A DNA stretch of 64,000 nucleotides, taken from NCBI GenBank assembly GCA_964594115.1, contig CAZQLD010000005.1, positions 749 through 64,748 on the forward strand. The letters are read 5' to 3'. The translations under genes were made by a program, and so were the position numbers. The DNA comes from Candidatus Woesearchaeota archaeon (lineage in GTDB: Archaea > Nanobdellota > Nanobdellia > Pacearchaeales > GW2011-AR1). The stretch's first letter is position 1. Every line of letters begins with the position of its first letter. Below, piece by piece: positions 1-64,000 of the stretch. A model generated the notes under the pieces. It ran no database searches. It saw only the letters and a list, made by a program, of their open reading frames with translations, and was not told the DNA's origin.

Positions 1-236
1 CCATCAAAATCAGGAGCATGCCATAAAGAGCTTCTTCCTGCGCTTTCATAAACCCAGTTATCTGGGGTGCCTGGCTTTTTCTGATTATAAAAACCATAAT
101 ACGCCTTACAGCTTAATTCTTCTTCACTTATCTGAGGGGCATCTCCAGAATAAGGATAATAATATTTATAATAAACTGCTCCAGCCGCAAGAACAACTCC
201 TAAAATTACAATTAAAATAATATATAGCTTTTTCAT
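1..236 (-). CDS. hypothetical signal-anchored protein, N-terminal part only (gene runs off the left edge)
   Basis: My reverse-strand translation from the ATG at 236-234 gives MKKLYIILIVILGVVLAAGAVYYKYYYPYSGDAPQISEEELSCKAYYGFYNQKKPGTPDNWVYESAGRSSLWHAPDFDG. It is open to the window edge and has a hydrophobic N-terminus. It is not in the ORF track because it is truncated. Confidence 0.45.
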   Translation of the reverse strand, partial: MKKLYIILIVILGVVLAAGAVYYKYYYPYSGDAPQISEEELSCKAYYGFYNQKKPGTPDNWVYESAGRSSLWHAPDFD

Positions 237-342
237 AATATATAATAGAAAAGCTATTTTATAAATACATCGATAGGTTCGAGAAAGATTGAAGTTAAGA
301 CATTACAATAATCTTTTTATAGTCTTAAAAATCTATCAAACA

Positions 343-921
343 ATGTATAATGTAAGATTAGTTATCGGAGATTTTTTTGAACAAAAAGTCATGCAGTTAT
401 TTAATCTAAATAGAACAGATATACATTCTAAAGGAATTTTTCCAGATTTAACCTCAAAAGATTATTCTTTTTGCGTAGAAGTAAAATCATCTTCTTATAG
501 TAATGGTGGTGTAATCAAAGAAAAACAATTATATGCTTTTGATGATATTATAAATTCAAGACGCTTCTATGCTTTTGTTTATCACTCAATTAGAAGAGAT
601 ATTCAAAAAAAATACCCCACAGAAAAACAACTAAGAAAAGCCTTAGATTTAAGATCTTTATTTTTATTCCCATTCAGTATTGCAAAAGCTCATTTCGAAA
701 ATTCTCAAAAAAGAAACTATCTAACAAATGATTATTTTGTACAATTAAAAGAATCTTCAGCAAAAAATATATTTGAAAAAGATTCTTTAGCATGGCAACA
801 TTTGGAACTGGATTCAAAAAAATACGAGAGATCTCGCCCGCATGAAAAAGTTCACATATTAACCAAGAAAGGAAATCTCAAAAAACAAATACTCTCTTCA
901 TTTAATCCTAACCTTCTTTAA
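343..921 (+). CDS. hypothetical protein with a PD-(D/E)xK nuclease-like motif
   Basis: The ORF track gives 289..921 from a TTG; the first ATG (MYNVRLVIGDFF) is at 343. The motif FPDL-x9-VEVKS fits the D...ExK restriction-endonuclease-fold pattern. No other recognisable domain. Confidence 0.4.
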   Translation: MYNVRLVIGDFFEQKVMQLFNLNRTDIHSKGIFPDLTSKDYSFCVEVKSSSYSNGGVIKEKQLYAFDDIINSRRFYAFVYHSIRRDIQKKYPTEKQLRKALDLRSLFLFPFSIAKAHFENSQKRNYLTNDYFVQLKESSAKNIFEKDSLAWQHLELDSKKYERSRPHEKVHILTKKGNLKKQILSSFNPNLL

Positions 922-926
922 TAATC

Positions 927-1724
927 TTAAACCCCTTCTTTAGCACCTTTTTCAACTTTTTTCTTTTCTTCTAATTCACCAGTAAAATCTTCTATATTTA
1001 ACTTTGCCTTTTCTCCTTTTGCTTTTAAATATTCTTTAGCAAGCAGATATAAGATTAATCCAATTGGTTTTGCTGCTTTATTATTGCAGGGAACTATCTT
1101 AGTTATCCCTCTTGTTAGATTATTTGTGTCACATAGTCCAATTACAGGTCTTTTAACTCTAATAGCATCATTTAAAGCATTTTTATCAAGCCAAGGGTCA
1201 CATATTATAACAAGTTCTGTTTCAAAAAAATCAGCTAATTGGGAATTTGTTATAATCCCTGCAGGATATTTTTTTGTAAAAACCCTGATTCCAGTAACTT
1301 CAGAAAATTTTTTAGCTGCTTTCCATCCAACCTCTCTTTTGCACGCTAAAAAAATATTTTTTGGTGTGAAATCTTTTAAAAATTCAACAGCTTCTTTTAG
1401 TTTCTCATCTATTGAGTGTGTGTTCAATACAGCCAATCCGTCAGCTCTTCTCTTATAAACAAACTGCCTCATATTAGGTGTTACAGCCCTGGTTCCGAGA
1501 TGAGCACTATATTTAACATAATCATCTAAAGGAAAAAGAGTTTTCTTAGATCTTTCTGTTTTTTTATCAATTACCTCTTCTTTCACATCTTTTTTTTCAA
1601 CTTTTTCTTCTTTTTCCATTTCTGCCTCTAGTTTTTTAGCTTTTTCTTTAATTTCTTCAATTTTTTTAGCTTTCTCTACTTCTAGTTTCTCTTTTTTATC
1701 TTCAGTTTTTTTCTTTCTAGGCAT
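927..1724 (-). CDS. rps2: 30S ribosomal protein S2 (uS2) with a ~65-aa Lys/Glu-rich N-terminal extension
   Basis: The core YSAHLGTRAVTPNMRQFVYKRRADGLAVLNTHSIDEKL...ICDPWLDKNALNDAIRVKRPVIGLCDTN is typical archaeal uS2. It sits next to enolase, as in the conserved archaeal cluster. Confidence 0.9.
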   Translation of the reverse strand: MPRKKKTEDKKEKLEVEKAKKIEEIKEKAKKLEAEMEKEEKVEKKDVKEEVIDKKTERSKKTLFPLDDYVKYSAHLGTRAVTPNMRQFVYKRRADGLAVLNTHSIDEKLKEAVEFLKDFTPKNIFLACKREVGWKAAKKFSEVTGIRVFTKKYPAGIITNSQLADFFETELVIICDPWLDKNALNDAIRVKRPVIGLCDTNNLTRGITKIVPCNNKAAKPIGLILYLLAKEYLKAKGEKAKLNIEDFTGELEEKKKVEKGAKEGV

Positions 1725-1754
1725 TTTATGATGGAATTTTTAGAAGAAGTTGAT

Positions 1755-2474
1755 TTATAAATATTTGGTTTTATAAGTGCTTAACAATTCTTTGTCTATT
1801 TTACTTAAAATTTCCAAAGAAGTTTTCTTGTCATAATCTCTAAAGTTCGATTTCCTTGTTTTTACTTTTCTCTCTAATTCTTTCAAAAAATCTAATTCCT
1901 TTTTTGTAAAAAAATTTCTATTTTTCAATAAAACTTTTTTAAATTCCCAAATCTTTTTTCTGTTTTTTGTATAATTTAAGAGTGAGAGTCTTTTTCTTAT
2001 TGATAAGAAGGCCCATTTTAATGCCTTAAACTTTCTTAATCTATTTAAAACATTTTTTTCATATCTCATTTTTTTCTTTAAAGCAGAGATATTTGTTTTT
2101 TCAAGAGGGCCTTTTTTTCTGAATTTTTCTAAAAATTTATCATATTCTTCTGTCTTGTATAAAATTTTGCCAGTTTTAGTTAAGGCCATATAACTTGCCC
2201 AGTGCTCTGCACCACCCCTTTTAGAAAGATAATTCAACGTACAAAAATAATGAAGATCTATTCTTTTAAAAATTTTTTTAATTGAAGATTTTCCTTTTTG
2301 AACCTTATCTTTAAAGATAATGATTATATCATAATCACTTTCTTTCTTATTAAAATAATCTAAACCGTATGAACCACAAATCACTACTGCAGCAAGATTA
2401 TCAAACTTTTTTCTACAATAAAGAATAAATTTTTTCAAATAAGGATCTTTGTTCATTTTACAAACTTTTCTCAA
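1755..2474 (-). CDS. nucleotidyltransferase-domain protein (minimal NTase head plus helical C-terminal domain)
   Basis: VVICGSYGLDYFNKKESDYDIIIIF matches the G-S...D-x-D Pol-beta-type NTase signature. An alternative start (MNKDPYL, ATG at 2456) would abut the enolase stop at 2458. Confidence 0.6.
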   Translation of the reverse strand: MRKVCKMNKDPYLKKFILYCRKKFDNLAAVVICGSYGLDYFNKKESDYDIIIIFKDKVQKGKSSIKKIFKRIDLHYFCTLNYLSKRGGAEHWASYMALTKTGKILYKTEEYDKFLEKFRKKGPLEKTNISALKKKMRYEKNVLNRLRKFKALKWAFLSIRKRLSLLNYTKNRKKIWEFKKVLLKNRNFFTKKELDFLKELERKVKTRKSNFRDYDKKTSLEILSKIDKELLSTYKTKYL

Positions 2475-3627
2475 TCTCTATTATTCTTTTCAACTTAGCC
2501 TCTCTTTCTTTGCCAAAAATACCTGTTTTAATAAAATCAGCCCTCCATGCTACAGAAAGATCAGCTATAGTGCTATCCAAAGTTTCTCCACTTCTATGAG
2601 AAAAAATTATCTTTATTTCCTTTTTATGGCAGAAATCACAAATCTCTTTAACTTTTAAAAGAGAACCATTTTGGTTTGGTTTCACAATAAGGGCATTAAT
2701 ACTTTTATTTTGTGTAGCTTTTTTCAGCCTTGTTAAGTTTGTCACAGTTAAGTCATCTCCAACTATCAAACTATTTGTCTTTTTACTTAGTTCAGAAAAA
2801 CCATAAAAATCCTCTTGTTCAAGAGGGTCTTCAATATAGGATAAACCATACTCTCCTGCTAATTCAGTAACATAATTAATTTGTTGTTCTTTATTTAATC
2901 TTTGCCTTTCATTTTTATAGTTATAAAATTTTCCTGTATAAAATGTTGAGGCAGCTAGGTCTATCCCTACATCTATCCATTCTCCAAATTGTTTTTTAAT
3001 AGTATGTTGAATAATGCTCATTATTCCCAGTATTTTTTCATTACTAAGGGAGGTATGCCAAGCACCTTCATCACTAATTTTACTTGCATCTAAAAGTTCA
3101 CAAGCTATCCTATAAGCCTGTTTATTAATAAAAACCCTATCAAAAAAATTCTTAGCTCTGCTTATAAATAAAAACTCCTGAAAGTCTGCTTTTTTTCCTT
3201 TTGTAGGGCCGTGTACCCCTCCACCAATAGCATTACCAACTGGCAAAGGGAGCTTTTTTAGATTCCCTTTTGAAAGAAACTGCCATAATTCTTTTCCTTG
3301 TTCAGCTGCGAGAGCCTTCAAGATTGAAGATTCCAGAGCAAATAAACTATTAGCACCTATTTTCATTTCAACAAGCCCTTCTACGTCTTTTAAATCCTGA
3401 AATTTTCCCAGATTTAAGCTGTTAAGATCTTCTAGCTTTAGGCTTTTAATAAAATCAATATCATGTTGCACATTTATTACATAAGGTCTAGCCTCAAACC
3501 TTCCTCTGCTTTTGCCACTTGGTGCACTTGAAATAAAAACCCCTTTATCAGTTTCTATAGAAATCTCTATAGTAGGCTCCCTCCTAGAATTCAGTATTCT
3601 TTTTGCACCAATCTTTTGTATTTTCAT
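2458..3627 (-). CDS. eno: enolase (short, divergent)
   Basis: SHRSGETLDSTIADLSVA matches the enolase signature. Metal and catalytic positions IDLAAS, YIEDP, GDDL and VKPNQNGS are present. The N-terminus ILNSRREPTIEISIE...PSGKSRGRFEA also fits. Confidence 0.85.
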   Translation of the reverse strand: MKIQKIGAKRILNSRREPTIEISIETDKGVFISSAPSGKSRGRFEARPYVINVQHDIDFIKSLKLEDLNSLNLGKFQDLKDVEGLVEMKIGANSLFALESSILKALAAEQGKELWQFLSKGNLKKLPLPVGNAIGGGVHGPTKGKKADFQEFLFISRAKNFFDRVFINKQAYRIACELLDASKISDEGAWHTSLSNEKILGIMSIIQHTIKKQFGEWIDVGIDLAASTFYTGKFYNYKNERQRLNKEQQINYVTELAGEYGLSYIEDPLEQEDFYGFSELSKKTNSLIVGDDLTVTNLTRLKKATQNKSINALIVKPNQNGSLLKVKEICDFCHKKEIKIIFSHRSGETLDSTIADLSVAWRADFIKTGIFGKEREAKLKRIIEIEKSL

Positions 3628-3727
3628 GAAAATACGAGGGAAAAAGGGTTTTTAAGGTTTTATAAAGAATCTATTAATATATACTCTATAAGATAAATTC
3701 TTTTAAATTTACAATTAATATGCATTT

Positions 3728-4702
3728 ATGACCGTAATTGTAGGATTAGAAACTACTGTAGGGGAAAAGGCAGTCGTTGTTGGTTCTGATAGATCGATTG
3801 TTAGCGACGACAGATTAATTAGGGGTTGCATAAATCATATTGTAAAAAATCCTTATCATTCCATATCTAATTTTTTTCATTTTCTTCAAGAAAAAGGTCT
3901 TGATAAAGTAAAACTCAGCCCTACAAGAAAAATTCAAACTTCTGATGATAAAAGGGTATTGGCACATACAGGAAGTTCTGAAGAGTCACATAATCAAATT
4001 AGTAAGCTTCTTCTTAAAACTGAGGATTTTTTAAAAGAAGACTCTCTTTTAAAACAAATACTTTTTCCAATAGGATGTTCAAAAGAATTAGCAAATGAAT
4101 ATTTAAGAATTTATAAAAGACATTTTAATATAGATCAAAGATTGTGTGCCAAGCATATTCCAGAAATAAGGAGGATTTTTGATATTCATACTGCGAAATT
4201 AAGAACAGTTAATGCAGGGCCTTTTAGCATAGCGCTTTGGGACAGAAATTATCATCCAGTACTCAGTGAATATTTATTCGCAAAGTTATTTGAGGGAGAA
4301 CCTAAATTATTTGAAATTACCAAAACAGGAGTCGTAACAACAAGACAATATTTTGTAAAGGGCAGTGGAAGACCCTATGCCTTTCAACATATAAGGTATC
4401 GTTTAGAGACTTCTGAGTTCCCTTTTTTATATGCATCAGAAACTGGAATTGAAAAACCTGTTGATTTAGAAATGGCAGTTAAAGTAGTTAGAGAATCAAT
4501 AGAATATGCGAATTATTGCAGTCCTTTTTGCAAGGGATTTGATTATGCTATTTTCACAAGAGACAAAATTGAAGAACACTTTAGTAATGAAAAATTTTCT
4601 TATGAACTCAACATAATTGATTTAATTGATAAAAGATTAAATGAATTACTTAAAGAACAAAACAATCTTAAAAAAATTAAAGCGCGTTATTTAACTAATT
4701 AA
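3728..4702 (+). CDS. proteasome-beta/HslV-like Ntn-hydrolase homolog (divergent, 324 aa, with insertions and a C-terminal extension)
   Basis: The N-terminus M-TVIVGLETTVGEKAVVVGSDRS parallels the mature proteasome beta start TT(I/V)VG...G(V)V(L)AADxR. A later RKIQTSDDKRVLAHTGSSEES resembles K33-x-(F/L)-x-I-D...AG..AD. Thr directly follows Met, so there is no propeptide. Confidence 0.45.
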   Translation: MTVIVGLETTVGEKAVVVGSDRSIVSDDRLIRGCINHIVKNPYHSISNFFHFLQEKGLDKVKLSPTRKIQTSDDKRVLAHTGSSEESHNQISKLLLKTEDFLKEDSLLKQILFPIGCSKELANEYLRIYKRHFNIDQRLCAKHIPEIRRIFDIHTAKLRTVNAGPFSIALWDRNYHPVLSEYLFAKLFEGEPKLFEITKTGVVTTRQYFVKGSGRPYAFQHIRYRLETSEFPFLYASETGIEKPVDLEMAVKVVRESIEYANYCSPFCKGFDYAIFTRDKIEEHFSNEKFSYELNIIDLIDKRLNELLKEQNNLKKIKARYLTN

Positions 4703-5133
4703 ATTCCCTCTTCAACTCCACCTACAGATTCTTCAATCTCATCTTCTGGCCTTGCCAGCTCCATGATTTCACCTTCTTCTTTTATCTTTTTAACTTCAAT
4801 TTTCTTTTTCTGCTCGATTTTTTTATCTTCTGCTTCAGCTTCTTTCTTCATTTCCTCTTCCTTCTTTTTTTCTATTTCTTCTGCTTCTTCTTTACTTATT
4901 TTTTGTATTTCTTCTTTTCCTCTTAAAGGAAAAGGCCTTTTGACTGTTATTGGTAGTACTTCTCCTTCAAATTCAAGTTCAGCAATTTTTAGAACATCAT
5001 AATTAATTTCTTCTAATTTTTTCTTATCTATTTTTAAGAGTACAGGAGCATCCATTGCTAATTGGAGAGCTCTGGCTCCTAGAATTCTTGCAATTTCATA
5101 CTTTGTAAACTTTTCTTGCATTTTTTCTATCAT
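4699..5133 (-). CDS. rpoK: DNA-directed RNA polymerase subunit K (Rpo6) with a long acidic/Lys-rich C-terminal tail
   Basis: FTKYEIARILGARALQLAMDAPVLL is the conserved Rpo6/omega core. The remaining ~80 aa are E/K-rich low complexity. Confidence 0.8.
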   Translation of the reverse strand: MIEKMQEKFTKYEIARILGARALQLAMDAPVLLKIDKKKLEEINYDVLKIAELEFEGEVLPITVKRPFPLRGKEEIQKISKEEAEEIEKKKEEEMKKEAEAEDKKIEQKKKIEVKKIKEEGEIMELARPEDEIEESVGGVEEGI

Positions 5134-5134
5134 T

Positions 5135-5533
5135 TTAAACTAATGCTCCTGACATTTCATAATTATGTGTGGCTTCCAAATCTGAGACATTGAGTTCAGG
5201 ATAAAGAGCAGCCATTCCATTTTTAAATCCAAGTTCTGCCAACATTTGTGCTCTTTTTAAACCATTACTATATCCTCCAATAGCCAAGACTCTTTCATAT
5301 CCCTCTTGAGTTAATTTTTCTAGCATAAAGTGTTTAGACTTTGACAAACTTACTTTATAAGGTATAAAGTTTGAGGGTGCAATACCTAATCTTTTAATTA
5401 ATGTAATAAACTCTACTGGGTTTTTTAAAATATCAATTACTTTTGTTTTTCCTTCAATACCTTCCTTAGCACTCTCTCTTACACCTAGTCCCCCTAATGC
5501 ACTTGCAAATTTTTTTGAAAACACTGTTTCCAT
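5135..5533 (-). CDS. conserved hypothetical protein (132 aa), co-transcribed upstream of rpoK
   Basis: Its stop lies 1 nt from the rpoK ATG. Composition looks non-repetitive and globular. I found no recognisable motif. Confidence 0.5.
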   Translation of the reverse strand: METVFSKKFASALGGLGVRESAKEGIEGKTKVIDILKNPVEFITLIKRLGIAPSNFIPYKVSLSKSKHFMLEKLTQEGYERVLAIGGYSNGLKRAQMLAELGFKNGMAALYPELNVSDLEATHNYEMSGALV

Positions 5534-5544
5534 CTTAATTTTCT

Positions 5545-6375
5545 TTATTTCTTTGCTTTTAAATTTTTTTCTATTTTATCAAAAAGCTCTTTTTCAATTT
5601 CTTTATATTTTTTTTCAGCAGCATCTATTATTTTTATGATTTCTTCTTGTGAAAAAGGAACCTCTCCGCCTTTTTGCATAGCATTGACCATGATTTCTTT
5701 TTTGCCATGCGATAAAGCTATACTGAGTCTTGTATCACTAGCCTCTTCCTCTTCTCTAGAAGGGTCTAAAATAATTGCTTTTCCTATCTTATGGAAAGTA
5801 AAGGTTATTGGAATATCTTTTGTTAAAGGAAGCTTTTTAGTTGTAAGTTCACCAAAAACAACTTTCTCTTGTTTTTCATCATATTTTGGAATTTTTGCAT
5901 TTAGTAAAGCAGTAATTGCAGCTAGAGCGCCTGCGTCTAAAAGATTACCATCATCATTTATAGAGTATAAATCAATAAAGACAGTCCATACTTTTTCTCC
6001 TTTTTTTACACATAATTTTTTAAAATCAATTAAACCACTCTCTCTTATTCCCCTATCTATAATCCTTGCTGTTTCTATGGCATTTATTCTTGGTGGCCCG
6101 TATTCAAAATTTTCAGAACTTAAAGGAAGAAGTTCCATTGTAGTCATCATTGTTCCTTCATCTTCATGATCTGGATAGGGTTCTCCAAGGCCCATTTTAA
6201 CACCTGCAATAACCTCTGTATCTCCCATTTTGACTCTTGCGCTTCCTTCAGCATTATTACTTACACAGGGCTCAATTTCTATATTTCTATGGTCCAAAAG
6301 CTTTCTTCCATCAAATCTTTTTCCAGCTTCTAAATAATCTTTTATTCTTTTTTTTGTTAAGTTTGGAACATCCAT
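5545..6375 (-). CDS. rrp42: exosome complex component Rrp42 (RNase PH-like, non-catalytic)
   Basis: RFDGRKLLDHRNIEIEPCVSNNAEGSARVKMGDTEVIAGVK. Lies directly downstream of rrp41 and rrp4. Confidence 0.9.
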   Translation of the reverse strand: MDVPNLTKKRIKDYLEAGKRFDGRKLLDHRNIEIEPCVSNNAEGSARVKMGDTEVIAGVKMGLGEPYPDHEDEGTMMTTMELLPLSSENFEYGPPRINAIETARIIDRGIRESGLIDFKKLCVKKGEKVWTVFIDLYSINDDGNLLDAGALAAITALLNAKIPKYDEKQEKVVFGELTTKKLPLTKDIPITFTFHKIGKAIILDPSREEEEASDTRLSIALSHGKKEIMVNAMQKGGEVPFSQEEIIKIIDAAEKKYKEIEKELFDKIEKNLKAKK

Positions 6376-6376
6376 T

Positions 6377-7078
6377 TTATTCTCCTTTAACCTCTTTTAA
6401 TGTTTTTTTCTGTAATTCATAAACTTTTTCACAAGCTTTTTTTCCAGCCTCAATAATTTCTTTTAATTTTTTAGTCTGGGCTTTACCATCCAACTGAAGA
6501 AGGGTTATTTTTCCGCTTTCACTTAAAAAAGCTAGAGGTATATCAGTTGAGCCCTCTCCCTCTTTATAATCCTCTTCTTCTTTAATTAAATCAATAACTA
6601 TTTTATCATCCACTTTTCCAATAGAAACTGCAGAGACAAGTTCTTTCATAGGAACCCCTGCATGGGCTAGAGCCAAAGCAGCAGCATTTATTCCAGCACA
6701 TCTTGTAGATGCATTAGCTTGCAATATGACAATATGAACATCTACTACTGTATTTTGAAAATTATCTATTTTTAATGCTGGAGCAAGAGCCCATTCTGTA
6801 ACCTTGCTAATCTCTTGACCTCTTCTAGAAGGTCCAGGCCTTTTTCTTTCATTTACAGAAAAAGAAATCATATCATAATTCACTCTCAAAACTCCTTTTT
6901 CAGGGTCTTGTAAATGTTGAGGATGTAGTGGTTTAGGGCCATAAACAGAAGCTATAGCTATTGTATCTCCAAAAGCAAATAAAGCTGAACCATCTGCTCT
7001 TGGAACAACCCCTACTTTAGCTTTCATTTCTCTCATTTCATCAAATTTTCTTCCATCTGGTCTTTTTGTGAATGCCAC
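6377..7078 (-). CDS. rrp41: exosome complex exonuclease Rrp41 (RNase PH-like)
   Basis: RPDGRKFDEMREMKAKVGVVPRADGSALFAFGDTIAIASVYGP...STRCAGINAAALALAHAG. Confidence 0.9.
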   Translation of the reverse strand: MAFTKRPDGRKFDEMREMKAKVGVVPRADGSALFAFGDTIAIASVYGPKPLHPQHLQDPEKGVLRVNYDMISFSVNERKRPGPSRRGQEISKVTEWALAPALKIDNFQNTVVDVHIVILQANASTRCAGINAAALALAHAGVPMKELVSAVSIGKVDDKIVIDLIKEEEDYKEGEGSTDIPLAFLSESGKITLLQLDGKAQTKKLKEIIEAGKKACEKVYELQKKTLKEVKGE

Positions 7079-7079
7079 C

Positions 7080-7820
7080 TTACTTTTCCTCCTTTGATTT
7101 TTTATTTTTTTCCAGCCATTCTTTTGTTTTTTCAGTTAATCCTTCAATAAAAGATTTTTCTGTAACAAACAAAATAGCTTTTTTTGCAAAAAGTTCATTT
7201 TCTATTTTATTTCCTCTAATCCATATTATCCCATTCTGTCCTACAGTAATATCACAATTTGACTCTTTTTTAATTAAATTAATCATGCTTCCTTCCTTCC
7301 CAATAACTCTTGGAACTTTATTGCTGTTAATATGTATAATTATTCCTCCCTCTAGCTTGCCTAAATTTCTTCCTTTAGCAGTTAGATCAATCCCTTTTCT
7401 TTTTACACTTAAAACCTTAACTGCTATCATGTCTCCAATACTGTAACATTCTGAAAGGTCATTTTTATTTACAAATTTTGAGCATTCCATAATTGATAAA
7501 AAAGATTGATAAGGTGCATTTGTATCTATAATCCATCCATTAAATGTTATATCAAGAACTTTTCCAATAACTACATTTCCTTTTCTTGGAATATAAATTC
7601 CTGAAAGCGGGATTATTTTCACAAGTCTCCCGGATTTGTCTGCTAAACCAAATCTTGATGCTATAATATTCTTGCCCTCTCTTTCTGTCCATTCTCCTGG
7701 TAAATAATCTTCTCCAGATACAATAATCTCTCCTGGAACAACAATCTCTCTTTTCTCTTTTTCATTTTTTTCTTCTTTTTCTTGTTTTGATATCATCTTA
7801 CTCTTCCTTAATTTCTTCAC
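7080..7820 (-). CDS. rrp4: exosome complex RNA-binding protein Rrp4 (S1 + KH)
   Basis: VVPGEIIVSGEDYLPGEWT...IYIPRKGNVVIGKVLDI (S1 domain) and VPRVIGKEGSMINLIKKESNCDITVGQNG (KH domain). An alternative start at the ATG at 7796 (MISKQ) would remove the 23-nt overlap with the SBDS gene. Confidence 0.88.
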   Translation of the reverse strand: MKKLRKSKMISKQEKEEKNEKEKREIVVPGEIIVSGEDYLPGEWTEREGKNIIASRFGLADKSGRLVKIIPLSGIYIPRKGNVVIGKVLDITFNGWIIDTNAPYQSFLSIMECSKFVNKNDLSECYSIGDMIAVKVLSVKRKGIDLTAKGRNLGKLEGGIIIHINSNKVPRVIGKEGSMINLIKKESNCDITVGQNGIIWIRGNKIENELFAKKAILFVTEKSFIEGLTEKTKEWLEKNKKSKEEK

Positions 7821-8481
7821 TTATAGCAGAGCCATGAGTTATTGCATTTAGTTTGTCATAAAAATCTTCCTGTAAGCCTACTGGTATATAAACTATACAC
7901 TCTAAGTCGCCATTTGAAAGCCATTTTTCAGTTTCTTTATATTCTGACAATAAACCATAAACTCTTCCAGTATGCTCTGAAGAGATTCTTAGCTTTAATT
8001 TTTTAGTCTGTATTTTTATTGGCAAGATAGCTTTAATTTTTTCAATAGTTTTTGTAATTTGTTGTTCTATAGGCTTATTATCTATGCTTATTCCAGCCTC
8101 ATCAATAGCAGCTGAGATTCTATCTGCTGTATGTGGCTTATCTGTCCTAGGATCAATAGCATGTCTTGCTAAAAAGTCAACTATTTGTTTTTTCTTGCCC
8201 TCTCTTTCTTTATCTCTGTATTCTTTTGGAATCTGAATTTCTCCTTGTTTAATTATTTTCTCTGCAACTTCGTTTATATTAGAAGTCCCAAAAGCTTCTT
8301 CTAAATCTGCATCTGACACATGTAATCCTTTTTTAGAATCATGAAATATTTTTTCAATGTTCAAAACCTCTGCTACACTCCCAAGTCGGCCTTTTTTAAA
8401 TGCTAATGCTTTATCCATATCAACTAAAATCTCATAATCTTTTCCTTTAATCCTTATTCTAGCTATAACATCCATTTTCAA
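7798..8481 (-). CDS. SBDS/Sdo1-family ribosome maturation protein
   Basis: ARIRIKGKDYEILVDMDKALAFKKG...IFHDSKKGLHVSDADLEEAFGT. Occupies the canonical superoperon position between psmA and rrp4. Confidence 0.88.
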   Translation of the reverse strand: MKMDVIARIRIKGKDYEILVDMDKALAFKKGRLGSVAEVLNIEKIFHDSKKGLHVSDADLEEAFGTSNINEVAEKIIKQGEIQIPKEYRDKEREGKKKQIVDFLARHAIDPRTDKPHTADRISAAIDEAGISIDNKPIEQQITKTIEKIKAILPIKIQTKKLKLRISSEHTGRVYGLLSEYKETEKWLSNGDLECIVYIPVGLQEDFYDKLNAITHGSAISEEIKEE

Positions 8482-8493
8482 TAAGTAATAATC

Positions 8494-9222
8494 TTACCTC
8501 AAGTATTTCTTTAATCTATCCCCTGAAATTCTTTTTAATTTTTTAGTGTTTTTTTCAATATAACCCGCATCAAACCTTTCTATATTGAAATTCTTGCCTA
8601 AAATATCCTTAAATATTTTTAAAGAAAGCCTTGTTGCTTCTTCTATTGTCATATCCTCTTTATATTCTTTTCTTAAACTTTCTTTAATTTTCTCATCATT
8701 TTCTCCTATAGCTGTTGCTTTAAAAGCAGTATAGTTTCCAGTAACCTCACTAACAAATAATTCTGGTTCTTTGTTTATCCCTGCTATCATGACATGAACA
8801 CCAAAAGGTCTTGCTCCAGGATACTGGGTAAAAGCCTGCATTATATTTGCTATTTCTTTGATAACAGATTCCATATCTATAGGTGAATCATAAGTAACTC
8901 TATGTTGTTGTGCCAAAATCTGAGATCTTTCTATCAAAATTCTTGCATCACTCCAAAATCCTGCTGCTGTAGCTGCTATATGTTCATCTATTTCATAAAT
9001 CTTATCTGCAGATTCTGGAACAAGGAGTTTATCTAATTTAACTTTTTTATCAGAAACAATGACAACGCCATCTTTGCATACAATTCCTATACTTGCACTG
9101 CCTAGTCTGACAGTTTTTTCTGCATATTCTACTTGTAAGATGTGCCCATCTGGAGAGAACATAGTTGCAGCTCTATCATAACCCATCATCTGATGTTGCA
9201 TATCTACAGGCATTTCTACCAT
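8494..9222 (-). CDS. psmA: proteasome subunit alpha
   Basis: GYDRAATMFSPDGHILQVEYAEKTVRLGSASIGIVCKDGVVIVSDKK. Confidence 0.92.
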   Translation of the reverse strand: MVEMPVDMQHQMMGYDRAATMFSPDGHILQVEYAEKTVRLGSASIGIVCKDGVVIVSDKKVKLDKLLVPESADKIYEIDEHIAATAAGFWSDARILIERSQILAQQHRVTYDSPIDMESVIKEIANIMQAFTQYPGARPFGVHVMIAGINKEPELFVSEVTGNYTAFKATAIGENDEKIKESLRKEYKEDMTIEEATRLSLKIFKDILGKNFNIERFDAGYIEKNTKKLKRISGDRLKKYLR

Positions 9223-9310
9223 TTTTATCTCTTTAAAAGAACTGAATAATCAGTTAAATTTAATTTCCTCCCTACCAAAAACAAAAAGAACTGTGCATTT
9301 AAAAACCTTA

Positions 9311-9586
9311 CTATTTCAGTTTTTTCAAACTGCCACTAACCCTTTTTATCTGTATTTTTTTCCCAGAAAGCAGGAAACTTGCCCTTATATTGTCTAATTC
9401 TTTTCTGTTTATGGCAAAAATGATTTTTTCTTTTGATTTTTTTATGATTTTAGGGGATGCTCTAGCATAACCTAAAACTCCTACATAATCTAAGATAATT
9501 CTCTCTATTGTTTTCTCATCCGCATCTTTTCCTTCTATTAAAATATACCTTTTCTTTTCTCTATGACTTGGTTTCAAGGATTTCAT
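9311..9586 (-). CDS. rnp2: RNase P protein component 2 (Pop5-like), short form
   Basis: LKPSHREKKRYILIE...GVLGYARASPKII fits the Pop5 N-terminus. Lies in the canonical position upstream of psmA. At 91 aa it is shorter than usual. Confidence 0.65.
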   Translation of the reverse strand: MKSLKPSHREKKRYILIEGKDADEKTIERIILDYVGVLGYARASPKIIKKSKEKIIFAINRKELDNIRASFLLSGKKIQIKRVSGSLKKLK

Positions 9587-12500
9587 CTTCTTCTCTTCCT
9601 TTTCTTATCTTCTCCTTTTAGTATTTTTATACTTAATAAAACTACAATAACTATTATTAAAACAACTAAAGCATATTTAATTGTATCCTTTATTATACTG
9701 CTGTCTTTTTCACTAGCAGTTTTTTCACTTTTTTCTTCACTTTCCTGTTTTGTTGGTTTTGATACGAGTTCATAAATTGTTTTTATTGTAATATTAGCCT
9801 TATTGTTTTCAATTGAATTTAATTTGACATATAAATCATAATAAGCTTCAGAACTTAGATTTAATTTTTTGCTCTCTCCAATGTTTAGAATTAAATTTAT
9901 CTTATTGCTCTCAATAGTTAAATTAAAGTAATTTCCTTCTATGTTATTAACTGCTAAAGTATGTTGTTTATTATCTAATGTGAATTTTATTTTATCATTT
10001 TTTCCAAGCTCTTTAGTATACCCTATATTTATTTCTTCAGCTGTTGGAATATAAATTTTATATGAAGTTCCTCCGCCTCCTCCGCCAGAAGGGGGAAGGC
10101 TGTTTATTTGAGGTGATTGTTCTATTGTTGTTGTGAAATCCCATATTATACTTATTGTTGAATTTTCTCCACTACTAACATTAACGTACCATTCATATGT
10201 TGTATTTGCATCTAGGTTAGACCAAGTGTAAGTAGCATCAGAGCCATTTACAACCTTCGTCACATTTCCTATATTCCCAAAAGACCCATTGCTCATTTCA
10301 TAATCAAAGTTAAATTGGCTATTTGCGTCAGTTTGATAAGTGTCCAAATATGGAGAATATGTTTGTACAAAAACTTTATCTGCACCTGGATCAAAAGTTA
10401 AAATTCTTAAATAACCATTTCCTCCATTAGTCCAATCTTGATAATTTGCCAGCATTTGGTATACCTGATTTCCATATAAATTGTTGTCTGTTCTATTAAT
10501 TTCTCCATCATTGCCACTAGGACCGCCATGCATATGCCCGCATAAAACTATTTGTAAATTTTTATGATTCTTGATTAAATCATGCCATATGTAACTTGTG
10601 TTCCCACTATATCTACCGCAATCACCAGTTTCATCCCACCTAGAGCCAGTATCATTCAAATAAGCATGTGTTGTGAGTATAGCTTTTCTATCCTTGTAGG
10701 TAGTAAGTGTATCATTTACCCATGTTATTTCATCACTTGAAGGGCAAAAATCTACATTAATAAAAATATAATTATCTCCTTCTATTGGCATTAGCTGATA
10801 ATTGTTTGTATTATTATTATAATCCCCGCCCCAATACCAAGTTTGATTAAATCTTAATTCAGGATAATATAGATAATAATTAGCTGTAGAACTATCAGGA
10901 TCACTTGATGTTTGATGGTCATGGTCTCCAGGGATTACAGTCCATGAAACACTATGGTTTTCTAGATATGTTAAACTAATATTTGAATTATTCCATTCTG
11001 CGAGGTCTGTATAGGCATTTACAATATCTCCTTCATGCACAACCATTTTTATATTGAGTAAATTTTTATTATTTCCAATCCACCATGTTTGACTATTGAA
11101 AATAGCAGGATAACTTTCACTATATTTTTGAGTATCTGGGAGTGCAATTAATGTCCAGTTATCTCCACCTGTTGTGCTTCTTCCATAAAAACTTACATTC
11201 ATAGCATCATCATTTAAATTATAAGAAGTTATATTTAATACAGGAGAAGTAGGAATTTCTATAGAGCCATCTAGTGGAAAATTAAGAGTGATACTAAAGT
11301 GGCTAATGATTAAACTATAGTTTGATTCCGAAAAAGCAGAGTTTCCTTTTTCATCTTCTGCAAGACAATTCCATTTATAATTATCATAAATTAAATTTGT
11401 AAGATTAAAAGAAGTTTCATTTGATATTCCGGTAATATTATATGTTGTTCGATTTATCAAATCATTAGTCGAATTCCATAAATAAAGAGTTATATTTGAA
11501 AGCCGTAAATCAATAGCATTGCAAGAGAATGTTTGATTCATATTAGCACTTATTGTAGCATTTGCAGGAGAAATTAGTCCTACTTCTGGGGCAGTTTCAT
11601 CTAAAGAGATAAGAGCAGAATAACTATCAATTCTTGAAAAGTTTAAACCACTTCCTGCTGAATCATCTACTAAAACTCCTGTATTGTTTAAGATATTTTT
11701 AATTTCTACAGGAGTTAAAATACTGTTATTTTGCAGTCTGAAAAATTGTCTAATAAGAGCAAAAGCAGCTGCAACATGAGGGGCGGACATACTTGTTCCA
11801 TACCTTCCTTCATATCCCCCACTTGCTTTTGTAGAATTAATTTTATTTCCTGAAGTTCCGCCTGGAGCAACTAAATCAGTTAAATTGTTTCTATTGCCAT
11901 ATGAAGCAATATTATCACTTTTATCTGTTGCACTAACAGCAGTTACGTTTTTAATACATGCTGGAGAAGAAATATGAGTAATATTATTCTGATTTCCTGT
12001 AGCTGCTATGACTGAGATATTATATAAAGTTGCATTATTTATTCTAGGGGTAGTTGTTGGCTCAGAACCATCACAATATTCATCATATAAATCAGGCATT
12101 TCTGTTCCTAAACTCATGCTAATAACTGAAATATTATATGCATCAGCATTATTAATGCACCAATCTATTCCTGCATCAAGGTCGCTAGTATTTCCATTTC
12201 CAGAAGAACCTAAAACCTTAACCCCAATTAAACTTGCCCCTATAGCAACTCCCTCAATTCCCCCACTTGCTGCAGCAATTCCTGCTACATGCGTGCCATG
12301 TCCATAATCATCTGCAACAGAACAATTTTCAACACACGTCTTTTCAAAACAATCAATAATACAAGTTTTATTTTTCCCAATTAAATCAGGATGTGAAAAG
12401 TTTATTCCTGTGTCCAGTATGCAAATAGTTTCATCAATTCCAGTTATATTAACTCCAGAAATTTGAGAAGACCAGACATTTATTGCATTAATTAATAAAA

Positions 12501-12885
12501 CAGAGTCCTGTAAAAATGCCTTAATAGGCTTGTCAATAATTATTGATTCAACATTAGGATTTTTGTCTAACTTCTCTAATTCATCTTTTGAAACTTCAAC
12601 AGCAATATAATCATCAAAAACATGCTTAACATTTTCTTCCCCGACTTCTTTTTTTATCGCGTCTTTAATCTTTTCCTTATCTGATTCTATCTTAGAATTA
12701 GTCCTAATTAACCTTAATTTTTCAGAATCTTTTAATCTTACAATAACTCTCACCTCATAAGCCTCTTCTAGTTGTTCATAAACTTCCTCACTTATCTTCT
12801 CTTTACTCTCTTGAACAGAGCTAACAAACAGTATACTAGCAAGTAAAAAAATAATTATAACTAATCCAAAAAACATTTTCCTCAT
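9583..12885 (-). CDS. membrane-anchored subtilisin-like (S8) serine protease fused to a calcineurin-like metallophosphoesterase domain
   Basis: Signal peptide, then an I9-like propeptide. S8 triad: ICILDTGINFSHPDL, GHGTHVAGI, GTSMSAPHVAAA. Phosphoesterase motifs follow: LPDTQ, HEGDIVN, PGDHDH, TTHAY, CGHMHG. Then an fn3-like segment, a poly-Gly hinge (SGGGGGGT), a beta domain, a C-terminal TM and a KRKRRR tail. Confidence 0.85.
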   Translation of the reverse strand: MRKMFFGLVIIIFLLASILFVSSVQESKEKISEEVYEQLEEAYEVRVIVRLKDSEKLRLIRTNSKIESDKEKIKDAIKKEVGEENVKHVFDDYIAVEVSKDELEKLDKNPNVESIIIDKPIKAFLQDSVLLINAINVWSSQISGVNITGIDETICILDTGINFSHPDLIGKNKTCIIDCFEKTCVENCSVADDYGHGTHVAGIAAASGGIEGVAIGASLIGVKVLGSSGNGNTSDLDAGIDWCINNADAYNISVISMSLGTEMPDLYDEYCDGSEPTTTPRINNATLYNISVIAATGNQNNITHISSPACIKNVTAVSATDKSDNIASYGNRNNLTDLVAPGGTSGNKINSTKASGGYEGRYGTSMSAPHVAAAFALIRQFFRLQNNSILTPVEIKNILNNTGVLVDDSAGSGLNFSRIDSYSALISLDETAPEVGLISPANATISANMNQTFSCNAIDLRLSNITLYLWNSTNDLINRTTYNITGISNETSFNLTNLIYDNYKWNCLAEDEKGNSAFSESNYSLIISHFSITLNFPLDGSIEIPTSPVLNITSYNLNDDAMNVSFYGRSTTGGDNWTLIALPDTQKYSESYPAIFNSQTWWIGNNKNLLNIKMVVHEGDIVNAYTDLAEWNNSNISLTYLENHSVSWTVIPGDHDHQTSSDPDSSTANYYLYYPELRFNQTWYWGGDYNNNTNNYQLMPIEGDNYIFINVDFCPSSDEITWVNDTLTTYKDRKAILTTHAYLNDTGSRWDETGDCGRYSGNTSYIWHDLIKNHKNLQIVLCGHMHGGPSGNDGEINRTDNNLYGNQVYQMLANYQDWTNGGNGYLRILTFDPGADKVFVQTYSPYLDTYQTDANSQFNFDYEMSNGSFGNIGNVTKVVNGSDATYTWSNLDANTTYEWYVNVSSGENSTISIIWDFTTTIEQSPQINSLPPSGGGGGGTSYKIYIPTAEEINIGYTKELGKNDKIKFTLDNKQHTLAVNNIEGNYFNLTIESNKINLILNIGESKKLNLSSEAYYDLYVKLNSIENNKANITIKTIYELVSKPTKQESEEKSEKTASEKDSSIIKDTIKYALVVLIIVIVVLLSIKILKGEDKKRKRRR

Positions 12886-12888
12886 TTT

Positions 12889-13227
12889 TTAATTTTCGAT
12901 AATTTCACATTTCCCTTTAACACATCCACAACTTCCAGCTCCACAGTCTAATGGGCCTGAACAATCTAATGTGCACATCACTCCCTTACACGCTGGAACT
13001 TTTTCTTTCACTGTACAAGAATCTGGGTGGCAGCATGTTGCAGGAACACAATCTTCGTCTTTTTCACACTCTTTTTCATTTACAACCAGTCCATTGTCTA
13101 TTTCCCTATTCCTGCCCCTAAACCACATTAAGACTATCAAAATTGCCAATAAAAAGATTATAATCCAGAATAATTTTTTATTATGTTCAATCTTAATTTT
13201 TTTCCTCTTTTTTCTGACAACTTTCAT
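12889..13227 (-). CDS. small Cys-rich membrane-anchored protein
   Basis: N-terminal TM (LFWIIIFLLAILIVLMWF), then CEKDEDCVPATCCHPDSCTVKEKVPACKGVMCTLDCSGPLDCGAGSCGCVKGKC. Its stop lies 3 nt upstream of the protease ATG. Confidence 0.6.
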   Translation of the reverse strand: MKVVRKKRKKIKIEHNKKLFWIIIFLLAILIVLMWFRGRNREIDNGLVVNEKECEKDEDCVPATCCHPDSCTVKEKVPACKGVMCTLDCSGPLDCGAGSCGCVKGKCEIIEN

Positions 13228-13320
13228 ATAAGAACTTATTTTTAAAGATTAAAAATGTTTCTCTCGCAAGATATTTAAACCCCCATCTTTTTATTCTATA
13301 AATAGAAAAGAGGTTTACAA

Positions 13321-14661
13321 ATGAAAGTTTACACAATTGGGGGATTTAGTGAAGTAGGCAAGAATATGACAGCTGTGGAAATAGCAGGAGATGTTTTTAT
13401 TTTTGATATGGGTTTTTTCCTGCCTGCAATTGTTGAATTAGAAGAACAAGAAAGAAATAAAAAATTAACTGAGAAAAGATTAAGAAATATAGGAGCCATA
13501 CCCCAAGATACCTTATTAGACAGCTTTAATTTAAGAAATAAGGTAAGAGCAATTTTTCTAGGCCATGCTCATCTTGACCATATTGGAGCAGTTTTATATC
13601 TTGCACAAAGATATAATGCAGAGATTATTGGAACTCCTTTTACTATAGAAGTTTTAAAAACAATGTTAAGAGATGAAGGCATAATGCTAAGGAACAAGCT
13701 AAAAGTAGTTCAGCCAAATTCTTCTTATACTTTACAAGGCAAAAATAAAAAATATCTTGTTGATTTTATCAATATTACTCATTCTACCCCTCAAACTTCT
13801 ATGATTGCCTTACACACAAAAGAGGGTGTTGTCTTATACGCAAATGATTTCAAATTTGACAACAACCCTATTTTAGGAAAAAAACCAAATTATGAAAAAC
13901 TAAAGGAAATAGCTAAAGAAGGAGTTAAAGTTTTAATTGTAGATGCCCTTTATTCTGGCAGTGAAAGGAAAACGCCAAGTGAAAAAATAGCAAGAGGATT
14001 ACTTGAAGATGTAATGTTAACTACCTCCAATGAAAAATCTGGGATTATTATAACAACCTTCTCTTCTCATATTGCTAGACTAAAAAGCATTGTGGATTTT
14101 GGTAAACAACTTAGAAGAAAAATCATTTTTGTTGGGAGGAGTCTAAACAAATATGTTTCTGCTGCCCAAAAAGTAAAAATCTGCCCCTTTTATCAAGATA
14201 TACTGCTTCTTAGCTATAGAAAACAAGTAGAATCTGCTTTAAGGAAAATAAACAAAAACAGGACTAATTATTTACTTGTTTGCACAGGTCATCAAGGTGA
14301 GCCTGGGAGTGTTCTTGAGAGAATTTCAAAGAATGAACTCCCCTTTTCTTTTAGGAACCAGGATCATGTAATCTTCTCCTCTTCAATTATTCCAACCCCA
14401 ATAACTGTCTCAAATAGAAATCAGCTGGAAAAAAGATTAAAAAAGAGAGGGGTTAGAATTTTTGGAGATGCCCATGTTTCAGGTCATGCAGCAAGAGAAG
14501 ATTTGAGAGATTTTATAACTATGATGCATCCAGAACATATAATTCCTGCTCATGGAGATTTAGCTAAATTAACTCCAATGGCAGAGCTTGCATCTGAATT
14601 AGGCTATAAACTTGGAAAAACAGTTCATATTATGCAGGATTGTCAGAAAATAATACTATAA
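13321..14661 (+). CDS. rnj: archaeal RNase J (beta-CASP metallo-beta-lactamase ribonuclease)
   Basis: N-terminus YTIGGFSEVGKNMTAVE, HxHxDH motif LGHAHLDHIGA, C-terminal HVSGHAARED. The ~446-aa length fits aRNase J. Confidence 0.8.
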   Translation: MKVYTIGGFSEVGKNMTAVEIAGDVFIFDMGFFLPAIVELEEQERNKKLTEKRLRNIGAIPQDTLLDSFNLRNKVRAIFLGHAHLDHIGAVLYLAQRYNAEIIGTPFTIEVLKTMLRDEGIMLRNKLKVVQPNSSYTLQGKNKKYLVDFINITHSTPQTSMIALHTKEGVVLYANDFKFDNNPILGKKPNYEKLKEIAKEGVKVLIVDALYSGSERKTPSEKIARGLLEDVMLTTSNEKSGIIITTFSSHIARLKSIVDFGKQLRRKIIFVGRSLNKYVSAAQKVKICPFYQDILLLSYRKQVESALRKINKNRTNYLLVCTGHQGEPGSVLERISKNELPFSFRNQDHVIFSSSIIPTPITVSNRNQLEKRLKKRGVRIFGDAHVSGHAAREDLRDFITMMHPEHIIPAHGDLAKLTPMAELASELGYKLGKTVHIMQDCQKIIL

Positions 14662-14726
14662 AGAATTAAAAACAAAGGTTTAATAATAACTAAAAACTAT
14701 TATCAGAAGATAAAAAAGAGGTAGAA

Positions 14727-15137
14727 ATGGTAAGAGAAGATATAGTTGCTGCATTGAAAAATTCTCTTGAAAGGGGCTATTCTTTTGAGGACACTAAACA
14801 GAGTCTTATTTCTGCAGGTTATAGTACAGAAGAAGTTGAAGAAGCTTCTAATTTTATACATTCTGGTTCTGTTATTGTTCAAAAAAAAGCAAGTATGCCA
14901 GAACCAGTAACAGCAGTACAACCAGCAAAACCAGTAGCATATCAAAGGCCCATGGCTCCAGCACAACCGACTAGTCAACAAACAGCAACTGTAACACAAA
15001 TTAAAAAACCAAAAAAACAGTCTTTTTTAAAAGGAAATTTAAAAATAATCTTGCTTTCTATAATTCTAGTTCTTCTTCTTGCGGTTTTTATTTTGACCTT
15101 TATTTTTAGAGATAAAATAATTAGTTGGTTTGGTTAA
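14727..15137 (+). CDS. hypothetical protein with an N-terminal helical GY-S-x-E motif domain, a Pro/Gln/Thr-rich linker and a C-terminal TM
   Basis: ALKNSLERGYSFEDTKQSLISAGYSTEEVEEAS, followed by a C-terminal LKIILLSIILVLLLAVFILTFIF. Confidence 0.55.
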   Translation: MVREDIVAALKNSLERGYSFEDTKQSLISAGYSTEEVEEASNFIHSGSVIVQKKASMPEPVTAVQPAKPVAYQRPMAPAQPTSQQTATVTQIKKPKKQSFLKGNLKIILLSIILVLLLAVFILTFIFRDKIISWFG

Positions 15138-15675
15138 AAATATAAAAATGTATGCCCCAGCAGAAGATTCTTACTCGCTTTCAGAAAATTTGAAAAAATA
15201 CCTGAAAGATAAAGATAAAAACACTATTATTCTTGACCTTGGAACAGGTTCAGGAATTCAGGCAGAAACCTGCAGAAAATTAGGCTTTAATAATATACTG
15301 GCTGCAGATGTAGACAAGTCTGTTATTGGGTTATTAAAGAAAAAAGGATTTAAAGCTATAAAATCAAACCTTTTTTCAAATATCAAAAACAAATTTGATC
15401 TTATTGTATTCAATCCTCCTTACCTGCCTTCCAATAGATACGATAAAGAAAAAGATACAACTGGGGGAAAACAAGGTTATGAAACAATTATTAGATTTTT
15501 AAAACAAGCTAAAAATTATTTAAATGAAAATGGAAAGGTTTTACTGATTTATAGTTCATTAAGTAAGCCTAAAATTATAAATAAAAAAGCAAAAGAATTA
15601 GGTTATAAAATGAAATTATTAAGCAAAAAGAAATTATTTTTTGAAGAATTATTCATTATAGAATTAAGAAGATAA
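15130..15675 (+). CDS. HemK/Mtq2-type N5-glutamine (release-factor) methyltransferase
   Basis: YAPAEDSYSL, SAM motif ILDLGTGSGIQA, catalytic FNPPY. The likely true start is the ATG at 15148 (MYAPAEDSY). Confidence 0.75.
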   Translation: MVKNIKMYAPAEDSYSLSENLKKYLKDKDKNTIILDLGTGSGIQAETCRKLGFNNILAADVDKSVIGLLKKKGFKAIKSNLFSNIKNKFDLIVFNPPYLPSNRYDKEKDTTGGKQGYETIIRFLKQAKNYLNENGKVLLIYSSLSKPKIINKKAKELGYKMKLLSKKKLFFEELFIIELRR

Positions 15676-15765
15676 TTTAAAGGGATTTTTAAAGTATTTT
15701 CTCTATTATAATTATTTTTATATAGCTTATTTTCGGTTTTTTGTAGGGAAAAGTAAAAAGAGAAA

Positions 15766-16932
15766 ATGAGATTTGCACATATTGCTGACTGTCATCTTGG
15801 TTCTTGGCGCCAACCAGAACTTCAGGAATTGAATTTAGCTAGTTTCAAAAAGGCAATTGAAATTTGCATTCAAGAGAATGTAAACTTCATACTTTTTTCA
15901 GGAGATTTATTTGACTCTGCATATCCTCCAATAGAAATTTTAAAAGAAACTTTCTCAGAATTTAAAAAATTAAAAGATGTCAATATTAAGTGTTATATGA
16001 TTGCAGGAAGCCATGATTATTCTGTTTCTGGTAAAACTTTTCTAGATGTTTTAGAAAAAGCAGGTTTTTGCCAGATGTGTAAGTTTGAAGAGCAAGAGAA
16101 TAAAATAATGTTAAAAGCAAGAAATCATGAAGGGGTATCAATCTATGGTTATCCTGGGAAAAAATCAGGATTAGAAGTAAAAGATTTAAGAAGAATCTTT
16201 CTTGAAGAAACAAATAATTTCAAAATTTTAATGTTGCACACAACAATGGAATCAGCTAAAGGGAACCTCCCAATAGAATCTGTTTCAATAGAAAAGTTAC
16301 CAGAAGCAGATTATTATGCCCTGGGGCATTTGCATTTAATACATGAATACCCTCTTGCTGACAATAAGTATTTGGTTTATCCAGGACCAATATTTCCAAA
16401 TAATTTCCAAGAATTAGATGAACTTAAAGGAGGGAGTTTTTATATCATTGATGTTAATGGCTATGTTAAGTTAACAAAAAAAGAGATTAAATTTAAACCT
16501 ATCTTGTCTATAGAAATTGAAATAGAAGATGCTTTGACAGCAACAGACAAGATTATTTTTGCACTTGAAAAAGAAGATTTAGAGGACAAAATTGTTCTTT
16601 TAAAATTAAAAGGAAAGATAAAGCATGGAAAAACTTCAGATATAAAGTTCCAGGCGATACAAGAAACAGCTAAAAAAAAGAAATCTTATGTGCTGTTAAA
16701 AAATACCAGTAAGCTTAAGACAGAAGAGCAGGAAATTGAAATAGAGACAGATGATATAGATAAGATAGAAGAAGCAATGATTGAGACTTTCATCAAGGAA
16801 AACTCCTCTGAATTTAATAAATTTATTACTCCTTTAATAAACTCTTTTAATTTAGAGAAACAGGAAGATGAGAAAAAAGCAGTTTTTGAATCTCGCCTTT
16901 TAACTGAAATAAACAAAATCCTAGACTTATAA
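15766..16932 (+). CDS. mre11: DNA double-strand break repair nuclease Mre11
   Basis: Phosphoesterase motifs MRFAHIADCHLG, SGDLFD, AGSHD, GHLH. Lies directly upstream of rad50. Confidence 0.9.
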   Translation: MRFAHIADCHLGSWRQPELQELNLASFKKAIEICIQENVNFILFSGDLFDSAYPPIEILKETFSEFKKLKDVNIKCYMIAGSHDYSVSGKTFLDVLEKAGFCQMCKFEEQENKIMLKARNHEGVSIYGYPGKKSGLEVKDLRRIFLEETNNFKILMLHTTMESAKGNLPIESVSIEKLPEADYYALGHLHLIHEYPLADNKYLVYPGPIFPNNFQELDELKGGSFYIIDVNGYVKLTKKEIKFKPILSIEIEIEDALTATDKIIFALEKEDLEDKIVLLKLKGKIKHGKTSDIKFQAIQETAKKKKSYVLLKNTSKLKTEEQEIEIETDDIDKIEEAMIETFIKENSSEFNKFITPLINSFNLEKQEDEKKAVFESRLLTEINKILDL

Positions 16933-16933
16933 A

Positions 16934-18982
16934 ATGCTCATTAAAAAAATAAAACTAGAGAATATAAGGAGTTATGAAAACCAGGAGATAGAGTTTCCTG
17001 CAGGTTCAATCTTATTGTCAGGGGACATTGGGGCAGGCAAGACATCTGTTCTTCTTGCAATAGAATTTGCTTTATTTGGTCTGCAACCAAGTCAAAGAGG
17101 GTCTTCTTTATTGAAAAATGGTAAGCAAGAAGGCCGCGTTACCCTTAAATTAGAAATAGACGGTAAGTCTGTTATCTTAGAAAGGGTATTAAAGAGGGGG
17201 AAGAACATAAGCCAGGAGAATACTTCTATAATAGTAGATAATGAAAAATTTGAAGGGAGTGTAACTGAAATTAAGAATAGGGTGTTAAGATTATTAAATT
17301 ACCCAACCGAATTTGCTAAAAAAACTAATCTTCTATATAAATTTACTGTTTACACTCCCCAAGAAGAAATGAAGCAGATAATTTTAGAAGCAGCTGAAAC
17401 TCGGCTTAATACACTGCGTCATATTTTTGGAATAGATAAGTATAAAAGAATAGGGGAAAACATAAGTATCTTTACAATCAAACTTCGTGAAAAAATAAGA
17501 AACAAAGAGGGCCAGTTAGCAGATATAGAACAGATAAAAAAAACTCTAAAAGAAAAAAAAGAAAAACTCTCTTTGTTGCAAGAGAATCAAGAAAAAGAAA
17601 GCAAGGTCTTGCAGGAAAGAATAGAACAGAGGAAGAAAATAGGGGAAGAGGCAAGAGAAATAGAAGGAAAGGTAAAAGAAAAAGAAAATCTTGAAAAAGA
17701 AAAAGAAAAAGCTGACATCATGTTAATAAATAAGAAAGATTCTTCTTTTGAGCTAAAAACACAGATGCAAAAGCTAAGAGAAGAAATAGGGGATGTGAAA
17801 AAACTTGTTTTCGATCAAGACAGATTTCAGGAGATTCTTTCTGCTATCGCAAAAAATAAAGAACAAGAGAAAAACCTACAAGAAGAATCTATTAATATCT
17901 CTAGTAAGTTAAACTCTTTGCTGGAAAGAAAAAAAGAAGCTGAACAGCTTAAAGAAAAAATATCCCGCTTAAAGAACTGCCCTACTTGCCTTCAGGAAGT
18001 CAATGAAGAATATAAAAATAATATTTTTCAGAAAATAGATTCTGAGCTTGCATCACTTAATCAAAATATTCAAGATATAGAAAAGCAAAAATTACAGCTT
18101 TCAGAATCTCTAGAAAGTTTGAGAAAACAAACATTTAGTCTTGAACAAAAAAAATCAGAAGAGGAAATAAAAAAAATCAAATTGCAAAATATAAAGGAAA
18201 AAGAAAAAAATATACAAGAAATAGAGAAAAGGGAAAAGCAGATTCATTTGGACATTGAAATGATAATTAAACATATAAAAACTCTTGAGGAGAGCATTGG
18301 GCAATTTTCAAAATTCACTCCACTTTTTGAAAATAAACAGGAGGAGCTTGAACAAGAAAGACTAAAAGAAAAACAGCAGGAAATCAAGGTAGCTGAAATA
18401 AATAAAGAAAGCTCTCTCATTCAGGAACAAATCCAGGATATAAACAAGCAAATCCAAGAAAAACATGAATTAAAAAAGAAACTAGATTATCTAAAACAGC
18501 TTGAAGACTGGATTACTAGTAAATTTCTGAATTTAATTTTATTTACAGAAAAAAATGTCATGTTAAAACTTCGTGACGAATTCTCAAAGTTGTTTTCAGA
18601 ATGGTTTTCTGTTCTTGTTCCAGAATCTCTTTCTGTAAGATTAGATGAGCAGTTTTCTCCGATAATTGAGCAGCAAGATTACGAACTTTCTTATAACTGC
18701 CTTTCGGGTGGAGAGAGGACTGCTGTTGCTCTTGCCTACAGGCTCGCTCTAAATCAAGTCATTAATTCTTTATTAAGCAGGATAAAGACAAGAGACCTTA
18801 TTATACTTGATGAGCCGACTGATGGTTTTTCTGAAACACAACTTGATAAGATAAGAGATGTTCTTTCCCAGTTAAAAGTAGCACAACTTATCCTAGTTAG
18901 TCATGAAGCTAAGATAGAGAGTTTTGTAGAAAACATCATAAAGTTCAAGAAAGAAGCAGGAGTTACAAAAGTTGAGAGATAA
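16934..18982 (+). CDS. rad50: DNA double-strand break repair ATPase Rad50 (short coiled coil)
   Basis: Walker A GDIGAGKTS, zinc hook CPTC, signature LSGGERTAVALAYRLAL, Walker B LIILDEPTDG. Confidence 0.92.
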   Translation: MLIKKIKLENIRSYENQEIEFPAGSILLSGDIGAGKTSVLLAIEFALFGLQPSQRGSSLLKNGKQEGRVTLKLEIDGKSVILERVLKRGKNISQENTSIIVDNEKFEGSVTEIKNRVLRLLNYPTEFAKKTNLLYKFTVYTPQEEMKQIILEAAETRLNTLRHIFGIDKYKRIGENISIFTIKLREKIRNKEGQLADIEQIKKTLKEKKEKLSLLQENQEKESKVLQERIEQRKKIGEEAREIEGKVKEKENLEKEKEKADIMLINKKDSSFELKTQMQKLREEIGDVKKLVFDQDRFQEILSAIAKNKEQEKNLQEESINISSKLNSLLERKKEAEQLKEKISRLKNCPTCLQEVNEEYKNNIFQKIDSELASLNQNIQDIEKQKLQLSESLESLRKQTFSLEQKKSEEEIKKIKLQNIKEKEKNIQEIEKREKQIHLDIEMIIKHIKTLEESIGQFSKFTPLFENKQEELEQERLKEKQQEIKVAEINKESSLIQEQIQDINKQIQEKHELKKKLDYLKQLEDWITSKFLNLILFTEKNVMLKLRDEFSKLFSEWFSVLVPESLSVRLDEQFSPIIEQQDYELSYNCLSGGERTAVALAYRLALNQVINSLLSRIKTRDLIILDEPTDGFSETQLDKIRDVLSQLKVAQLILVSHEAKIESFVENIIKFKKEAGVTKVER

Positions 18983-19059
18983 AAATCAAAAACTTTATAA
19001 ACCCAATCTTCTAATTATTATTGTAAATTCTTTGAGAGGTTAAATAGTTCTCAATTAAA

Positions 19060-19713
19060 ATGGATGAAGATTTAAAGAAGAACATTCTTAAAACAGGCAC
19101 AAGCATAGTTGGAATTGTGTGCAGAGATGGAATAGTTTTAGCAGCAGACAGACAGAGCACAGTAGGGACTATTGCAGTTAGTAAAGACACAAAAAAATTA
19201 ACGAAAATCAATGAGTATCTTATTTTTGCAGGAACAGGAGTTTCTTCAGATATAGAAATGCTCAGAAAAATAGTCAAAGCAGAATTAAGGCTCAAACAAT
19301 TAAAGAGCAAGCAAAGACCAACAGTTAAAGAAGGAGCAAATCTTATTGGCATGCTCGCTTACCGGAATATTAGGCAGATGTCTATGATTCCATTTATTGC
19401 AGGATCTTTAGTTGCAGGCTATAATGAAGACGGCTCTTTTGAATTATATACTATAGAGCCAGCAGGAACAGTGAATAAAGTTAAAGATTATGATGCAAAT
19501 CTTTCTAGTGGTATGCCTTTTATTCTCGGCCTTTTAGAAAGAAGATATAATAAAGACATGACAACTAAACAAGCTACAGAACTTTCTTTAGAATGTATAA
19601 AATCCTCAACACAAAGAGATGTTGGAAGCGGCTTTGGAATAGATGTTTTTGCTGTTACTAAAGAGGGCATAAAGCCAGTTATTGAAAAAGAGATCAAACC
19701 AAATTATGTTTAA
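19060..19713 (+). CDS. psmB: proteasome subunit beta
   Basis: LKTGTSIVGIVCRDGIVLAADRQST, with a short propeptide before the TS(I)VG mature start. Confidence 0.9.
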   Translation: MDEDLKKNILKTGTSIVGIVCRDGIVLAADRQSTVGTIAVSKDTKKLTKINEYLIFAGTGVSSDIEMLRKIVKAELRLKQLKSKQRPTVKEGANLIGMLAYRNIRQMSMIPFIAGSLVAGYNEDGSFELYTIEPAGTVNKVKDYDANLSSGMPFILGLLERRYNKDMTTKQATELSLECIKSSTQRDVGSGFGIDVFAVTKEGIKPVIEKEIKPNYV

Positions 19714-19760
19714 ATTATAATCATTTTATTTAAAATTCTGGGCAATCTTTTTTTAAAAGA

Positions 19761-21677
19761 TTGCGTCAAAAACAAAAGGAAAAAAACAAAATGCCAGATA
19801 TTCTGAAAAATATCCAGAGCGAGTTGCCAAAATGTATAAGCTCTGCTAATTTTGAAGGAGCAAATATAGTTCTTTATACAGATGATGAGAATTTCTTTAA
19901 AGAAGGAGAAAGAAAAATCAAAGAAGTTGTTAACAACATTAAGAAAAGAATTGAATTAAGGGCAGACTCTAAAATCTTAGTAGAAAAAGAAAATGCAGAA
20001 AAAGAAATTAGGAATATAATTCCAAAAGAAGCAGAAATAACAAATATAATTTTTGATATACAAAGAAGTACGGTTATAATCGAAGCCAAGAAACCAGGAA
20101 TGGTTATAGGCAAAGCAGGAGCAATTTTACAAGAGATAAAACAAAAGACATTGTGGATTCCTCAAGTGCAAAGAAGTCCTGCTATCCCAAGTAAAATAAC
20201 CGAAAATATTAGGGCAGTTTTATATGAAAATAATAGTTACAGGAAAAAGTTTCTAAACTCTATTGGTAAAAAGATTTATAGAGAATGGAATCCTGAAAAA
20301 ATAGAAGAGTGGGTAAGGCTTACATTTTTAGGGGGGGCAAGACAGGTTGGAAGATCCTGCTTACTTTTGCACACCCCTGTATCAAAAATACTGATTGATT
20401 GTGGTGTTGATGTAGCAGCTCAAAATAGAGAAAAATTTCCTTATTTTGACATTTCAGAATTTGACCTTAAAGAAATAGATGCCATAATTATAAGTCACGC
20501 ACACCTTGATCATTGTGGACTAGTTCCTCTATTGTTCAAAATGGGTTACAGGGGTCCTGTATATTTTACACCTCCTACAAGGGATATTGCTTCTTTACTT
20601 TCTTTAGATTATATAGGAGTTGCTTATAAAAAAGCCTCTCAGCCATTGTATGGTTCAAAAGATATTAAAGAAATGGTTAAACACAGCATCTGCCTGAATT
20701 TCAATGAGGTTACTGATATTGCTCCAGATATAAGGCTTACTTTTTATAATTCAGGCCATGCTCTAGGAAGTGCTATGGTTCATTTAAATATAGGCAATGG
20801 TCTTCACAACTTACTTTATACAGGGGATATGAAATTTGGAAAAACAAGATTGTTAGATTCTTCTATAACATCTTTTCCACGATTAGAAACAGCAATTATA
20901 GAAGCTACATATGGGGGTAAAAATGATGTTCTTCCTCCAAGAAAGGAGTCAGAAATGATACTAATAGAGGCTATAAAGAAAACAATAGCAAGAAAAGGCA
21001 AGGTTTTAATTCCGGAATTAGGATTAGGAAGAGCACAGGAAACCATGTTAATACTTGAAGATGCTTTTAAACAGGGTTTATTGCCAGAGGTTCCAATTTA
21101 TATAGATGGAATGATATGGGATATTAATGGAATTCACACAGCATACCCTGATTTTTTATCTAGCAATATAAGAAGCCAGATTTTCCAAGACAAAAATCCT
21201 TTTTCTTCTGGACTATTCAAAAGAGTTGGTTCGCCAGCAGAAAGGAAAAAAGTTGTTGAAGGAAGCCCTTGCATTGTTCTTGCAACTTCTGGTATGTTAG
21301 TCGGAGGTGCTTCTGTAGAGTATTTTAGAGAATTTGCTGATAATAAAAAAAACAGTATAATTTTTGTTTGTTATCAGGGTGTAGGAAGTTTAGGAAGACA
21401 GGTCCAGGAAGGCCTTAAAGAGATTAAAATGACAAATGAGGGTAAAGAAGAAGATGTGCAAGTTAATTTAGAAATTCATACTATAGATGGATTAACAGCC
21501 CACTCTGGAAGAAATCAACTATTAGCCTTTATAAACAGATGCCAGCCAAAACCAAAGAGAGTTCTAATTAACCACGGAGAAGCAAGTAAGTGTCTTGACC
21601 TTGCTTCTACTTTATACAAACTAAACAGAATTGAGACTTCTGCCCCAAGAAATTTAGAGACGATTAGGATAAGATAA
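19761..21677 (+). CDS. aCPSF1/FttA-type KH + beta-CASP ribonuclease (transcription termination/RNA processing)
   Basis: N-terminal KH-like region, LGGARQVGRSCLLL, HAHLDHCG, and a C-terminal HSGRNQLLAF...NHGE. The ~630-aa length fits. An alternative start is the ATG at 19791 (MPDILKN). Confidence 0.88.
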   Translation: MRQKQKEKNKMPDILKNIQSELPKCISSANFEGANIVLYTDDENFFKEGERKIKEVVNNIKKRIELRADSKILVEKENAEKEIRNIIPKEAEITNIIFDIQRSTVIIEAKKPGMVIGKAGAILQEIKQKTLWIPQVQRSPAIPSKITENIRAVLYENNSYRKKFLNSIGKKIYREWNPEKIEEWVRLTFLGGARQVGRSCLLLHTPVSKILIDCGVDVAAQNREKFPYFDISEFDLKEIDAIIISHAHLDHCGLVPLLFKMGYRGPVYFTPPTRDIASLLSLDYIGVAYKKASQPLYGSKDIKEMVKHSICLNFNEVTDIAPDIRLTFYNSGHALGSAMVHLNIGNGLHNLLYTGDMKFGKTRLLDSSITSFPRLETAIIEATYGGKNDVLPPRKESEMILIEAIKKTIARKGKVLIPELGLGRAQETMLILEDAFKQGLLPEVPIYIDGMIWDINGIHTAYPDFLSSNIRSQIFQDKNPFSSGLFKRVGSPAERKKVVEGSPCIVLATSGMLVGGASVEYFREFADNKKNSIIFVCYQGVGSLGRQVQEGLKEIKMTNEGKEEDVQVNLEIHTIDGLTAHSGRNQLLAFINRCQPKPKRVLINHGEASKCLDLASTLYKLNRIETSAPRNLETIRIR

Positions 21678-21791
21678 AAATACATCAATTTTATAAACCA
21701 TCTTTTCTATAAATTGATATAAGATGAAAAGGAGGTACACAAATATGTTTTTAAGGGAAGTTGAAGCTTTAAGAGCTGGGTGTCTTAAGCA

Positions 21792-22718
21792 ATGAAACAC
21801 GCATGGAAAATAACACTGACTCTTTTGGCTATGTTTTTAATAACCCAGCTGATTGGATTAGCTGTTGTACATTCTTATATAACAGGGCCAGAACTTCCGT
21901 ATAATATGCAGCCCCCTGAAGATATAAAACCAGCTGAAGGTTTTTCCTCAATTATTTTCGCATTTGTAATTGCAGTTATCTTAATGTTTTTATTAATGAA
22001 ATTCAAGCTAAAAACAGTTTTACGCCTCTGGTTTTTTGTAGTTGTTATTTTAGCTATTGGAATAACATTCAACAGTTTATTTATCTATTTTCAACTTCCT
22101 TACCCAGATATTATAGCAGCCTTAATTGCTTTGCCTTTAGCCTTTTTCAAGGTTTTTAAAAGGAATTTAGTTGTTCATAATTTTACAGAACTAATGATAT
22201 ATCCTGGAATAGCTGCTGTTTTTGTTATTCTTTTTAGTTCTTGGGGCTCTATAGGATTATGGCTTATAGTTTTCTTCCTTATATTAATCTCAGCATATGA
22301 TATATATGCTGTCTGGCATGCAGGATTTATGCAGAAAATGGCAAAATTTCAAATTAATGAACTGAAATTTTTTGCTGGTTTTTTTGTTCCTTATCTTGGT
22401 AAAAAACAAAAGAAACATTTTAAATCACTCAAACAAAAATATAAGAAAAAAGAGATTCCTAAAAAAATTTTAAAGAAGAAAAAAATAAAAGTTTCTCTAG
22501 CTATTCTTGGCGGAGGAGATGTTATTTTCCCAATAATTGCCTCTGGTCTTTTCCTTAATGCTTTTGGCTTGATTTCCTCTTTATTAATAACTGCATGTGC
22601 AACAATTGCTCTAGCTGCCTTGTTCATATCAGCAAGAAAAGGAAAATTTTATCCTGCAATGCCCTTCATAACAGCAGGAATTTTTATTGGAATGTTAATT
22701 AGCTGGGCTTTGCTCTAA
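21792..22718 (+). CDS. presenilin/signal-peptide-peptidase homolog (A22 GxGD intramembrane aspartyl protease)
   Basis: Multi-TM protein with a YD motif (SAYDIYAVW), a GxGD motif (LGGGDVIFP) and a PAL-like motif (YPAMPF). Confidence 0.8.
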   Translation: MKHAWKITLTLLAMFLITQLIGLAVVHSYITGPELPYNMQPPEDIKPAEGFSSIIFAFVIAVILMFLLMKFKLKTVLRLWFFVVVILAIGITFNSLFIYFQLPYPDIIAALIALPLAFFKVFKRNLVVHNFTELMIYPGIAAVFVILFSSWGSIGLWLIVFFLILISAYDIYAVWHAGFMQKMAKFQINELKFFAGFFVPYLGKKQKKHFKSLKQKYKKKEIPKKILKKKKIKVSLAILGGGDVIFPIIASGLFLNAFGLISSLLITACATIALAALFISARKGKFYPAMPFITAGIFIGMLISWALL

Positions 22719-23095
22719 TAATCCAAAGTATTGTAAACATTCTATCTCTTTATCTGTTAAATGTTTTAAATTTCTTTTACTGTATTTTACTTTTAATCCT
22801 GTTACTCCTGCTGAACATGTCTTGAATCTTTTAGAATGGGCTTTGATATTATCTAAGACTTCCTCTGGGTTAGAACCATATTCTGCAAACTTTTTAGCAT
22901 ATGCCCTGCCTGCCTTGTATAATTTTTTAATTCTGCTAAATTCTTTTTCTAGTGCTTCCCCACTAAATTTCTTTGCTAAATTTTCTCTGAGCAGTTTATC
23001 ATCAAGCCTGCCAGAAATATATATACAAGAAATATTATCTGCTCCTTTTATAGCAGTTTCTAAATCAGCTCAGGACATCTGATTTCTTTAACCAT
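22695..23095 (-). pseudogene. disrupted or non-ATG-initiated small ORF of unknown function
   Basis: An ATG at 23095 abuts the signal-peptidase stop, but that frame ends after 11 codons (MVKEIRCPELI*). The -1 frame then stays open for ~120 codons (ADLETAIKGADNISCIYISGRLDD...QYFGLLEQSPAN*) with no ATG/GTG/TTG. Alternatively, GGAGC-7nt-ATT at 23033 could be a start. Confidence 0.3.
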
Positions 23096-23593
23096 TTACC
23101 AAATTACCCCTATAGTAACATATCTAATATCTTTAAATCTTACCTTTCCATCTGTGACATTATTATTGTCACCTTTTGTTATAAAAAATACTCCTTCTTC
23201 GTCTCTGCCTTTATCAACAACCCTGTGAACAATTAACTGACTATTCTGCTCAAAAGTTATTATGTCCCCAATCTCTATCTGACCAGGGTTTTCTGGAACA
23301 ATTCTTATACCATTACTATCTTTATCTAATACAGGCCTCATACTTCCTGTAGGGGCATATTTTGATATAGATGCTCCTTCTATGTCAATAACAATGGCAT
23401 TTTCATAAATATGAATCTGGTTTTCTTTTATCCAGTTACTAGGAGCTTTTGACCCAGAAATAAGGCCCAAGCCTCCAATAAAAAGCGGTTTTTCTATTTC
23501 AGAAAAAACAATAAGTGTACAGCTAAGAAAACCTATTAAAAATACAATAAAATATGTTAAAATTTTTAAGTATTGCATCTTATCTAGCCTCAT
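23096..23593 (-). CDS. archaeal/ER-type signal peptidase I (S26B)
   Basis: N-terminal TM, catalytic Ser box APTGSMRPVL, His box IVHRVV, and ITKGDNN. Confidence 0.85.
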   Translation of the reverse strand: MRLDKMQYLKILTYFIVFLIGFLSCTLIVFSEIEKPLFIGGLGLISGSKAPSNWIKENQIHIYENAIVIDIEGASISKYAPTGSMRPVLDKDSNGIRIVPENPGQIEIGDIITFEQNSQLIVHRVVDKGRDEEGVFFITKGDNNNVTDGKVRFKDIRYVTIGVIW

Positions 23594-23712
23594 AAAAAAT
23601 TCAAAATATTTAAACCTTTCTATTGTTCTAATTATATAGTAACAACAAAATAGAAAGATTTATAAAGGAATTTTCTTTAAAGCTAGTAATAAATAATTTT
23701 AATAAAAATAAC

Positions 23713-23988
23713 ATGGGAATAAGCCAAAATGCATTTAGTGAATTAAGAAATATCTTAGCCGATGATGGTTTTAGTAATGTTACACTCACTTCTCCAATAA
23801 GAGAGACAGGACACCTAGATTTTAAATTAGCAAATCTTCCAACAAACATAGAAGGAACAGAGGTAGCATCCTGGCTTGATATTCTTAAAGAAGCTAATAC
23901 ACATGTATTAGAGTATTGTCAAAATAATGAATTAACAATTACTTTTAACCCAGTAGATTATGCTTTTTATATAAGACCCCAAAAATAA
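23713..23988 (+). CDS. hypothetical protein (91 aa)
   Basis: Its stop lies 1 nt before the TrmB-like gene start. No recognisable motif. Confidence 0.45.
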   Translation: MGISQNAFSELRNILADDGFSNVTLTSPIRETGHLDFKLANLPTNIEGTEVASWLDILKEANTHVLEYCQNNELTITFNPVDYAFYIRPQK

Positions 23989-23989
23989 A

Positions 23990-24769
23990 ATGATAATTAA
24001 ACCAGAACTTGTTAAGCAAATCAAAGAATTTTTCAATTTAAATATTTATGAAACTAAAGTCTGGCTTGCCTTGTTAGGCAGGGGCGTTGCTTCAGCAGGT
24101 GAAATAGCTGAAATTTCTGGTGTTCCAAGAAGCAGAACCTATGATGTTCTTGAATCTCTTGAAAAATCAGGATTTGCAATAGCTAAACTAGGAAAACCAG
24201 TCAAATATATTGCAGTCAAACCAACTACTGTTATAGAAAAACTTAAAACAAATACTCTAAACAAGGCAAGTGAAAATGTAAAAATGCTTTCAAATTTAAG
24301 AGAAACTAAAGAATATGCTGAACTTGAAGAGCTCTACAATACAGGAATAGAGCCAGTCAAGCACAATAATTTAAGTGGAGCCATTAAAGGAAAAACAAAT
24401 ATTTTCAATCATTTAAAAGAGATTTTGGAATCTGCTAAAAAAGAAGCTATAATCTGCACTTCAACTTCTGAAATTAATGACAGGTCAAGAATATTCTCTT
24501 CTTTATTCAATAACTTGAACAAGAGAAAGATAAGCACAAAAATAGCTTTATCTGGAGAGGAATCTGAAATCAAAAAAATAAACATTAAGTTTAAGATTAA
24601 TGCTAAAAAACTGGATATTAATTCCAGATTTTTTGCTGTTGATAAAGAACAAATCTTATTTTTGCTTTCTCAAAACTCAAAAGATGATGAAGAGTTAGGA
24701 GTATGGATAAATTCTGAGTTTTTTGTTAATTCTCTTTCCCACTTATTTGAAAAAGCCTGGGGGAAGTAA
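23990..24769 (+). CDS. TrmB-family transcriptional regulator
   Basis: N-terminal wHTH YETKVWLALLGRGVASAGEIAEISGVPRSRTYDVLESLEKSGFA. Confidence 0.8.
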   Translation: MIIKPELVKQIKEFFNLNIYETKVWLALLGRGVASAGEIAEISGVPRSRTYDVLESLEKSGFAIAKLGKPVKYIAVKPTTVIEKLKTNTLNKASENVKMLSNLRETKEYAELEELYNTGIEPVKHNNLSGAIKGKTNIFNHLKEILESAKKEAIICTSTSEINDRSRIFSSLFNNLNKRKISTKIALSGEESEIKKINIKFKINAKKLDINSRFFAVDKEQILFLLSQNSKDDEELGVWINSEFFVNSLSHLFEKAWGK

Positions 24770-24773
24770 AAAA

Positions 24774-25154
24774 ATGGCAAAAGGAAATGTTGCTTCAGCA
24801 TATTCTACTTTAAGGAAAGTAGTCCTCCCTTCTTTAAGTATTCCTATGAAAGGTTATAAAGAAGCTATTGACTACACTATTGTTGGACAAATGGCAGAAT
24901 GCATTTTAGGAGATCCTATTGCTTCTGTTGCTGGATCAGACTCTATAGATATTTCTGTAAATAAAAAAGATAGGAAAAAGGCCATTAGCAGATTAGAAGC
25001 AAAGTTTAAAAAAATAGGTGTAACAACAAAAAGAAATACTGAAAGAGCAAACCGTACATTCATAATACCTGAAAATACTAAATATAAAATTGTCGGAGTA
25101 TGGGACAGAAAAGAGGCTGAAGAAAAAGTTTTCATTAAAGTAGAAATAAGCTAA
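24774..25154 (+). CDS. hypothetical protein (126 aa)
   Basis: The ORF track starts at 24723 inside the TrmB gene. The ATG at 24774 (MAKGNVASAY) lies just after the TrmB stop. No motif recognised. Confidence 0.45.
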   Translation: MAKGNVASAYSTLRKVVLPSLSIPMKGYKEAIDYTIVGQMAECILGDPIASVAGSDSIDISVNKKDRKKAISRLEAKFKKIGVTTKRNTERANRTFIIPENTKYKIVGVWDRKEAEEKVFIKVEIS

Positions 25155-25156
25155 AA

Positions 25157-25471
25157 ATGGCAGATGTTTATATTGTTCAAGATTTTAATAGCCTACTTGT
25201 TTATCTAGGTCAGCGTATTACAGGAGGATATGGGATTTCTATTAGAAAAAGGAATGCTGAACTTCTACCTAAAAAGAGTCTTGACTTCCAAAGATTAGAA
25301 AGCGCAGTAAAGGGAAATGTACTAAAACCAAAAATAATAGATGAGGATTTAGCTGATTCAATTACTTTTGCAATTGAAGAATTAGAAAATGGGCAAAGGT
25401 GTTCTAACGCTCTTAATGAAAAAATGTCATTGTTGTTAAAGGCTGTTCAAAACACTAGAAATATTAACTAA
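25157..25471 (+). CDS. hypothetical protein (104 aa)
   Basis: Tightly packed after the previous gene. No motif recognised. Confidence 0.45.
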   Translation: MADVYIVQDFNSLLVYLGQRITGGYGISIRKRNAELLPKKSLDFQRLESAVKGNVLKPKIIDEDLADSITFAIEELENGQRCSNALNEKMSLLLKAVQNTRNIN

Positions 25472-26704
25472 CTCTATTTTTGTTATCTTCATCTCTTTGG
25501 TTCTTTTTTCTTTTTTTAAATTTTCTAAAAATTTGTTTATAGTTAGGGGTTTTTCTCTTGCATAAGACTGGCCTTTTTTTATAAAGCAGTTTTTATGCTT
25601 TTTTTTAAACCTAACAAGATGTTCAACTGAAGTTATTGGAGGTCCTTCTCTAATAATATCTTTTTTTTGGATAATAGAAAGATAAATTTTCCCAATATTT
25701 TTTTCATCATCATATTCAAACTCCTTAAATTTAATTTCAAAATATTTTTTCAGCCCATTAGTTAAAAAGTCAGAGAATTTTTTTAGTTTGCTCCCTGCAA
25801 TATCTCCTTTTTGCTTGCTTGTTCTTACCTCTATAACTATGAGATTTTTATACTTCTTTTTTAGTTCTTTTCCTAAATCTTTTTTTTCAAAGAATTTATT
25901 ATCTGGATTACTTAAAAAACTTCTGCATGTTTCTTTGAATTTTCCAAAAGTTTCTTGGCTCAAAGCTGCAAGAGCATTTCTTTCTTTAAATGTAGGGTCT
26001 ACAAAAACTATTGGAGATTGTAATTTTGCTTCATTTAATTCCAACAGTATTTCTTGTTTATTTTTGTAAAATTTTTCAGGATCAAGAATAATTTTTTGTT
26101 TATTTCTTACAGCCTTTATGAATTTTAAAAAACTTCCGTAATAACATGTTAATAATTCTAAAGCATAACCTGAAAATCCTTTAATATAACTCTCTGCACC
26201 ATAAAAACCCTGAGCATAGCAAAAATTCTTTGCAAGCATTATCTCCCCCCCCAGCTTTTTGTTTTTCTTCATCATTTTTTTGATATAATTAACATGAAAA
26301 TAAGATAAGTCAGTGACATTTCTCGCTTCTTCTGGCTTTGTTATTTTTCCTACTGGGACTACTTCAAAAATCATCTTTCCTTTTTTAATCTGGAAATAAT
26401 CTCTGCTTCCGTGTATTTTCTTTCCTGCTACAATTTTTCCAAGCATACTAGAAATCTTTTCATCTGGATATTTTTTATCAAATCTGATAAAAACATCAAT
26501 ATCATGTTTTTGCTTTTTTATTATAGTGCCCTTGGCTAAACTTCCCCCGATAAAAACATCTGCTTTAATGCCTCTTTTTTTAATCTTTTTTTCCAGCTCT
26601 TTGATAAATTTCTCAGCTTCCTTATTTATTTCCTTACTTTCTTTTTCACTTGGCTTGATTAGCAAAATCTGTCTTTCTAAAACCTCTTTTATTTTATTTC
26701 TCAT
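25436..26704 (-). CDS. cca: archaeal class I CCA-adding enzyme (tRNA nucleotidyltransferase)
   Basis: FIGGSLAKGTIIKKQKHDIDVFIRF (G-S...D-x-D). The ~420-aa length and overall architecture fit. The tRNA-Leu in this window lacks an encoded CCA. Confidence 0.8.
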   Translation of the reverse strand: MRNKIKEVLERQILLIKPSEKESKEINKEAEKFIKELEKKIKKRGIKADVFIGGSLAKGTIIKKQKHDIDVFIRFDKKYPDEKISSMLGKIVAGKKIHGSRDYFQIKKGKMIFEVVPVGKITKPEEARNVTDLSYFHVNYIKKMMKKNKKLGGEIMLAKNFCYAQGFYGAESYIKGFSGYALELLTCYYGSFLKFIKAVRNKQKIILDPEKFYKNKQEILLELNEAKLQSPIVFVDPTFKERNALAALSQETFGKFKETCRSFLSNPDNKFFEKKDLGKELKKKYKNLIVIEVRTSKQKGDIAGSKLKKFSDFLTNGLKKYFEIKFKEFEYDDEKNIGKIYLSIIQKKDIIREGPPITSVEHLVRFKKKHKNCFIKKGQSYAREKPLTINKFLENLKKEKRTKEMKITKIELVNISSVLNSL

Positions 26705-26706
26705 AT

Positions 26707-27114
26707 TTACTCCCTGGGTCTTTTAATCTTCTTTCTTATTTCATCTAAAGAAACCTTTAAAGTCGAAGCAAGGTCAATAATATATTTTCCTTCTTCTAAC
26801 TTAAATATCAAAGGTCTTTTTTTTGAAAATAAATTAACTATATCTATTTCAAATTTTCCCGGCCCAGTAAGTCTAATAGATTCTAAGTCAAGTATCACTG
26901 GGACTTCCTTTTCCTCTTCTAATCCAATCATCTCTCTAACATCTCTTTCTACTTGTTTCTTATCTACATTTTCTAGTTCTATAGTCTTTTGTTTTAACTC
27001 TTCTAACTGCTTTTTTCTCACAAAAAAGAAAAAATGACTGCCGCAACTACACCCCTTTAGCAGCTCAGGAGCTGCATCTTCATACATGTTTCCGCAATGA
27101 ACACACTGGTTAAT
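26707..27114 (-). CDS. Zn-ribbon protein (COG3364/DUF2072-like), probably initiated at a non-ATG (ATT) codon
   Basis: The track ORF starts at the ATG at 27087 (MYEDAAPELLKGCSCG). The open frame upstream reads I-N-Q-C-V-H-C-G-N and supplies the first CxxC of the ribbon. GGAGGT (27122-27127) sits 7 nt before the ATT at 27114-27112. Confidence 0.6.
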   Translation of the reverse strand: MNQCVHCGNMYEDAAPELLKGCSCGSHFFFFVRKKQLEELKQKTIELENVDKKQVERDVREMIGLEEEKEVPVILDLESIRLTGPGKFEIDIVNLFSKKRPLIFKLEEGKYIIDLASTLKVSLDEIRKKIKRPRE

Positions 27115-27170
27115 TTTAGTTACCTCCTAACATAATAATATACTTAACATGTTTATAAAATTTTCTTATC

Positions 27171-27812
27171 TTAAACAATCTTACCGCTTTTTCTCCGATT
27201 TTCTTCTTTTGTCAACCATTGAAGATTTTCCGGAGAAAATGCCTTTTTAAGTTGTTTCAAGTTTGTTAAATCAAATAAATGTAGTGGGATTATATGATCA
27301 ATTTCAAAACTTTTTAGATTTTCTGGGAAGGGTTTTAAATGTTCTATTACTTTTTTCCAATCAATACCATACTTTTTTGAACTCATTATCTTACCTGTTT
27401 TTGAGTATTTAGTCATTGCGTGATTTAATGAACGACGCAGCCTATCTGCAATAAGAAATTCTTTATCAGTTAATCTTCTTGCTTTATCTCGCTCTCTAAT
27501 TCTGGTTCTTACCTCGGGTCTTTTTCCATATTCTTTCCAAAAAAGCCTTCTTTTTTCTCTATACTTAGTTGCTGCTAAAATTCTGTTCTTCTCTTTAAAT
27601 TCTGGTGTCTGCCTGTGTAATCTCAAACGTTTTCTATTTTTTTCTTTAAAGGCAGGTGTCTGTTGATATCTGTGAGCATATTTTCTTATCTTTTTATTTA
27701 CTTCAGGCCTTCTGTAGTAGTGTTTTCTCTGGCATAAGTCACTACAAAATCTTTTAGCTCTTGTTTTTGCTTTAATTTTCTTTCCACAAAATTCACAAAT
27801 TTTTATTATCAT
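27171..27812 (-). CDS. HNH endonuclease-family protein with an N-terminal Zn-finger and basic tandem repeats
   Basis: N-terminus CEFCGK...RFCSDLCQ. Repeats RQTPAFKEKNRKR / RQTPEFKEKNRIL / KRPEVRTRIRER. C-terminal HNH core FEIDHIIPL...NLQWLTKEENRRK. Confidence 0.7.
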   Translation of the reverse strand: MIIKICEFCGKKIKAKTRAKRFCSDLCQRKHYYRRPEVNKKIRKYAHRYQQTPAFKEKNRKRLRLHRQTPEFKEKNRILAATKYREKRRLFWKEYGKRPEVRTRIRERDKARRLTDKEFLIADRLRRSLNHAMTKYSKTGKIMSSKKYGIDWKKVIEHLKPFPENLKSFEIDHIIPLHLFDLTNLKQLKKAFSPENLQWLTKEENRRKSGKIV

Positions 27813-27967
27813 TTTTTTACAATTACCAGATACACTTCTTTTCCAAGATATTCTTTAGGACAACTAACTTTAGCACTATTTCCAAATTTAGTAACTTTTC
27901 TCTTAACAAATCCTTTAATATTAGTTAAGATAAGCTTGGTTTTAGCATTAATTTTTACCCTTTTCAT
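27809..27967 (-). CDS. small AbrB/SpoVT-like protein resembling the DUF2080 'transposon-encoded protein' family (52 aa)
   Basis: Translated by hand as MKRVKINAKTKLILTNIKGFVKRKVTKFGNSAKVSCPKEYLGKEVYLVIVKK. The FGNSAKVSxPKEYLGKEV core fits. Its TGA overlaps the HNH ATG (ATGA). Below the ORF-track size cutoff. Confidence 0.55.
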   Translation of the reverse strand: MKRVKINAKTKLILTNIKGFVKRKVTKFGNSAKVSCPKEYLGKEVYLVIVKK

Positions 27968-27988
27968 AGGATATACTAAGTATATCCT
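27968..27988. promoter_or_regulatory. perfect 9-bp inverted repeat (AGGATATAC-TAA-GTATATCCT) abutting the start codon of the small AbrB-like gene; candidate operator
   Basis: Read directly from the sequence. TATA-like TTATATAT and CTTATATATT elements lie just upstream on the minus strand (27990-28020). Confidence 0.35.
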
Positions 27989-28203
27989 AATATATAAGCT
28001 TTATTATAGTGGAATATATAAATTAGAATGTTAAATTGGAGTTGGAATTTAACAAAAGAAGTAGTTGATCAAGAGCATTCTTTCAAAGAAGTTGAAGTAA
28101 AGGCATAATTAAAAAATTATGCTTTTGAATCTCTCAAAAAGTATAATGCCCCCACCGGGGTCGAAATTCAACTAATTTGTGCAATACCTACTTAAATATA
28201 GGC

Positions 28204-28593
28204 TCACTTTTTCATCAATATCTCTATTTTTCTCGGGTCTCTTTTTATTTCCCTTACTATTGATGCTGGACCAATAATAGTTATAGATTCTTGAGCTCCT
28301 AATGCTCTAGCTAAACTATGCTTAAACCTGCCAAAAAAACTAAGATTATCAGAATTTGAATTTATTGTAGCCAATTCTATTCCTTTAAATTTCTTAACAT
28401 GCCCGACCATTGCCATTGTATCCTCTATAAGTCTGGCCTCTTCTTCAGGATGAAGTTTTCCTTGTAATATGATTATTCTGTTTCCAAGCACTATACTGAG
28501 AAGCTTCTTTATTCTGGCTCCACTATCTAAGGTTTCAATTTCAGTATAAGGAATAAACTGGATTGTCAAACCTTTTAGTTTTTTCTTTGCCAT
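28204..28593 (-). CDS. conserved archaeal protein (DUF2073-like), partner of the adjacent GTPase
   Basis: 129 aa, ending in TGA. GLTIQFIPYTEIETLDSGARIKKLLSIVLGNRIIILQGKLHPEEEARLIE. Family assignment is from memory of the GTPase/DUF2073/Zn-ribbon neighbourhood and was not searched. Confidence 0.45.
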   Translation of the reverse strand: MAKKKLKGLTIQFIPYTEIETLDSGARIKKLLSIVLGNRIIILQGKLHPEEEARLIEDTMAMVGHVKKFKGIELATINSNSDNLSFFGRFKHSLARALGAQESITIIGPASIVREIKRDPRKIEILMKK

Positions 28594-28637
28594 TTTTACC
28601 TCTTTTTTCTTTATATGAAATATAAATCTTGCAATAT

Positions 28638-29279
28638 TTAAGCTTTTTTAGCTAATCTAAAAATTGATTCATAAAATTCTTCCATATTTTTTCCATATTT
28701 GCCTGAAATTCCAACTACCTCATATTCTGGAAAAGCTGCCTCAACTCTTTTCAAATCTGCCTTCTTTAGGTCAATTTTATTTCCAACAACAAGCACAGGA
28801 ATTTTCCTAGCCACAAGATTGCCAATAATTGTAATATTTACCTGGCTGTAGGGATTTTTAGTTGCATCAAGAACAACAATAACTGCCTGCATGTCATCAA
28901 GCCACTTTATAGCATCTATTATTCCCTGAGTTGCTTCTTTTGCTCTTTTTTGAGCATCCTTCTTATTCATCTTGAATCTCATAAAGTCCTCATAATCTAT
29001 TTTTGTAGCTATTCCCGGAGTATCTACTATTTTTAAAGAGAGCTTTTTTCCTTTGTACTCTATATCAACTTTCTCTTTAAACTGTACTGTTCGAGTTTCA
29101 TGAGGAATCTTACTTGTCTTTCCTAGTCCTTCACCTGTCCAGTCTTTGCATATTTTATTTGCAAGAGTTGTCTTACCTCCATTCGGAGGACCATAAAAAC
29201 CCAGACTAAGCTCTTTTTTACCTTTAAATATGCCAGAAAAGATTCTTTTCATAAAATTCCTTACTATTTTTATAACCAT
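28638..29279 (-). CDS. small GTP-binding protein
   Basis: G1 GPPNGGKTT, G3 DTPG, G4 GNKID. An alternative start is MKRIFSG. Confidence 0.8.
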   Translation of the reverse strand: MVIKIVRNFMKRIFSGIFKGKKELSLGFYGPPNGGKTTLANKICKDWTGEGLGKTSKIPHETRTVQFKEKVDIEYKGKKLSLKIVDTPGIATKIDYEDFMRFKMNKKDAQKRAKEATQGIIDAIKWLDDMQAVIVVLDATKNPYSQVNITIIGNLVARKIPVLVVGNKIDLKKADLKRVEAAFPEYEVVGISGKYGKNMEEFYESIFRLAKKA

Positions 29280-29348
29280 CTTTTCAAATATATTTTTTCT
29301 TTTTTTAAGAAAAGAAAGCTTGTTTTTAAACTTTCTGTATATTTTTAT

Positions 29349-32036
29349 CTAATACTGTGCAGGAACATAACTTTCCCATTTTTTCCTTTTTTCAAGCTCT
29401 TTTTTAAGTTTCCTTTTTTCAAATGGCCTAAAGATAGGAATTTCCCACATCCCTGTTCTTTTTCCTTTTAATTTTTTTAAAGCATAAATTATCTGTTCAG
29501 AATTCCAGTTATAATCTTCTAATTTTTTCATTATAACCTTTTTTTCAAATCCTTGATTTAACGCATTATTTATAAAATTTATTAAATTATAAAGATCATT
29601 TCTGTTTCTAAATAAATGCTTTTCATAATGTCTTTTATACCATTCTTGTAATGTGATGTAAACTACAAAAGCAATAAATAATAATATTCCTATCCACATC
29701 ATTATTTTTCCCCAAGGTCTTGTATGACAGTCATTTATACAATTCTCCTCTGTTTCTCCTTGAGCTTTCTCACACACCCCATCATTATCACAAGGAGATA
29801 TTTCCCCATTTAGGTCAGGCAATTGAGAAAATTCAGGGGAGATATAAAGAGGCAAGTTCATAAGTTCTATTTTTTCTGGAAGAATAAATTCTATGACTTC
29901 TTCTTTATCTTTCTCAAGTGCAGAAAAAGTTATTACTGTTGCTTCTCCTACAGCTTTTTCATTATAATTCTCTTTAAAGGTTGTTTCAGCATAATTCCGG
30001 TCTATAATTAAAAAAACCTCTCCAAGATTTTTTTTTGCTTTTATTTTTAAGACAGATGCAGTTAAGACAGGAGCTTGTTCATTAGGATACTGCAAATAAA
30101 ACCCTTTGTTTTCTATTTTTATTTCTATATTTTCATTAATCCAAGCAATAATACCCTCAGTATATTCTTTCGGGTTTTCTACATTTTCTGTAAGCTCTAT
30201 TAGGTAAATAGGGTCTATATTTTCTGGAGATGGAAGAAAATCTCCACTAGAGCTGCTGCTCTTTAAAGAAGAAGGCACTTTAAGATTCATTAAATTAGTC
30301 ATTATTTTAACATATTCACTGGATAAAGATGCAAGTTCATATTGTTTTTCCAAGTTATTTAATTCTGCTTCTATAGCATCAAGAGCCAGTATATTATTTA
30401 TTTCTCCTTTGTACCATCCAGTTAATGTTTCTACTTGTTTCTTAATTGCATTTAAATCCTGTTTTTTCTCTGCAATTGTTCTGTTTATCTCTTCCTCTGG
30501 GCTTTTAACATTAACAGAAAATGTTTTGCTTGATTCTCCAGCATTATTTATAGCTGTGACTTTTAGCTCATAGAGTCCTATTTCAGAATAAGTATGATAT
30601 GTATTATTTTCTGTAGTTGTTCCTGTTGTGCCGTCTCCGAATTCCCATCTGTATTTTGTTGCATTACCAGAAGCAAAAACTATAAATCTGACCGGCATAG
30701 CAGCAGGCAAGTTTAAAGGTATGACAGAGTCTATTACTGGCGCCTTTACAATCTTAATTTTTTCACTAGCTATTCCTATCCCATCTAATCTTAAGCTTAA
30801 AGTTTTATTACCATAACTTGTAGGAACACTTAAGTTAGCTTTTTCTAAATCTAGTTTTTGAAAATTCATGTCTATTTCTGCAGGTTCTTCTATTAGGTCA
30901 TAAATACTTGAAGTTGTAGTAGTAATTCCAGAAGTATAAGTAAGTCCAACATTTGAAATAATTATTGTTTGTTGTTCTCCTGAGATAAACTCTATTGGAA
31001 TGATACATCCATTTGTACAGTCATTATCATATCTGTCATTAACATAGTCTCCTATATATTCTTTTAGGTTAATAATAATCCCTGCATTTGAAACTTCGTC
31101 ATCATTTAAAGCAAAACTTCCAATGGGGGCATATTCTCCAGCTTGTGCAAATATTGCAAAATCATAATCATACTCCTCATAACTTCCAGAAAAGCCACAA
31201 GGAGCATTTTGCTCATAGTTAATTTTATACTTTTTATTATCATTATAATCTTTTGTGCGTATGCATACAAAAAAATCTTGTTCTTCAGTAACTACAAGAT
31301 CTACACTACAGCTAATTTTTCCACTTCCTGAAGTACTAGCAGTACAACTTTTATCATAATCATCATTATAAATACGAATCTCAAAATCAACAGCTCCTCC
31401 GGTGTTTTCAATAACATCTGCACCTATTTTTACATTTGAAGAAAGTGGGAGAGTTATTTTTTCACAGTAATCTGTTTGAGTTATTTCTGCCTGGCCTGCA
31501 ATCTCTCCTGAATTATAACACCCATAGTCTTCAGCAGCAAAATTACCAGAAGGTAAATAAGCTCTCCATTCTAATTTATTGTCATTTAAAATATCTACAA
31601 ATAATTGAGGATAGCCTGACTCTCCAGCATCACTTTCTATATTCATAGAAAAACTAGAAATGCCCTCAATATTTCCATTAATTTTCAGTCCAATAAGTTT
31701 CTTATCTCCAAAATTAAGAGAAAATGTTTTATTAGTAGCCTTGCCTGATTCAGAATATCCAGATTCACAATCAATAGGAGAACAAGTGAAGTCTGAATCA
31801 ATAAATAAATCATTGTTTTTTAAGAAATCTAAAATGCCTATATTATCGCTAAAAGCACTTAATAGGCTGCTTGCTGGTTCATTCTGTAAGCTGATATTAA
31901 TCCAGCCTCTTAGATTCTCTCCTGGAGCATAGCTTGTTTCTATACTAAAATTTCCTGTTGTAAAAGATGCAGAAGCTAAATTTGCTGAGACAAACAAAGC
32001 AAGCATCAAAATTACTATTAAAAAACATGTTTTCAT
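29349..32036 (-). CDS. large surface protein with a PKD domain, a C-terminal TM and a ~100-aa cytoplasmic tail
   Basis: Signal peptide. PKD signature YRWEFGDGTTGTTTENNTYHTYSEIGLYELKVTAINNAGES. Coiled-coil segment, Cys-rich stalk (CDNDGVCEKAQGETEENCINDC), TM WIGILLFIAFVVYITL. Confidence 0.7.
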   Translation of the reverse strand: MKTCFLIVILMLALFVSANLASASFTTGNFSIETSYAPGENLRGWINISLQNEPASSLLSAFSDNIGILDFLKNNDLFIDSDFTCSPIDCESGYSESGKATNKTFSLNFGDKKLIGLKINGNIEGISSFSMNIESDAGESGYPQLFVDILNDNKLEWRAYLPSGNFAAEDYGCYNSGEIAGQAEITQTDYCEKITLPLSSNVKIGADVIENTGGAVDFEIRIYNDDYDKSCTASTSGSGKISCSVDLVVTEEQDFFVCIRTKDYNDNKKYKINYEQNAPCGFSGSYEEYDYDFAIFAQAGEYAPIGSFALNDDEVSNAGIIINLKEYIGDYVNDRYDNDCTNGCIIPIEFISGEQQTIIISNVGLTYTSGITTTTSSIYDLIEEPAEIDMNFQKLDLEKANLSVPTSYGNKTLSLRLDGIGIASEKIKIVKAPVIDSVIPLNLPAAMPVRFIVFASGNATKYRWEFGDGTTGTTTENNTYHTYSEIGLYELKVTAINNAGESSKTFSVNVKSPEEEINRTIAEKKQDLNAIKKQVETLTGWYKGEINNILALDAIEAELNNLEKQYELASLSSEYVKIMTNLMNLKVPSSLKSSSSSGDFLPSPENIDPIYLIELTENVENPKEYTEGIIAWINENIEIKIENKGFYLQYPNEQAPVLTASVLKIKAKKNLGEVFLIIDRNYAETTFKENYNEKAVGEATVITFSALEKDKEEVIEFILPEKIELMNLPLYISPEFSQLPDLNGEISPCDNDGVCEKAQGETEENCINDCHTRPWGKIMMWIGILLFIAFVVYITLQEWYKRHYEKHLFRNRNDLYNLINFINNALNQGFEKKVIMKKLEDYNWNSEQIIYALKKLKGKRTGMWEIPIFRPFEKRKLKKELEKRKKWESYVPAQY

Positions 32037-34814
32037 CTAAACCTCTTTTTTTAAACTTAATTTTTTATTTTTCCTAGAAAGCCATACAATATAAATAAAA
32101 GCTATAACAATAACAGCAATTATCAAATTTTGAAGTGTGAAAAAAGGAAGGCGCGTTGAGCATCTGAATTTTTCACTGCCATCTTCACACCAAACAGGTT
32201 TTGGAGGTTCTCCACTCCATGTAGTGTTCCAAGAATAAAATATATATCCTGAATTATCACAATCATCTCTTTTTTCTATTTCTTGCCAATCGCAATTCCC
32301 GTCTATATCTATACTAGAATCTCCAGGACAGGTCCAGTTTGTTCTAGATGATTTTGGCCCGCATGTGTCATCTCCACTGTCCCACTCGCATCTGCAATCA
32401 ACCACAAATCTATAGCAAGTCTTTCCGCCTATAACTTTAGACTCTTTATAAGAACCATCACAAATACCCTCTATCCCAGTATATTTTACCACACTTCTCT
32501 TTGCAACATCATAGTCAAAACCCTCACAATCAAACTGATTATCATATTCTGAACAAAAGTCAGGTGCTGGCTCTCCTTCGCACCTAAATTCTGCTGTGCT
32601 TACTTTTTTGCATCTCTTATCCGAAGGGCAACAGGTTTTTGAAGGTACACCATTTCCTCTAAAACAATCATTCATACTGTCTGTTTCTACTAAGCCCCCA
32701 CTTTCCCATGTTTTCCAAACAAGTTTCTCACGGTCACATACTGGATTTGTAGACAAAAGTTCAAAACCAACACTTGTTATGCTGCTCCAAAGAAAGTTTA
32801 TGCCACCCAAAAGCGAGTCATATCCTACTTTTAAGTTTGCCCAGTGCTTTTTTGGCTCAAAAAAAGTCTTACTAAACTCCACAACATTATTATAATCATT
32901 ATTCCAGTTTCCAAACCTATTTCCTCCATCACTCCCTACCTCGCTAAAACTCCAGTTAAACCATAGATTATACTCATTAGGTATAGAAGATTTACTTAAA
33001 TCATAACAATACAAGTCCCCTACAGCATAGCAAGAAGAACAGTTATCAGTTGTGCAATTAGAAACATAGCTATCTTTTGCACTAAAGTTTATGAGACTTG
33101 AAGCTGGGGAGAAAATATAGCCTGCAGGAGGCTCTGTTATAATCGCAAAAACATTTATAGAGCGGTCATAAATAAAAACATTTGTAGAATCATAAGCTTC
33201 TCTTCCTCTTCCAATTTCTTTTGCTATTAATTCAACATCTTTAGTTCCATGGCTAGCATATGAATGTGTTGTGTCGCAATCTTCTAATGATTTAATGCAT
33301 GTTTTTGTACTGCCATCTCCAAAATACCATGTAACCTCTAAATCATCATCTGGGTCAAAAGAAGTTTGATTAAAGTTAATATTATTTCCTATCTTAAATC
33401 TTCTGCTTGTTATTGGCAAGCTTTTTGAAGGATAGTCTATAATTGCAACAGGAGGGTCATTGCTTTCTGGAGCTGTTACTTCTAGATATTGCCATTCAGG
33501 AGTATTATTTAGTGTGCTCAGCCATTCTCCCCCTTCTGCTCTTGCCTTAAAATAATATTTTCCTTCTTCTAAACCTCCACTTCCATCATCTCCTGCTCTC
33601 CAGGTTGTAAAACCTAAACCAGAAGCTTGAGCTACCCTGCTATCAAACCAAAATCTAACTGATTTATAAATCTCATATTCTATATTTTTTCCTAACAAGT
33701 TTTTATCATCTACTACTAATTTAACTAAGTCATTTAAGTCTGATTTATTTGTTGCTACTCCTAACATATTTGTCCAGTATACCTGCCCTAGAGCTTTTGA
33801 CTGGCAGCAAATTTTTATTGGATAATTAGTGTCTGCAGCATCTGAAATATGAGAATTTGTATTTTGATATAATCTTACAACAATCTCCCCCCCGTTAGTA
33901 CAGCTATCTCCTGCACTTGTATCAGATTCACATTCTAAATCTCCATAACAAACATCATTTGTATAAACTGTCCCTTCTGGAATTTCAGCATGAGAATTAG
34001 TCATATCAAACAAGCCAAGAACTTTATTTGTTCCAGTACAAGTGTGAACTCCATTACACTCTGCTACTCCTGCACCAAAAATATCACTGCAGCAAATATC
34101 ATAAAAATAATTAGAGTCATTCCATAAAGCACCATGAGAATTATTTTGAGAAAAAAGTTTCATTATCCTGTCATCATCTGGGCAGGAGTTTGTTAAAGGG
34201 GGAGGAGGTGTTGAAGGTTCAGGACCCCAAGCTCTTAATTCATATAATCGGGAGTTAAGATATAAATGATCACCAGAAGCTGTTGAATATCCAGAGATTT
34301 CTACTTTCACCTTGCTTACATTATACCAAGGTCCTCCGCTTGTAATTTGTTGTGCAGCTTTTCCTCCATTGTAAAAACTTCTGCTATAAATTTGATTCCA
34401 CTGATTATTGTAGTACAAAAAAGTCCTTTCATAATAGCCTCTTAAATTTGTAGCAGCATAACCTTCTCTAACATACTCTACTTTATTTATAACATCAGCA
34501 GTTTGTGGAAATGTAACAATTGCCTCATATATATATTTAACACAAGCGCGATCCCAATCACATTGGCTTGTTGAATACCCCAACTCACCCTCTGCTAAAA
34601 CTCCCTGCCAAGTGCTTGTATCATTATCATTTATTCTTAAAGGATTACTTCTATGCCACACAATATTAGGAGAAGGATACCCCCATTCATAAAGATTATT
34701 AACCTCTGGAGTCCCACTTAATGCATAATTAACATCAGCCCTAACTCCTCCAATCAAACCTATAATTAATCCAAATACAGCTAAGACTAATAAATTTCTC
34801 ATTCCTCTTTTCAT
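32037..34814 (-). CDS. large Cys-rich surface protein: discoidin-like N-terminal domain, three NSH...CC repeats, PKD domain, C-terminal TM
   Basis: Signal peptide. ...LNSRLYELRAWG ends like an F5/8 type C domain. PKD signature VTWYFGDGSTKTC...HSYASHGTKDVELIAKE. C-terminal LIIAVIVIAFIYIVW. Its stop abuts the downstream gene's ATG. Confidence 0.7.
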   Translation of the reverse strand: MKRGMRNLLVLAVFGLIIGLIGGVRADVNYALSGTPEVNNLYEWGYPSPNIVWHRSNPLRINDNDTSTWQGVLAEGELGYSTSQCDWDRACVKYIYEAIVTFPQTADVINKVEYVREGYAATNLRGYYERTFLYYNNQWNQIYSRSFYNGGKAAQQITSGGPWYNVSKVKVEISGYSTASGDHLYLNSRLYELRAWGPEPSTPPPPLTNSCPDDDRIMKLFSQNNSHGALWNDSNYFYDICCSDIFGAGVAECNGVHTCTGTNKVLGLFDMTNSHAEIPEGTVYTNDVCYGDLECESDTSAGDSCTNGGEIVVRLYQNTNSHISDAADTNYPIKICCQSKALGQVYWTNMLGVATNKSDLNDLVKLVVDDKNLLGKNIEYEIYKSVRFWFDSRVAQASGLGFTTWRAGDDGSGGLEEGKYYFKARAEGGEWLSTLNNTPEWQYLEVTAPESNDPPVAIIDYPSKSLPITSRRFKIGNNINFNQTSFDPDDDLEVTWYFGDGSTKTCIKSLEDCDTTHSYASHGTKDVELIAKEIGRGREAYDSTNVFIYDRSINVFAIITEPPAGYIFSPASSLINFSAKDSYVSNCTTDNCSSCYAVGDLYCYDLSKSSIPNEYNLWFNWSFSEVGSDGGNRFGNWNNDYNNVVEFSKTFFEPKKHWANLKVGYDSLLGGINFLWSSITSVGFELLSTNPVCDREKLVWKTWESGGLVETDSMNDCFRGNGVPSKTCCPSDKRCKKVSTAEFRCEGEPAPDFCSEYDNQFDCEGFDYDVAKRSVVKYTGIEGICDGSYKESKVIGGKTCYRFVVDCRCEWDSGDDTCGPKSSRTNWTCPGDSSIDIDGNCDWQEIEKRDDCDNSGYIFYSWNTTWSGEPPKPVWCEDGSEKFRCSTRLPFFTLQNLIIAVIVIAFIYIVWLSRKNKKLSLKKEV

Positions 34815-34874
34815 ATTTTATAAAGAAAAAAGATGTTTATAAATATTCCTTTTACACTTAATTTCTCGTACTTC

Positions 34875-35083
34875 AAAACATATTTAAATACCTAATCCCT
34901 TTTGTTTTTATAAAAAAGAGTAAAATGATAAGCATACAAATCCAAAAAAAAGACCTATGGCTTTTAGCAGCAATTATGGTTTTCTTAGTTGGAGTAGGAT
35001 ATGTAATAGCCTATGATTGGACAACAGGAACTGGAACAGGCCAGCCTTCAATTCACGGGCATACTGCTAATGAGATTGAAGGA
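34875..35083 (+). repeat. 209-bp direct repeat, copy 1 (promoter + 5' coding module)
   Basis: Near-identical to 37352..37560. Starts at AAAACATATTTAAATAC, 50 nt upstream of the ATG, and ends at GAGATTGAAGGA. Confidence 0.85.
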
Positions 35084-35485
35084 GGGGTTGGAGGTGGACA
35101 AACTTGGGAAAGTGATTGGATTGCTGTAAGTGCAAAAAAGGTATATGCAAATGGGGGTACTGACGCAGCAGGAAACACAATTAATTTAAATCATAATTTA
35201 GGAAAAAGTAGTCTTTTTATACAGGTATTATATGCTAAGGAGATAGGAACTTTTCCTACCTCTCCTAATTTAAATACTATAACTTATAATACTGCTCACA
35301 GTGATTCAAATATTGATTGGAGAAGTGTCCATGGAGGTGTTTTAGTGCAAGGCATTAATAATAATTCTATAGATAAATTAGTTACTGGACATGAGAATGT
35401 TGCTATTTGGGCAGATAGTCCTGTTAGTTGGAATAGTATGAGAGAATCAAGTGGCTGGATAAAAATCCTTGCAACTACTGGATAA
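34925..35485 (+). CDS. small N-terminally anchored secreted protein, variant 1 (186 aa) with an HGHTANEIEG motif
   Basis: The N-terminal ~53 aa are shared with the ORF at 37402. The C-terminal ~130 aa are unique and look beta-rich. Confidence 0.6.
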   Translation: MISIQIQKKDLWLLAAIMVFLVGVGYVIAYDWTTGTGTGQPSIHGHTANEIEGGVGGGQTWESDWIAVSAKKVYANGGTDAAGNTINLNHNLGKSSLFIQVLYAKEIGTFPTSPNLNTITYNTAHSDSNIDWRSVHGGVLVQGINNNSIDKLVTGHENVAIWADSPVSWNSMRESSGWIKILATTG

Positions 35486-35507
35486 AATAAATTTTTCAAA
35501 ATCTTCA

Positions 35508-36935
35508 TCAACCTTTCATAACTGCAAGAGGCTTAACTCTTACTACAAGATTTCCAATACCAGCTTTATGGCTTACTCTAACAACTTCATCAATATCCTT
35601 ATAAACTCCAGGAGCTTCTTCTGCAATGCTTTTCCATCCTCCTGCCTCAATTTCAATATCTTTTTCTGCTAGTTCTTGTTTTATTTTTTCCCCTCTGAAC
35701 TGCCTTAAAGCTTCATGCCTGCTCATCACTCTTCCTGCACCATGAGCAGTACTCCCAAAACTTACTTCCTCTGCTTTTTTTGTTCCAACTAAAACATAAC
35801 TAGCTGTCCCCATACTTCCAGGAATAATAACAGGCTGTCCGATTTTTCTATAAACTTCAGGAATTTCTTTTCTTCCAGGTCCAAATGAACGGGTAGCACC
35901 TTTCCTATGGACACATAGTTTAATTTTCTTATTATCCACAAGATGCTCTTCTATCTTAGCAATATTATGGCAAACATCATAAACTAAATGATTCTTGTTT
36001 TTAGGAAAATATCTTTTTAAAATTCCTCTTATATCATGCATAATCATCTGCCTGTTGCAAAAAGCAAAATTAACAGCACAGTTCATAGCAGACATATATT
36101 TTTTGCCTAGCTCACTTTTTATTGGAGCATTTATAAGTTCTCTGTCTGGCAATCCAACAATACCATATTTATCTTCCATGGCTCTTATATAATCACTTGC
36201 TACCTGGTGCCCTAATCCTCTGCTTCCGCAGTGTATCATAATTGTTATATTTTCTTTATTCAAGCCAAATTGCTTAGCTATTTTTTCATCATAAATTTCC
36301 TCTACTTTTTGTATTTCTAAAAAATGGTTTCCTGCTCCTAATGTTCCCAACTGGGAAAGCCCTCTTTGTTTTGCTCTATCACTAACGTCTGCAGGATTGC
36401 CTTTCATTTTTCCATTTTCTTCACATCTTTCTAAGTCTTCTTTTTTTCCAAACCTATTTTCTACTGCCCACTCTACTCCTTTTTCCAAAACCTGATTTAG
36501 TTCCTCAAAAGAAAGTTTTTCTTTTCTTCCTCTTCCAACTCCTGAAGGAATTGTTCTTTTAAAATCATGCAAAACCTGTCTTCTTTTTTTCATAAAATCA
36601 GAAACTTTTATATTAGTAGCTAGAAGTCTGACTCCACAATTTATATCAAAACCCACACCTCCTGGGCTTACAATTCCTTTATCTACAGGAAAAGCAGCAA
36701 CCCCTCCTATCGGGAATCCGTAGCCTTGATGAGCATCTGGCATTGCAAAACTTGCGTTAATAATTCCAGGAAGCATTGCAACATTTTTAACCTGTTCAAG
36801 TGTTTTATCTTGTTTTATATTTTCCATAAGTTTCTCACTAGCAAAAATCTTTCCTGGCACGTTCATCTGCCCTGTTTTAGGAATTTCCCATTCAACTTCA
36901 GATATTTTTTTAACTTCTGGCATTTTAAACATCAA
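35508..36935 (-). CDS. rtcB: RNA-splicing ligase RtcB
   Basis: PDAHQGYGFPIGGVAAF, GGVGFDINCGVR, GAGNHFLEIQ, HCGSRGLGHQ, GSMGTASY, AHGAGR. Confidence 0.93.
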   Translation of the reverse strand: MMFKMPEVKKISEVEWEIPKTGQMNVPGKIFASEKLMENIKQDKTLEQVKNVAMLPGIINASFAMPDAHQGYGFPIGGVAAFPVDKGIVSPGGVGFDINCGVRLLATNIKVSDFMKKRRQVLHDFKRTIPSGVGRGRKEKLSFEELNQVLEKGVEWAVENRFGKKEDLERCEENGKMKGNPADVSDRAKQRGLSQLGTLGAGNHFLEIQKVEEIYDEKIAKQFGLNKENITIMIHCGSRGLGHQVASDYIRAMEDKYGIVGLPDRELINAPIKSELGKKYMSAMNCAVNFAFCNRQMIMHDIRGILKRYFPKNKNHLVYDVCHNIAKIEEHLVDNKKIKLCVHRKGATRSFGPGRKEIPEVYRKIGQPVIIPGSMGTASYVLVGTKKAEEVSFGSTAHGAGRVMSRHEALRQFRGEKIKQELAEKDIEIEAGGWKSIAEEAPGVYKDIDEVVRVSHKAGIGNLVVRVKPLAVMKG

Positions 36936-37338
36936 CTACAACCTGACATATAAATTTATCTTTTTCTTTTTTCACAAACATTTCATTATAGGTTATAGCT
37001 TTAACATCATTTGTAAACTTATAATTACTGGCATCATCTCCGATAATTTTCGCTTCTAATTTATTGTTTTTGATTTTAATAGTTTTTATTTCTGCTAAAA
37101 GAAAATCTTCTGAGTCAAGAAGAAAGAGAAATTCTTCTAAAAAGTTGTACAATAAAGCTTCTTTATCATTGCCCTCTACTTTTATTTTCTTTTTTATCTT
37201 GTTTTTAATTTTTCCTTTTAATCCTTTAGTAATTGTTTCTTTTAATGCAAAAGCTGCATTTTCAAAAGACTCTTCTAAATTTTTGCCTTCTGATTGAAAC
37301 TTTACATCTGCTGTATGCTCTAGAAATTTATATTTCAT
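36925..37338 (-). CDS. archease (RtcB activator)
   Basis: MKYKFLEHTADVKFQSEG...VKAITYNEM. Overlaps the rtcB start by 11 nt. Confidence 0.88.
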   Translation of the reverse strand: MKYKFLEHTADVKFQSEGKNLEESFENAAFALKETITKGLKGKIKNKIKKKIKVEGNDKEALLYNFLEEFLFLLDSEDFLLAEIKTIKIKNNKLEAKIIGDDASNYKFTNDVKAITYNEMFVKKEKDKFICQVVVDV

Positions 37339-37351
37339 GTTGATATTAAAG

Positions 37352-37560
37352 AAAACATATTTAAATACTTAAGTCTTATCTTTTTTATAAAAGAAGTGAA
37401 AATGATTAATATACAGATTCAAAAAAAAGACCTATGGCTTTTAGCAGCAATTATGGTTTTCTTAGTTGGGGTTGGTTATGTAATAGCCTATGATTGGACA
37501 ACAGGAACTGGAACAGGCCAGCCTTCAATACACGGGCATACTGCTAATGAGATTGAAGGA
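37352..37560 (+). repeat. 209-bp direct repeat, copy 2 (promoter + 5' coding module)
   Basis: Near-identical to 34875..35083, with the same 50-nt spacing to the ATG. Confidence 0.85.
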
Positions 37561-37716
37561 TTGAATGTAAGTGTAGGGCATAATAATTGTGAATGGGTTA
37601 CAACCACCGCAGCTTATTTTACATTAACTTGTCCTGCTGGAAAGTATGTAGCTGGAATTAGAACTCCTAATGGTTATGATTCTACTCAACAAATTTATTG
37701 TTGCGATATTTTCTAA
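37402..37716 (+). CDS. small N-terminally anchored secreted protein, variant 2 (104 aa) with an HGHTANEIEG motif and a Cys-containing C-terminal domain
   Basis: The track ORF starts at the GTG at 37396. The ATG at 37402 aligns with the paralog's start. C-terminus CEWVTTTAAYFTLTCPAGKYVAGIRTPNGYDSTQQIYCC. Confidence 0.6.
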   Translation: MINIQIQKKDLWLLAAIMVFLVGVGYVIAYDWTTGTGTGQPSIHGHTANEIEGLNVSVGHNNCEWVTTTAAYFTLTCPAGKYVAGIRTPNGYDSTQQIYCCDIF

Positions 37717-37727
37717 AATAATTTTTT

Positions 37728-38123
37728 TCACTTAGCCCAAACAAAAAGCTTTAATTTTTTAGGCTGATAGTGTGTTAAATTAGCTGCTATAAGAATTTCA
37801 TCAGCATAAACTTCTTTTTCAACATAAAAAGGCATTCCGCAAACCTCATCCACTTGACAAATCCTTATTGTAAAGTCCCAATGACTTGGCTTGATATCAT
37901 TAATAAAAGCATCTGTCTTAGCTGTTGTCTGTCCTTGCAAAATCTCTCCCCTTAATGTATCATTTGAACTTATTTGTTCTAAGATAAATCTTTGCATATC
38001 ATGTATATCTATAGGATCTTTTTTAGGTTCTCTTGTAATCATAATAAACAAAACAGAGGCAATTATTAAAATTGCTATGGTTGCTTCAACAATTCTCAAC
38101 CAAGCTTTTTTATTTTTCATCAT
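37728..38123 (-). CDS. pilin-like protein with a class III (type IV prepilin-like) signal
   Basis: MMKNKKA|WLRIVEATIAILIIASVLFIMI: a basic stretch, a small residue, then a hydrophobic helix with Glu near +5/+6. Ends in TGA. Confidence 0.55.
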   Translation of the reverse strand: MMKNKKAWLRIVEATIAILIIASVLFIMITREPKKDPIDIHDMQRFILEQISSNDTLRGEILQGQTTAKTDAFINDIKPSHWDFTIRICQVDEVCGMPFYVEKEVYADEILIAANLTHYQPKKLKLFVWAK

Positions 38124-38147
38124 TTTACCTTTTTAGTTTTTCTTTTG

Positions 38148-38888
38148 TTAATCCCAAACCTGCAGATTCATTATAGCAGGAATTAAATTAGCGTCTTTAT
38201 CTAAAATTTCTATTGGAATATCTCTTGCCATAACCTCTATTGCCTCTGGTTTATAATTTTCTCCTTTAAATATAACATTGCCAGAGGTATCTTTAACAAC
38301 AATATTAAAATCTGCTTTTAAATTAAGATCTTTTTTAAGTTGATCATAATTATTATTATAACTGTTATTTAATATAGCAAGGTTAGAATAAGCTGCTTTT
38401 TTATAAACATTAGTAACTCCTCTGGTATAATTAGATTCGTCAAGCTTCTGGCATCCTGCAGTATTTATAGTCTTTTCTTCAAGTTCATCTGAGGAGTAGA
38501 TTTTATAAAATTTTTTCCAAGTATGTTCAAAATAAATTTCTCCGGCAGTTCTTGTTGCAGGAGTTATAACTGAACTTTCATCTTTAACAATTATTTTTTC
38601 AGGAAGAGAAAAATCAAGATAAAAACAAATACCCATTCCAGGAGCAGGCATTGAATCTAGTTTTAAAGAGGATACGGTTAAATCAGTTGAAGCATACTCT
38701 AAAATTTTTGCCTCAGCTATATCTAAATATGAAGTATTTTTTGAAAAACTTTTAATAGGATTAAAAAATATTAATAAAAACATCACAAATGATATGAAAA
38801 TAAGAAAAGAAATAATAACTTCGACATGTCCTATTCCTTTCTTAATTTTTATCATCTTGATTATTCTTCTTTTTAATTTATCCCACAA
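38148..38888 (-). CDS. pilin-like protein with a class III signal
   Basis: IKIKKG|IGHVEVIISFLIFISFVMFLLIFF. Confidence 0.55.
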   Translation of the reverse strand: MWDKLKRRIIKMIKIKKGIGHVEVIISFLIFISFVMFLLIFFNPIKSFSKNTSYLDIAEAKILEYASTDLTVSSLKLDSMPAPGMGICFYLDFSLPEKIIVKDESSVITPATRTAGEIYFEHTWKKFYKIYSSDELEEKTINTAGCQKLDESNYTRGVTNVYKKAAYSNLAILNNSYNNNYDQLKKDLNLKADFNIVVKDTSGNVIFKGENYKPEAIEVMARDIPIEILDKDANLIPAIMNLQVWD

Positions 38889-39729
38889 AAGCCTTAGTTC
38901 CTGTTGAAATTAGCCATGCCATGCATATTAAAATAAATGAGTGTTTTATGCCTGCTTTTATGCTTCCTTCTGCCAATTTTCCCACTGTTAGTCCAACAAA
39001 GAATCCTTGCACAATTAATAGATATAAGAAAGGTCTGGCTAATTCTTCAGCAGATAAGCCCTCTCCAATCTCCATGCCTAAACCGCTTGAGCCTAAATCT
39101 CCTCCATCTTTCATCTCTTCAAAAGTAGACAACATAGGAAGTATCTTAAACTCCATGATTAGCATTATGATAATAAATATCAAGAATATTATATATCCCT
39201 GGACAACAAGGGTGTAGATAGCAGCTTTTCTCTCTTTTTTCAATTTATCTGTCTGACTCACAGATTTTGCCACATTCTCAAGTATATTTCCTATATCCCC
39301 TCCTGCATGTTCTGCTTCACTTATAAGTGTTACTGCCCTTGTTATTGTCCTATTGTTTATGTCTCTGGCAAAAATCTCTAAAGCATCCTTAACAGGAATT
39401 CCTAATGCTATTTGATTTGATAATTTGTCTACATGTGGACTTAAAGAGCCATAGTTTTTCCCCTTAATGTTAAGTATGCTCCTGCTTATAGGAGTTCCAG
39501 CCTTAACAGACTCAACCAGGTTTCTTGAGAATTCTAAGAACCTTTCCTCCTTCTCCTTTTCTTTTTCTGATTTTATCAACATGGTTACTAAAAACGGCAA
39601 TGCTCCAGTAATAACTCCCATTCCTAGAACAAAATAGAATATCTTTTCATCTCTTAAAAAGATTAAGCTTACAATTATGGTTAATACTGCTACTATTATT
39701 CCAATAATGTGGATTTTTTGTATTCTCAT
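38878..39729 (-). CDS. type II secretion system F-domain membrane protein (TadC/FlaJ-like platform, C-terminal half equivalent)
   Basis: FSRNLVESVKAGTPISRSIL...LGIPVKDALEIFARD...ISEAEHAGGDIGNILENVA, plus flanking TM segments. Confidence 0.75.
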   Translation of the reverse strand: MRIQKIHIIGIIVAVLTIIVSLIFLRDEKIFYFVLGMGVITGALPFLVTMLIKSEKEKEKEERFLEFSRNLVESVKAGTPISRSILNIKGKNYGSLSPHVDKLSNQIALGIPVKDALEIFARDINNRTITRAVTLISEAEHAGGDIGNILENVAKSVSQTDKLKKERKAAIYTLVVQGYIIFLIFIIIMLIMEFKILPMLSTFEEMKDGGDLGSSGLGMEIGEGLSAEELARPFLYLLIVQGFFVGLTVGKLAEGSIKAGIKHSFILICMAWLISTGTKAFVG

Positions 39730-39730
39730 T

Positions 39731-41131
39731 TTAAATTGCTGGTTGTTTTAAATGTAAAAATGCAATAAAAATTATATTTATAAGAGCTATTCCTAATAAC
39801 ATTAAGAGATTGGTTGCTTGCAAGCTTATCCCAAAACTCAGTGCAGGAGTGACGCTCATCATAACTAAAAGCAAGGTCATTATCATAGGGGCAGCAATAA
39901 CCACGCTAATATAAATATCCATAAAAGTTTCTGCCACACGGGTAGATTTATCCCTTTCCATTTTATAGTTAAAAATTAATGTATCTGCCCTTTTAGCTAA
40001 AAATTCATCTAAGTCTCCTCCAGAAGTTATTGTAGTTGCCAAGCCACTAAATAACTCTGATAGTCTGTTGCTAGAAGTAATCCTTGCACTGTTTCTTAGT
40101 GCACTAACAAGGTCGTAACCATAAATATTTACTTGGTTGAGAATCTTTTTAAACTCTTTTTTTGTATGAGGATACTCTCTGCCTGTGACAATTATCTTAA
40201 AGATATTTGTTGGTTCTACTTTGCTGCCAGCAATTGCAGCCATATGTATAACTACAAAAGGCAATTCCTGGTTTATTTTTTTTGCTATAGATTTTTTTTC
40301 TAGTGAAGGATAAAATATAAGAATAAAAAAAGTTAGTACTGGAATAACTATGACTAACCAAAAATATTTTAAAAATCTTAAACCAATTGATTCTCCTGCG
40401 GACAACAAAAAAGGATAATCCACACTTATATTAAAAAATAGCAAAACCAACAGTAATAAAAGAGAAGCAAAAAAAGCAATAAAGCCCGATAAAAAACTCA
40501 TAGAAATATATGTGTGGGATAAAAAAGGAAGATTTGCCTTTCTTAGTTCTCCGCTTAAATTAATAAGATATCCTTTCTTAGTCAGACGATTAGAAAATCC
40601 AGAAAAGAATTTATTAGAGTACTTTGCATATTTACTTGGCTTTTTAAATTTAGTAACTTCCTTATTTGATTCTAAATAATCATACTTTTTCTTAAGTTTT
40701 TTTATAGTGCTATTTGTTAAGCTCAATTCTTTTAAAAATCTCGCTTTTTCAGACTTCTTTACTGTTGCAAGAACCCCTTTTTTATCAAAAGCAGGATGTT
40801 CATATTTAAGACTTATAAGCTCTTCTTTTTTCCCTCTTTTAATCTCCTTGGCTATTGAACTCTTTTCTTCTGGAATTTCTTTAACATATGAAATTTTTCG
40901 TAAAATTTCTGGAAGAGAATTATTAAGTATATTTAACTGAGAAGTGAGTGACTTTAAAGTGTTATATAATAGTTTTTTTTCTGCTTCATTTATTCTATAA
41001 CCTATCTTTTTTAGATTTTCTATAGTATCCAAATAACCTAAAAGGTCTCCAAGCTCTTTAATTATTCTTTTCTCATGCTTTACATTCTCTTTCAGTGCAC
41101 CTATGCTGCTCAGTGTATCCATATATTTCAT
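39731..41131 (-). CDS. type II secretion system F-domain membrane protein (TadB/FlaJ-like platform, N-terminal half equivalent)
   Basis: ELPFVVIHMAAIAGSKVEPTNIF...YGYDLVSALRNSA...LATTITSGGDLDEFLAKRAD, plus multiple TM segments. Confidence 0.75.
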   Translation of the reverse strand: MKYMDTLSSIGALKENVKHEKRIIKELGDLLGYLDTIENLKKIGYRINEAEKKLLYNTLKSLTSQLNILNNSLPEILRKISYVKEIPEEKSSIAKEIKRGKKEELISLKYEHPAFDKKGVLATVKKSEKARFLKELSLTNSTIKKLKKKYDYLESNKEVTKFKKPSKYAKYSNKFFSGFSNRLTKKGYLINLSGELRKANLPFLSHTYISMSFLSGFIAFFASLLLLLVLLFFNISVDYPFLLSAGESIGLRFLKYFWLVIVIPVLTFFILIFYPSLEKKSIAKKINQELPFVVIHMAAIAGSKVEPTNIFKIIVTGREYPHTKKEFKKILNQVNIYGYDLVSALRNSARITSSNRLSELFSGLATTITSGGDLDEFLAKRADTLIFNYKMERDKSTRVAETFMDIYISVVIAAPMIMTLLLVMMSVTPALSFGISLQATNLLMLLGIALINIIFIAFLHLKQPAI

Positions 41132-41292
41132 TTTAACTCCTCTGATAATTTTTGTTGAAATCTAAGAATTATTCTTTTCGCGTTTTCAAAATCTTCTGTC
41201 TTCTTATTTTCATATGCTCTTTCCAGTTTTACAATGGCATCTTCCATTCCATTAATAAGTTGAGATAAGATATCTACTTTAGATTTATCCAT
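41128..41292 (-). CDS. small helical protein (54 aa), translationally coupled to the platform gene
   Basis: Translated by hand as MDKSKVDILSQLINGMEDAIVKLERAYENKKTEDFENAKRIILRFQQKLSEELK. Its TGA overlaps the downstream ATG (ATGA). Below the track cutoff. Confidence 0.45.
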   Translation of the reverse strand: MDKSKVDILSQLINGMEDAIVKLERAYENKKTEDFENAKRIILRFQQKLSEELK

Positions 41293-41396
41293 CGTTTTCC
41301 TTCCTCTTTTTTATTTTCAAAAAAAGAAAAGATAGTATATAAATATTACTTTTTGAGAGGAACAGAAATAATATAAAGTAAAAACTAACACTAAAT

Positions 41397-42926
41397 TTAT
41401 AATAAGCCAAAACTCTTCAAAACAGCAGCAGGGTTTTTGTAATATGCATTTATAGTTTTCTGAACATCGTCAAATTCAAATATTTTTCTTTTGTATAACT
41501 CATAGATAAGCCTTGTTCTTCTTGAAAACTCTTCCATTAATTCTTCTTTTGTTAAACCATATCTGTGAGCTATTTTATCAAATACTTTGCTCTCTTTTTT
41601 GGAATAAAATTTATCATTTCTTGGATCCCATATAAATGGGATATTTGTTAAAGCAATACCATCTGGATTTACATTAACAATCTCCACAATTTCTCTTAAT
41701 CTTCTTGTTTGTTGTTTTTTTACAATAGCATGTGACATAATGCATACGGCATCTAATGTATTGACTAGTGTTGGTGAAAGATCTATTGGGGGGGTCTCTA
41801 GTCTTTTTATCACACTATCTACAGAATCTGCATGTATTGTAGATAAAGACGAATGCCCAGAAGCCATCCCTTGAAACAATACAAAAGCCTCCTTACCTCT
41901 TACTTCCCCAACAATAACATAATCTGGATTTTGCCTGAAAGAGTTTTTTAATAAAGAGAATAAATCAACTTCTCCAAGTTTGCCCATACCTATTGCTGTT
42001 CTTGCAACACTTGGAAGCCAGTTTTCCCTGGATAAATTAAGCTCTCTTGTATCTTCAATGCTTACCACCCTGGCTGATGGGGGAATGAAGAAAGCAATGG
42101 CATTTAGAAGTGTAGTTTTTCCACTGGCTGTTCCTCCGGTAATCAGAACATTGCATTTATACTGCATAAGAAGCCATAAATAAGCAAGCATTTCTGGGCT
42201 GAGTGTATTTAAGGATATTAACTGGACAGGGGTCCATGGTATTCTGGTGAATTTTCTTATTGTAAATGTTGGCCCCCTACTTGTAATATCTTTAGTATAA
42301 GTTGCATTAATTCTGCTTCCGTCAGGCAAACTTCCATCAAGTAAGGGATTAGCATAGCTTATATACTTACCACATCTCTGAGCAAGTTTTTCAACAAAAC
42401 TTGCAAGATACTCTATGTCCTTATAAATTATGTTTGTTCTCAAATTTCTATACAATCTATGCACAATATATATTGGGGTGTTTGTACCATTACATTCAAT
42501 ATCTTCAATAAAATAATCTCTGGTTAGAGGCTCAATTTCATTTAATCCCATAAAATCTCTGAAAAAATAATAAAACATCTTTTTGTAGGACTCCTCAGAA
42601 ACCTTTAAGTCAAGTTCAGATATCAAAAGCCTTGCAGTTTTATCTATATATTCTATAAGTGCTTTCTTAGTTTTTTCAACAAGCACATTTATGTTTATCA
42701 CTTCTCTCATGGCATCTTCTATTATTCTCAATAATTCTCTTTCTTGATCATTAAGAAGAGGCTCCTCTAAATCATAAATTAATTCAGAACATTTAGGGTC
42801 AAAAAATATATGTGCAGATGCATAAGGTGATATCAACATATACCTTACATCTATTTGTGCTTTATCATCTGGTCTTGGCAGAGCCGGGATATTCGGAGAT
42901 AAATCAATCACAATTTTATCTGTCAT
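41397..42926 (-). CDS. type II/IV secretion system ATPase (archaeal PilB/FlaI/VirB11 family)
   Basis: Walker A ITGGTASGKTTLLNA, Asp box VVSIEDTREL, Walker B/His box NPDYVIVGEVRGKEA...GHSSLSTIHA. Confidence 0.9.
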   Translation of the reverse strand: MTDKIVIDLSPNIPALPRPDDKAQIDVRYMLISPYASAHIFFDPKCSELIYDLEEPLLNDQERELLRIIEDAMREVININVLVEKTKKALIEYIDKTARLLISELDLKVSEESYKKMFYYFFRDFMGLNEIEPLTRDYFIEDIECNGTNTPIYIVHRLYRNLRTNIIYKDIEYLASFVEKLAQRCGKYISYANPLLDGSLPDGSRINATYTKDITSRGPTFTIRKFTRIPWTPVQLISLNTLSPEMLAYLWLLMQYKCNVLITGGTASGKTTLLNAIAFFIPPSARVVSIEDTRELNLSRENWLPSVARTAIGMGKLGEVDLFSLLKNSFRQNPDYVIVGEVRGKEAFVLFQGMASGHSSLSTIHADSVDSVIKRLETPPIDLSPTLVNTLDAVCIMSHAIVKKQQTRRLREIVEIVNVNPDGIALTNIPFIWDPRNDKFYSKKESKVFDKIAHRYGLTKEELMEEFSRRTRLIYELYKRKIFEFDDVQKTINAYYKNPAAVLKSFGLL

Positions 42927-43039
42927 TTTCCTATTTTTTTAAATTTTTCCTCTCTCTTTCAAACTTAGTTCTTTTCTTTCCTGAGTTTCTTTTCTTTCCA
43001 AGAAAAGAAAGCTACATTTATAAATATTTCCCATTTTGT

Positions 43040-43597
43040 TTAAGAAATTTCCCCAATTATTATTTGAATCTGTCCTGCTGAACTTCCATTATTCTCTACA
43101 AATAATTTATAAGGAATAGTAGCCGGATACAGTGTTTTTTTCACTTCACCACTACTATAAATTAAATTTATATCATCATATGTTAGTGTCATGGTTATAT
43201 CATACCTCCTGCCGTTTTCCCCTGTCTTTATTTTTATTTCTCCTTGTTCAATTTCTTCGCCAGGTTCACTATATTTTAATCTGCTTTCCTCAAGAACATA
43301 GGTTATGTTATTTTCTAAACTATCTATACTAAAACTTCCTTTTTTAATCCTTAACTCAGAAATGATTCTTCTATTTCCTGCCCCTGCATCTCGGGTTTCT
43401 TTTATTTTTTCATCAAGATTATTTAAGACAGTTAGTGTTTGTTCAATAATTAATTCATCTTTATACCTATCTATTGCTGGCGTTACTATTGCTATAATAA
43501 TTCCAATAATAACTAGCCCTATCAGAGTATAAATTGCTGTTTCAACCCATACCTGTCCTATTTTTGCTTTAGCTTTTAAAAACGTTTCTTTTGCCAT
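43040..43597 (-). CDS. pilin-like protein with a class III signal
   Basis: AKAKIG|QVWVETAIYTLIGLVIIGIIIAIV. Confidence 0.6.
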   Translation of the reverse strand: MAKETFLKAKAKIGQVWVETAIYTLIGLVIIGIIIAIVTPAIDRYKDELIIEQTLTVLNNLDEKIKETRDAGAGNRRIISELRIKKGSFSIDSLENNITYVLEESRLKYSEPGEEIEQGEIKIKTGENGRRYDITMTLTYDDINLIYSSGEVKKTLYPATIPYKLFVENNGSSAGQIQIIIGEIS

Positions 43598-43617
43598 CTT
43601 TTTTAGTTATTTATATT

Positions 43618-44130
43618 TTAACACTGTTCAATATATGCTTCATCTACAGGGTCACATCTTTTTCCGCCTTTTACAACAGGAGAAATTGTAACATATGAAA
43701 TCTCACTAAAAGAAGTTGTTAAAGAATATGTTCTCTCTTCTCCAAGTCTTGGCAGTTCAAGTTGTTTATTTCCATTCAGCATCGTGACATTAGTAACTTT
43801 CCCTTCTTGTATCTCAAATAATTGATTTGCTCCTTCTCCATGTACAGAAATTACAAATCTGATTATTTCTGCTTTTTTTGGTCCTCTTTGTACAGTGATA
43901 TTAACAATCTTAGGGGTGCTACCTGAGTAACATGTATACCCTGACTGTGTATCTATTTTTAACTGGTCAATAGTCTTAAAGCACTCTCCTCCTTCACCTA
44001 TAGATTCTTTAACAAGAGGAATCACTACACTGGATATCAACATCGCTGCAAAAATCGCTATTAATATCAGTAAGATGGTTGCTATTATCGGCGAAATACC
44101 TTTTTTATTTTTCATCATTTTAAGTATCAT
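43618..44130 (-). CDS. archaeal type IV pilin (DUF1628-like N-terminus)
   Basis: MKNKKG|ISPIIATILLILIAIFAAMLI is a canonical KG-(I/V)SP(V/I)IAT archaeal pilin N-terminus. Confidence 0.75.
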   Translation of the reverse strand: MILKMMKNKKGISPIIATILLILIAIFAAMLISSVVIPLVKESIGEGGECFKTIDQLKIDTQSGYTCYSGSTPKIVNITVQRGPKKAEIIRFVISVHGEGANQLFEIQEGKVTNVTMLNGNKQLELPRLGEERTYSLTTSFSEISYVTISPVVKGGKRCDPVDEAYIEQC

Positions 44131-44582
44131 CTTATCTGGATTTCTACCCCTGTCTCTTCAGGGCAAGTGTATTTTTTATCCACATTTCCTGCTCTTCCTA
44201 GCAAGACAGGAATTATTGTAATGCTTTCAGTTGTAGCATCAATTGAAATAGATTCATTTTTATAACTTCCAGCATTCATGTCTATCATTCTTTCTTCAAT
44301 CTTAGATGTGCCAGGCATTTGCTGTTTAATATTTATTTCATAGATGCCCACATTTCCAGTATTTGACAATAAAAGCATATTTCCATTTAAGCTTGCTTCA
44401 AACTTAACTTCCTGACAGGCGGTTTCAATTGGCACTTTTTTCCCTAATACATCTTTTTCTATTGTTTCTTGAATAAAGCTGCTTGCCCATAAAAATATAA
44501 TGATTGCTAAAAGCATAACTATTCCAATTAATAATGCTGTTGAAACTACAGGAGAAACTCCTTTCTTACATCTCTTTTTCAT
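44127..44582 (-). CDS. archaeal type IV pilin (DUF1628-like N-terminus)
   Basis: KRCKKG|VSPVVSTALLIGIVMLLAIIIF. Overlaps the downstream pilin gene by 4 nt. Confidence 0.75.
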   Translation of the reverse strand: MKKRCKKGVSPVVSTALLIGIVMLLAIIIFLWASSFIQETIEKDVLGKKVPIETACQEVKFEASLNGNMLLLSNTGNVGIYEINIKQQMPGTSKIEERMIDMNAGSYKNESISIDATTESITIIPVLLGRAGNVDKKYTCPEETGVEIQIR

Positions 44583-44623
44583 TTTCTTACTTTTACTTAT
44601 TATTCTCTATTTAAATATTTTTC

Positions 44624-45145
44624 TTAACAGTTCACTTCTTGACTTATTGTAGATTCACATAAAATACTCTGGTTTTCGTGAATCTGGATAGGGATTATCC
44701 CTACTTTCTCAAGAGTGCCTAATCCAGCATATGAGAAATTGTAAACTTGAGAAGCATCAGGTGCAAGAGGACTTGGGAATTTATACGTACCTGGTACAGC
44801 TAACTCCTGCACATTACTGTTATCAACAAGTTTTAGATTAAACCAAGCATCCTGGCTCTTGTTAGCTGTTCCTTTTATAATACTGCCATCAATATTAAAG
44901 CGTCCCTTGTTTCTCAATGTTAATTCTATTATTTTAGCTCCTGAAAAACACTTATATTCTTGAAGTATAAGAGAGACTCCTTCTGGACACTCTTCAATAT
45001 CTTCTGCTCCTCCTGCTATAAATTTAAGCCAGGTATAAACCCCTAAAGCTAAAGCAAGAGCTATAACAACCAACAAGACATAAGATAGGATTAAACTTAC
45101 TCCTTTTTTTGTTTTTTTATTTATTTTTGATATGTTTCTTTTCAT
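44624..45145 (-). CDS. archaeal type IV pilin-like protein
   Basis: KKTKKG|VSLILSYVLLVVIALALALGVY. Confidence 0.65.
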   Translation of the reverse strand: MKRNISKINKKTKKGVSLILSYVLLVVIALALALGVYTWLKFIAGGAEDIEECPEGVSLILQEYKCFSGAKIIELTLRNKGRFNIDGSIIKGTANKSQDAWFNLKLVDNSNVQELAVPGTYKFPSPLAPDASQVYNFSYAGLGTLEKVGIIPIQIHENQSILCESTISQEVNC

Positions 45146-45150
45146 TTTTA

Positions 45151-45735
45151 TTATATTGGATTCCCAGCAATATATGTTTCATCAGTCTTATTTTTAGTTA
45201 GGACAAAGAAGAAATTTTCTCCTTCTTGAAGATTAAAATCATATTTTGTTCCTAATAACTTAACTGTAACCTGGGTTCCTGGAGGATCAAAAGACGTCTT
45301 GTTCTCTACATATTTGTTTTTTCCTGAAAGTGTGAAACTGGAAGGTCCATAATCAACACTAATTGTGCCAGTATTTTCAGTTGTGTAACTTGAGGTTGTT
45401 ATATTATCTTCATTTCCATAAACAAAAACAAGTTCACTACCTCTTTCTTTTTCTTCAGTATAATAAATAAAATACTCGCTTGTGAAATTTCTGATTATTT
45501 TGGGTATCTCTATGTCAGTATAGATTCCATAATCCACAACTCTTGTTCCTTCTTCACTTAGCTCCTCGCTTAAATCATAAAATCTCACTGGTTTTTTTCT
45601 TGTGCTTATATAATTTACCAATCCGGATAACCCAACAAGAATCATAACTATTATTATTGCAGCTATGAGATAAAATTGGGCCTTTCTGTTTTTTTCTAAT
45701 AAATTTCCTTCTAAAAATTTGCCTCTTTTTTCCAT
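45151..45735 (-). CDS. pilin-like protein with a class III-like signal
   Basis: EKNRKAQ|FYLIAAIIIVMILVGL. First gene of the minus-strand pilus cluster. TTTTATATA lies ~30 nt upstream of the ATG. Confidence 0.5.
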   Translation of the reverse strand: MEKRGKFLEGNLLEKNRKAQFYLIAAIIIVMILVGLSGLVNYISTRKKPVRFYDLSEELSEEGTRVVDYGIYTDIEIPKIIRNFTSEYFIYYTEEKERGSELVFVYGNEDNITTSSYTTENTGTISVDYGPSSFTLSGKNKYVENKTSFDPPGTQVTVKLLGTKYDFNLQEGENFFFVLTKNKTDETYIAGNPI

Positions 45736-45774
45736 ATCAAAAATAATAGAATTAATAGTATATAAAACTTACCT

Positions 45775-46078
45775 TGCAATTCAGACTCAGGGGTTGCTCT
45801 GGGTTTTGATACTTTAGAATACAGACTCGAGGGTCTGCTCCATACTTCCTAAGAAGCTACCTCGGTACATCCTCAGCTTTGCTACCCTACAAGCACCTTG
45901 TTTCTTGTTTAGGGCTGCTCCGGTCAAGGTCTGACCCATTTTGCAAGAGCAAGATCAAGCAGGACAAAGCCTCAACGTTTGTATTGAGACTTCCTAACAA
46001 ACATGTCACTCGCCCTCTTGCAGCTTGCCTAAAGCCCACTGACAAATGGCGCAGGGCTAGCGCGCCAGCCTAGTCTGC
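45775..46078 (-). ncRNA. structured ~300-nt RNA, best guess signal recognition particle (7S/SRP) RNA
   Basis: A clearly GC-richer island with no credible ORF. The minus-strand 5' region GCAGACUAGGCUGGCGCGCUAGCCCUGCGCCAUUUGUCAGUGGGCUUUAGGC has two hairpins whose loops (AGCCC/GGGCU) can pair, as in an Alu domain. Internal GGGUCAGACC...CCGGAGCAGCCC and GAGGAUGUA resemble helix-8 motifs (GGUCAGGUCCGGAAGGAAGCAGCC, GGGAUGUAG in E. coli 4.5S). 5' CAGACU can pair with 3' AGUCUG. The TATA-like CTTAAATA at 46100-46107 lies ~25 nt upstream. The 3' end is uncertain (45783 or 45822). Confidence 0.5.
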
Positions 46079-46165
46079 ATTTTGACTAAGCTAAAAAGGT
46101 ATTTAAGTTTATTGGAGAATATTAAAGGAGGGTTTGATAAAGGGAACTTTGGTTCCTCTTATAAA

Positions 46166-46249
46166 TGCGGGGGGAAGGATTCGAACTTTCGTAGGCACTA
46201 AGCCACAGGATCTTAAGTCCTGCCCGTTTGACCACTCCGGCACCCCCGC
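46166..46249 (-). tRNA. tRNA-Leu (anticodon UAA), no encoded CCA
   Basis: Hand-folded. Acceptor GCGGGGG/CCCCCGC. Anticodon arm CAGGA-CUUAAGA-UCCUG. Long variable arm UGGCUUAGUGCCUAC. T-arm GAAAG-UUCGAAU-CCUUC (one A-C mismatch). Discriminator A. Confidence 0.85.
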
Positions 46250-46271
46250 ATACCTAAATAATAAATTTACA

Positions 46272-46280
46272 CTATAAAAA
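46272..46280 (-). promoter_or_regulatory. TATA-box-like element (TTTTTATAG) ~27 nt upstream of the tRNA-Leu 5' end
   Basis: Its position relative to the mature 5' end matches the canonical archaeal TATA spacing. Based on sequence reading only. Confidence 0.4.
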
Positions 46281-46339
46281 TCTTATGAGAAAAGATTTTT
46301 ATACCCTTTCACCCTTTTATATAAAACTTTGCACAAAAA

Positions 46340-46900
46340 ATGGGGTTTAAAGAAACACTAGGAGCTTTAGTCAGTAGTTTAGAAGAGATGATTGATATAG
46401 TTCTGATATTAGGGATTCTGGTTTTAATAATAGTCATTTTAAAGATTATAGAAAAAGAACTCAAGGCAAGACTTGAATTAAGAAGAAAAGACAGAAATAT
46501 TTTCTATAGAAAAGAATTGAAAATGTTAAGCAAATCAAAAGAAGAGCCAGAACAAATGCTTGACAGAATTAATGATTTAGGCAGGGATTTTTTTAAAGAA
46601 GCTTTTGGCTTTTCTTATAATATTGAATATTTAGGATTAGTAGGGAAATTCAGAAAAATAGGGAAAAAAGAATGCATAAGTTTTTGCAGATTAATTTCTG
46701 AACTTAATTATTCAGGAGAGCAGATAAGAAGAGATAAGATTAATGTTTTAATAAATATGCTGCAAAAGATAATCGAAAAAAACAAAATCATATCAGAAGA
46801 AGAAAAAAAGATATTAGAAAGAAGAAGACTAAAAAATCAGAAAAAACAAGAGAAAAAGAAATCCTTCTGGAGAAGAAAAAAGCAAGAAACCAAGAAATAA
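46340..46900 (+). CDS. hypothetical membrane protein with a Lys-rich C-terminal tail
   Basis: One N-terminal TM (IVLILGILVLIIVILKII), then a helical region and a KKQEKKKSFWRRKKQETKK tail. Confidence 0.5.
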   Translation: MGFKETLGALVSSLEEMIDIVLILGILVLIIVILKIIEKELKARLELRRKDRNIFYRKELKMLSKSKEEPEQMLDRINDLGRDFFKEAFGFSYNIEYLGLVGKFRKIGKKECISFCRLISELNYSGEQIRRDKINVLINMLQKIIEKNKIISEEEKKILERRRLKNQKKQEKKKSFWRRKKQETKK

Positions 46901-46953
46901 GAGTTAAGCACAAGTTTTAGCTAATAATAATTTTTTAAATTACGAAATTATGT

Positions 46954-47892
46954 TTAGGGCAATAGTTTAAATCTTGAATTTGTTAAGACATATTCGATAA
47001 TAAAAATAATTATTGCAGCAAAGAGCAGATATTTAGACAAGGCAATAGGGACTTTTCTTTTTGTAAGTTTTAGTGCCTTATCAAACGAGTCTAAAAGAGC
47101 ATCTCTGTCTCTTGCCTTAAAGAATATTCCTTCAGTATTATAAGCAAGAGCTTTTAAAGGCTCATCATCCATCTTTGATATACCATAGCTTGTTATTCCT
47201 CCTTCTTCTGTGCCTATGGCAATTGTGTTTATAATAACATCATGATCATTTGCATAAACTATTGCATCATCTATTTCTCCGATAGTTATCTGCCCGTCAC
47301 TTAATAAAATAATTGCTCGGCCTTCTCCGCCCCTTAACAGATTTGTTGATGTAATAACAGCCTCATATATGTCTGTTCCTTCAATTGAACTTTGCTCAAT
47401 ATTATTTATTGCCTCCTTCAGTTCTTCTTTGTTTTTCGTTAAGTCCTTATGAATAAAAGAGTGCCCGGAAAACGCGACAATTCCTATTTCTGTACTTTGT
47501 GGGGCAATATCAATAAAGTTTTTTGATAATTCTTTTGAAGCATCTAGTCTGTTTGGGAATATGTCCTGCGCTTCCATACTCCTTGAAGTATCTATTGCTA
47601 AGATAAATGAGAATGCACTTGCATCCTCTAACCTATGCAAAGTCAAGCCGGAAATTGCTAAAATAAGAAGAGTTACTATAAGAATAGTTAAAATAGTTGT
47701 CACAATATTTCTTGAAAAAAATCCTATCCCCCTAACTCTTGCTATTGCTTCAAAATTCGCAAATCTCAGCGCCTTTTTCTTTGTATTTTTTAATGTCAAA
47801 AGATAAATAAAGATAATTAATGGAAGTGCAAATAAGAGCATAAGATATCTCGGGTTTGTGAATGTGAAGTACATTTTATTTTTTTGGAACAA
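46954..47892 (-). CDS. vWA-domain membrane protein (BatA-like)
   Basis: The N-terminus FTNPRYLMLLFALPLIIFIYLL...RFANFE is BatA-like. vWA MIDAS FILAIDTSRSM. C-terminal TM. Confidence 0.8.
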   Translation of the reverse strand: MFQKNKMYFTFTNPRYLMLLFALPLIIFIYLLTLKNTKKKALRFANFEAIARVRGIGFFSRNIVTTILTILIVTLLILAISGLTLHRLEDASAFSFILAIDTSRSMEAQDIFPNRLDASKELSKNFIDIAPQSTEIGIVAFSGHSFIHKDLTKNKEELKEAINNIEQSSIEGTDIYEAVITSTNLLRGGEGRAIILLSDGQITIGEIDDAIVYANDHDVIINTIAIGTEEGGITSYGISKMDDEPLKALAYNTEGIFFKARDRDALLDSFDKALKLTKRKVPIALSKYLLFAAIIIFIIEYVLTNSRFKLLP

Positions 47893-48781
47893 TAAATTTT
47901 CTTTTTTCTATTCTCTCTTTTAAAAATTGCGCAAGATATGGGGCAAAAGATTTATCTGTTGTTAAACTTAAAAGATCTATGTCAGCATCTATAAAAATTT
48001 TCTTAACTAAATTTTCCTGTTCAAGAGTATTTTTCTCGTATACTTTTTTTACAACCTTAGGGTCTATAATTAACTGTTTTTTAGTTGCAGGATCTTCAAT
48101 AATCACTTCTCCTTTGATATCAGGAAGTGTTTTATCCAAAGGGTCTTTTACCATAATAGCTATAGTTTCAAATCTATTTGAAAAAAAAGTTAATGCTTTT
48201 GAGTCGTCTTTTCCCAGCCTGATAAAATCAGAGATAAGGATTACGGCATTAATTGAGTCATCAAGATACTCTAATAAAAAGTCCAGTGTTTTGCTGATTT
48301 CTGAAACCCCCCCATACAATGAGGCATTAGATAAATCATCTACAAATATATCAAATTGCTTTTTACTTCTCTTTGGCATTAAGGTCTTTATTGCCTCATC
48401 ACTAAAGAGTACGAATCCAATTTTGTCACCATAGTTCATAATAACTTGTGCAAGAGCTGCAGAGAGTTCTGCTGTATACTCACACTTTAATTTTTCTGTT
48501 GAGCCAAAAAGCATATTATCACTTATATCTATAACAAACATAATATTCAAATCTCTTTCTTCTACATATTGTTTAACAAGAAGTTTATTTGCTTTTGTAC
48601 TTGCTTTCCAGTCTATATCTTTAGCATCATCATCAGGATAAAACTCTCTATAGCTATCAAACTCTAATCCTTTACCCCTAAAAATGATTTTATATATAAT
48701 CTTTTTTACTAAAAATTCCCTCATATATGCTTCAAATTCACTTACAGCCCCGGCAATATCTAAATTTAGTTTTCTTTCCAT
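47876..48781 (-). CDS. DUF58-family protein (MoxR-associated)
   Basis: REFYPDDDAKDIDWKASTKANKLLVKQYVEERDLNIMFVIDISDNM. Confidence 0.8.
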   Translation of the reverse strand: MERKLNLDIAGAVSEFEAYMREFLVKKIIYKIIFRGKGLEFDSYREFYPDDDAKDIDWKASTKANKLLVKQYVEERDLNIMFVIDISDNMLFGSTEKLKCEYTAELSAALAQVIMNYGDKIGFVLFSDEAIKTLMPKRSKKQFDIFVDDLSNASLYGGVSEISKTLDFLLEYLDDSINAVILISDFIRLGKDDSKALTFFSNRFETIAIMVKDPLDKTLPDIKGEVIIEDPATKKQLIIDPKVVKKVYEKNTLEQENLVKKIFIDADIDLLSLTTDKSFAPYLAQFLKERIEKRKFIVPKK

Positions 48782-48794
48782 TTTGAATCTAAGA

Positions 48795-50189
48795 TTAAGG
48801 AACCTTAATCTGTTCTAAAATTTCATCAATTATTTTGTCTGAATCTATGCCTTCAACCCTTGATTTATAGGATAATAGGAGTCTGTGTCTTAGTACCTCA
48901 TGGACTACATCCTTAACATCTTTTGGTACAACAAAATTTCTGCCTTGTGTTAATGCTCTTGCTTTGCTTGCTATAAATAAGGCAATAGAAGCTCTTGGGC
49001 TAGCTCCCCATTCAATATACTCTCCGTGTGCAAACTCCCTAGTTCTTGTCAACTCAACAATACTTAAAATATATCTTTTTATTTTCTTACTTAAATAAAT
49101 CTCCTTAGTTAATTTTTGCATTTCCAGTATTTTTTCAGGGTTGGTGATAGGTTTGAGGTCAAAAGTCTCAAATTTTTTAAGCGTGACATTCCTTTCCATT
49201 ATCTCATTTTCTTTGCTTATTTCAGGATATCCCATAATTGATTTAAAGAGGAATCTGTCTATTTGTGCCTCAGGTAAAGTATAAACTCCGCTTGTTTCAA
49301 GAGGATTTTCAGTGGCCATAACAAAAAATGGCAGGGGCAACTTAAACGTGGTTTTGCCTATTGTAACCTGCTTTTCCTGCATAGCTTCAATTAGAGCTGA
49401 CTGTGTTTTAGGAGGTGCACGATTAATCTCATCTGCTATTATAAAATTTGCAAAAATTGGCCCTTTAACTATTTCAAATCCTTTTTTTGGGGTATAAGTA
49501 GTTAATCCAATAATATCTGTTGGTAACAAATCTACTGTGAACTGAATTCTTTTTGACTGGCAACCGCTTACTGCAGCAAGAGCCTTTATTGCAAGGGTTT
49601 TTGCTATTCCTGGAACCCCCTCAAGCAAGACATGACCGTCACAAAGAATGCCCCTAATCAGGCTGTCTATGATTTTTTCTTGCCCAATTACTACTTTTCC
49701 AATCTCCATTTTCATTTTTATTATAATCTCAGCACACTTTTTTATTTTTTCTAAGTCTGGTTTTACTACTTTTTCTGCTTCCTCTTTCCTCTTTTTCTCT
49801 GCTTCTTCCTTTCTCCTTTCTAAGTCTTTAGCTCTCTTTTCTGCTTCTTCCTTTCTCCTCTTCTCAGCCTCCTTTTTTCTCATAGCTAACTCTTTCATCT
49901 TCATCACTGCCTCTCTTCTTCTCTTTTCTAATTCTTTCTGTTCTCCTAGCTCTTTCCTTTTTTCTCTTGCTTTTTTTATTAATTCTTTTTTTATTGCTTC
50001 AGTTTGAGGAATCTTACTAGTCTTAGGAGCTTTTTTCAATCCAAGCTCGGCTGATGCTTCTTCAAAAGCTTTTTCAGAATAACCTGATTTAATAACTTTC
50101 TTTTTTAAATTTGCAATTCCATATTGTTTATGGTACTTTTTCAAATAATTCAAAACAACTTTTTTTTCTAATTCTTCAATTTCCACCAT
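48795..50189 (-). CDS. MoxR-family AAA+ ATPase with a ~150-aa N-terminal extension
   Basis: GHVLLEGVPGIAKTLAIKALA, RIQFTVDLLPTDIIG, IADEINRAPPKTQSALIEAMQE. The N-terminus has a small helical domain plus a K/E/R-rich coiled region. Confidence 0.88.
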   Translation of the reverse strand: MVEIEELEKKVVLNYLKKYHKQYGIANLKKKVIKSGYSEKAFEEASAELGLKKAPKTSKIPQTEAIKKELIKKAREKRKELGEQKELEKRRREAVMKMKELAMRKKEAEKRRKEEAEKRAKDLERRKEEAEKKRKEEAEKVVKPDLEKIKKCAEIIIKMKMEIGKVVIGQEKIIDSLIRGILCDGHVLLEGVPGIAKTLAIKALAAVSGCQSKRIQFTVDLLPTDIIGLTTYTPKKGFEIVKGPIFANFIIADEINRAPPKTQSALIEAMQEKQVTIGKTTFKLPLPFFVMATENPLETSGVYTLPEAQIDRFLFKSIMGYPEISKENEIMERNVTLKKFETFDLKPITNPEKILEMQKLTKEIYLSKKIKRYILSIVELTRTREFAHGEYIEWGASPRASIALFIASKARALTQGRNFVVPKDVKDVVHEVLRHRLLLSYKSRVEGIDSDKIIDEILEQIKVP

Positions 50190-50286
50190 CTTTTTATGCT
50201 AAATATAACCTCTTTTTATTTTGATTCTTTACTATATGCTTAAGGTGTTTTATATTCTTAAACTTTTCTTTTGATAGTTTTGTAAT

Positions 50287-53200
50287 TTAACCTCTTTTGA
50301 TTTTAATTCTCTTATAAAGATAGTATAAAAGCAACGCTGCTACTAAAACAATAGTGGCGTAGGTTAAGTATTTGTATAATTGGTTTTCAAATGTCTCTTT
50401 TTTTCTTGGCAGGCCTGGCTGGGCTATGGCATATCTGCATGCGTCTATGGCTTCTCTTGCTTTCATAAGAGCCTCTGTATATTTCCCTCTTTCATAATGA
50501 TCCCACCCTTCTTTTAATATTTCAGTAATTTCAATACACTCCGGGTTTTCTGCTATGAACTCTTCTGTAAATAATAATTTTTCCAAAACCTCTGTTTTAT
50601 TAGCTTCTTTTACAGTAAGCTGAATCTTGCCCCAGTCATTATACTCCGGACTTTTTACAGTAGCATTTATTGTTATCTCATATAAACCCACTTCATCTGT
50701 ATCTATATCTACAGTTAAGGTAACATTTTTTTTATTTCCTGTTAGAAGCGAAGAAATATGGGTTTGGTCAAAGGAAACTTTTATATCATTTCTGATTCTA
50801 CCGTCTTTTGCTACAACAGCTGTTAAATCTATTTTATAGAGATTTGTTCTTCCTGGGTTGCTTAAGGTTATTGGCAATATCACTATATCTTTTTTATATG
50901 CAGAAATCGGGTCAGGCAAAAGTATTTTTAACATAACAGGAGTTGCTGAACCTCCTCCTCCACCGCCACTAGATGGAGTAGGAGTTTGGGAAGGAGGGGT
51001 AAATCTGACTTCAAACTGATTGCTTAATGCACTGGTCAAACTATAACCGCTTCCATTTAAGTCAGTTGCGTTGATTATTAGTAATTCTGTTACAGTAGTA
51101 GAAGCAGATAAAGTCAAAATCCAGTTTGAGACACTTGAAGAAATAGCACTTGAATTAGCATTGCTTATCACACTGAAATCAACTGTTTGATTGTATGCAG
51201 TATCCCTATAATCTTCATCTGAAAAATAATTGCTAAGGTTTATTGTAATATCAGTATTATAGTCTGATTGCATATCTCCCAAATAACTTGAGAAAACAAC
51301 AGGAGCATTTGTATGATTAATAGTTACATTCCAGCTTATTGTTGTATTAAACTCACTAAAGTTAGGAGGGTACACAATCAAAGTCAGATTCCTTTTTACT
51401 CCATAAGTTTCATCTGTAAAATTTGGAATAAACTCCCAGGTTAGATTTGTGTTATCACCATAATAACTCAGATTATACTTCAAAACATTAGTGCTATTTG
51501 CATTTTCAATATAAAATTCATATGTTAGATTATCTCCTGCAGAATGATTTGCTCTAAATGTTAAATTCGAGGTTATGTTTTCTGCTAAATGAAATTCATA
51601 ATCTGATGCAGGAAAAGTAACATTCGGGTAGTCATAAACATAAATCCAAAAGTCAGCTGAGTCTTCTGCCCCATTAGAATCATTTACAGTTATATTTAGA
51701 TGATAAGACCCTCCTTGCGTTAAATTAAAAGTAATATTTATTTCTCCTGTTGTTGAGTTGAATATACTTGAGTTAAAAATATTTTCTCCTGAGTTAAAAC
51801 CATAACTGAATGTAAAATTAACATTCCCGGATTCTGTAGAATTGCCGTCTTCAGTATCTGTTGCATTTATTCTATAATAAAGACTTCTGCTTATGGCAGA
51901 GGTTTGGTTTGTCAGGTTCATTAAAACAGGAGCATGATTAATTCCCAAAATAGTCAAATTAAAAGAAAGAAAATCACTTTTCATGCCACCCATTGTTGTA
52001 TTGCCATTATCAGTAACATTTATTGTTATATTATACTCTCCAATATCTGCTTTTCTTGGAGTGAAATTTGCGTCAAACTTGCTCCTATTATCTCCTTCAT
52101 AAGCAGGAAACCCAGAATCAATAATAAAATTAAAAAGAGTAGTGTTTGGTCCTTCTATTGTAAGATTAATTACCAGGTTTTCATTATAGAAATTCTTCTG
52201 GCTTAAAGGTATTTTAAAATCATCATCCTGAATCCACAACCATATTGTTGTAACATTGTCCTCTGAACAGTTTATATTAGACACAGAGTCAACAAAAGCA
52301 TTATCTGCCTCAATAGGCCTTTTTATATAAGGGGCTTCATTAACATTATAAACAGTAAAATTAAATGATTTTAAACTGTCAAGCATACCATCACTTGCAT
52401 TAATTGTAACATTGTGAAAACCAACATCCAAATCATCAGGAGTAAAATTAATAATTCCTGTTGTGGGATTAATGCTAAAAGAAGAGAAATTATTATTGAC
52501 TGTAAAAGAAAAAGTTATAGCATCATTGTCAGGGTCGCTAACATTTTCAGAAAAATTAAAATAAGTTTCATTATTATCATAAATAACAAACACTTCAGCC
52601 ATTGAAGCATTCCATTCAGCAGGATTGTCACTTGAAATTTCAATTACAAACTCCTGCTCTGCATAATTATTGGCAGTATCTGTGACATTTACATTAATTG
52701 TATAATTTCCCTCCCCCCAACTCAATCCTGTATTAAAATCAATATTAATTTTAGCTGTTGTTTGATTACTTAAATTAGAATAGCTTGAAATAAAAACCCA
52801 GCTTGTGTTTGAAGCAAAACTCAATACTTCATTCTTAACATTTTTATCTGGAACTAATAAATCATTATCAGTTGCATTAACATAAATTGTCTTATTTTCA
52901 TAAATTGTATAATTGTTTATTATATCTAAACTTACAGAGTCTTCAGTATTATTAACAAAAAACCAGAATATACTGGAATTCTCCCTTATAGCACCCCCTC
53001 CTCCAGTATCTCTAACTGTTATATTTACTGACCAATTCCCAACCTCTGTATCGCTTGTTGTGAAGTTAACTATTGCAGAGGCATTATAGCCTGTAAATCC
53101 ATTAACTGTTACAGTTATACTGCTATCTGAATTATTAAACATAAACCAAGAATAATTGCTTATAAAAGTCAAATTATTTATCTCATCAATATCTGTTGCA

Positions 53201-54435
53201 TTAATTCTGCAAGTAAATAGATAATTTTCTGTTGTATTTCTCTCATTGTCACAAACATAATTAAAATAAGGAGCTGAATTTATATTTAAAACTGTAAAAT
53301 TAGCAAGCTGCTCTGTTGTTTTATTTCCCAAGCTGCTGTTATCCATGACACTAAAATTAATAATATAGGAGCCAACATCATCCCTTACAGGGATAAAGCT
53401 TATGTTTAATATTCCAGTAGTTCCATTAAAAGTATACTGAGAGGAATTAAATAAAGTGCAGTTTGTATTATTTCTGCTGGACCACTCTGCAGTTGCGCAT
53501 TCTATAAAGCTTATATTTAAAATAAAAGGGATATCATTCTCTTCATCAGTTATATTAATAATTTCTTCAAAGAATTGTGTTATATTAAATGACCAATTTT
53601 GCAAATTAACAAAAACAGGCGCATCATTTACCGAAGTTATATTGACATTAAGTATGGCTGTTTGCAGATTACTTTCATCTTTAACACCAAGTTCTATGGA
53701 TTTAGGGCCAGTATTTTCATTAAGAGTAACATTTATAATTAACATACTTGTTGTTTCATTAAAAGTGTAGTTTGTTAAAGTAGTGTTTGAAGAAGAAACC
53801 ACGCTATACTCTAAAATATTTTTATCATTATAATCATCTTCACTAACATTAGCAGTAAAATTATAAGGGCATAAAATATCTTCTGTGCAGTTTAAAATGT
53901 CGGCATTCGTATCTATGTCCCCATCTATATAACCTCCAGTTGTCTTTAAAATAGCAGGCGGGGTATTTGTTATTAGAAAATTATCTGTAATATTAATAGA
54001 AGATAAAAAACTTGCATTAGTACAATTAATTTCAAAATTAAAATTTTTTCCATCTCCATCATAATTAAAGCTTCTGTTATATTCAAATGAAGTTAAGCTT
54101 GTATTATAAGACATATTTGTCCAAGTTGTCCAAGTTCCAGTTTCATTAAATCTTATAGTACAATTGCCACTAGAAATTGGATTGCCTGTTGTTTCATTTG
54201 TGTAATTTGCATAAAAATAAACATTCCAGCTGTTTATAGTTTTTGCTGGAGGACCTTTATAACTACAATACTCACTACAATAAGTATATTTTGTACCTCC
54301 GTCAGTATCATCCCAGATTGTTAAATTCACCCCATTTGAAGAGCCAGAAGTTTGAGCAATAGTTCTGACTAGCAAAAGACTGACTAATACTAAGAATAAA
54401 ATCATAACTGCAATTGTTTTTACTTCTTTTTTCAT
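50287..54435 (-). CDS. giant (1382 aa) cadherin-like/Ig-like repeat surface adhesin, sequon-rich, C-terminally TM-anchored
   Basis: Signal peptide. Repeated domain junctions VNDAPVF, INSAPYF, VNEAPYI, INHAPVL with acidic D-x-D/E loops. Very many N-x-S/T sequons. Poly-Gly hinge PSSGGGGGGS. CARDB-like domain, helical region, TM YATIVLVAALLLYYLY. Confidence 0.75.
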   Translation of the reverse strand: MKKEVKTIAVMILFLVLVSLLLVRTIAQTSGSSNGVNLTIWDDTDGGTKYTYCSEYCSYKGPPAKTINSWNVYFYANYTNETTGNPISSGNCTIRFNETGTWTTWTNMSYNTSLTSFEYNRSFNYDGDGKNFNFEINCTNASFLSSINITDNFLITNTPPAILKTTGGYIDGDIDTNADILNCTEDILCPYNFTANVSEDDYNDKNILEYSVVSSSNTTLTNYTFNETTSMLIINVTLNENTGPKSIELGVKDESNLQTAILNVNITSVNDAPVFVNLQNWSFNITQFFEEIINITDEENDIPFILNISFIECATAEWSSRNNTNCTLFNSSQYTFNGTTGILNISFIPVRDDVGSYIINFSVMDNSSLGNKTTEQLANFTVLNINSAPYFNYVCDNERNTTENYLFTCRINATDIDEINNLTFISNYSWFMFNNSDSSITVTVNGFTGYNASAIVNFTTSDTEVGNWSVNITVRDTGGGGAIRENSSIFWFFVNNTEDSVSLDIINNYTIYENKTIYVNATDNDLLVPDKNVKNEVLSFASNTSWVFISSYSNLSNQTTAKINIDFNTGLSWGEGNYTINVNVTDTANNYAEQEFVIEISSDNPAEWNASMAEVFVIYDNNETYFNFSENVSDPDNDAITFSFTVNNNFSSFSINPTTGIINFTPDDLDVGFHNVTINASDGMLDSLKSFNFTVYNVNEAPYIKRPIEADNAFVDSVSNINCSEDNVTTIWLWIQDDDFKIPLSQKNFYNENLVINLTIEGPNTTLFNFIIDSGFPAYEGDNRSKFDANFTPRKADIGEYNITINVTDNGNTTMGGMKSDFLSFNLTILGINHAPVLMNLTNQTSAISRSLYYRINATDTEDGNSTESGNVNFTFSYGFNSGENIFNSSIFNSTTGEINITFNLTQGGSYHLNITVNDSNGAEDSADFWIYVYDYPNVTFPASDYEFHLAENITSNLTFRANHSAGDNLTYEFYIENANSTNVLKYNLSYYGDNTNLTWEFIPNFTDETYGVKRNLTLIVYPPNFSEFNTTISWNVTINHTNAPVVFSSYLGDMQSDYNTDITINLSNYFSDEDYRDTAYNQTVDFSVISNANSSAISSSVSNWILTLSASTTVTELLIINATDLNGSGYSLTSALSNQFEVRFTPPSQTPTPSSGGGGGGSATPVMLKILLPDPISAYKKDIVILPITLSNPGRTNLYKIDLTAVVAKDGRIRNDIKVSFDQTHISSLLTGNKKNVTLTVDIDTDEVGLYEITINATVKSPEYNDWGKIQLTVKEANKTEVLEKLLFTEEFIAENPECIEITEILKEGWDHYERGKYTEALMKAREAIDACRYAIAQPGLPRKKETFENQLYKYLTYATIVLVAALLLYYLYKRIKIKRG

Positions 54436-54453
54436 TTTATTTAAGCCTCTAAA

Positions 54454-54630
54454 CTATTTCTCTTCATTCTCTAATTTTTTTAGAAATTCGTATACTGCTA
54501 TATCAATGAATTGTTTTTTATTTGCAAATCTTAGTCTATTTTCTTCTTTTTTGATAAATTCCTCTACTTTATTCAATAAAGAAGAATCAATTTTCACAAC
54601 ACCTACGTCTTTTTTTGATTTGCCAGCCAT
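54454..54630 (-). CDS. small ribbon-helix-helix-like DNA-binding protein (58 aa)
   Basis: Translated by hand as MAGKSKKDVGVVKIDSSLLNKVEEFIKKEENRLRFANKKQFIDIAVYEFLKKLENEEK. The pattern is beta strand, helix, helix. Lies between two adhesin genes. Below the track cutoff. Confidence 0.5.
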   Translation of the reverse strand: MAGKSKKDVGVVKIDSSLLNKVEEFIKKEENRLRFANKKQFIDIAVYEFLKKLENEEK

Positions 54631-54683
54631 TTTCAGGTAAGGTTATCAATAGTTACCAAAAGTAACTTTTAAAGTTTGCCCTT

Positions 54684-56693
54684 TTAAACAACCTCCTTGA
54701 TTTCATTTTTAATTTTAAATATTTTGAATAATTTCATTACTATAAGAACTCCAAGCAATATTGCTAGAACCATCAAAATATATCTTGTGGGGATTTTAAT
54801 TTCAAAAGGTTTTTCATCTTCTCCGCAATATCTCAAACAAGGCCCTCCGCAATCAATTTCTTTTTCCCCTTGGTTTTTTATTCCATCAAAGCAGGTTGGA
54901 CATGGCGGACAAGGACCCCAGCAATCTACTAAGATTTCGCAATCTCCATCATGACAATTTTTAATATCATCATCACAACTTGGATTTCTTATATAAAAAC
55001 AATCCTGCATTTTTAGGGGCTCACTAGAGGAGCTATTACAATAATTTAAATCAAAACACTCCCTAATTTGAAATCCGCACTGGCTTTCTTCCCATTCTTT
55101 AATTAAACAACCTCTTCTAATACTTTTGTAATCTTCCTCAGATAAAAGGCCGATTTCTAAAGATTTATTTGCATTTTGGCATATCCCCCACGTGTTGCAA
55201 ACCCATTTTTCAGAACATCCGCCAACTATCTCTGTTCCTTTTTCGATAACAGAAGGAGTGCATTCAACAAAATTAACATCCAAATCCCACTGAACAGAAT
55301 CAGTTAACAAACCATCAGTTACCTCAGCTTTAACTACATGCCCTTTTGAAATTCCGCAACCAAAAATATATTCAAATTCATCCAAACCCCCTCTATTAAA
55401 ACCAGAAGTATATTTTTTTAATTCATTATCAACATACCAATATATATCAAGAGGAGTTCCATCTGGATCATACATATCCAAACTAAAAGATATGACATCA
55501 GTTCCAATTACATTTAAATCTAAATTAGCAGGAGTATACTCAATAATTGTAGGTTGTTTGTTTTCTTCTGTAACAGTCAAACTAAAATCATCACAAGAAG
55601 TTATACTTCTTCCGTACTTTTTGCATACAGCAAATATTTTCTCAGAAGGATTTATTATACCTTTATCAGTAACACAAACAGTAACATTATGGGTTCCTAA
55701 ATGGCTACTATCTGGAGTAAACTTCATCCCACCTTGAGAATCTATGTCAAATAAATGTTGGCCTGAAAAATTTATATTAAATACCAAATTCCCAGAATCT
55801 TGATTGCCATCTTCAACATCATCCACATTAACTTTATAATCTATAATCTTATTCTTCTCTCCCCCTAAAATTTTTGTTTTAACTCCTATTGGTTGGATGG
55901 CAGGAGGATTGTTTGTTTCTATAACTGTTATTTCTATCTGTTCAGAATCAACAAATTGCCCGTCATTTACGAAAATAGTTCTTTCATAAGTTTTAGATCC
56001 TGCTCCAATCCCTCCCGCATCATTTTTGTTGAGATTTCCTGAAATTATTTTAAATTTAAGAAGGCTTTCTCCGTTAGAAGGCCAATAGGACGTTGGATTA
56101 ATATAAAATATCTCTTGGGGTTTAATATAGGCTTCAATTGCTCCAATATTTCTTTCTTCATCAATATCTTTTACACTGAAAGAATATGAGATGGGAGAAC
56201 CTTCACAAACAAAAATTTTAGGGGCAAGATCTTCAATAATCGGAGCAGAATTAGAAACAGAGATAAAAAATTCAGTACTGTCATTTGCACTATTTCCTTC
56301 ATTGTCTTCTGCATAAACAATTAATTTATTCCCCCACTGGCCTACTTCAATTGTTATATTTGGTGTGAAAGGTATATCTTCTCTAACTATTCTGCCATGT
56401 TTTGAATCAATAAGAGTATACCGCCAGCTATCCACTACAAAATTTGCTGAAACATTCAAGTCAAGGATATAAGGGGGTTTAATTTTATCTCCAAAATAAT
56501 AAGTCTCAGCTTCAGGGCTTGCAATATTGATAAATCTTTCTTTCGTAATAATACTTATGTTTTCTGTATCAAGGGCCTTTCCAGTAACAGTATAAAAATG
56601 AGGCACAAGATAATTTAGAGCAACAATCATGCTAATTATCCCCAGTATTGCAAAAAAATACAGAACTAATATTGTCCTCTTTTTACTGATCAT
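54684..56693 (-). CDS. cadherin-like repeat surface protein with a Cys-rich C-terminal module and TM anchor (paralog A)
   Basis: Collinear with the next ORF: NVSANFVVDSWRYTLIDSKHG, SNSAPIIEDLAPKIFVCEGSPISY, VDDVEDGNQDSGNLVFN. The C-terminus CDDDIKNCHDGDCEILVDCWGPCPPCPTCFDGIKNQGEKEIDCGGPC is followed by a TM. Confidence 0.75.
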   Translation of the reverse strand: MISKKRTILVLYFFAILGIISMIVALNYLVPHFYTVTGKALDTENISIITKERFINIASPEAETYYFGDKIKPPYILDLNVSANFVVDSWRYTLIDSKHGRIVREDIPFTPNITIEVGQWGNKLIVYAEDNEGNSANDSTEFFISVSNSAPIIEDLAPKIFVCEGSPISYSFSVKDIDEERNIGAIEAYIKPQEIFYINPTSYWPSNGESLLKFKIISGNLNKNDAGGIGAGSKTYERTIFVNDGQFVDSEQIEITVIETNNPPAIQPIGVKTKILGGEKNKIIDYKVNVDDVEDGNQDSGNLVFNINFSGQHLFDIDSQGGMKFTPDSSHLGTHNVTVCVTDKGIINPSEKIFAVCKKYGRSITSCDDFSLTVTEENKQPTIIEYTPANLDLNVIGTDVISFSLDMYDPDGTPLDIYWYVDNELKKYTSGFNRGGLDEFEYIFGCGISKGHVVKAEVTDGLLTDSVQWDLDVNFVECTPSVIEKGTEIVGGCSEKWVCNTWGICQNANKSLEIGLLSEEDYKSIRRGCLIKEWEESQCGFQIRECFDLNYCNSSSSEPLKMQDCFYIRNPSCDDDIKNCHDGDCEILVDCWGPCPPCPTCFDGIKNQGEKEIDCGGPCLRYCGEDEKPFEIKIPTRYILMVLAILLGVLIVMKLFKIFKIKNEIKEVV

Positions 56694-56747
56694 TTTAAGT
56701 TACTAAAAATAACTTAAAGTAACTATTTAAAGCTTTTGGTATCTGCG

Positions 56748-58775
56748 TTATTTTTCAATATCTTTTAGTTTAGGGCGTTTTAATAATTTAATCACTATAA
56801 ATAATACTAATAATATAATGATTAATATTAAGAAATATCTAAAAAGGCTTCTTCCTAAAGGTTTTTCAGAAGGGCAAGGAGGGCAAGGTCCTCCACAATC
56901 AATTCCTTCTTCTCCTTGGTTTTGTATACCATCAGAGCAAGTTGGACAGGGCATACAAGGTCCTCCACAATCTACTAAGACTTCACAAGCTCCATCATGA
57001 CAGTTTTTAATACCATCATAACAGTTTGCCTTTTTAGTATAGTAACATCCCTGAACTTCTAATGGTTTTTTCAAAGTAGTATTGCAATAGTGAACATCTA
57101 AGCACTCCCTAATTTGAAATCCGCAATTCTCATTCTTCCAACCATTTATTTTACAGGTTTCTTTAACCATTCTATAATTTTCCCCAGATAAAGTTCCTGT
57201 TTTTAGAGCAGTTTCTGCATCTTGGCAAAAGCCCCAGTAACCACACCCCCATTTTTCAATACACAAAGGTGTTACAGCACCACCCCCCCCACCTCCAGGA
57301 GGGATTTCAGGAGGAAGCTCTACATTAATGACAGTTATATTCCATGTAAGAGAAGCATTTAGCAATCCATCAGTTATTTCAGCAGTAAGGTTATGATATC
57401 CAGCACTATCATAATCAAAAAACTGTAGAAACTCATCAAAATTCCCCCCTCCAATTACTCCAGAGAGAAATTTATCCAAACTACTATCAAGATACCAATA
57501 AGTATCAGGAGCAGTTCCATCTGGATCATACATAGTTATATTAAAATACAAAGACTGCCCTTCATTTACAATAAGTGTTAGATTAACAGGATAATTAGAA
57601 GTTATTTCAGGAGGTCTGTTTTGAGTTGTGACAGTTAAACTAAAATTATTACATGAAGTTATATTGCTTCCATCTTGCCCGCATAAACTTATATTTTGAT
57701 GCGGATTTGCTATTCCTCTGTCAGTAATACAAACACTTATATTATAAACCCCTATATCAGTTAAATTAGCAGTAAAGTTCATTACTCCATTCTGACTTAT
57801 ATTAAATAAATTAACTATAGCTCCTGTAGAATTTCTAATTGTCAGGTTAAATACCAAATTCCCAGAATCTTGATTGCCATCTTCAACATCAGACACATTA
57901 ACTTGGTAGTAAAAAGTACTGTTCACTCCTTGTGTCCAAATTGTCTGAACACCAATATCTATGATAGAAGGGGCATTATTTATCTCTATAACTGTTATAT
58001 TTGTCTGTCTGGAATCAGCATACTGTCCATCATCTACAGAAACATTTTCTTCATAAATTTTATATCCTGCATTAGTTCCTCCTGCATGAGCCTTACCAAG
58101 ATTTCCTGAAAATATTTCATAACGGTTTGTTGTTAAATTAATATTTTTAGAATAAACTACATAAAAAGGACTTTGCGGTCCTGTCGGATTAATACTTGCA
58201 GAAGGAGCACTTTCATCAACATCTGTTACATTAAAAAAATACGAGAGATAAGAGCCTTCACAAACAAAAATTTCAGGGGCAATATACTCAATAAGAGGAG
58301 CTGAATTTGGAATAAAAACAAAAAATGAAACATTTTCATTTGCAATCACCCCTAAACTATTATTTGCATAAACAAGTAATTTATTTGACCACCTAACAGC
58401 ATTAATTGTTGTGTTTGGTGTAAAAAAAACACCAGTATTAATTGTTACGCCATGCTTTAAATCTATTAAATCATACCACCAGCTATCTACTACAAAATTT
58501 GCTGAAACATTCAGTTCTATTGTATAATTAGGATCTCCTATGCTAAAATTATAGGTTATATTTTTTGGACTTGTAATATTAATTATATCACGAAGCCCTT
58601 CAACAGTAATAAAAATTCTTCCTATAGAAGTCACAGAACTCCAAATAAAATTTTTTAAGCTGATAAAAGCAGTTAAAAAACCCTTATCTGGGACATGATA
58701 CTTTAAAATCCAAAACATATTTAGCAACATCATCAAAAAACAGGCCACTAAAATGTATTTCTCTCTTTTTTTCAT
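56748..58775 (-). CDS. cadherin-like repeat surface protein with a Cys-rich C-terminal module and TM anchor (paralog B)
   Basis: NVSANFVVDSWWYDLIDLKHG, PNSAPLIEYIAPEIFVCEGSYLSY, VSDVEDGNQDSGNLVFN. Poly-Gly hinge PPGGGGGGA. CYDGIKNCHDGACEVLVDCGGPCMPCPTCSDGIQNQGEEGIDCGGPC, then a TM. Confidence 0.75.
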   Translation of the reverse strand: MKKREKYILVACFLMMLLNMFWILKYHVPDKGFLTAFISLKNFIWSSVTSIGRIFITVEGLRDIINITSPKNITYNFSIGDPNYTIELNVSANFVVDSWWYDLIDLKHGVTINTGVFFTPNTTINAVRWSNKLLVYANNSLGVIANENVSFFVFIPNSAPLIEYIAPEIFVCEGSYLSYFFNVTDVDESAPSASINPTGPQSPFYVVYSKNINLTTNRYEIFSGNLGKAHAGGTNAGYKIYEENVSVDDGQYADSRQTNITVIEINNAPSIIDIGVQTIWTQGVNSTFYYQVNVSDVEDGNQDSGNLVFNLTIRNSTGAIVNLFNISQNGVMNFTANLTDIGVYNISVCITDRGIANPHQNISLCGQDGSNITSCNNFSLTVTTQNRPPEITSNYPVNLTLIVNEGQSLYFNITMYDPDGTAPDTYWYLDSSLDKFLSGVIGGGNFDEFLQFFDYDSAGYHNLTAEITDGLLNASLTWNITVINVELPPEIPPGGGGGGAVTPLCIEKWGCGYWGFCQDAETALKTGTLSGENYRMVKETCKINGWKNENCGFQIRECLDVHYCNTTLKKPLEVQGCYYTKKANCYDGIKNCHDGACEVLVDCGGPCMPCPTCSDGIQNQGEEGIDCGGPCPPCPSEKPLGRSLFRYFLILIIILLVLFIVIKLLKRPKLKDIEK

Positions 58776-58823
58776 AAGATAGGCAGGAGAAATAATATTA
58801 AATATCTTTTGTTTTATTAGTTT

Positions 58824-59282
58824 TTAATTTTTCCAGATATATCTTTTTATAATAACAGAAACATTTCCTGTATAATTTCCATAACTTGTGTCAAGAGGGG
58901 CATATGCAGATACACCTATTTTTTTTGTTTGACCTTCAGGAACTACTGACTCAACAGGATCTATAAATCTTTCCATACCTTGTTTAGGTATTATTTCAAC
59001 TTTGATATCCTGGCCATAACCATTGTCTATTATTACTCCCCTTGTTGAACTTCCCCCAGGAGAAATCATTCCAAACCTCAAGCTGTCATTGCCTAAATCA
59101 AATCCATAATGGTCAGAAACAATTAAATAAGCCCCCATTTCTCTTTCCTCAAGGATTCTTGATGAATTAATCATTTGAAGCGATGAAAAAATAAAAACCA
59201 ACAAGGCTATGATAAACAAGGCTAGTGAAAAAAGAAACTTCAAATAAATTGTTTTCCCCTTTTCTAATCTATCTTTTCCCAT
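58824..59282 (-). CDS. small N-terminally anchored beta-sandwich-like protein (152 aa)
   Basis: TM LKFLFSLALFIIALLVFIFSSL, then LRFGMISPGGSSTRGVIIDNGYGQDIKVEI, which is the xFGxxxxGxxxxxxxxxxN pattern common in PapD/ASH-like folds. Overlaps the upstream gene by 14 nt. Confidence 0.55.
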   Translation of the reverse strand: MGKDRLEKGKTIYLKFLFSLALFIIALLVFIFSSLQMINSSRILEEREMGAYLIVSDHYGFDLGNDSLRFGMISPGGSSTRGVIIDNGYGQDIKVEIIPKQGMERFIDPVESVVPEGQTKKIGVSAYAPLDTSYGNYTGNVSVIIKRYIWKN

Positions 59283-60423
59283 TTTTTATTTTTTCTTTTC
59301 TTTTCTTTATTATTATCCAGGTGATTATAAATATTATTGTAATTAAAACTATAATTCCCACAATACCTGTAACAATAACCCAGATTGCTATTTTTCTTTT
59401 AATAGTTATATCCGTTATTTTTATTGTTGAGGCTCCCTCATAAAATATTGTTATGTTCATCTCATAAACACCTGGCTTAATACCTGCTGTATCCAAGTAG
59501 CCAGTTAGGTTTTTGCTCTGCCATTTATCCAAACTTTCAGAAACTGTTTTGAACTCTGATAGTTTATTAGTTTCATTCCCTTTTTCATAAACAAATACCT
59601 CAGCATGAACATTCTCTACTTTATTATTCCAATTGCTCTCAACCTCAACATAGAATTCATTTAGCTCATTATAATAAGCCTCTTTTGTCCAGTTTAAAAT
59701 ATCAACAAATAAACTGCCAATTTTAAAATGTGTTTCTTTTCTAACTATTCTCTCAGTTCCATAATCTAGGATTGCAGTAGCATTATAATCTCCTGTACCA
59801 TATCTGCTTGAATTTATAATTTTTTGAAATGTCCTTTTCCCCTGACTTTCTACAATCCCCCGCCCAAGTTCAATTGTTTCTATATATCTATCATCATAAA
59901 GAGACAGCTCTGCTGTTAATTCTGCGACTATATCATTTTCGCCAAGACTTGAAACTTCAGTATTAAATGTTAAGTTTTCTCCTTCATTTACATTCTCTAC
60001 ACTAAACTTTTCAATTTCAGCATATTTTCCGGGATAAGGCACAAAAACAAGAACAACCACATTTATTGCTGTTAAGGTTCCTAGCCCTACTCCTTCTGGG
60101 GGTTTTTCTTTTACACCAATAGATATCATATTTTCTCCAGGAGTATCTATTTTATCAGGAAACCGGATAGTTGCTGTAAAACTTCCTGCACCTATAATAC
60201 TCTCTTTATCCAATTCCACATATTTAGCAAGAGGACCTGTAGCAGAAATTTCAATCTCTCTTTCTGGATTCTCTTCGTATACAGTATATTTAATCGATGT
60301 AACTAAACCTGGTTTAAAGTTTATATTAGTTATTGCTGGGCTTAAACCCACAGCATAAACCCAGTTTAGGTTTAGTATAAAAAAGACTGCAAAAAATAAA
60401 ATTATCGCCCCTCTTTTTTTCAT
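59269..60423 (-). CDS. signal-peptide + multi-beta-sandwich + C-terminal-TM surface protein (paralog of 62658..63899)
   Basis: AVGLSPAITNINFKPGL directly after the signal. A conserved LVFVPYPGKY junction. C-terminal TM IAIWVIVTGIVGIIVLITIIFIITWIII plus a basic tail. Confidence 0.65.
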   Translation of the reverse strand: MKKRGAIILFFAVFFILNLNWVYAVGLSPAITNINFKPGLVTSIKYTVYEENPEREIEISATGPLAKYVELDKESIIGAGSFTATIRFPDKIDTPGENMISIGVKEKPPEGVGLGTLTAINVVVLVFVPYPGKYAEIEKFSVENVNEGENLTFNTEVSSLGENDIVAELTAELSLYDDRYIETIELGRGIVESQGKRTFQKIINSSRYGTGDYNATAILDYGTERIVRKETHFKIGSLFVDILNWTKEAYYNELNEFYVEVESNWNNKVENVHAEVFVYEKGNETNKLSEFKTVSESLDKWQSKNLTGYLDTAGIKPGVYEMNITIFYEGASTIKITDITIKRKIAIWVIVTGIVGIIVLITIIFIITWIIIKKRKEKIKNGKR

Positions 60424-60695
60424 GGTTTAACTTATGAAAATTGCTTTTTATATCTTACGTTTTCTAGTGCTGCTGTGTTAAAAACTCTTGAGGTTTTAAA
60501 AAGCAATAAAATTCATAATTAATCGAAGAATTTTTAGATATTAATAAATAAAAAATTAGGAATATTGCTATAAGTTGGCTTTAAAGAACCTATTTTTTCC
60601 ATAAGCAAGATTATGGAAGTATTGTCCCCTTTAACTAAATATTGCAATAACCCCTATATATAAGGGGTGTTGCAGAAAAATTTAAAAATAAAAAA

Positions 60696-61346
60696 TTAAG
60701 ATTTGACAACACCTGTTGCAGTTATTGTATCAACTAAAGCGCCTTTTAAAGAATCCTCTGGTACACGAAGATAAAAGTCTATTCTTATTGAATTATTATT
60801 CGCTACATACATCAAAGGATGACAAACCATTGCAGTTGCAGCTGTTGACGTGCCTTCATAAAGGTCTAAACCCTGTGTTGTTCCGCTTGTTGATGTCTCT
60901 GAATCATTCCTGCAAGCCCATGTCTCCCCAGGCATCATACTAATGTTCCACTGATATAATGGGCCGCCTGCACTTGCTCCACCTATAAAAGAAGCTGCTG
61001 AAGCTCCTGCACTTAAATTAACACTTAGGTTCACGTTTCCAATATTATCTAATATAAGTTTCTGACCTGAAAAAGTCCAGTTACCATCTGTACAAGCATC
61101 AGTATCTGTTTGTAAGGTTGAATTTGTCACACCAAGGTCTACTTTTCCTGAACCAAAATTCACTTCTGGAAAAGAAAAATTAAGATTAGCTGCTGATTCA
61201 ACTGTCAGATTAACATATCCTGCATCTGAAGCCAGTCCAGAAAGAACATCTCTCAAATCTGAAATCTTCATGAGAGTCAAAGAAAAATTAACCAATGTCA
61301 CTAAAACCACAACAACAGTTATTATAGTTAAAACACTGCTTTTCAT
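60696..61346 (-). CDS. secreted beta-rich protein, 216 aa (copy A), unknown family
   Basis: N-terminal hydrophobic anchor/signal. Sequon-rich, Gly/Ser/Thr-rich. Two Cys pairs. C-terminus IRIDFYLRVPEDSLKGALVDTITATGVVKS. Identical to copy B except for the last residues (VVKS vs VVRT). Confidence 0.65.
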   Translation of the reverse strand: MKSSVLTIITVVVVLVTLVNFSLTLMKISDLRDVLSGLASDAGYVNLTVESAANLNFSFPEVNFGSGKVDLGVTNSTLQTDTDACTDGNWTFSGQKLILDNIGNVNLSVNLSAGASAASFIGGASAGGPLYQWNISMMPGETWACRNDSETSTSGTTQGLDLYEGTSTAATAMVCHPLMYVANNNSIRIDFYLRVPEDSLKGALVDTITATGVVKS

Positions 61347-61347
61347 C

Positions 61348-61536
61348 TTAACCTGATGGCACTAGAGCTGGTTCTACATAAAGTCTGATTTTTGCAGACC
61401 CAGTGTCTACTGTCTTTGATTCTCCAATTACATTAATCGGAGTACTGATGTTCAAACCAATTGTCATAATCACAGAAAGTGCTGAAAGCAAGACTGCAAC
61501 AATTAAAAGTACAACAATTATTTTTTCACTCACCAT
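61348..61536 (-). CDS. 62-aa signal-anchored mini-protein (copy A)
   Basis: MVSEKIIVVLLIVAVLLSALSVIMTIGLNISTPINVIGESKTVDTGSAKIRLYVEPALVPSG. Its stop lies 1 nt from the downstream ATG. Confidence 0.55.
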   Translation of the reverse strand: MVSEKIIVVLLIVAVLLSALSVIMTIGLNISTPINVIGESKTVDTGSAKIRLYVEPALVPSG

Positions 61537-61711
61537 TTTCCATCTCTTTTTAAAATTTAATTATTAATATACCGAAGCAAGTCCCTTTTATAAACATTTC
61601 GTTTTGGAATTTCATTACTATGTTTAGATTAATTTTTTAACGAAGACAAATAATTCAGATTTTAATAAAATAAAGAATAAGTAAATGATGCTGTCTATAA
61701 AAATAAAAAAA

Positions 61712-62362
61712 TTAAGTTCTGACAACACCTGTTGCAGTTATTGTATCAACTAAAGCGCCTTTTAAAGAATCCTCTGGTACACGAAGATAAAAGTCTATTC
61801 TTATTGAATTATTATTCGCTACATACATCAAAGGATGACAAACCATTGCAGTTGCAGCTGTTGACGTGCCTTCATAAAGGTCTAAACCCTGTGTTGTTCC
61901 GCTTGTTGATGTCTCTGAATCATTCCTGCAAGCCCATGTCTCCCCAGGCATCATACTAATGTTCCACTGATATAATGGGCCGCCTGCACTTGCTCCACCT
62001 ATAAAAGAAGCTGCTGAAGCTCCTGCACTTAAATTAACACTTAGGTTCACGTTTCCAATATTATCTAATATAAGTTTCTGACCTGAAAAAGTCCAGTTAC
62101 CATCTGTACAAGCATCAGTATCTGTTTGTAAGGTTGAATTTGTCACACCAAGGTCTACTTTTCCTGAACCAAAATTCACTTCTGGAAAAGAAAAATTAAG
62201 ATTAGCTGCTGATTCAACTGTCAGATTAACATATCCTGCATCTGAAGCCAGTCCAGAAAGAACATCTCTCAAATCTGAAATCTTCATGAGAGTCAAAGAA
62301 AAATTAACCAATGTCACTAAAACCACAACAACAGTTATTATAGTTAAAACACTGCTTTTCAT
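61712..62362 (-). CDS. secreted beta-rich protein, 216 aa (copy B)
   Basis: Identical to 60696..61346 except for the C-terminal VVRT. Confidence 0.65.
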   Translation of the reverse strand: MKSSVLTIITVVVVLVTLVNFSLTLMKISDLRDVLSGLASDAGYVNLTVESAANLNFSFPEVNFGSGKVDLGVTNSTLQTDTDACTDGNWTFSGQKLILDNIGNVNLSVNLSAGASAASFIGGASAGGPLYQWNISMMPGETWACRNDSETSTSGTTQGLDLYEGTSTAATAMVCHPLMYVANNNSIRIDFYLRVPEDSLKGALVDTITATGVVRT

Positions 62363-62363
62363 C

Positions 62364-62552
62364 TTAACCTGATGGCACTAGAGCTGGTTCTACATAAAGT
62401 CTGATTTTTGCAGACCCAGTGTCTACTGTCTTTGATTCTCCAATTACATTAATCGGAGTACTGATGTTCAAACCAATTGTCATAATCACAGAAAGTGCTG
62501 AAAGCAAGACTGCAACAATTAAAAGTACAACAATTATTTTTTCACTCACCAT
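62364..62552 (-). CDS. 62-aa signal-anchored mini-protein (copy B)
   Basis: Identical in translation to 61348..61536. Confidence 0.55.
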   Translation of the reverse strand: MVSEKIIVVLLIVAVLLSALSVIMTIGLNISTPINVIGESKTVDTGSAKIRLYVEPALVPSG

Positions 62553-62657
62553 TTTCCATCTCTTTTTAAAATTTAATTATTAATATACCGAAGCAAGTCC
62601 CTTTTATAAACATTTCGTTTTGGAATTTCATTACTATGTTTAGATTGATTTTTTCAA

Positions 62658-63899
62658 TCAGGCTTTAATAACTCTTCCGCTTGCTTTTGGTTGTTTTTTC
62701 TTTCCCATAAATCTTCTGAAGAATACAAACCACGCAAGATTTACCACCAATAATATTATAACTAAAACAAGTAGAATTGTTGTCACACTAATTCCTTCTC
62801 TTCCTTGTGGCCTTATAGCATAGCCTACTCCAGTAATATCTAAGCTGTCTTCACTGACTTTCAAAATTAAGTTCCTGTCAGTTGATTTCTGTCCGTATCT
62901 AACCATTAGTTTTCCATTGTATTCTCCTTCTTCTACTCCAACTGTGTCCCAGTATGCAATTAATTCTTTCTTGCTTAATGCAGGAATGTTTTCAGTAGCT
63001 GACTTAAGATCAGCCATTACCTGCTCTTCATAATTATAAACAAGCAGGTTGGCAAAAACACTTTTTAACTCTTCATTATATTTATTTTCAACAAGAATCT
63101 GAAGCTTTGCAATTTGCCCTAACTGGAAGTTATTAACTAGTATGCTCTCTATGCTTAATATTTGGCTTCCAATTGCAAACTGTTTTTCAAATGACTTGCT
63201 TTCTTCATCATAAAAAACAGTTACTTTTGCAAGATATCCTCCAGGAGGAACATTAATCTGCCATTTTGCAGATAGCTCTGTTCTTTTTCCTGCTCCAATA
63301 GCTGCATAATCTGTTTCTAGTGTTTCTACTTTTTCATTTAATTTTGTATAAATATCAATTACTGCTCTTGCTTCGCCTATTCCTAACTTTCCTCTGTTAG
63401 TCACAGGAACAATTAAAGTGGCAGTAGAGTTCTGTTCTGCATCTAAAACATTTAAGTCAGCATCTATGCATTTTCCAGGGCAAGGAACATAAATGTGTAA
63501 TTGAGAGACAACAGCCACAGTTGCACCAACATAGGTTCCCTCATCAGAAGCTTTTGGAATTTCTAAAACAACAATTTCTGCTGTATGCAATCCAGGGTCT
63601 TTTGCGATTCTATCAGGCAATTTAACTTTATACTTAAAGTGCTTAGATTCTTCGCTTGGCAAAAATTCAACCATATTTTCAAATAAAGTTACTGAATCAT
63701 TTAAGTCTCCTTGGACCATAAGCAATACCTGCATATTCTTATGTTCATTATTCAGGACAGAAAATGCAACTTCCTGCTCTAATCCTTGCTTATAATCTAA
63801 GGTAGTTCTACCAGGAGTTACTCCAAGAGCATCTACCTTAGGGATAACTAGCATAGCAAACAAGCTTACTAATATTATAATTAACAATTTCTTTTTCAT
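62658..63899 (-). CDS. signal-peptide + multi-beta-sandwich + C-terminal-TM surface protein (paralog of 59269..60423)
   Basis: ALGVTPGRTTLDYKQGL after the signal. LHIYVPCPGKC junction. C-terminal TM TTILLVLVIILLVVNLAWFVFF plus a basic tail. Confidence 0.65.
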   Translation of the reverse strand: MKKKLLIIILVSLFAMLVIPKVDALGVTPGRTTLDYKQGLEQEVAFSVLNNEHKNMQVLLMVQGDLNDSVTLFENMVEFLPSEESKHFKYKVKLPDRIAKDPGLHTAEIVVLEIPKASDEGTYVGATVAVVSQLHIYVPCPGKCIDADLNVLDAEQNSTATLIVPVTNRGKLGIGEARAVIDIYTKLNEKVETLETDYAAIGAGKRTELSAKWQINVPPGGYLAKVTVFYDEESKSFEKQFAIGSQILSIESILVNNFQLGQIAKLQILVENKYNEELKSVFANLLVYNYEEQVMADLKSATENIPALSKKELIAYWDTVGVEEGEYNGKLMVRYGQKSTDRNLILKVSEDSLDITGVGYAIRPQGREGISVTTILLVLVIILLVVNLAWFVFFRRFMGKKKQPKASGRVIKA

Positions 63900-64000
63900 T
63901 CTTGCCTCCCAGTGTATTTTCCTGAATCCTCAATTTCTTCTGATTGATTTGGCTCAAGTATAATATATCCAATCATGGTACCTTCCTTGCTTTTAGTAAC
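63896..64000 (-). CDS. C-terminal end of an upstream gene (runs off the right edge), translationally coupled to the 413-aa gene
   Basis: The frame is open from the window edge: ...VTKSKEGTMIGYIILEPNQSEEIEDSGKYTGRQE*. Its TGA overlaps the downstream ATG (ATGA). Confidence 0.4.
   Translation of the reverse strand, partial: VTKSKEGTMIGYIILEPNQSEEIEDSGKYTGRQE

Follow-up and report, generated by a model that had tools for sequence, protein, structure and literature searches.

A conserved gene cluster of DPANN archaea encoding a cell-surface adhesion apparatus with a giant lectin-like adhesin

The window, the whole 64,000-nt stretch of DNA that we analysed, carries part of a gene cluster that is real and conserved among tiny symbiotic (DPANN) archaea and has not been described so far. 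This cluster encodes a cell-surface adhesion apparatus with a giant lectin-like adhesin. The apparatus probably takes the form of a short fibre or a docking complex, held together by strands that small beta-sandwich proteins share, and the module may represent a host-attachment organelle. Synteny is conserved across 37 species-level Pacearchaeota/Woesearchaeota genomes, in the order giant LamG adhesin, 157, 413, 62, 216 (one to four copies), 384, 152 and 675-like proteins; the last of these are followed, in the window, by a 1382-aa protein and a MoxR/DUF58/VWA triad. The module, which an earlier note on this DNA had described from position 58824 to the right edge, reaches well past 58824, and its upstream side includes the giant adhesin. 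As that note had proposed, the module is separate from the locus of the type IV pilus, and class III signals (KKG↓ISP, KKG↓VSP) were found only at the latter.

All eight minus-strand genes that the earlier note described are present (Table 1), including the eighth, which enters from the right edge and ends at 63896 with its stop in an ATGA overlap with the 413-aa start. An N-terminal hydrophobic segment was found in all seven complete proteins. Each 62-aa gene lies 1 nt upstream of a 216-aa gene (TAAgATG), and the 384-aa and 152-aa genes overlap by 14 nt. The description of the genes as tightly packed applies only inside sub-operons, because these are separated by gaps of 105, 175 and 272 nt that contain TATA-like boxes and T-runs. 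Read from the sequence, the two TATA-like boxes upstream of the mini-genes are putative promoters; the box falls within the duplicated unit, and a T-run terminator follows the stop of 216-aa gene copy 1.

Table 1. Features of the module and its neighbourhood in the window
Feature	Position	Strand	Basis or remark
3' end of 157-aa gene	63896..64000	-	Translation equals C-terminus of 157-aa ORF in sister contig L002
413-aa membrane-anchored protein	62658..63899	-	ORF
TATA-like box TTTATAAAA, putative promoter	62602..62610	-	Read from sequence; ~58 nt upstream of mini-gene copy 2
62-aa mini-protein, copy 2	62364..62552	-	ORF
216-aa pilin-like subunit, copy 2	61712..62362	-	ORF; C-terminus ...GVVRT
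Second, identical TATA-like box TTTATAAAA, putative promoter	61586-61594		For mini-gene copy 1
62-aa mini-protein, copy 1	61348..61536	-	ORF; identical to copy 2
216-aa pilin-like subunit, copy 1	60696..61346	-	ORF
Tandem duplication	60690..62656	-	Putative promoter, mini-gene and pilin-like gene per copy
384-aa paralogue of 413-aa protein	59269..60423	-	ORF
152-aa protein	58824..59282	-	ORF
675-aa surface protein	56748..58775	-	Member of conserved module
669-aa paralogue of 675-aa protein	54684..56693	-	
1382-aa secreted Ig/cadherin-like protein	50287..54435	-	Pfam
MoxR/DUF58/VWA triad	46954..50189	-	Pfam; distal end of gene string
MoxR AAA+ ATPase	48795-50189	-	Pfam
DUF58	47876-48781	-	Pfam
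VWA/BatA	46954-47892	-	Pfam

The 62+216 pair is duplicated in tandem, as reported earlier: 60690-61640 equals 61706-62656 at a period of 1016, with 4 mismatches in copies of 951 nt each, and two of the four affect the final codons of the 216-aa gene. So close a match, together with the single pair in the sister assembly L001 from another sample, could mean that the duplication arose as an artefact of assembly and that a "pair of pairs" is biologically meaningless. We consider this quite improbable, as assemblers usually collapse near-identical tandem repeats and do not create them, the 3' ends differ between the copies and the 65-nt spacer is unique. Other species also have two to four subunit genes (one to four across module loci), with 62-216-62-216 arrays like that of the window in L009, L017 and L029. 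The artefact reading would in any case touch the copy number alone, not the existence of the module.

The 216-aa protein consists of a TM/signal helix at residues 2-35, an invariant N-terminal extension (GYVNLTVES) and a glycosylation-rich beta-sandwich body with two invariant Cys. It was rightly called sequon-rich, with 10 sequons against 3.4 expected; the N-L-T of the extension is itself a sequon. A probable signal peptidase I site (SGLA↓S) would lie ~13 residues past the hydrophobic core, which is unusually distant for this enzyme, and the subunit may therefore remain membrane-anchored. The family is large and carries no annotation (78 close homologues; 1878 clusters at 50% identity). In the AF2 model (pLDDT 88.5), residues 36-54 are unpaired, so that the invariant N-L-T-V-E segment lies free between helix and sandwich. 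The top Foldseek match was TLP-1b (prob 0.97, E = 7.5e-3), followed by FimA, Caf1, CsuA/B, CsuE and CanA; such donor-strand-exchange fibre subunits dominate the matches and are the nearest solved structures to the model, though the resemblance is weak (E 7.5e-3 or worse, TM 0.3-0.5). The earlier suggestion of a donor-strand fibre is partly supported: the genes make up a single functional surface module, and the likeness to fibre subunits is structural and weak. No sequence link to TasA, AbpA, Fim or Csu was found, nor any homology to PapD. Enzymes and characterised non-filament families, which the earlier note had named as contrary evidence, yielded no match to the module proteins.

The 413-aa and 384-aa proteins are paralogues, as had been claimed, with 25% identity over 346 aa (E = 4e-21 in BLASTP; E = 1e-67 profile-profile). 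They share the motifs ALGVTP/AVGLSP and IYVPCPGKC/VFVPYPGKY, and have one architecture: a signal (predicted to be cleavable at VDA↓LG in the 413-aa protein), three beta-sandwich domains, a C-terminal TM helix and a basic tail. The 413-aa protein is the most conserved component of the module (60-81% identity across Pacearchaeota), and the 384-aa protein is far less conserved (median identity 34%); a second 413-type paralogue is present in 20/20 loci. Both show recurrent sub-threshold similarity to the WxLIP proteins of Gram-positive WxL clusters. WxLIP_HBD matches domain 2 in 27/60 members of the 413 family and WxLIP_PGBD matches 9/60, all below the Pfam cut-off, while WxLIP_HBD matches 3/21 members of the 384 family (best E = 2e-5). 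Foldseek searches with the AF2 model of the 413-aa protein (pLDDT 79) returned E. faecium WxLIP (E = 3e-7) as well as tandem Ig/ASH proteins. The 413-aa protein is a candidate WxLIP-like base or strand donor.

Two smaller anchored proteins accompany this pair. The 157-aa protein, whose full product was recovered from L002, has an N-terminal TM helix and two small beta subdomains and no match in Pfam or PDB; its gene lies upstream of a 413 homologue in 28/33 loci (median identity 53%). The 152-aa protein, encoded in 16/20 loci, has an N-terminal TM anchor and a single beta-sandwich domain, which is related to the first domain of the 413-aa family (hhalign prob 94.7%, E = 6e-8), and the pattern described for it is present as LRFGMISPGGSSTRGVIIDN.

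The 62-aa mini-protein consists of a TM helix, a variable linker and a conserved strand (GSAKIRLYVEP), and so resembles the 216-aa N-terminus (membrane helix plus conserved G-x-h-x-h-x-h-E strand) without its cleavage motif or body. In 16 of the 20 loci having enough flank, its gene immediately precedes the first pilin-like gene. Profile-profile comparison with the pilin N-terminus gave a probability of 95% (E = 3e-8), with much of the score contributed by the TM helix; with the helix removed, the strand-only alignment was not significant (P = 0.012 over 13 columns). The strand motif occurs in 12/23 minis vs 0.19 in shuffles, in the same register as in the subunit. In line with the earlier idea of a strand-sized mini-protein, it does resemble a copy of the 216-aa N-terminal strand anchored in the membrane.

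The giant adhesins contain Laminin_G_3 lectin domains, and every one of them has as its last domain a single homologue of the mature 216-aa protein in its full length (hhalign prob 99%, E = 2e-18; HMMER 1e-7 to 1e-13), which implies a specific docking role. In the giants, N-I-S-I-Q-S, the equivalent of the subunit's N-terminal segment, resembles the final strand of the FN3-like domain before it. The 675-aa protein has an N-terminal leader with a pilin-like strand (GRIFITVEG; prob 88% against the pilin strand, profile-profile), and also Ig-like repeats, a region rich in Cys and a TM at the C-terminus. This protein holds 29 sequons vs 8.6 expected; sequons are enriched in the exposed parts (216, giant, 675) and not in the 413-aa protein (2 vs 2.1 expected).

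We tentatively propose, at somewhat less than even odds, that the module is a cell-surface adhesion appendage of Pacearchaeota/Woesearchaeota assembled by donor-strand complementation, in which the cleavage site, every strand insertion and the polymerisation are steps that we infer, whereas homologies, domain architectures, synteny, amplification of the subunit gene and the fold class are shown. The 216-aa protein would be the abundant glycosylated structural subunit, exported by Sec and cut at S/T-G-x-A, and the exposed extension (G-x-A-N-L-T-V-E-S) would insert in the beta-sandwich of a neighbouring subunit to give a linear fibre. The LamG-rich giant would enter this chain by its one C-terminal 216-like domain, as FimH or CsuE joins a chaperone-usher pilus. 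The mini-protein could offer a strand tethered to the membrane, by which the basal subunit is capped and anchored, or primed, in a role similar to that of TapA (PMC10151520) or of a minimal chaperone/terminator. The 413/384-aa paralogues, together with the 157/152-aa proteins, would make up a membrane-anchored WxLIP-like base that holds or docks subunits, and the 675-, 669- and 1382-aa proteins, with similar N-terminal strands, may fit the same sockets.

This proposal draws on the order of eight-plus genes kept in the 37 genomes, the unpaired N-L-T-V-E segment, the dominance of donor-strand-exchange subunits in the Foldseek list, the single 216-like domain of every giant, and the minis conserved upstream of the first subunit gene with their motif in the subunit's register. 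It also draws on the subunit gene's own TATA-like box, T-run terminator and one to four copies, on the large unannotated 216-aa family, on the sequon distribution, and on parallels to TapA strand donation and to the archaeal bundling-pilus operon (PMC9245690). In that operon, a pilin of 204 aa, which has an SPase I site and a glycosylated sequon on its donor strand, adjoins a 410-aa protein of three beta domains. Against it, the confident 216-aa monomer model may represent a complete fold, and the distant cleavage site may leave the subunit in the membrane. The N-terminal motif could be a generic leader or a domain's first strand, as it recurs on other large proteins that are secreted (675, 1382 and one of 895 aa at 29-32 kb); its counterpart in the giants looks like part of the preceding domain, the Foldseek matches are weak, the mini-to-subunit similarity depends on the TM helix, and a sequence link to TasA, AbpA, Fim or Csu is absent.

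Because the 413/384-aa proteins are WxLIP-like, a display complex with no fibre is a serious rival, albeit a somewhat less likely one in our estimate. Here, the long first-domain hairpin of these membrane-anchored proteins would insert into the 216-like domain, and 216-aa proteins and giant alike would be held non-covalently on the surface. The cluster logic is that of Firmicute WxL clusters, which combine a domain-only small protein, a large protein with a C-terminal copy and a signal-Ig-Ig-TM partner whose hairpin completes the WxL beta-sandwich (PMC10599100). WxLIP_HBD is the commonest Pfam match of the 413 family (HMM 37-131 of 138), the Foldseek matches include WxLIP structures 9i25_C and 9i1y, and in the model of 413 domain 1, strands 103-114 and 128-138 form a long conserved hairpin whose tip is disordered. 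However, every WxLIP match lies under the Pfam gathering score (14-19 bits vs 28.9) and comes together with generic Ig families (CARDB, Rib), and searching PDB sequences with profiles found no WxLIP. The 216-like domain has no WxL domain match, no WxL chain is in its Foldseek top 50, and WxL binds peptidoglycan, which archaea lack. A docking complex would also leave unexplained the mini-protein, the invariant N-terminal extension and the amplification of the subunit gene.

Less probable still, the genes may encode glycosylated proteins of the envelope (coat or S-layer-associated proteins and adhesins) that are co-regulated and have a common lineage-typical leader but no strand complementation. 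The conserved motif would then be a signal for export, processing or glycosylation, and the mini-protein would be either a small membrane protein or a remnant reduced to the leader. The leader (TM, S/T-G-x-A, G-x-h-x-h-x-h-E) does occur on large proteins that are unrelated to each other, both within the module and beyond it, N-L-T is a sequon and the exposed proteins are sequon-rich, the beta-sandwich models are confident as monomers, and the 413 model also matches 7ptp, an S-layer protein of archaea (E = 2e-7), alongside generic Ig matches. Yet a remnant would not be kept as an intact, translationally coupled gene in 16/20 species with its strand motif under selection. The strict single 216-like domain on each giant points to a specific docking role, and the fixed order of the genes and a 413-aa protein conserved at 60-80% identity favour a machine over a loose coat.

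The 1382-aa protein has no C-terminal anchor, and its predicted mature N-terminus (QTSGSSNGVNLTIWDD) resembles the pilin N-terminal extension; orthologues have N-termini of the form …ANLTIWDD, and the gene is syntenic in L008, L009, L027, L029, L034 and L044. The MoxR/DUF58/VWA triad, the distal end of the string, is more loosely associated with the module, to which it is linked in L041, L043 and L044.

Using the family of the 413-aa protein to scan one genome per GTDB species, we found 37 loci, exclusively in Pacearchaeota, Woesearchaeota or Nanoarchaeota MAGs. The earlier note had proposed an undescribed surface-filament/adhesion module and had looked to conserved synteny in relatives as a check. 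Gene order is indeed near constant over the 37 loci: a giant LamG adhesin (up to >3100 aa), followed by proteins that we name by their lengths in the window, namely 157, 413, 62 (the mini-protein), 216 (the subunit, 1-4 copies), 384, 152, 675-like (1-3 copies) and 1382-like. The adhesion part of the proposal is well supported, whereas a donor-strand fibre is plausible but unproven. Among the 20 loci in which sequence extends 4.5 kb or more past 413 on the downstream side, the second 413/384 paralogue was present in all 20, the 216-like gene in 18, and the mini-gene and the 152-like gene in 16 each. Upstream of 413, the giant was found in 31 and the 157-like gene in 28 of the 33 loci with at least 1.5 kb of sequence on that side.

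Conservation is strongly uneven between components. Median identity to the window protein is 62% for 413 (many at 70-81%), 53% for 157, 46% for 675, 34% for 384, 32% for 216 and 31% for 152. The excess of N-glycosylation sequons runs in the opposite direction, with 10 observed against 3.4 expected in 216, 67 against 27.6 in the giant and 29 against 8.6 in 675, compared to 2 against 2.1 in 413. At the level of sequence, this pattern fits a conserved, shielded base made of 413 and 157, with 216, the giant and 675 as the putatively exposed, fast-evolving and glycosylated parts.

Pfam and NCBIfam scans returned no family above threshold for any module protein, and every homologue is annotated as "hypothetical." When profiles of the 216, 413, 157 and 384 families were run against PDB sequences, nothing meaningful emerged, and the homologue search for the 384 family returned exclusively unannotated DPANN proteins with no precomputed Pfam matches. 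In the full-text literature, we found no account of this cluster, nor of donor-strand fibres or adhesin clusters in DPANN or Pacearchaeota. An enzyme or toxin function for the module was rejected, as there were no matches. A MoxR-DUF58-VWA/BatA triad, possibly a maturation system for the surface proteins, adjoins the module in the window and is also linked to it at L041, L043 and L044, three divergent loci.

In the window, an ORF listing agreed with the earlier note on seven co-directional minus-strand genes (152, 384, 216, 62, 216, 62 and 413 aa) and on an eighth that enters from the right edge and overlaps the 413 start by ATGA. Sister contigs from the same organism supplied the full 157-aa product of this gene, which has an N-terminal membrane helix. 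The sequence motifs described previously were all found in the module proteins, and the suggested paralogy of 413 and 384 held up in both BLASTP (25% identity, E=4e-21) and profile-profile comparison (E=1e-67). The 62+216 pair is duplicated in tandem with a period of 1016 nt and four mismatches between copies. Within each copy, the mini-gene stop and the 216-aa start are 1 nt apart, and a T-run follows each 216-aa stop, immediately outside the repeat end. A sister assembly (L001; same organism, other sample) has one pair where the window has two near-identical ones, which may reflect copy number varying between strains or a difference in assembly. Subunit genes number 2-4 in other species, some of them in 62-216-62-216 arrays; the duplication is therefore plausibly real biology, with the strain's copy number taken as assembled.

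Coordinates of the module, its parts and the neighbouring features discussed in the text
Feature	Contig or locus	Position	Strand	Remark
Module	window	at least 54684 (probably 46954) to beyond right edge		
MoxR AAA+ ATPase, DUF58 and VWA/BatA triad	window	46954-50189	minus	end of the module's gene string (Pfam)
675- and 669-aa proteins	window	54684-58775		
Duplicated unit, one copy	window	60690-61640	minus	TATA-like box (TTTATAAAA), mini-gene, 216-aa gene
Duplicated unit, other copy	window	61706-62656	minus	same content
V-P-C-P-G-K-C of 413	window	63477-63497	minus	residues 135-141
157-aa gene	window	ends at 63896		last 34 codons in window
62+216 pair	L001	1486-2326		single pair
895-aa secreted protein	window	29349-32036		far from the module
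Type IV pilus locus	window	37728-45735		
T2SSF platform gene	window	38878-39729		
T2SSF platform gene	window	39731-41131		
T2SSE ATPase	window	41397-42926		
Giant with YKKYIKR motif	L035	186-4301		
Giant with YKKYIKR motif	L036	7202-8590		
Giant with YKKYIKR motif	L043	3786-9962		
Giant with YKKYIKR motif	L044	27-9341		

The 216-aa protein belongs to a large, unannotated family (78 close homologues; 1878 clusters at 50% identity, E<=1e-3) whose members nearly all stand alone at ~200 aa. Its alignment and motif statistics reveal a hydrophobic helix, the stretch I-[ST]-G-[YF]-A-T-S-T-G-x-A-N-L-T-V-E-S, in which N, L, T, V and E are essentially invariant, and a beta-sandwich with two invariant cysteines. 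The S/T-G-x-A in this stretch agrees with the -3/-1 rule of signal peptidase I, and the putative cleavage site is unusually distant from the hydrophobic core. Because the 1382-aa protein and its orthologues carry the same type of strand after canonical signal peptides (e.g. TIA/QTSGSSNGVNLTIWDD), the comparison supports a placement of the N-L-T-V-E strand at a mature N-terminus. In the AF2 model (pLDDT 88.5), helix 2-35 is followed by an unpaired segment, 36-54, that includes N-L-T-V-E, and by ten strands.

Foldseek against the PDB found no strong match for this model, but most of the proteins it ranked are donor-strand-exchange fibre subunits: TLP-1b (E=7.5e-3, prob 0.97), TLP-1a, FimA, Caf1, CsuE, CsuA/B and CanA. 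Of the comparisons that had been suggested for it, CanA and the Csu proteins are thus present without a strong match, and neither TasA nor AbpA is in the top 50. FeS_assembly_P (Pfam) was matched below threshold in 13 of 74 family members (best E=2.9e-4); a relationship of the pilin-like proteins to it was set aside as a local compositional match or motif resemblance. The strand motif is found on further secreted proteins too. The predicted mature N-terminus of an 895-aa secreted protein, ASA/SFTTGNFSIETS, resembles the subunit extension motif, so this organism may make wider use of the motif.

The giants contain Laminin_G_3 and bacterial Ig-like domains and always end in one ~150-aa domain homologous to the entire mature 216-aa protein, with no membrane anchor there. 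This homology is seen only with a family alignment of the giant C-termini (hhalign, prob 99%, E=2e-18, 139 columns), as the 216 profile against a single giant C-terminus gives a prob of 2%. The giant-domain HMM matches the window 216-aa protein at 7e-6, and the subunit HMM matches 12 giants at 1e-7 to 1e-13. At L037, L038 and L044, the small proteins that take the place of 216 are nearer to the giant's domain than they are to the window 216. The giants' strand equivalent to N-L-T-V-E resembles the last strand of the preceding FN3-like domain. Several giants also start with a conserved, probably cytoplasmic motif, YKKYIKRxGKxYGPYY..S.R...GKV...YLG, which is followed by the membrane helix and an I-T-G-x-A/V site. 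The motif is relevant to the choice between cleaved giants and giants that stay anchored at the N-terminus.

For the 413-aa protein, the AF2 model (pLDDT 79) starts with a cleavable signal and continues through three beta-sandwich domains to a C-terminal helix and basic tail. A long hairpin in domain 1 (strands 103-114 and 128-138) is conserved, and its tip is disordered. Its Foldseek matches are generic tandem Ig/ASH proteins, including Enterococcus faecium WxLIP structures at E=3e-7; that to the H. volcanii csg S-layer protein (7ptp, E=2e-7) is a generic Ig-domain match, and Pfam and NCBIfam scans gave no S-layer family match for module proteins. The commonest Pfam match of the 413 family, at sub-cut-off scores, is WxLIP_HBD (PF11797; 27 of 60 members, in domain 2, HMM positions 37-131 of 138). 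WxLIP_PGBD (PF06030) occurs in nine of the 60 and WxLIP_HBD in three of 21 members of the 384 family (best E=2e-5), both below the gathering score. As in WxLIP, 413 has a C-terminal TM helix. Neither the 413 nor the 384 family matched WxLIP in searches of PDB sequences.

The 152-aa protein consists of a membrane anchor and one domain related to 413 domain 1 (prob 94.7%). Relatives of the 157-aa protein were detected solely inside the module in Pfam and PDB sequence searches; its match to the pilin-like 216 family (prob 78%) and that of the 675 N-terminus to the subunit strand (prob 88%) are suggestive only. At the domain 1/2 junction, the 413 family conserves the cysteine pair of V-P-C-P-G-K-C, and in the 384-aa paralogue each of the two is a Y (V-P-Y-P-G-K-Y). 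The cysteine pair may be a disulfide or metal site peculiar to the conserved paralogue. The 675- and 669-aa proteins contain 23-24 cysteines in a region of repeated C-x-x-G-x-x-N-x-x-E-x-x-x-D-C-G-G-P-C, immediately before the C-terminal membrane helix.

In TasA, AbpA and chaperone-usher fibres, each subunit contributes an N-terminal strand that makes the neighbouring fold complete. Adhesins attach via a C-terminal domain resembling the subunit, and strands from accessory proteins serve to prime, cap or anchor the fibre (PMC9245690, PMC10151520). Like TasA-TapA of Bacillus and the AbpA-AbpB bundling pili of Pyrobaculum, the module lacks an usher and has a ~200-aa subunit with a signal peptide and a putative N-terminal donor strand bearing an N-X-S/T sequon, a neighbouring ~400-aa protein with three beta domains (413/384 compare with the 410-aa AbpB) and, as proposed here, an accessory strand donor that would start or anchor the fibre. 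It differs in a fold that appears Ig/pilin-like instead of the TasA jelly-roll, in a 62-aa TM mini-protein as the proposed donor, in the C-terminal TM anchors of 413/384 and in a giant adhesin with a subunit-like C-terminal domain. PF12389 (Peptidase_M73) had no significant match in the 216 family (3 of 74 members, best E=0.0037), and Foldseek found no specific match of the 413 model to TapA. We rejected membership in the TasA/AbpA group, since there was no sequence or fold match, no PDB sequence match and no entry in the top 50 Foldseek results.

The structural neighbours of the subunit model (FimA, Caf1, CsuA/B and CsuE) recall the chaperone-usher systems Fim, Pap, Caf1 and archaic Csu. So does a two-part adhesin that ends in a subunit-like domain in the manner of FimH, PapG and CsuE, a likeness of architecture and not of FimH sequence, and strand-only components could resemble chaperone G1 strands or the terminators FimI and PapH. 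In the 216 model, the conserved N-terminal extension is left unpaired, and the chaperone-usher pilins nearest to this model are at E 0.05 or worse. Pfam and NCBIfam gave no match in module proteins to a PapD-like chaperone (PF00345/PF02753) or an usher (PF00577). The module differs in having no usher, periplasm, PapD-family chaperone or sequence homology in a single-membrane archaeon, and in an adhesin thousands of residues long. Family membership was rejected on the missing chaperone and usher genes and the single membrane.

[quoted passage not shown] The match is limited to E 7.5e-3 to 1.1e-2 and a TM of about 0.35, with no sequence similarity, and TLP-1 is attributed to bacteria (Flavobacteriales-like). 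CanA of Pyrodictium cannulae is an archaeal, chaperone-free donor-strand fibre and a structural neighbour (9h8b, TM 0.50, target-normalised), but at E=0.32 this match is weak; cannulae are tubes that depend on calcium, and they come without a similar gene cluster.

Firmicute WxL clusters pair a small docking-domain-only protein with a large one that carries a C-terminal copy of the docking domain, and the WxLIP partner (signal-Ig-Ig-TM) completes this domain with an inserted hairpin (PMC10599100). These (Csc) clusters of Lactobacillales and Bacillales encode small WxL, large WxL and WxLIP (DUF916-DUF3324-TM), with a predicted strand insertion between partner and docking domain. The module shares the small secreted docking-domain-only protein and the large adhesin-like protein carrying it C-terminally, as well as a partner with a signal peptide, Ig-like domains, a C-terminal TM and a basic tail; the sub-threshold WxLIP matches of 413/384 are recurrent and colinear, and Foldseek adds matches to WxLIP. 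It differs in a docking domain of another family without the dual W-x-L motif, in an archaeal organism without peptidoglycan and in two paralogous partners with three Ig-like domains in place of two. Further extras are the mini-protein, the 157/152 anchors and the 675 family, and the gene for the small protein is amplified. The small-plus-large arrangement is present, but no WxL domain was found: PF13731 had no match in 74 members of the 216 family (E up to 1).

The module thus has features of both fibre and WxL systems and could form strand-complementation fibres or docking complexes. We tentatively propose a donor-strand-complementation appendage, a reading to which we give slightly less than an even chance. 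In it, the 216-aa subunits would polymerise via their N-terminal extension, the giant adhesin would join the chain via its subunit-like domain, the mini-protein would supply a membrane-tethered strand at the base, and 413, 384, 157 and 152 would build a membrane platform; polymerisation, the cleavage site and all strand insertions are what we infer. The WxL likeness would also suit a non-polymeric docking complex, to which we give a somewhat lower probability. Four features favour a polymer over it: the gene for the subunit has a putative promoter and a terminator to itself and is amplified up to four copies, the extension at the subunit's N-terminus is invariant and stays unpaired in the model, and the subunit's structural neighbours are fibre subunits. 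There is only a small chance, in our view, that the module is a generic set of envelope proteins with a common leader.

The mini-protein matches the subunit N-terminus with a prob of 95% (E=3e-8, profile-profile), a score to which the membrane helix contributes much. Without the TM helix, the mini strand aligns to the subunit as expected but not significantly (P=0.012, 13 columns), so we claim a common motif register and not strand-level homology. Conservation extends to the position of the mini-gene, immediately upstream of the first subunit gene. Its product runs from a membrane helix through a variable linker to a conserved strand, G-x-[VI]-x-[LVF]-x-[VI]-[EN], in register with the subunit's G-x-A-N-L-T-V-E, without the S/T-G-x-A motif and without a body. 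The strand motif occurs in 12 of 23 mini-family members against 0.19 in shuffles, which at the sequence level clearly indicates selection on it within the family.

Three features of the module are original: the strand-only membrane mini-protein, the two WxLIP-like anchors and the giant LamG adhesin with a subunit-like C-terminus. DPANN account for a large part of archaeal diversity, and those cultivated to date live attached to host cells; we know of no attachment structure in Pacearchaeota or Woesearchaeota. A conserved module with one part at 60-80% identity, giant lectin-domain adhesins and an amplified small subunit is therefore a concrete candidate, open to testing, for the structure by which a very large uncultivated group of archaea attaches to hosts. 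Metaproteomics, antibody labelling, cryo-ET and in vitro assembly could be aimed at three defined targets, the 216-aa subunit, the mini-protein and the 413-aa base. If strand sharing is true, donor-strand assembly would reach a third major archaeal lineage, a membrane-anchored strand-only protein would be a new minimal part, and archaeal relatives would be suggested for the poorly understood Gram-positive WxL clusters.

A more specific reading, which we consider doubtful though worth stating, is a Pacearchaeota/Woesearchaeota host-attachment organelle built as an usher- and chaperone-free donor-strand fibre: a 216 polymer on a WxLIP-like base, with a multi-thousand-residue LamG adhesin held at the tip by its subunit-like C-terminal domain and the 62-aa strand-only subunit rooting the fibre in the membrane as a minimal anchor or terminator. 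Such a strand-only membrane anchor or terminator has, to our knowledge, no counterpart. If this organelle exists, WxL clusters, TasA/AbpA fibres and chaperone-usher pili would be joined in one evolutionary and mechanistic continuum.

Type IV pilin identity of the module proteins was rejected, as the class III signal (K/R-G plus hydrophobic) is absent from them. As the earlier note had observed, this signal is confined to a separate locus at 37.7-45.7 kb. That archaeal type IV pilus locus contains a T2SSE ATPase, T2SSF platform genes and several small class III proteins (KKG/ISP, KKG/VSP and KKG/VSL).
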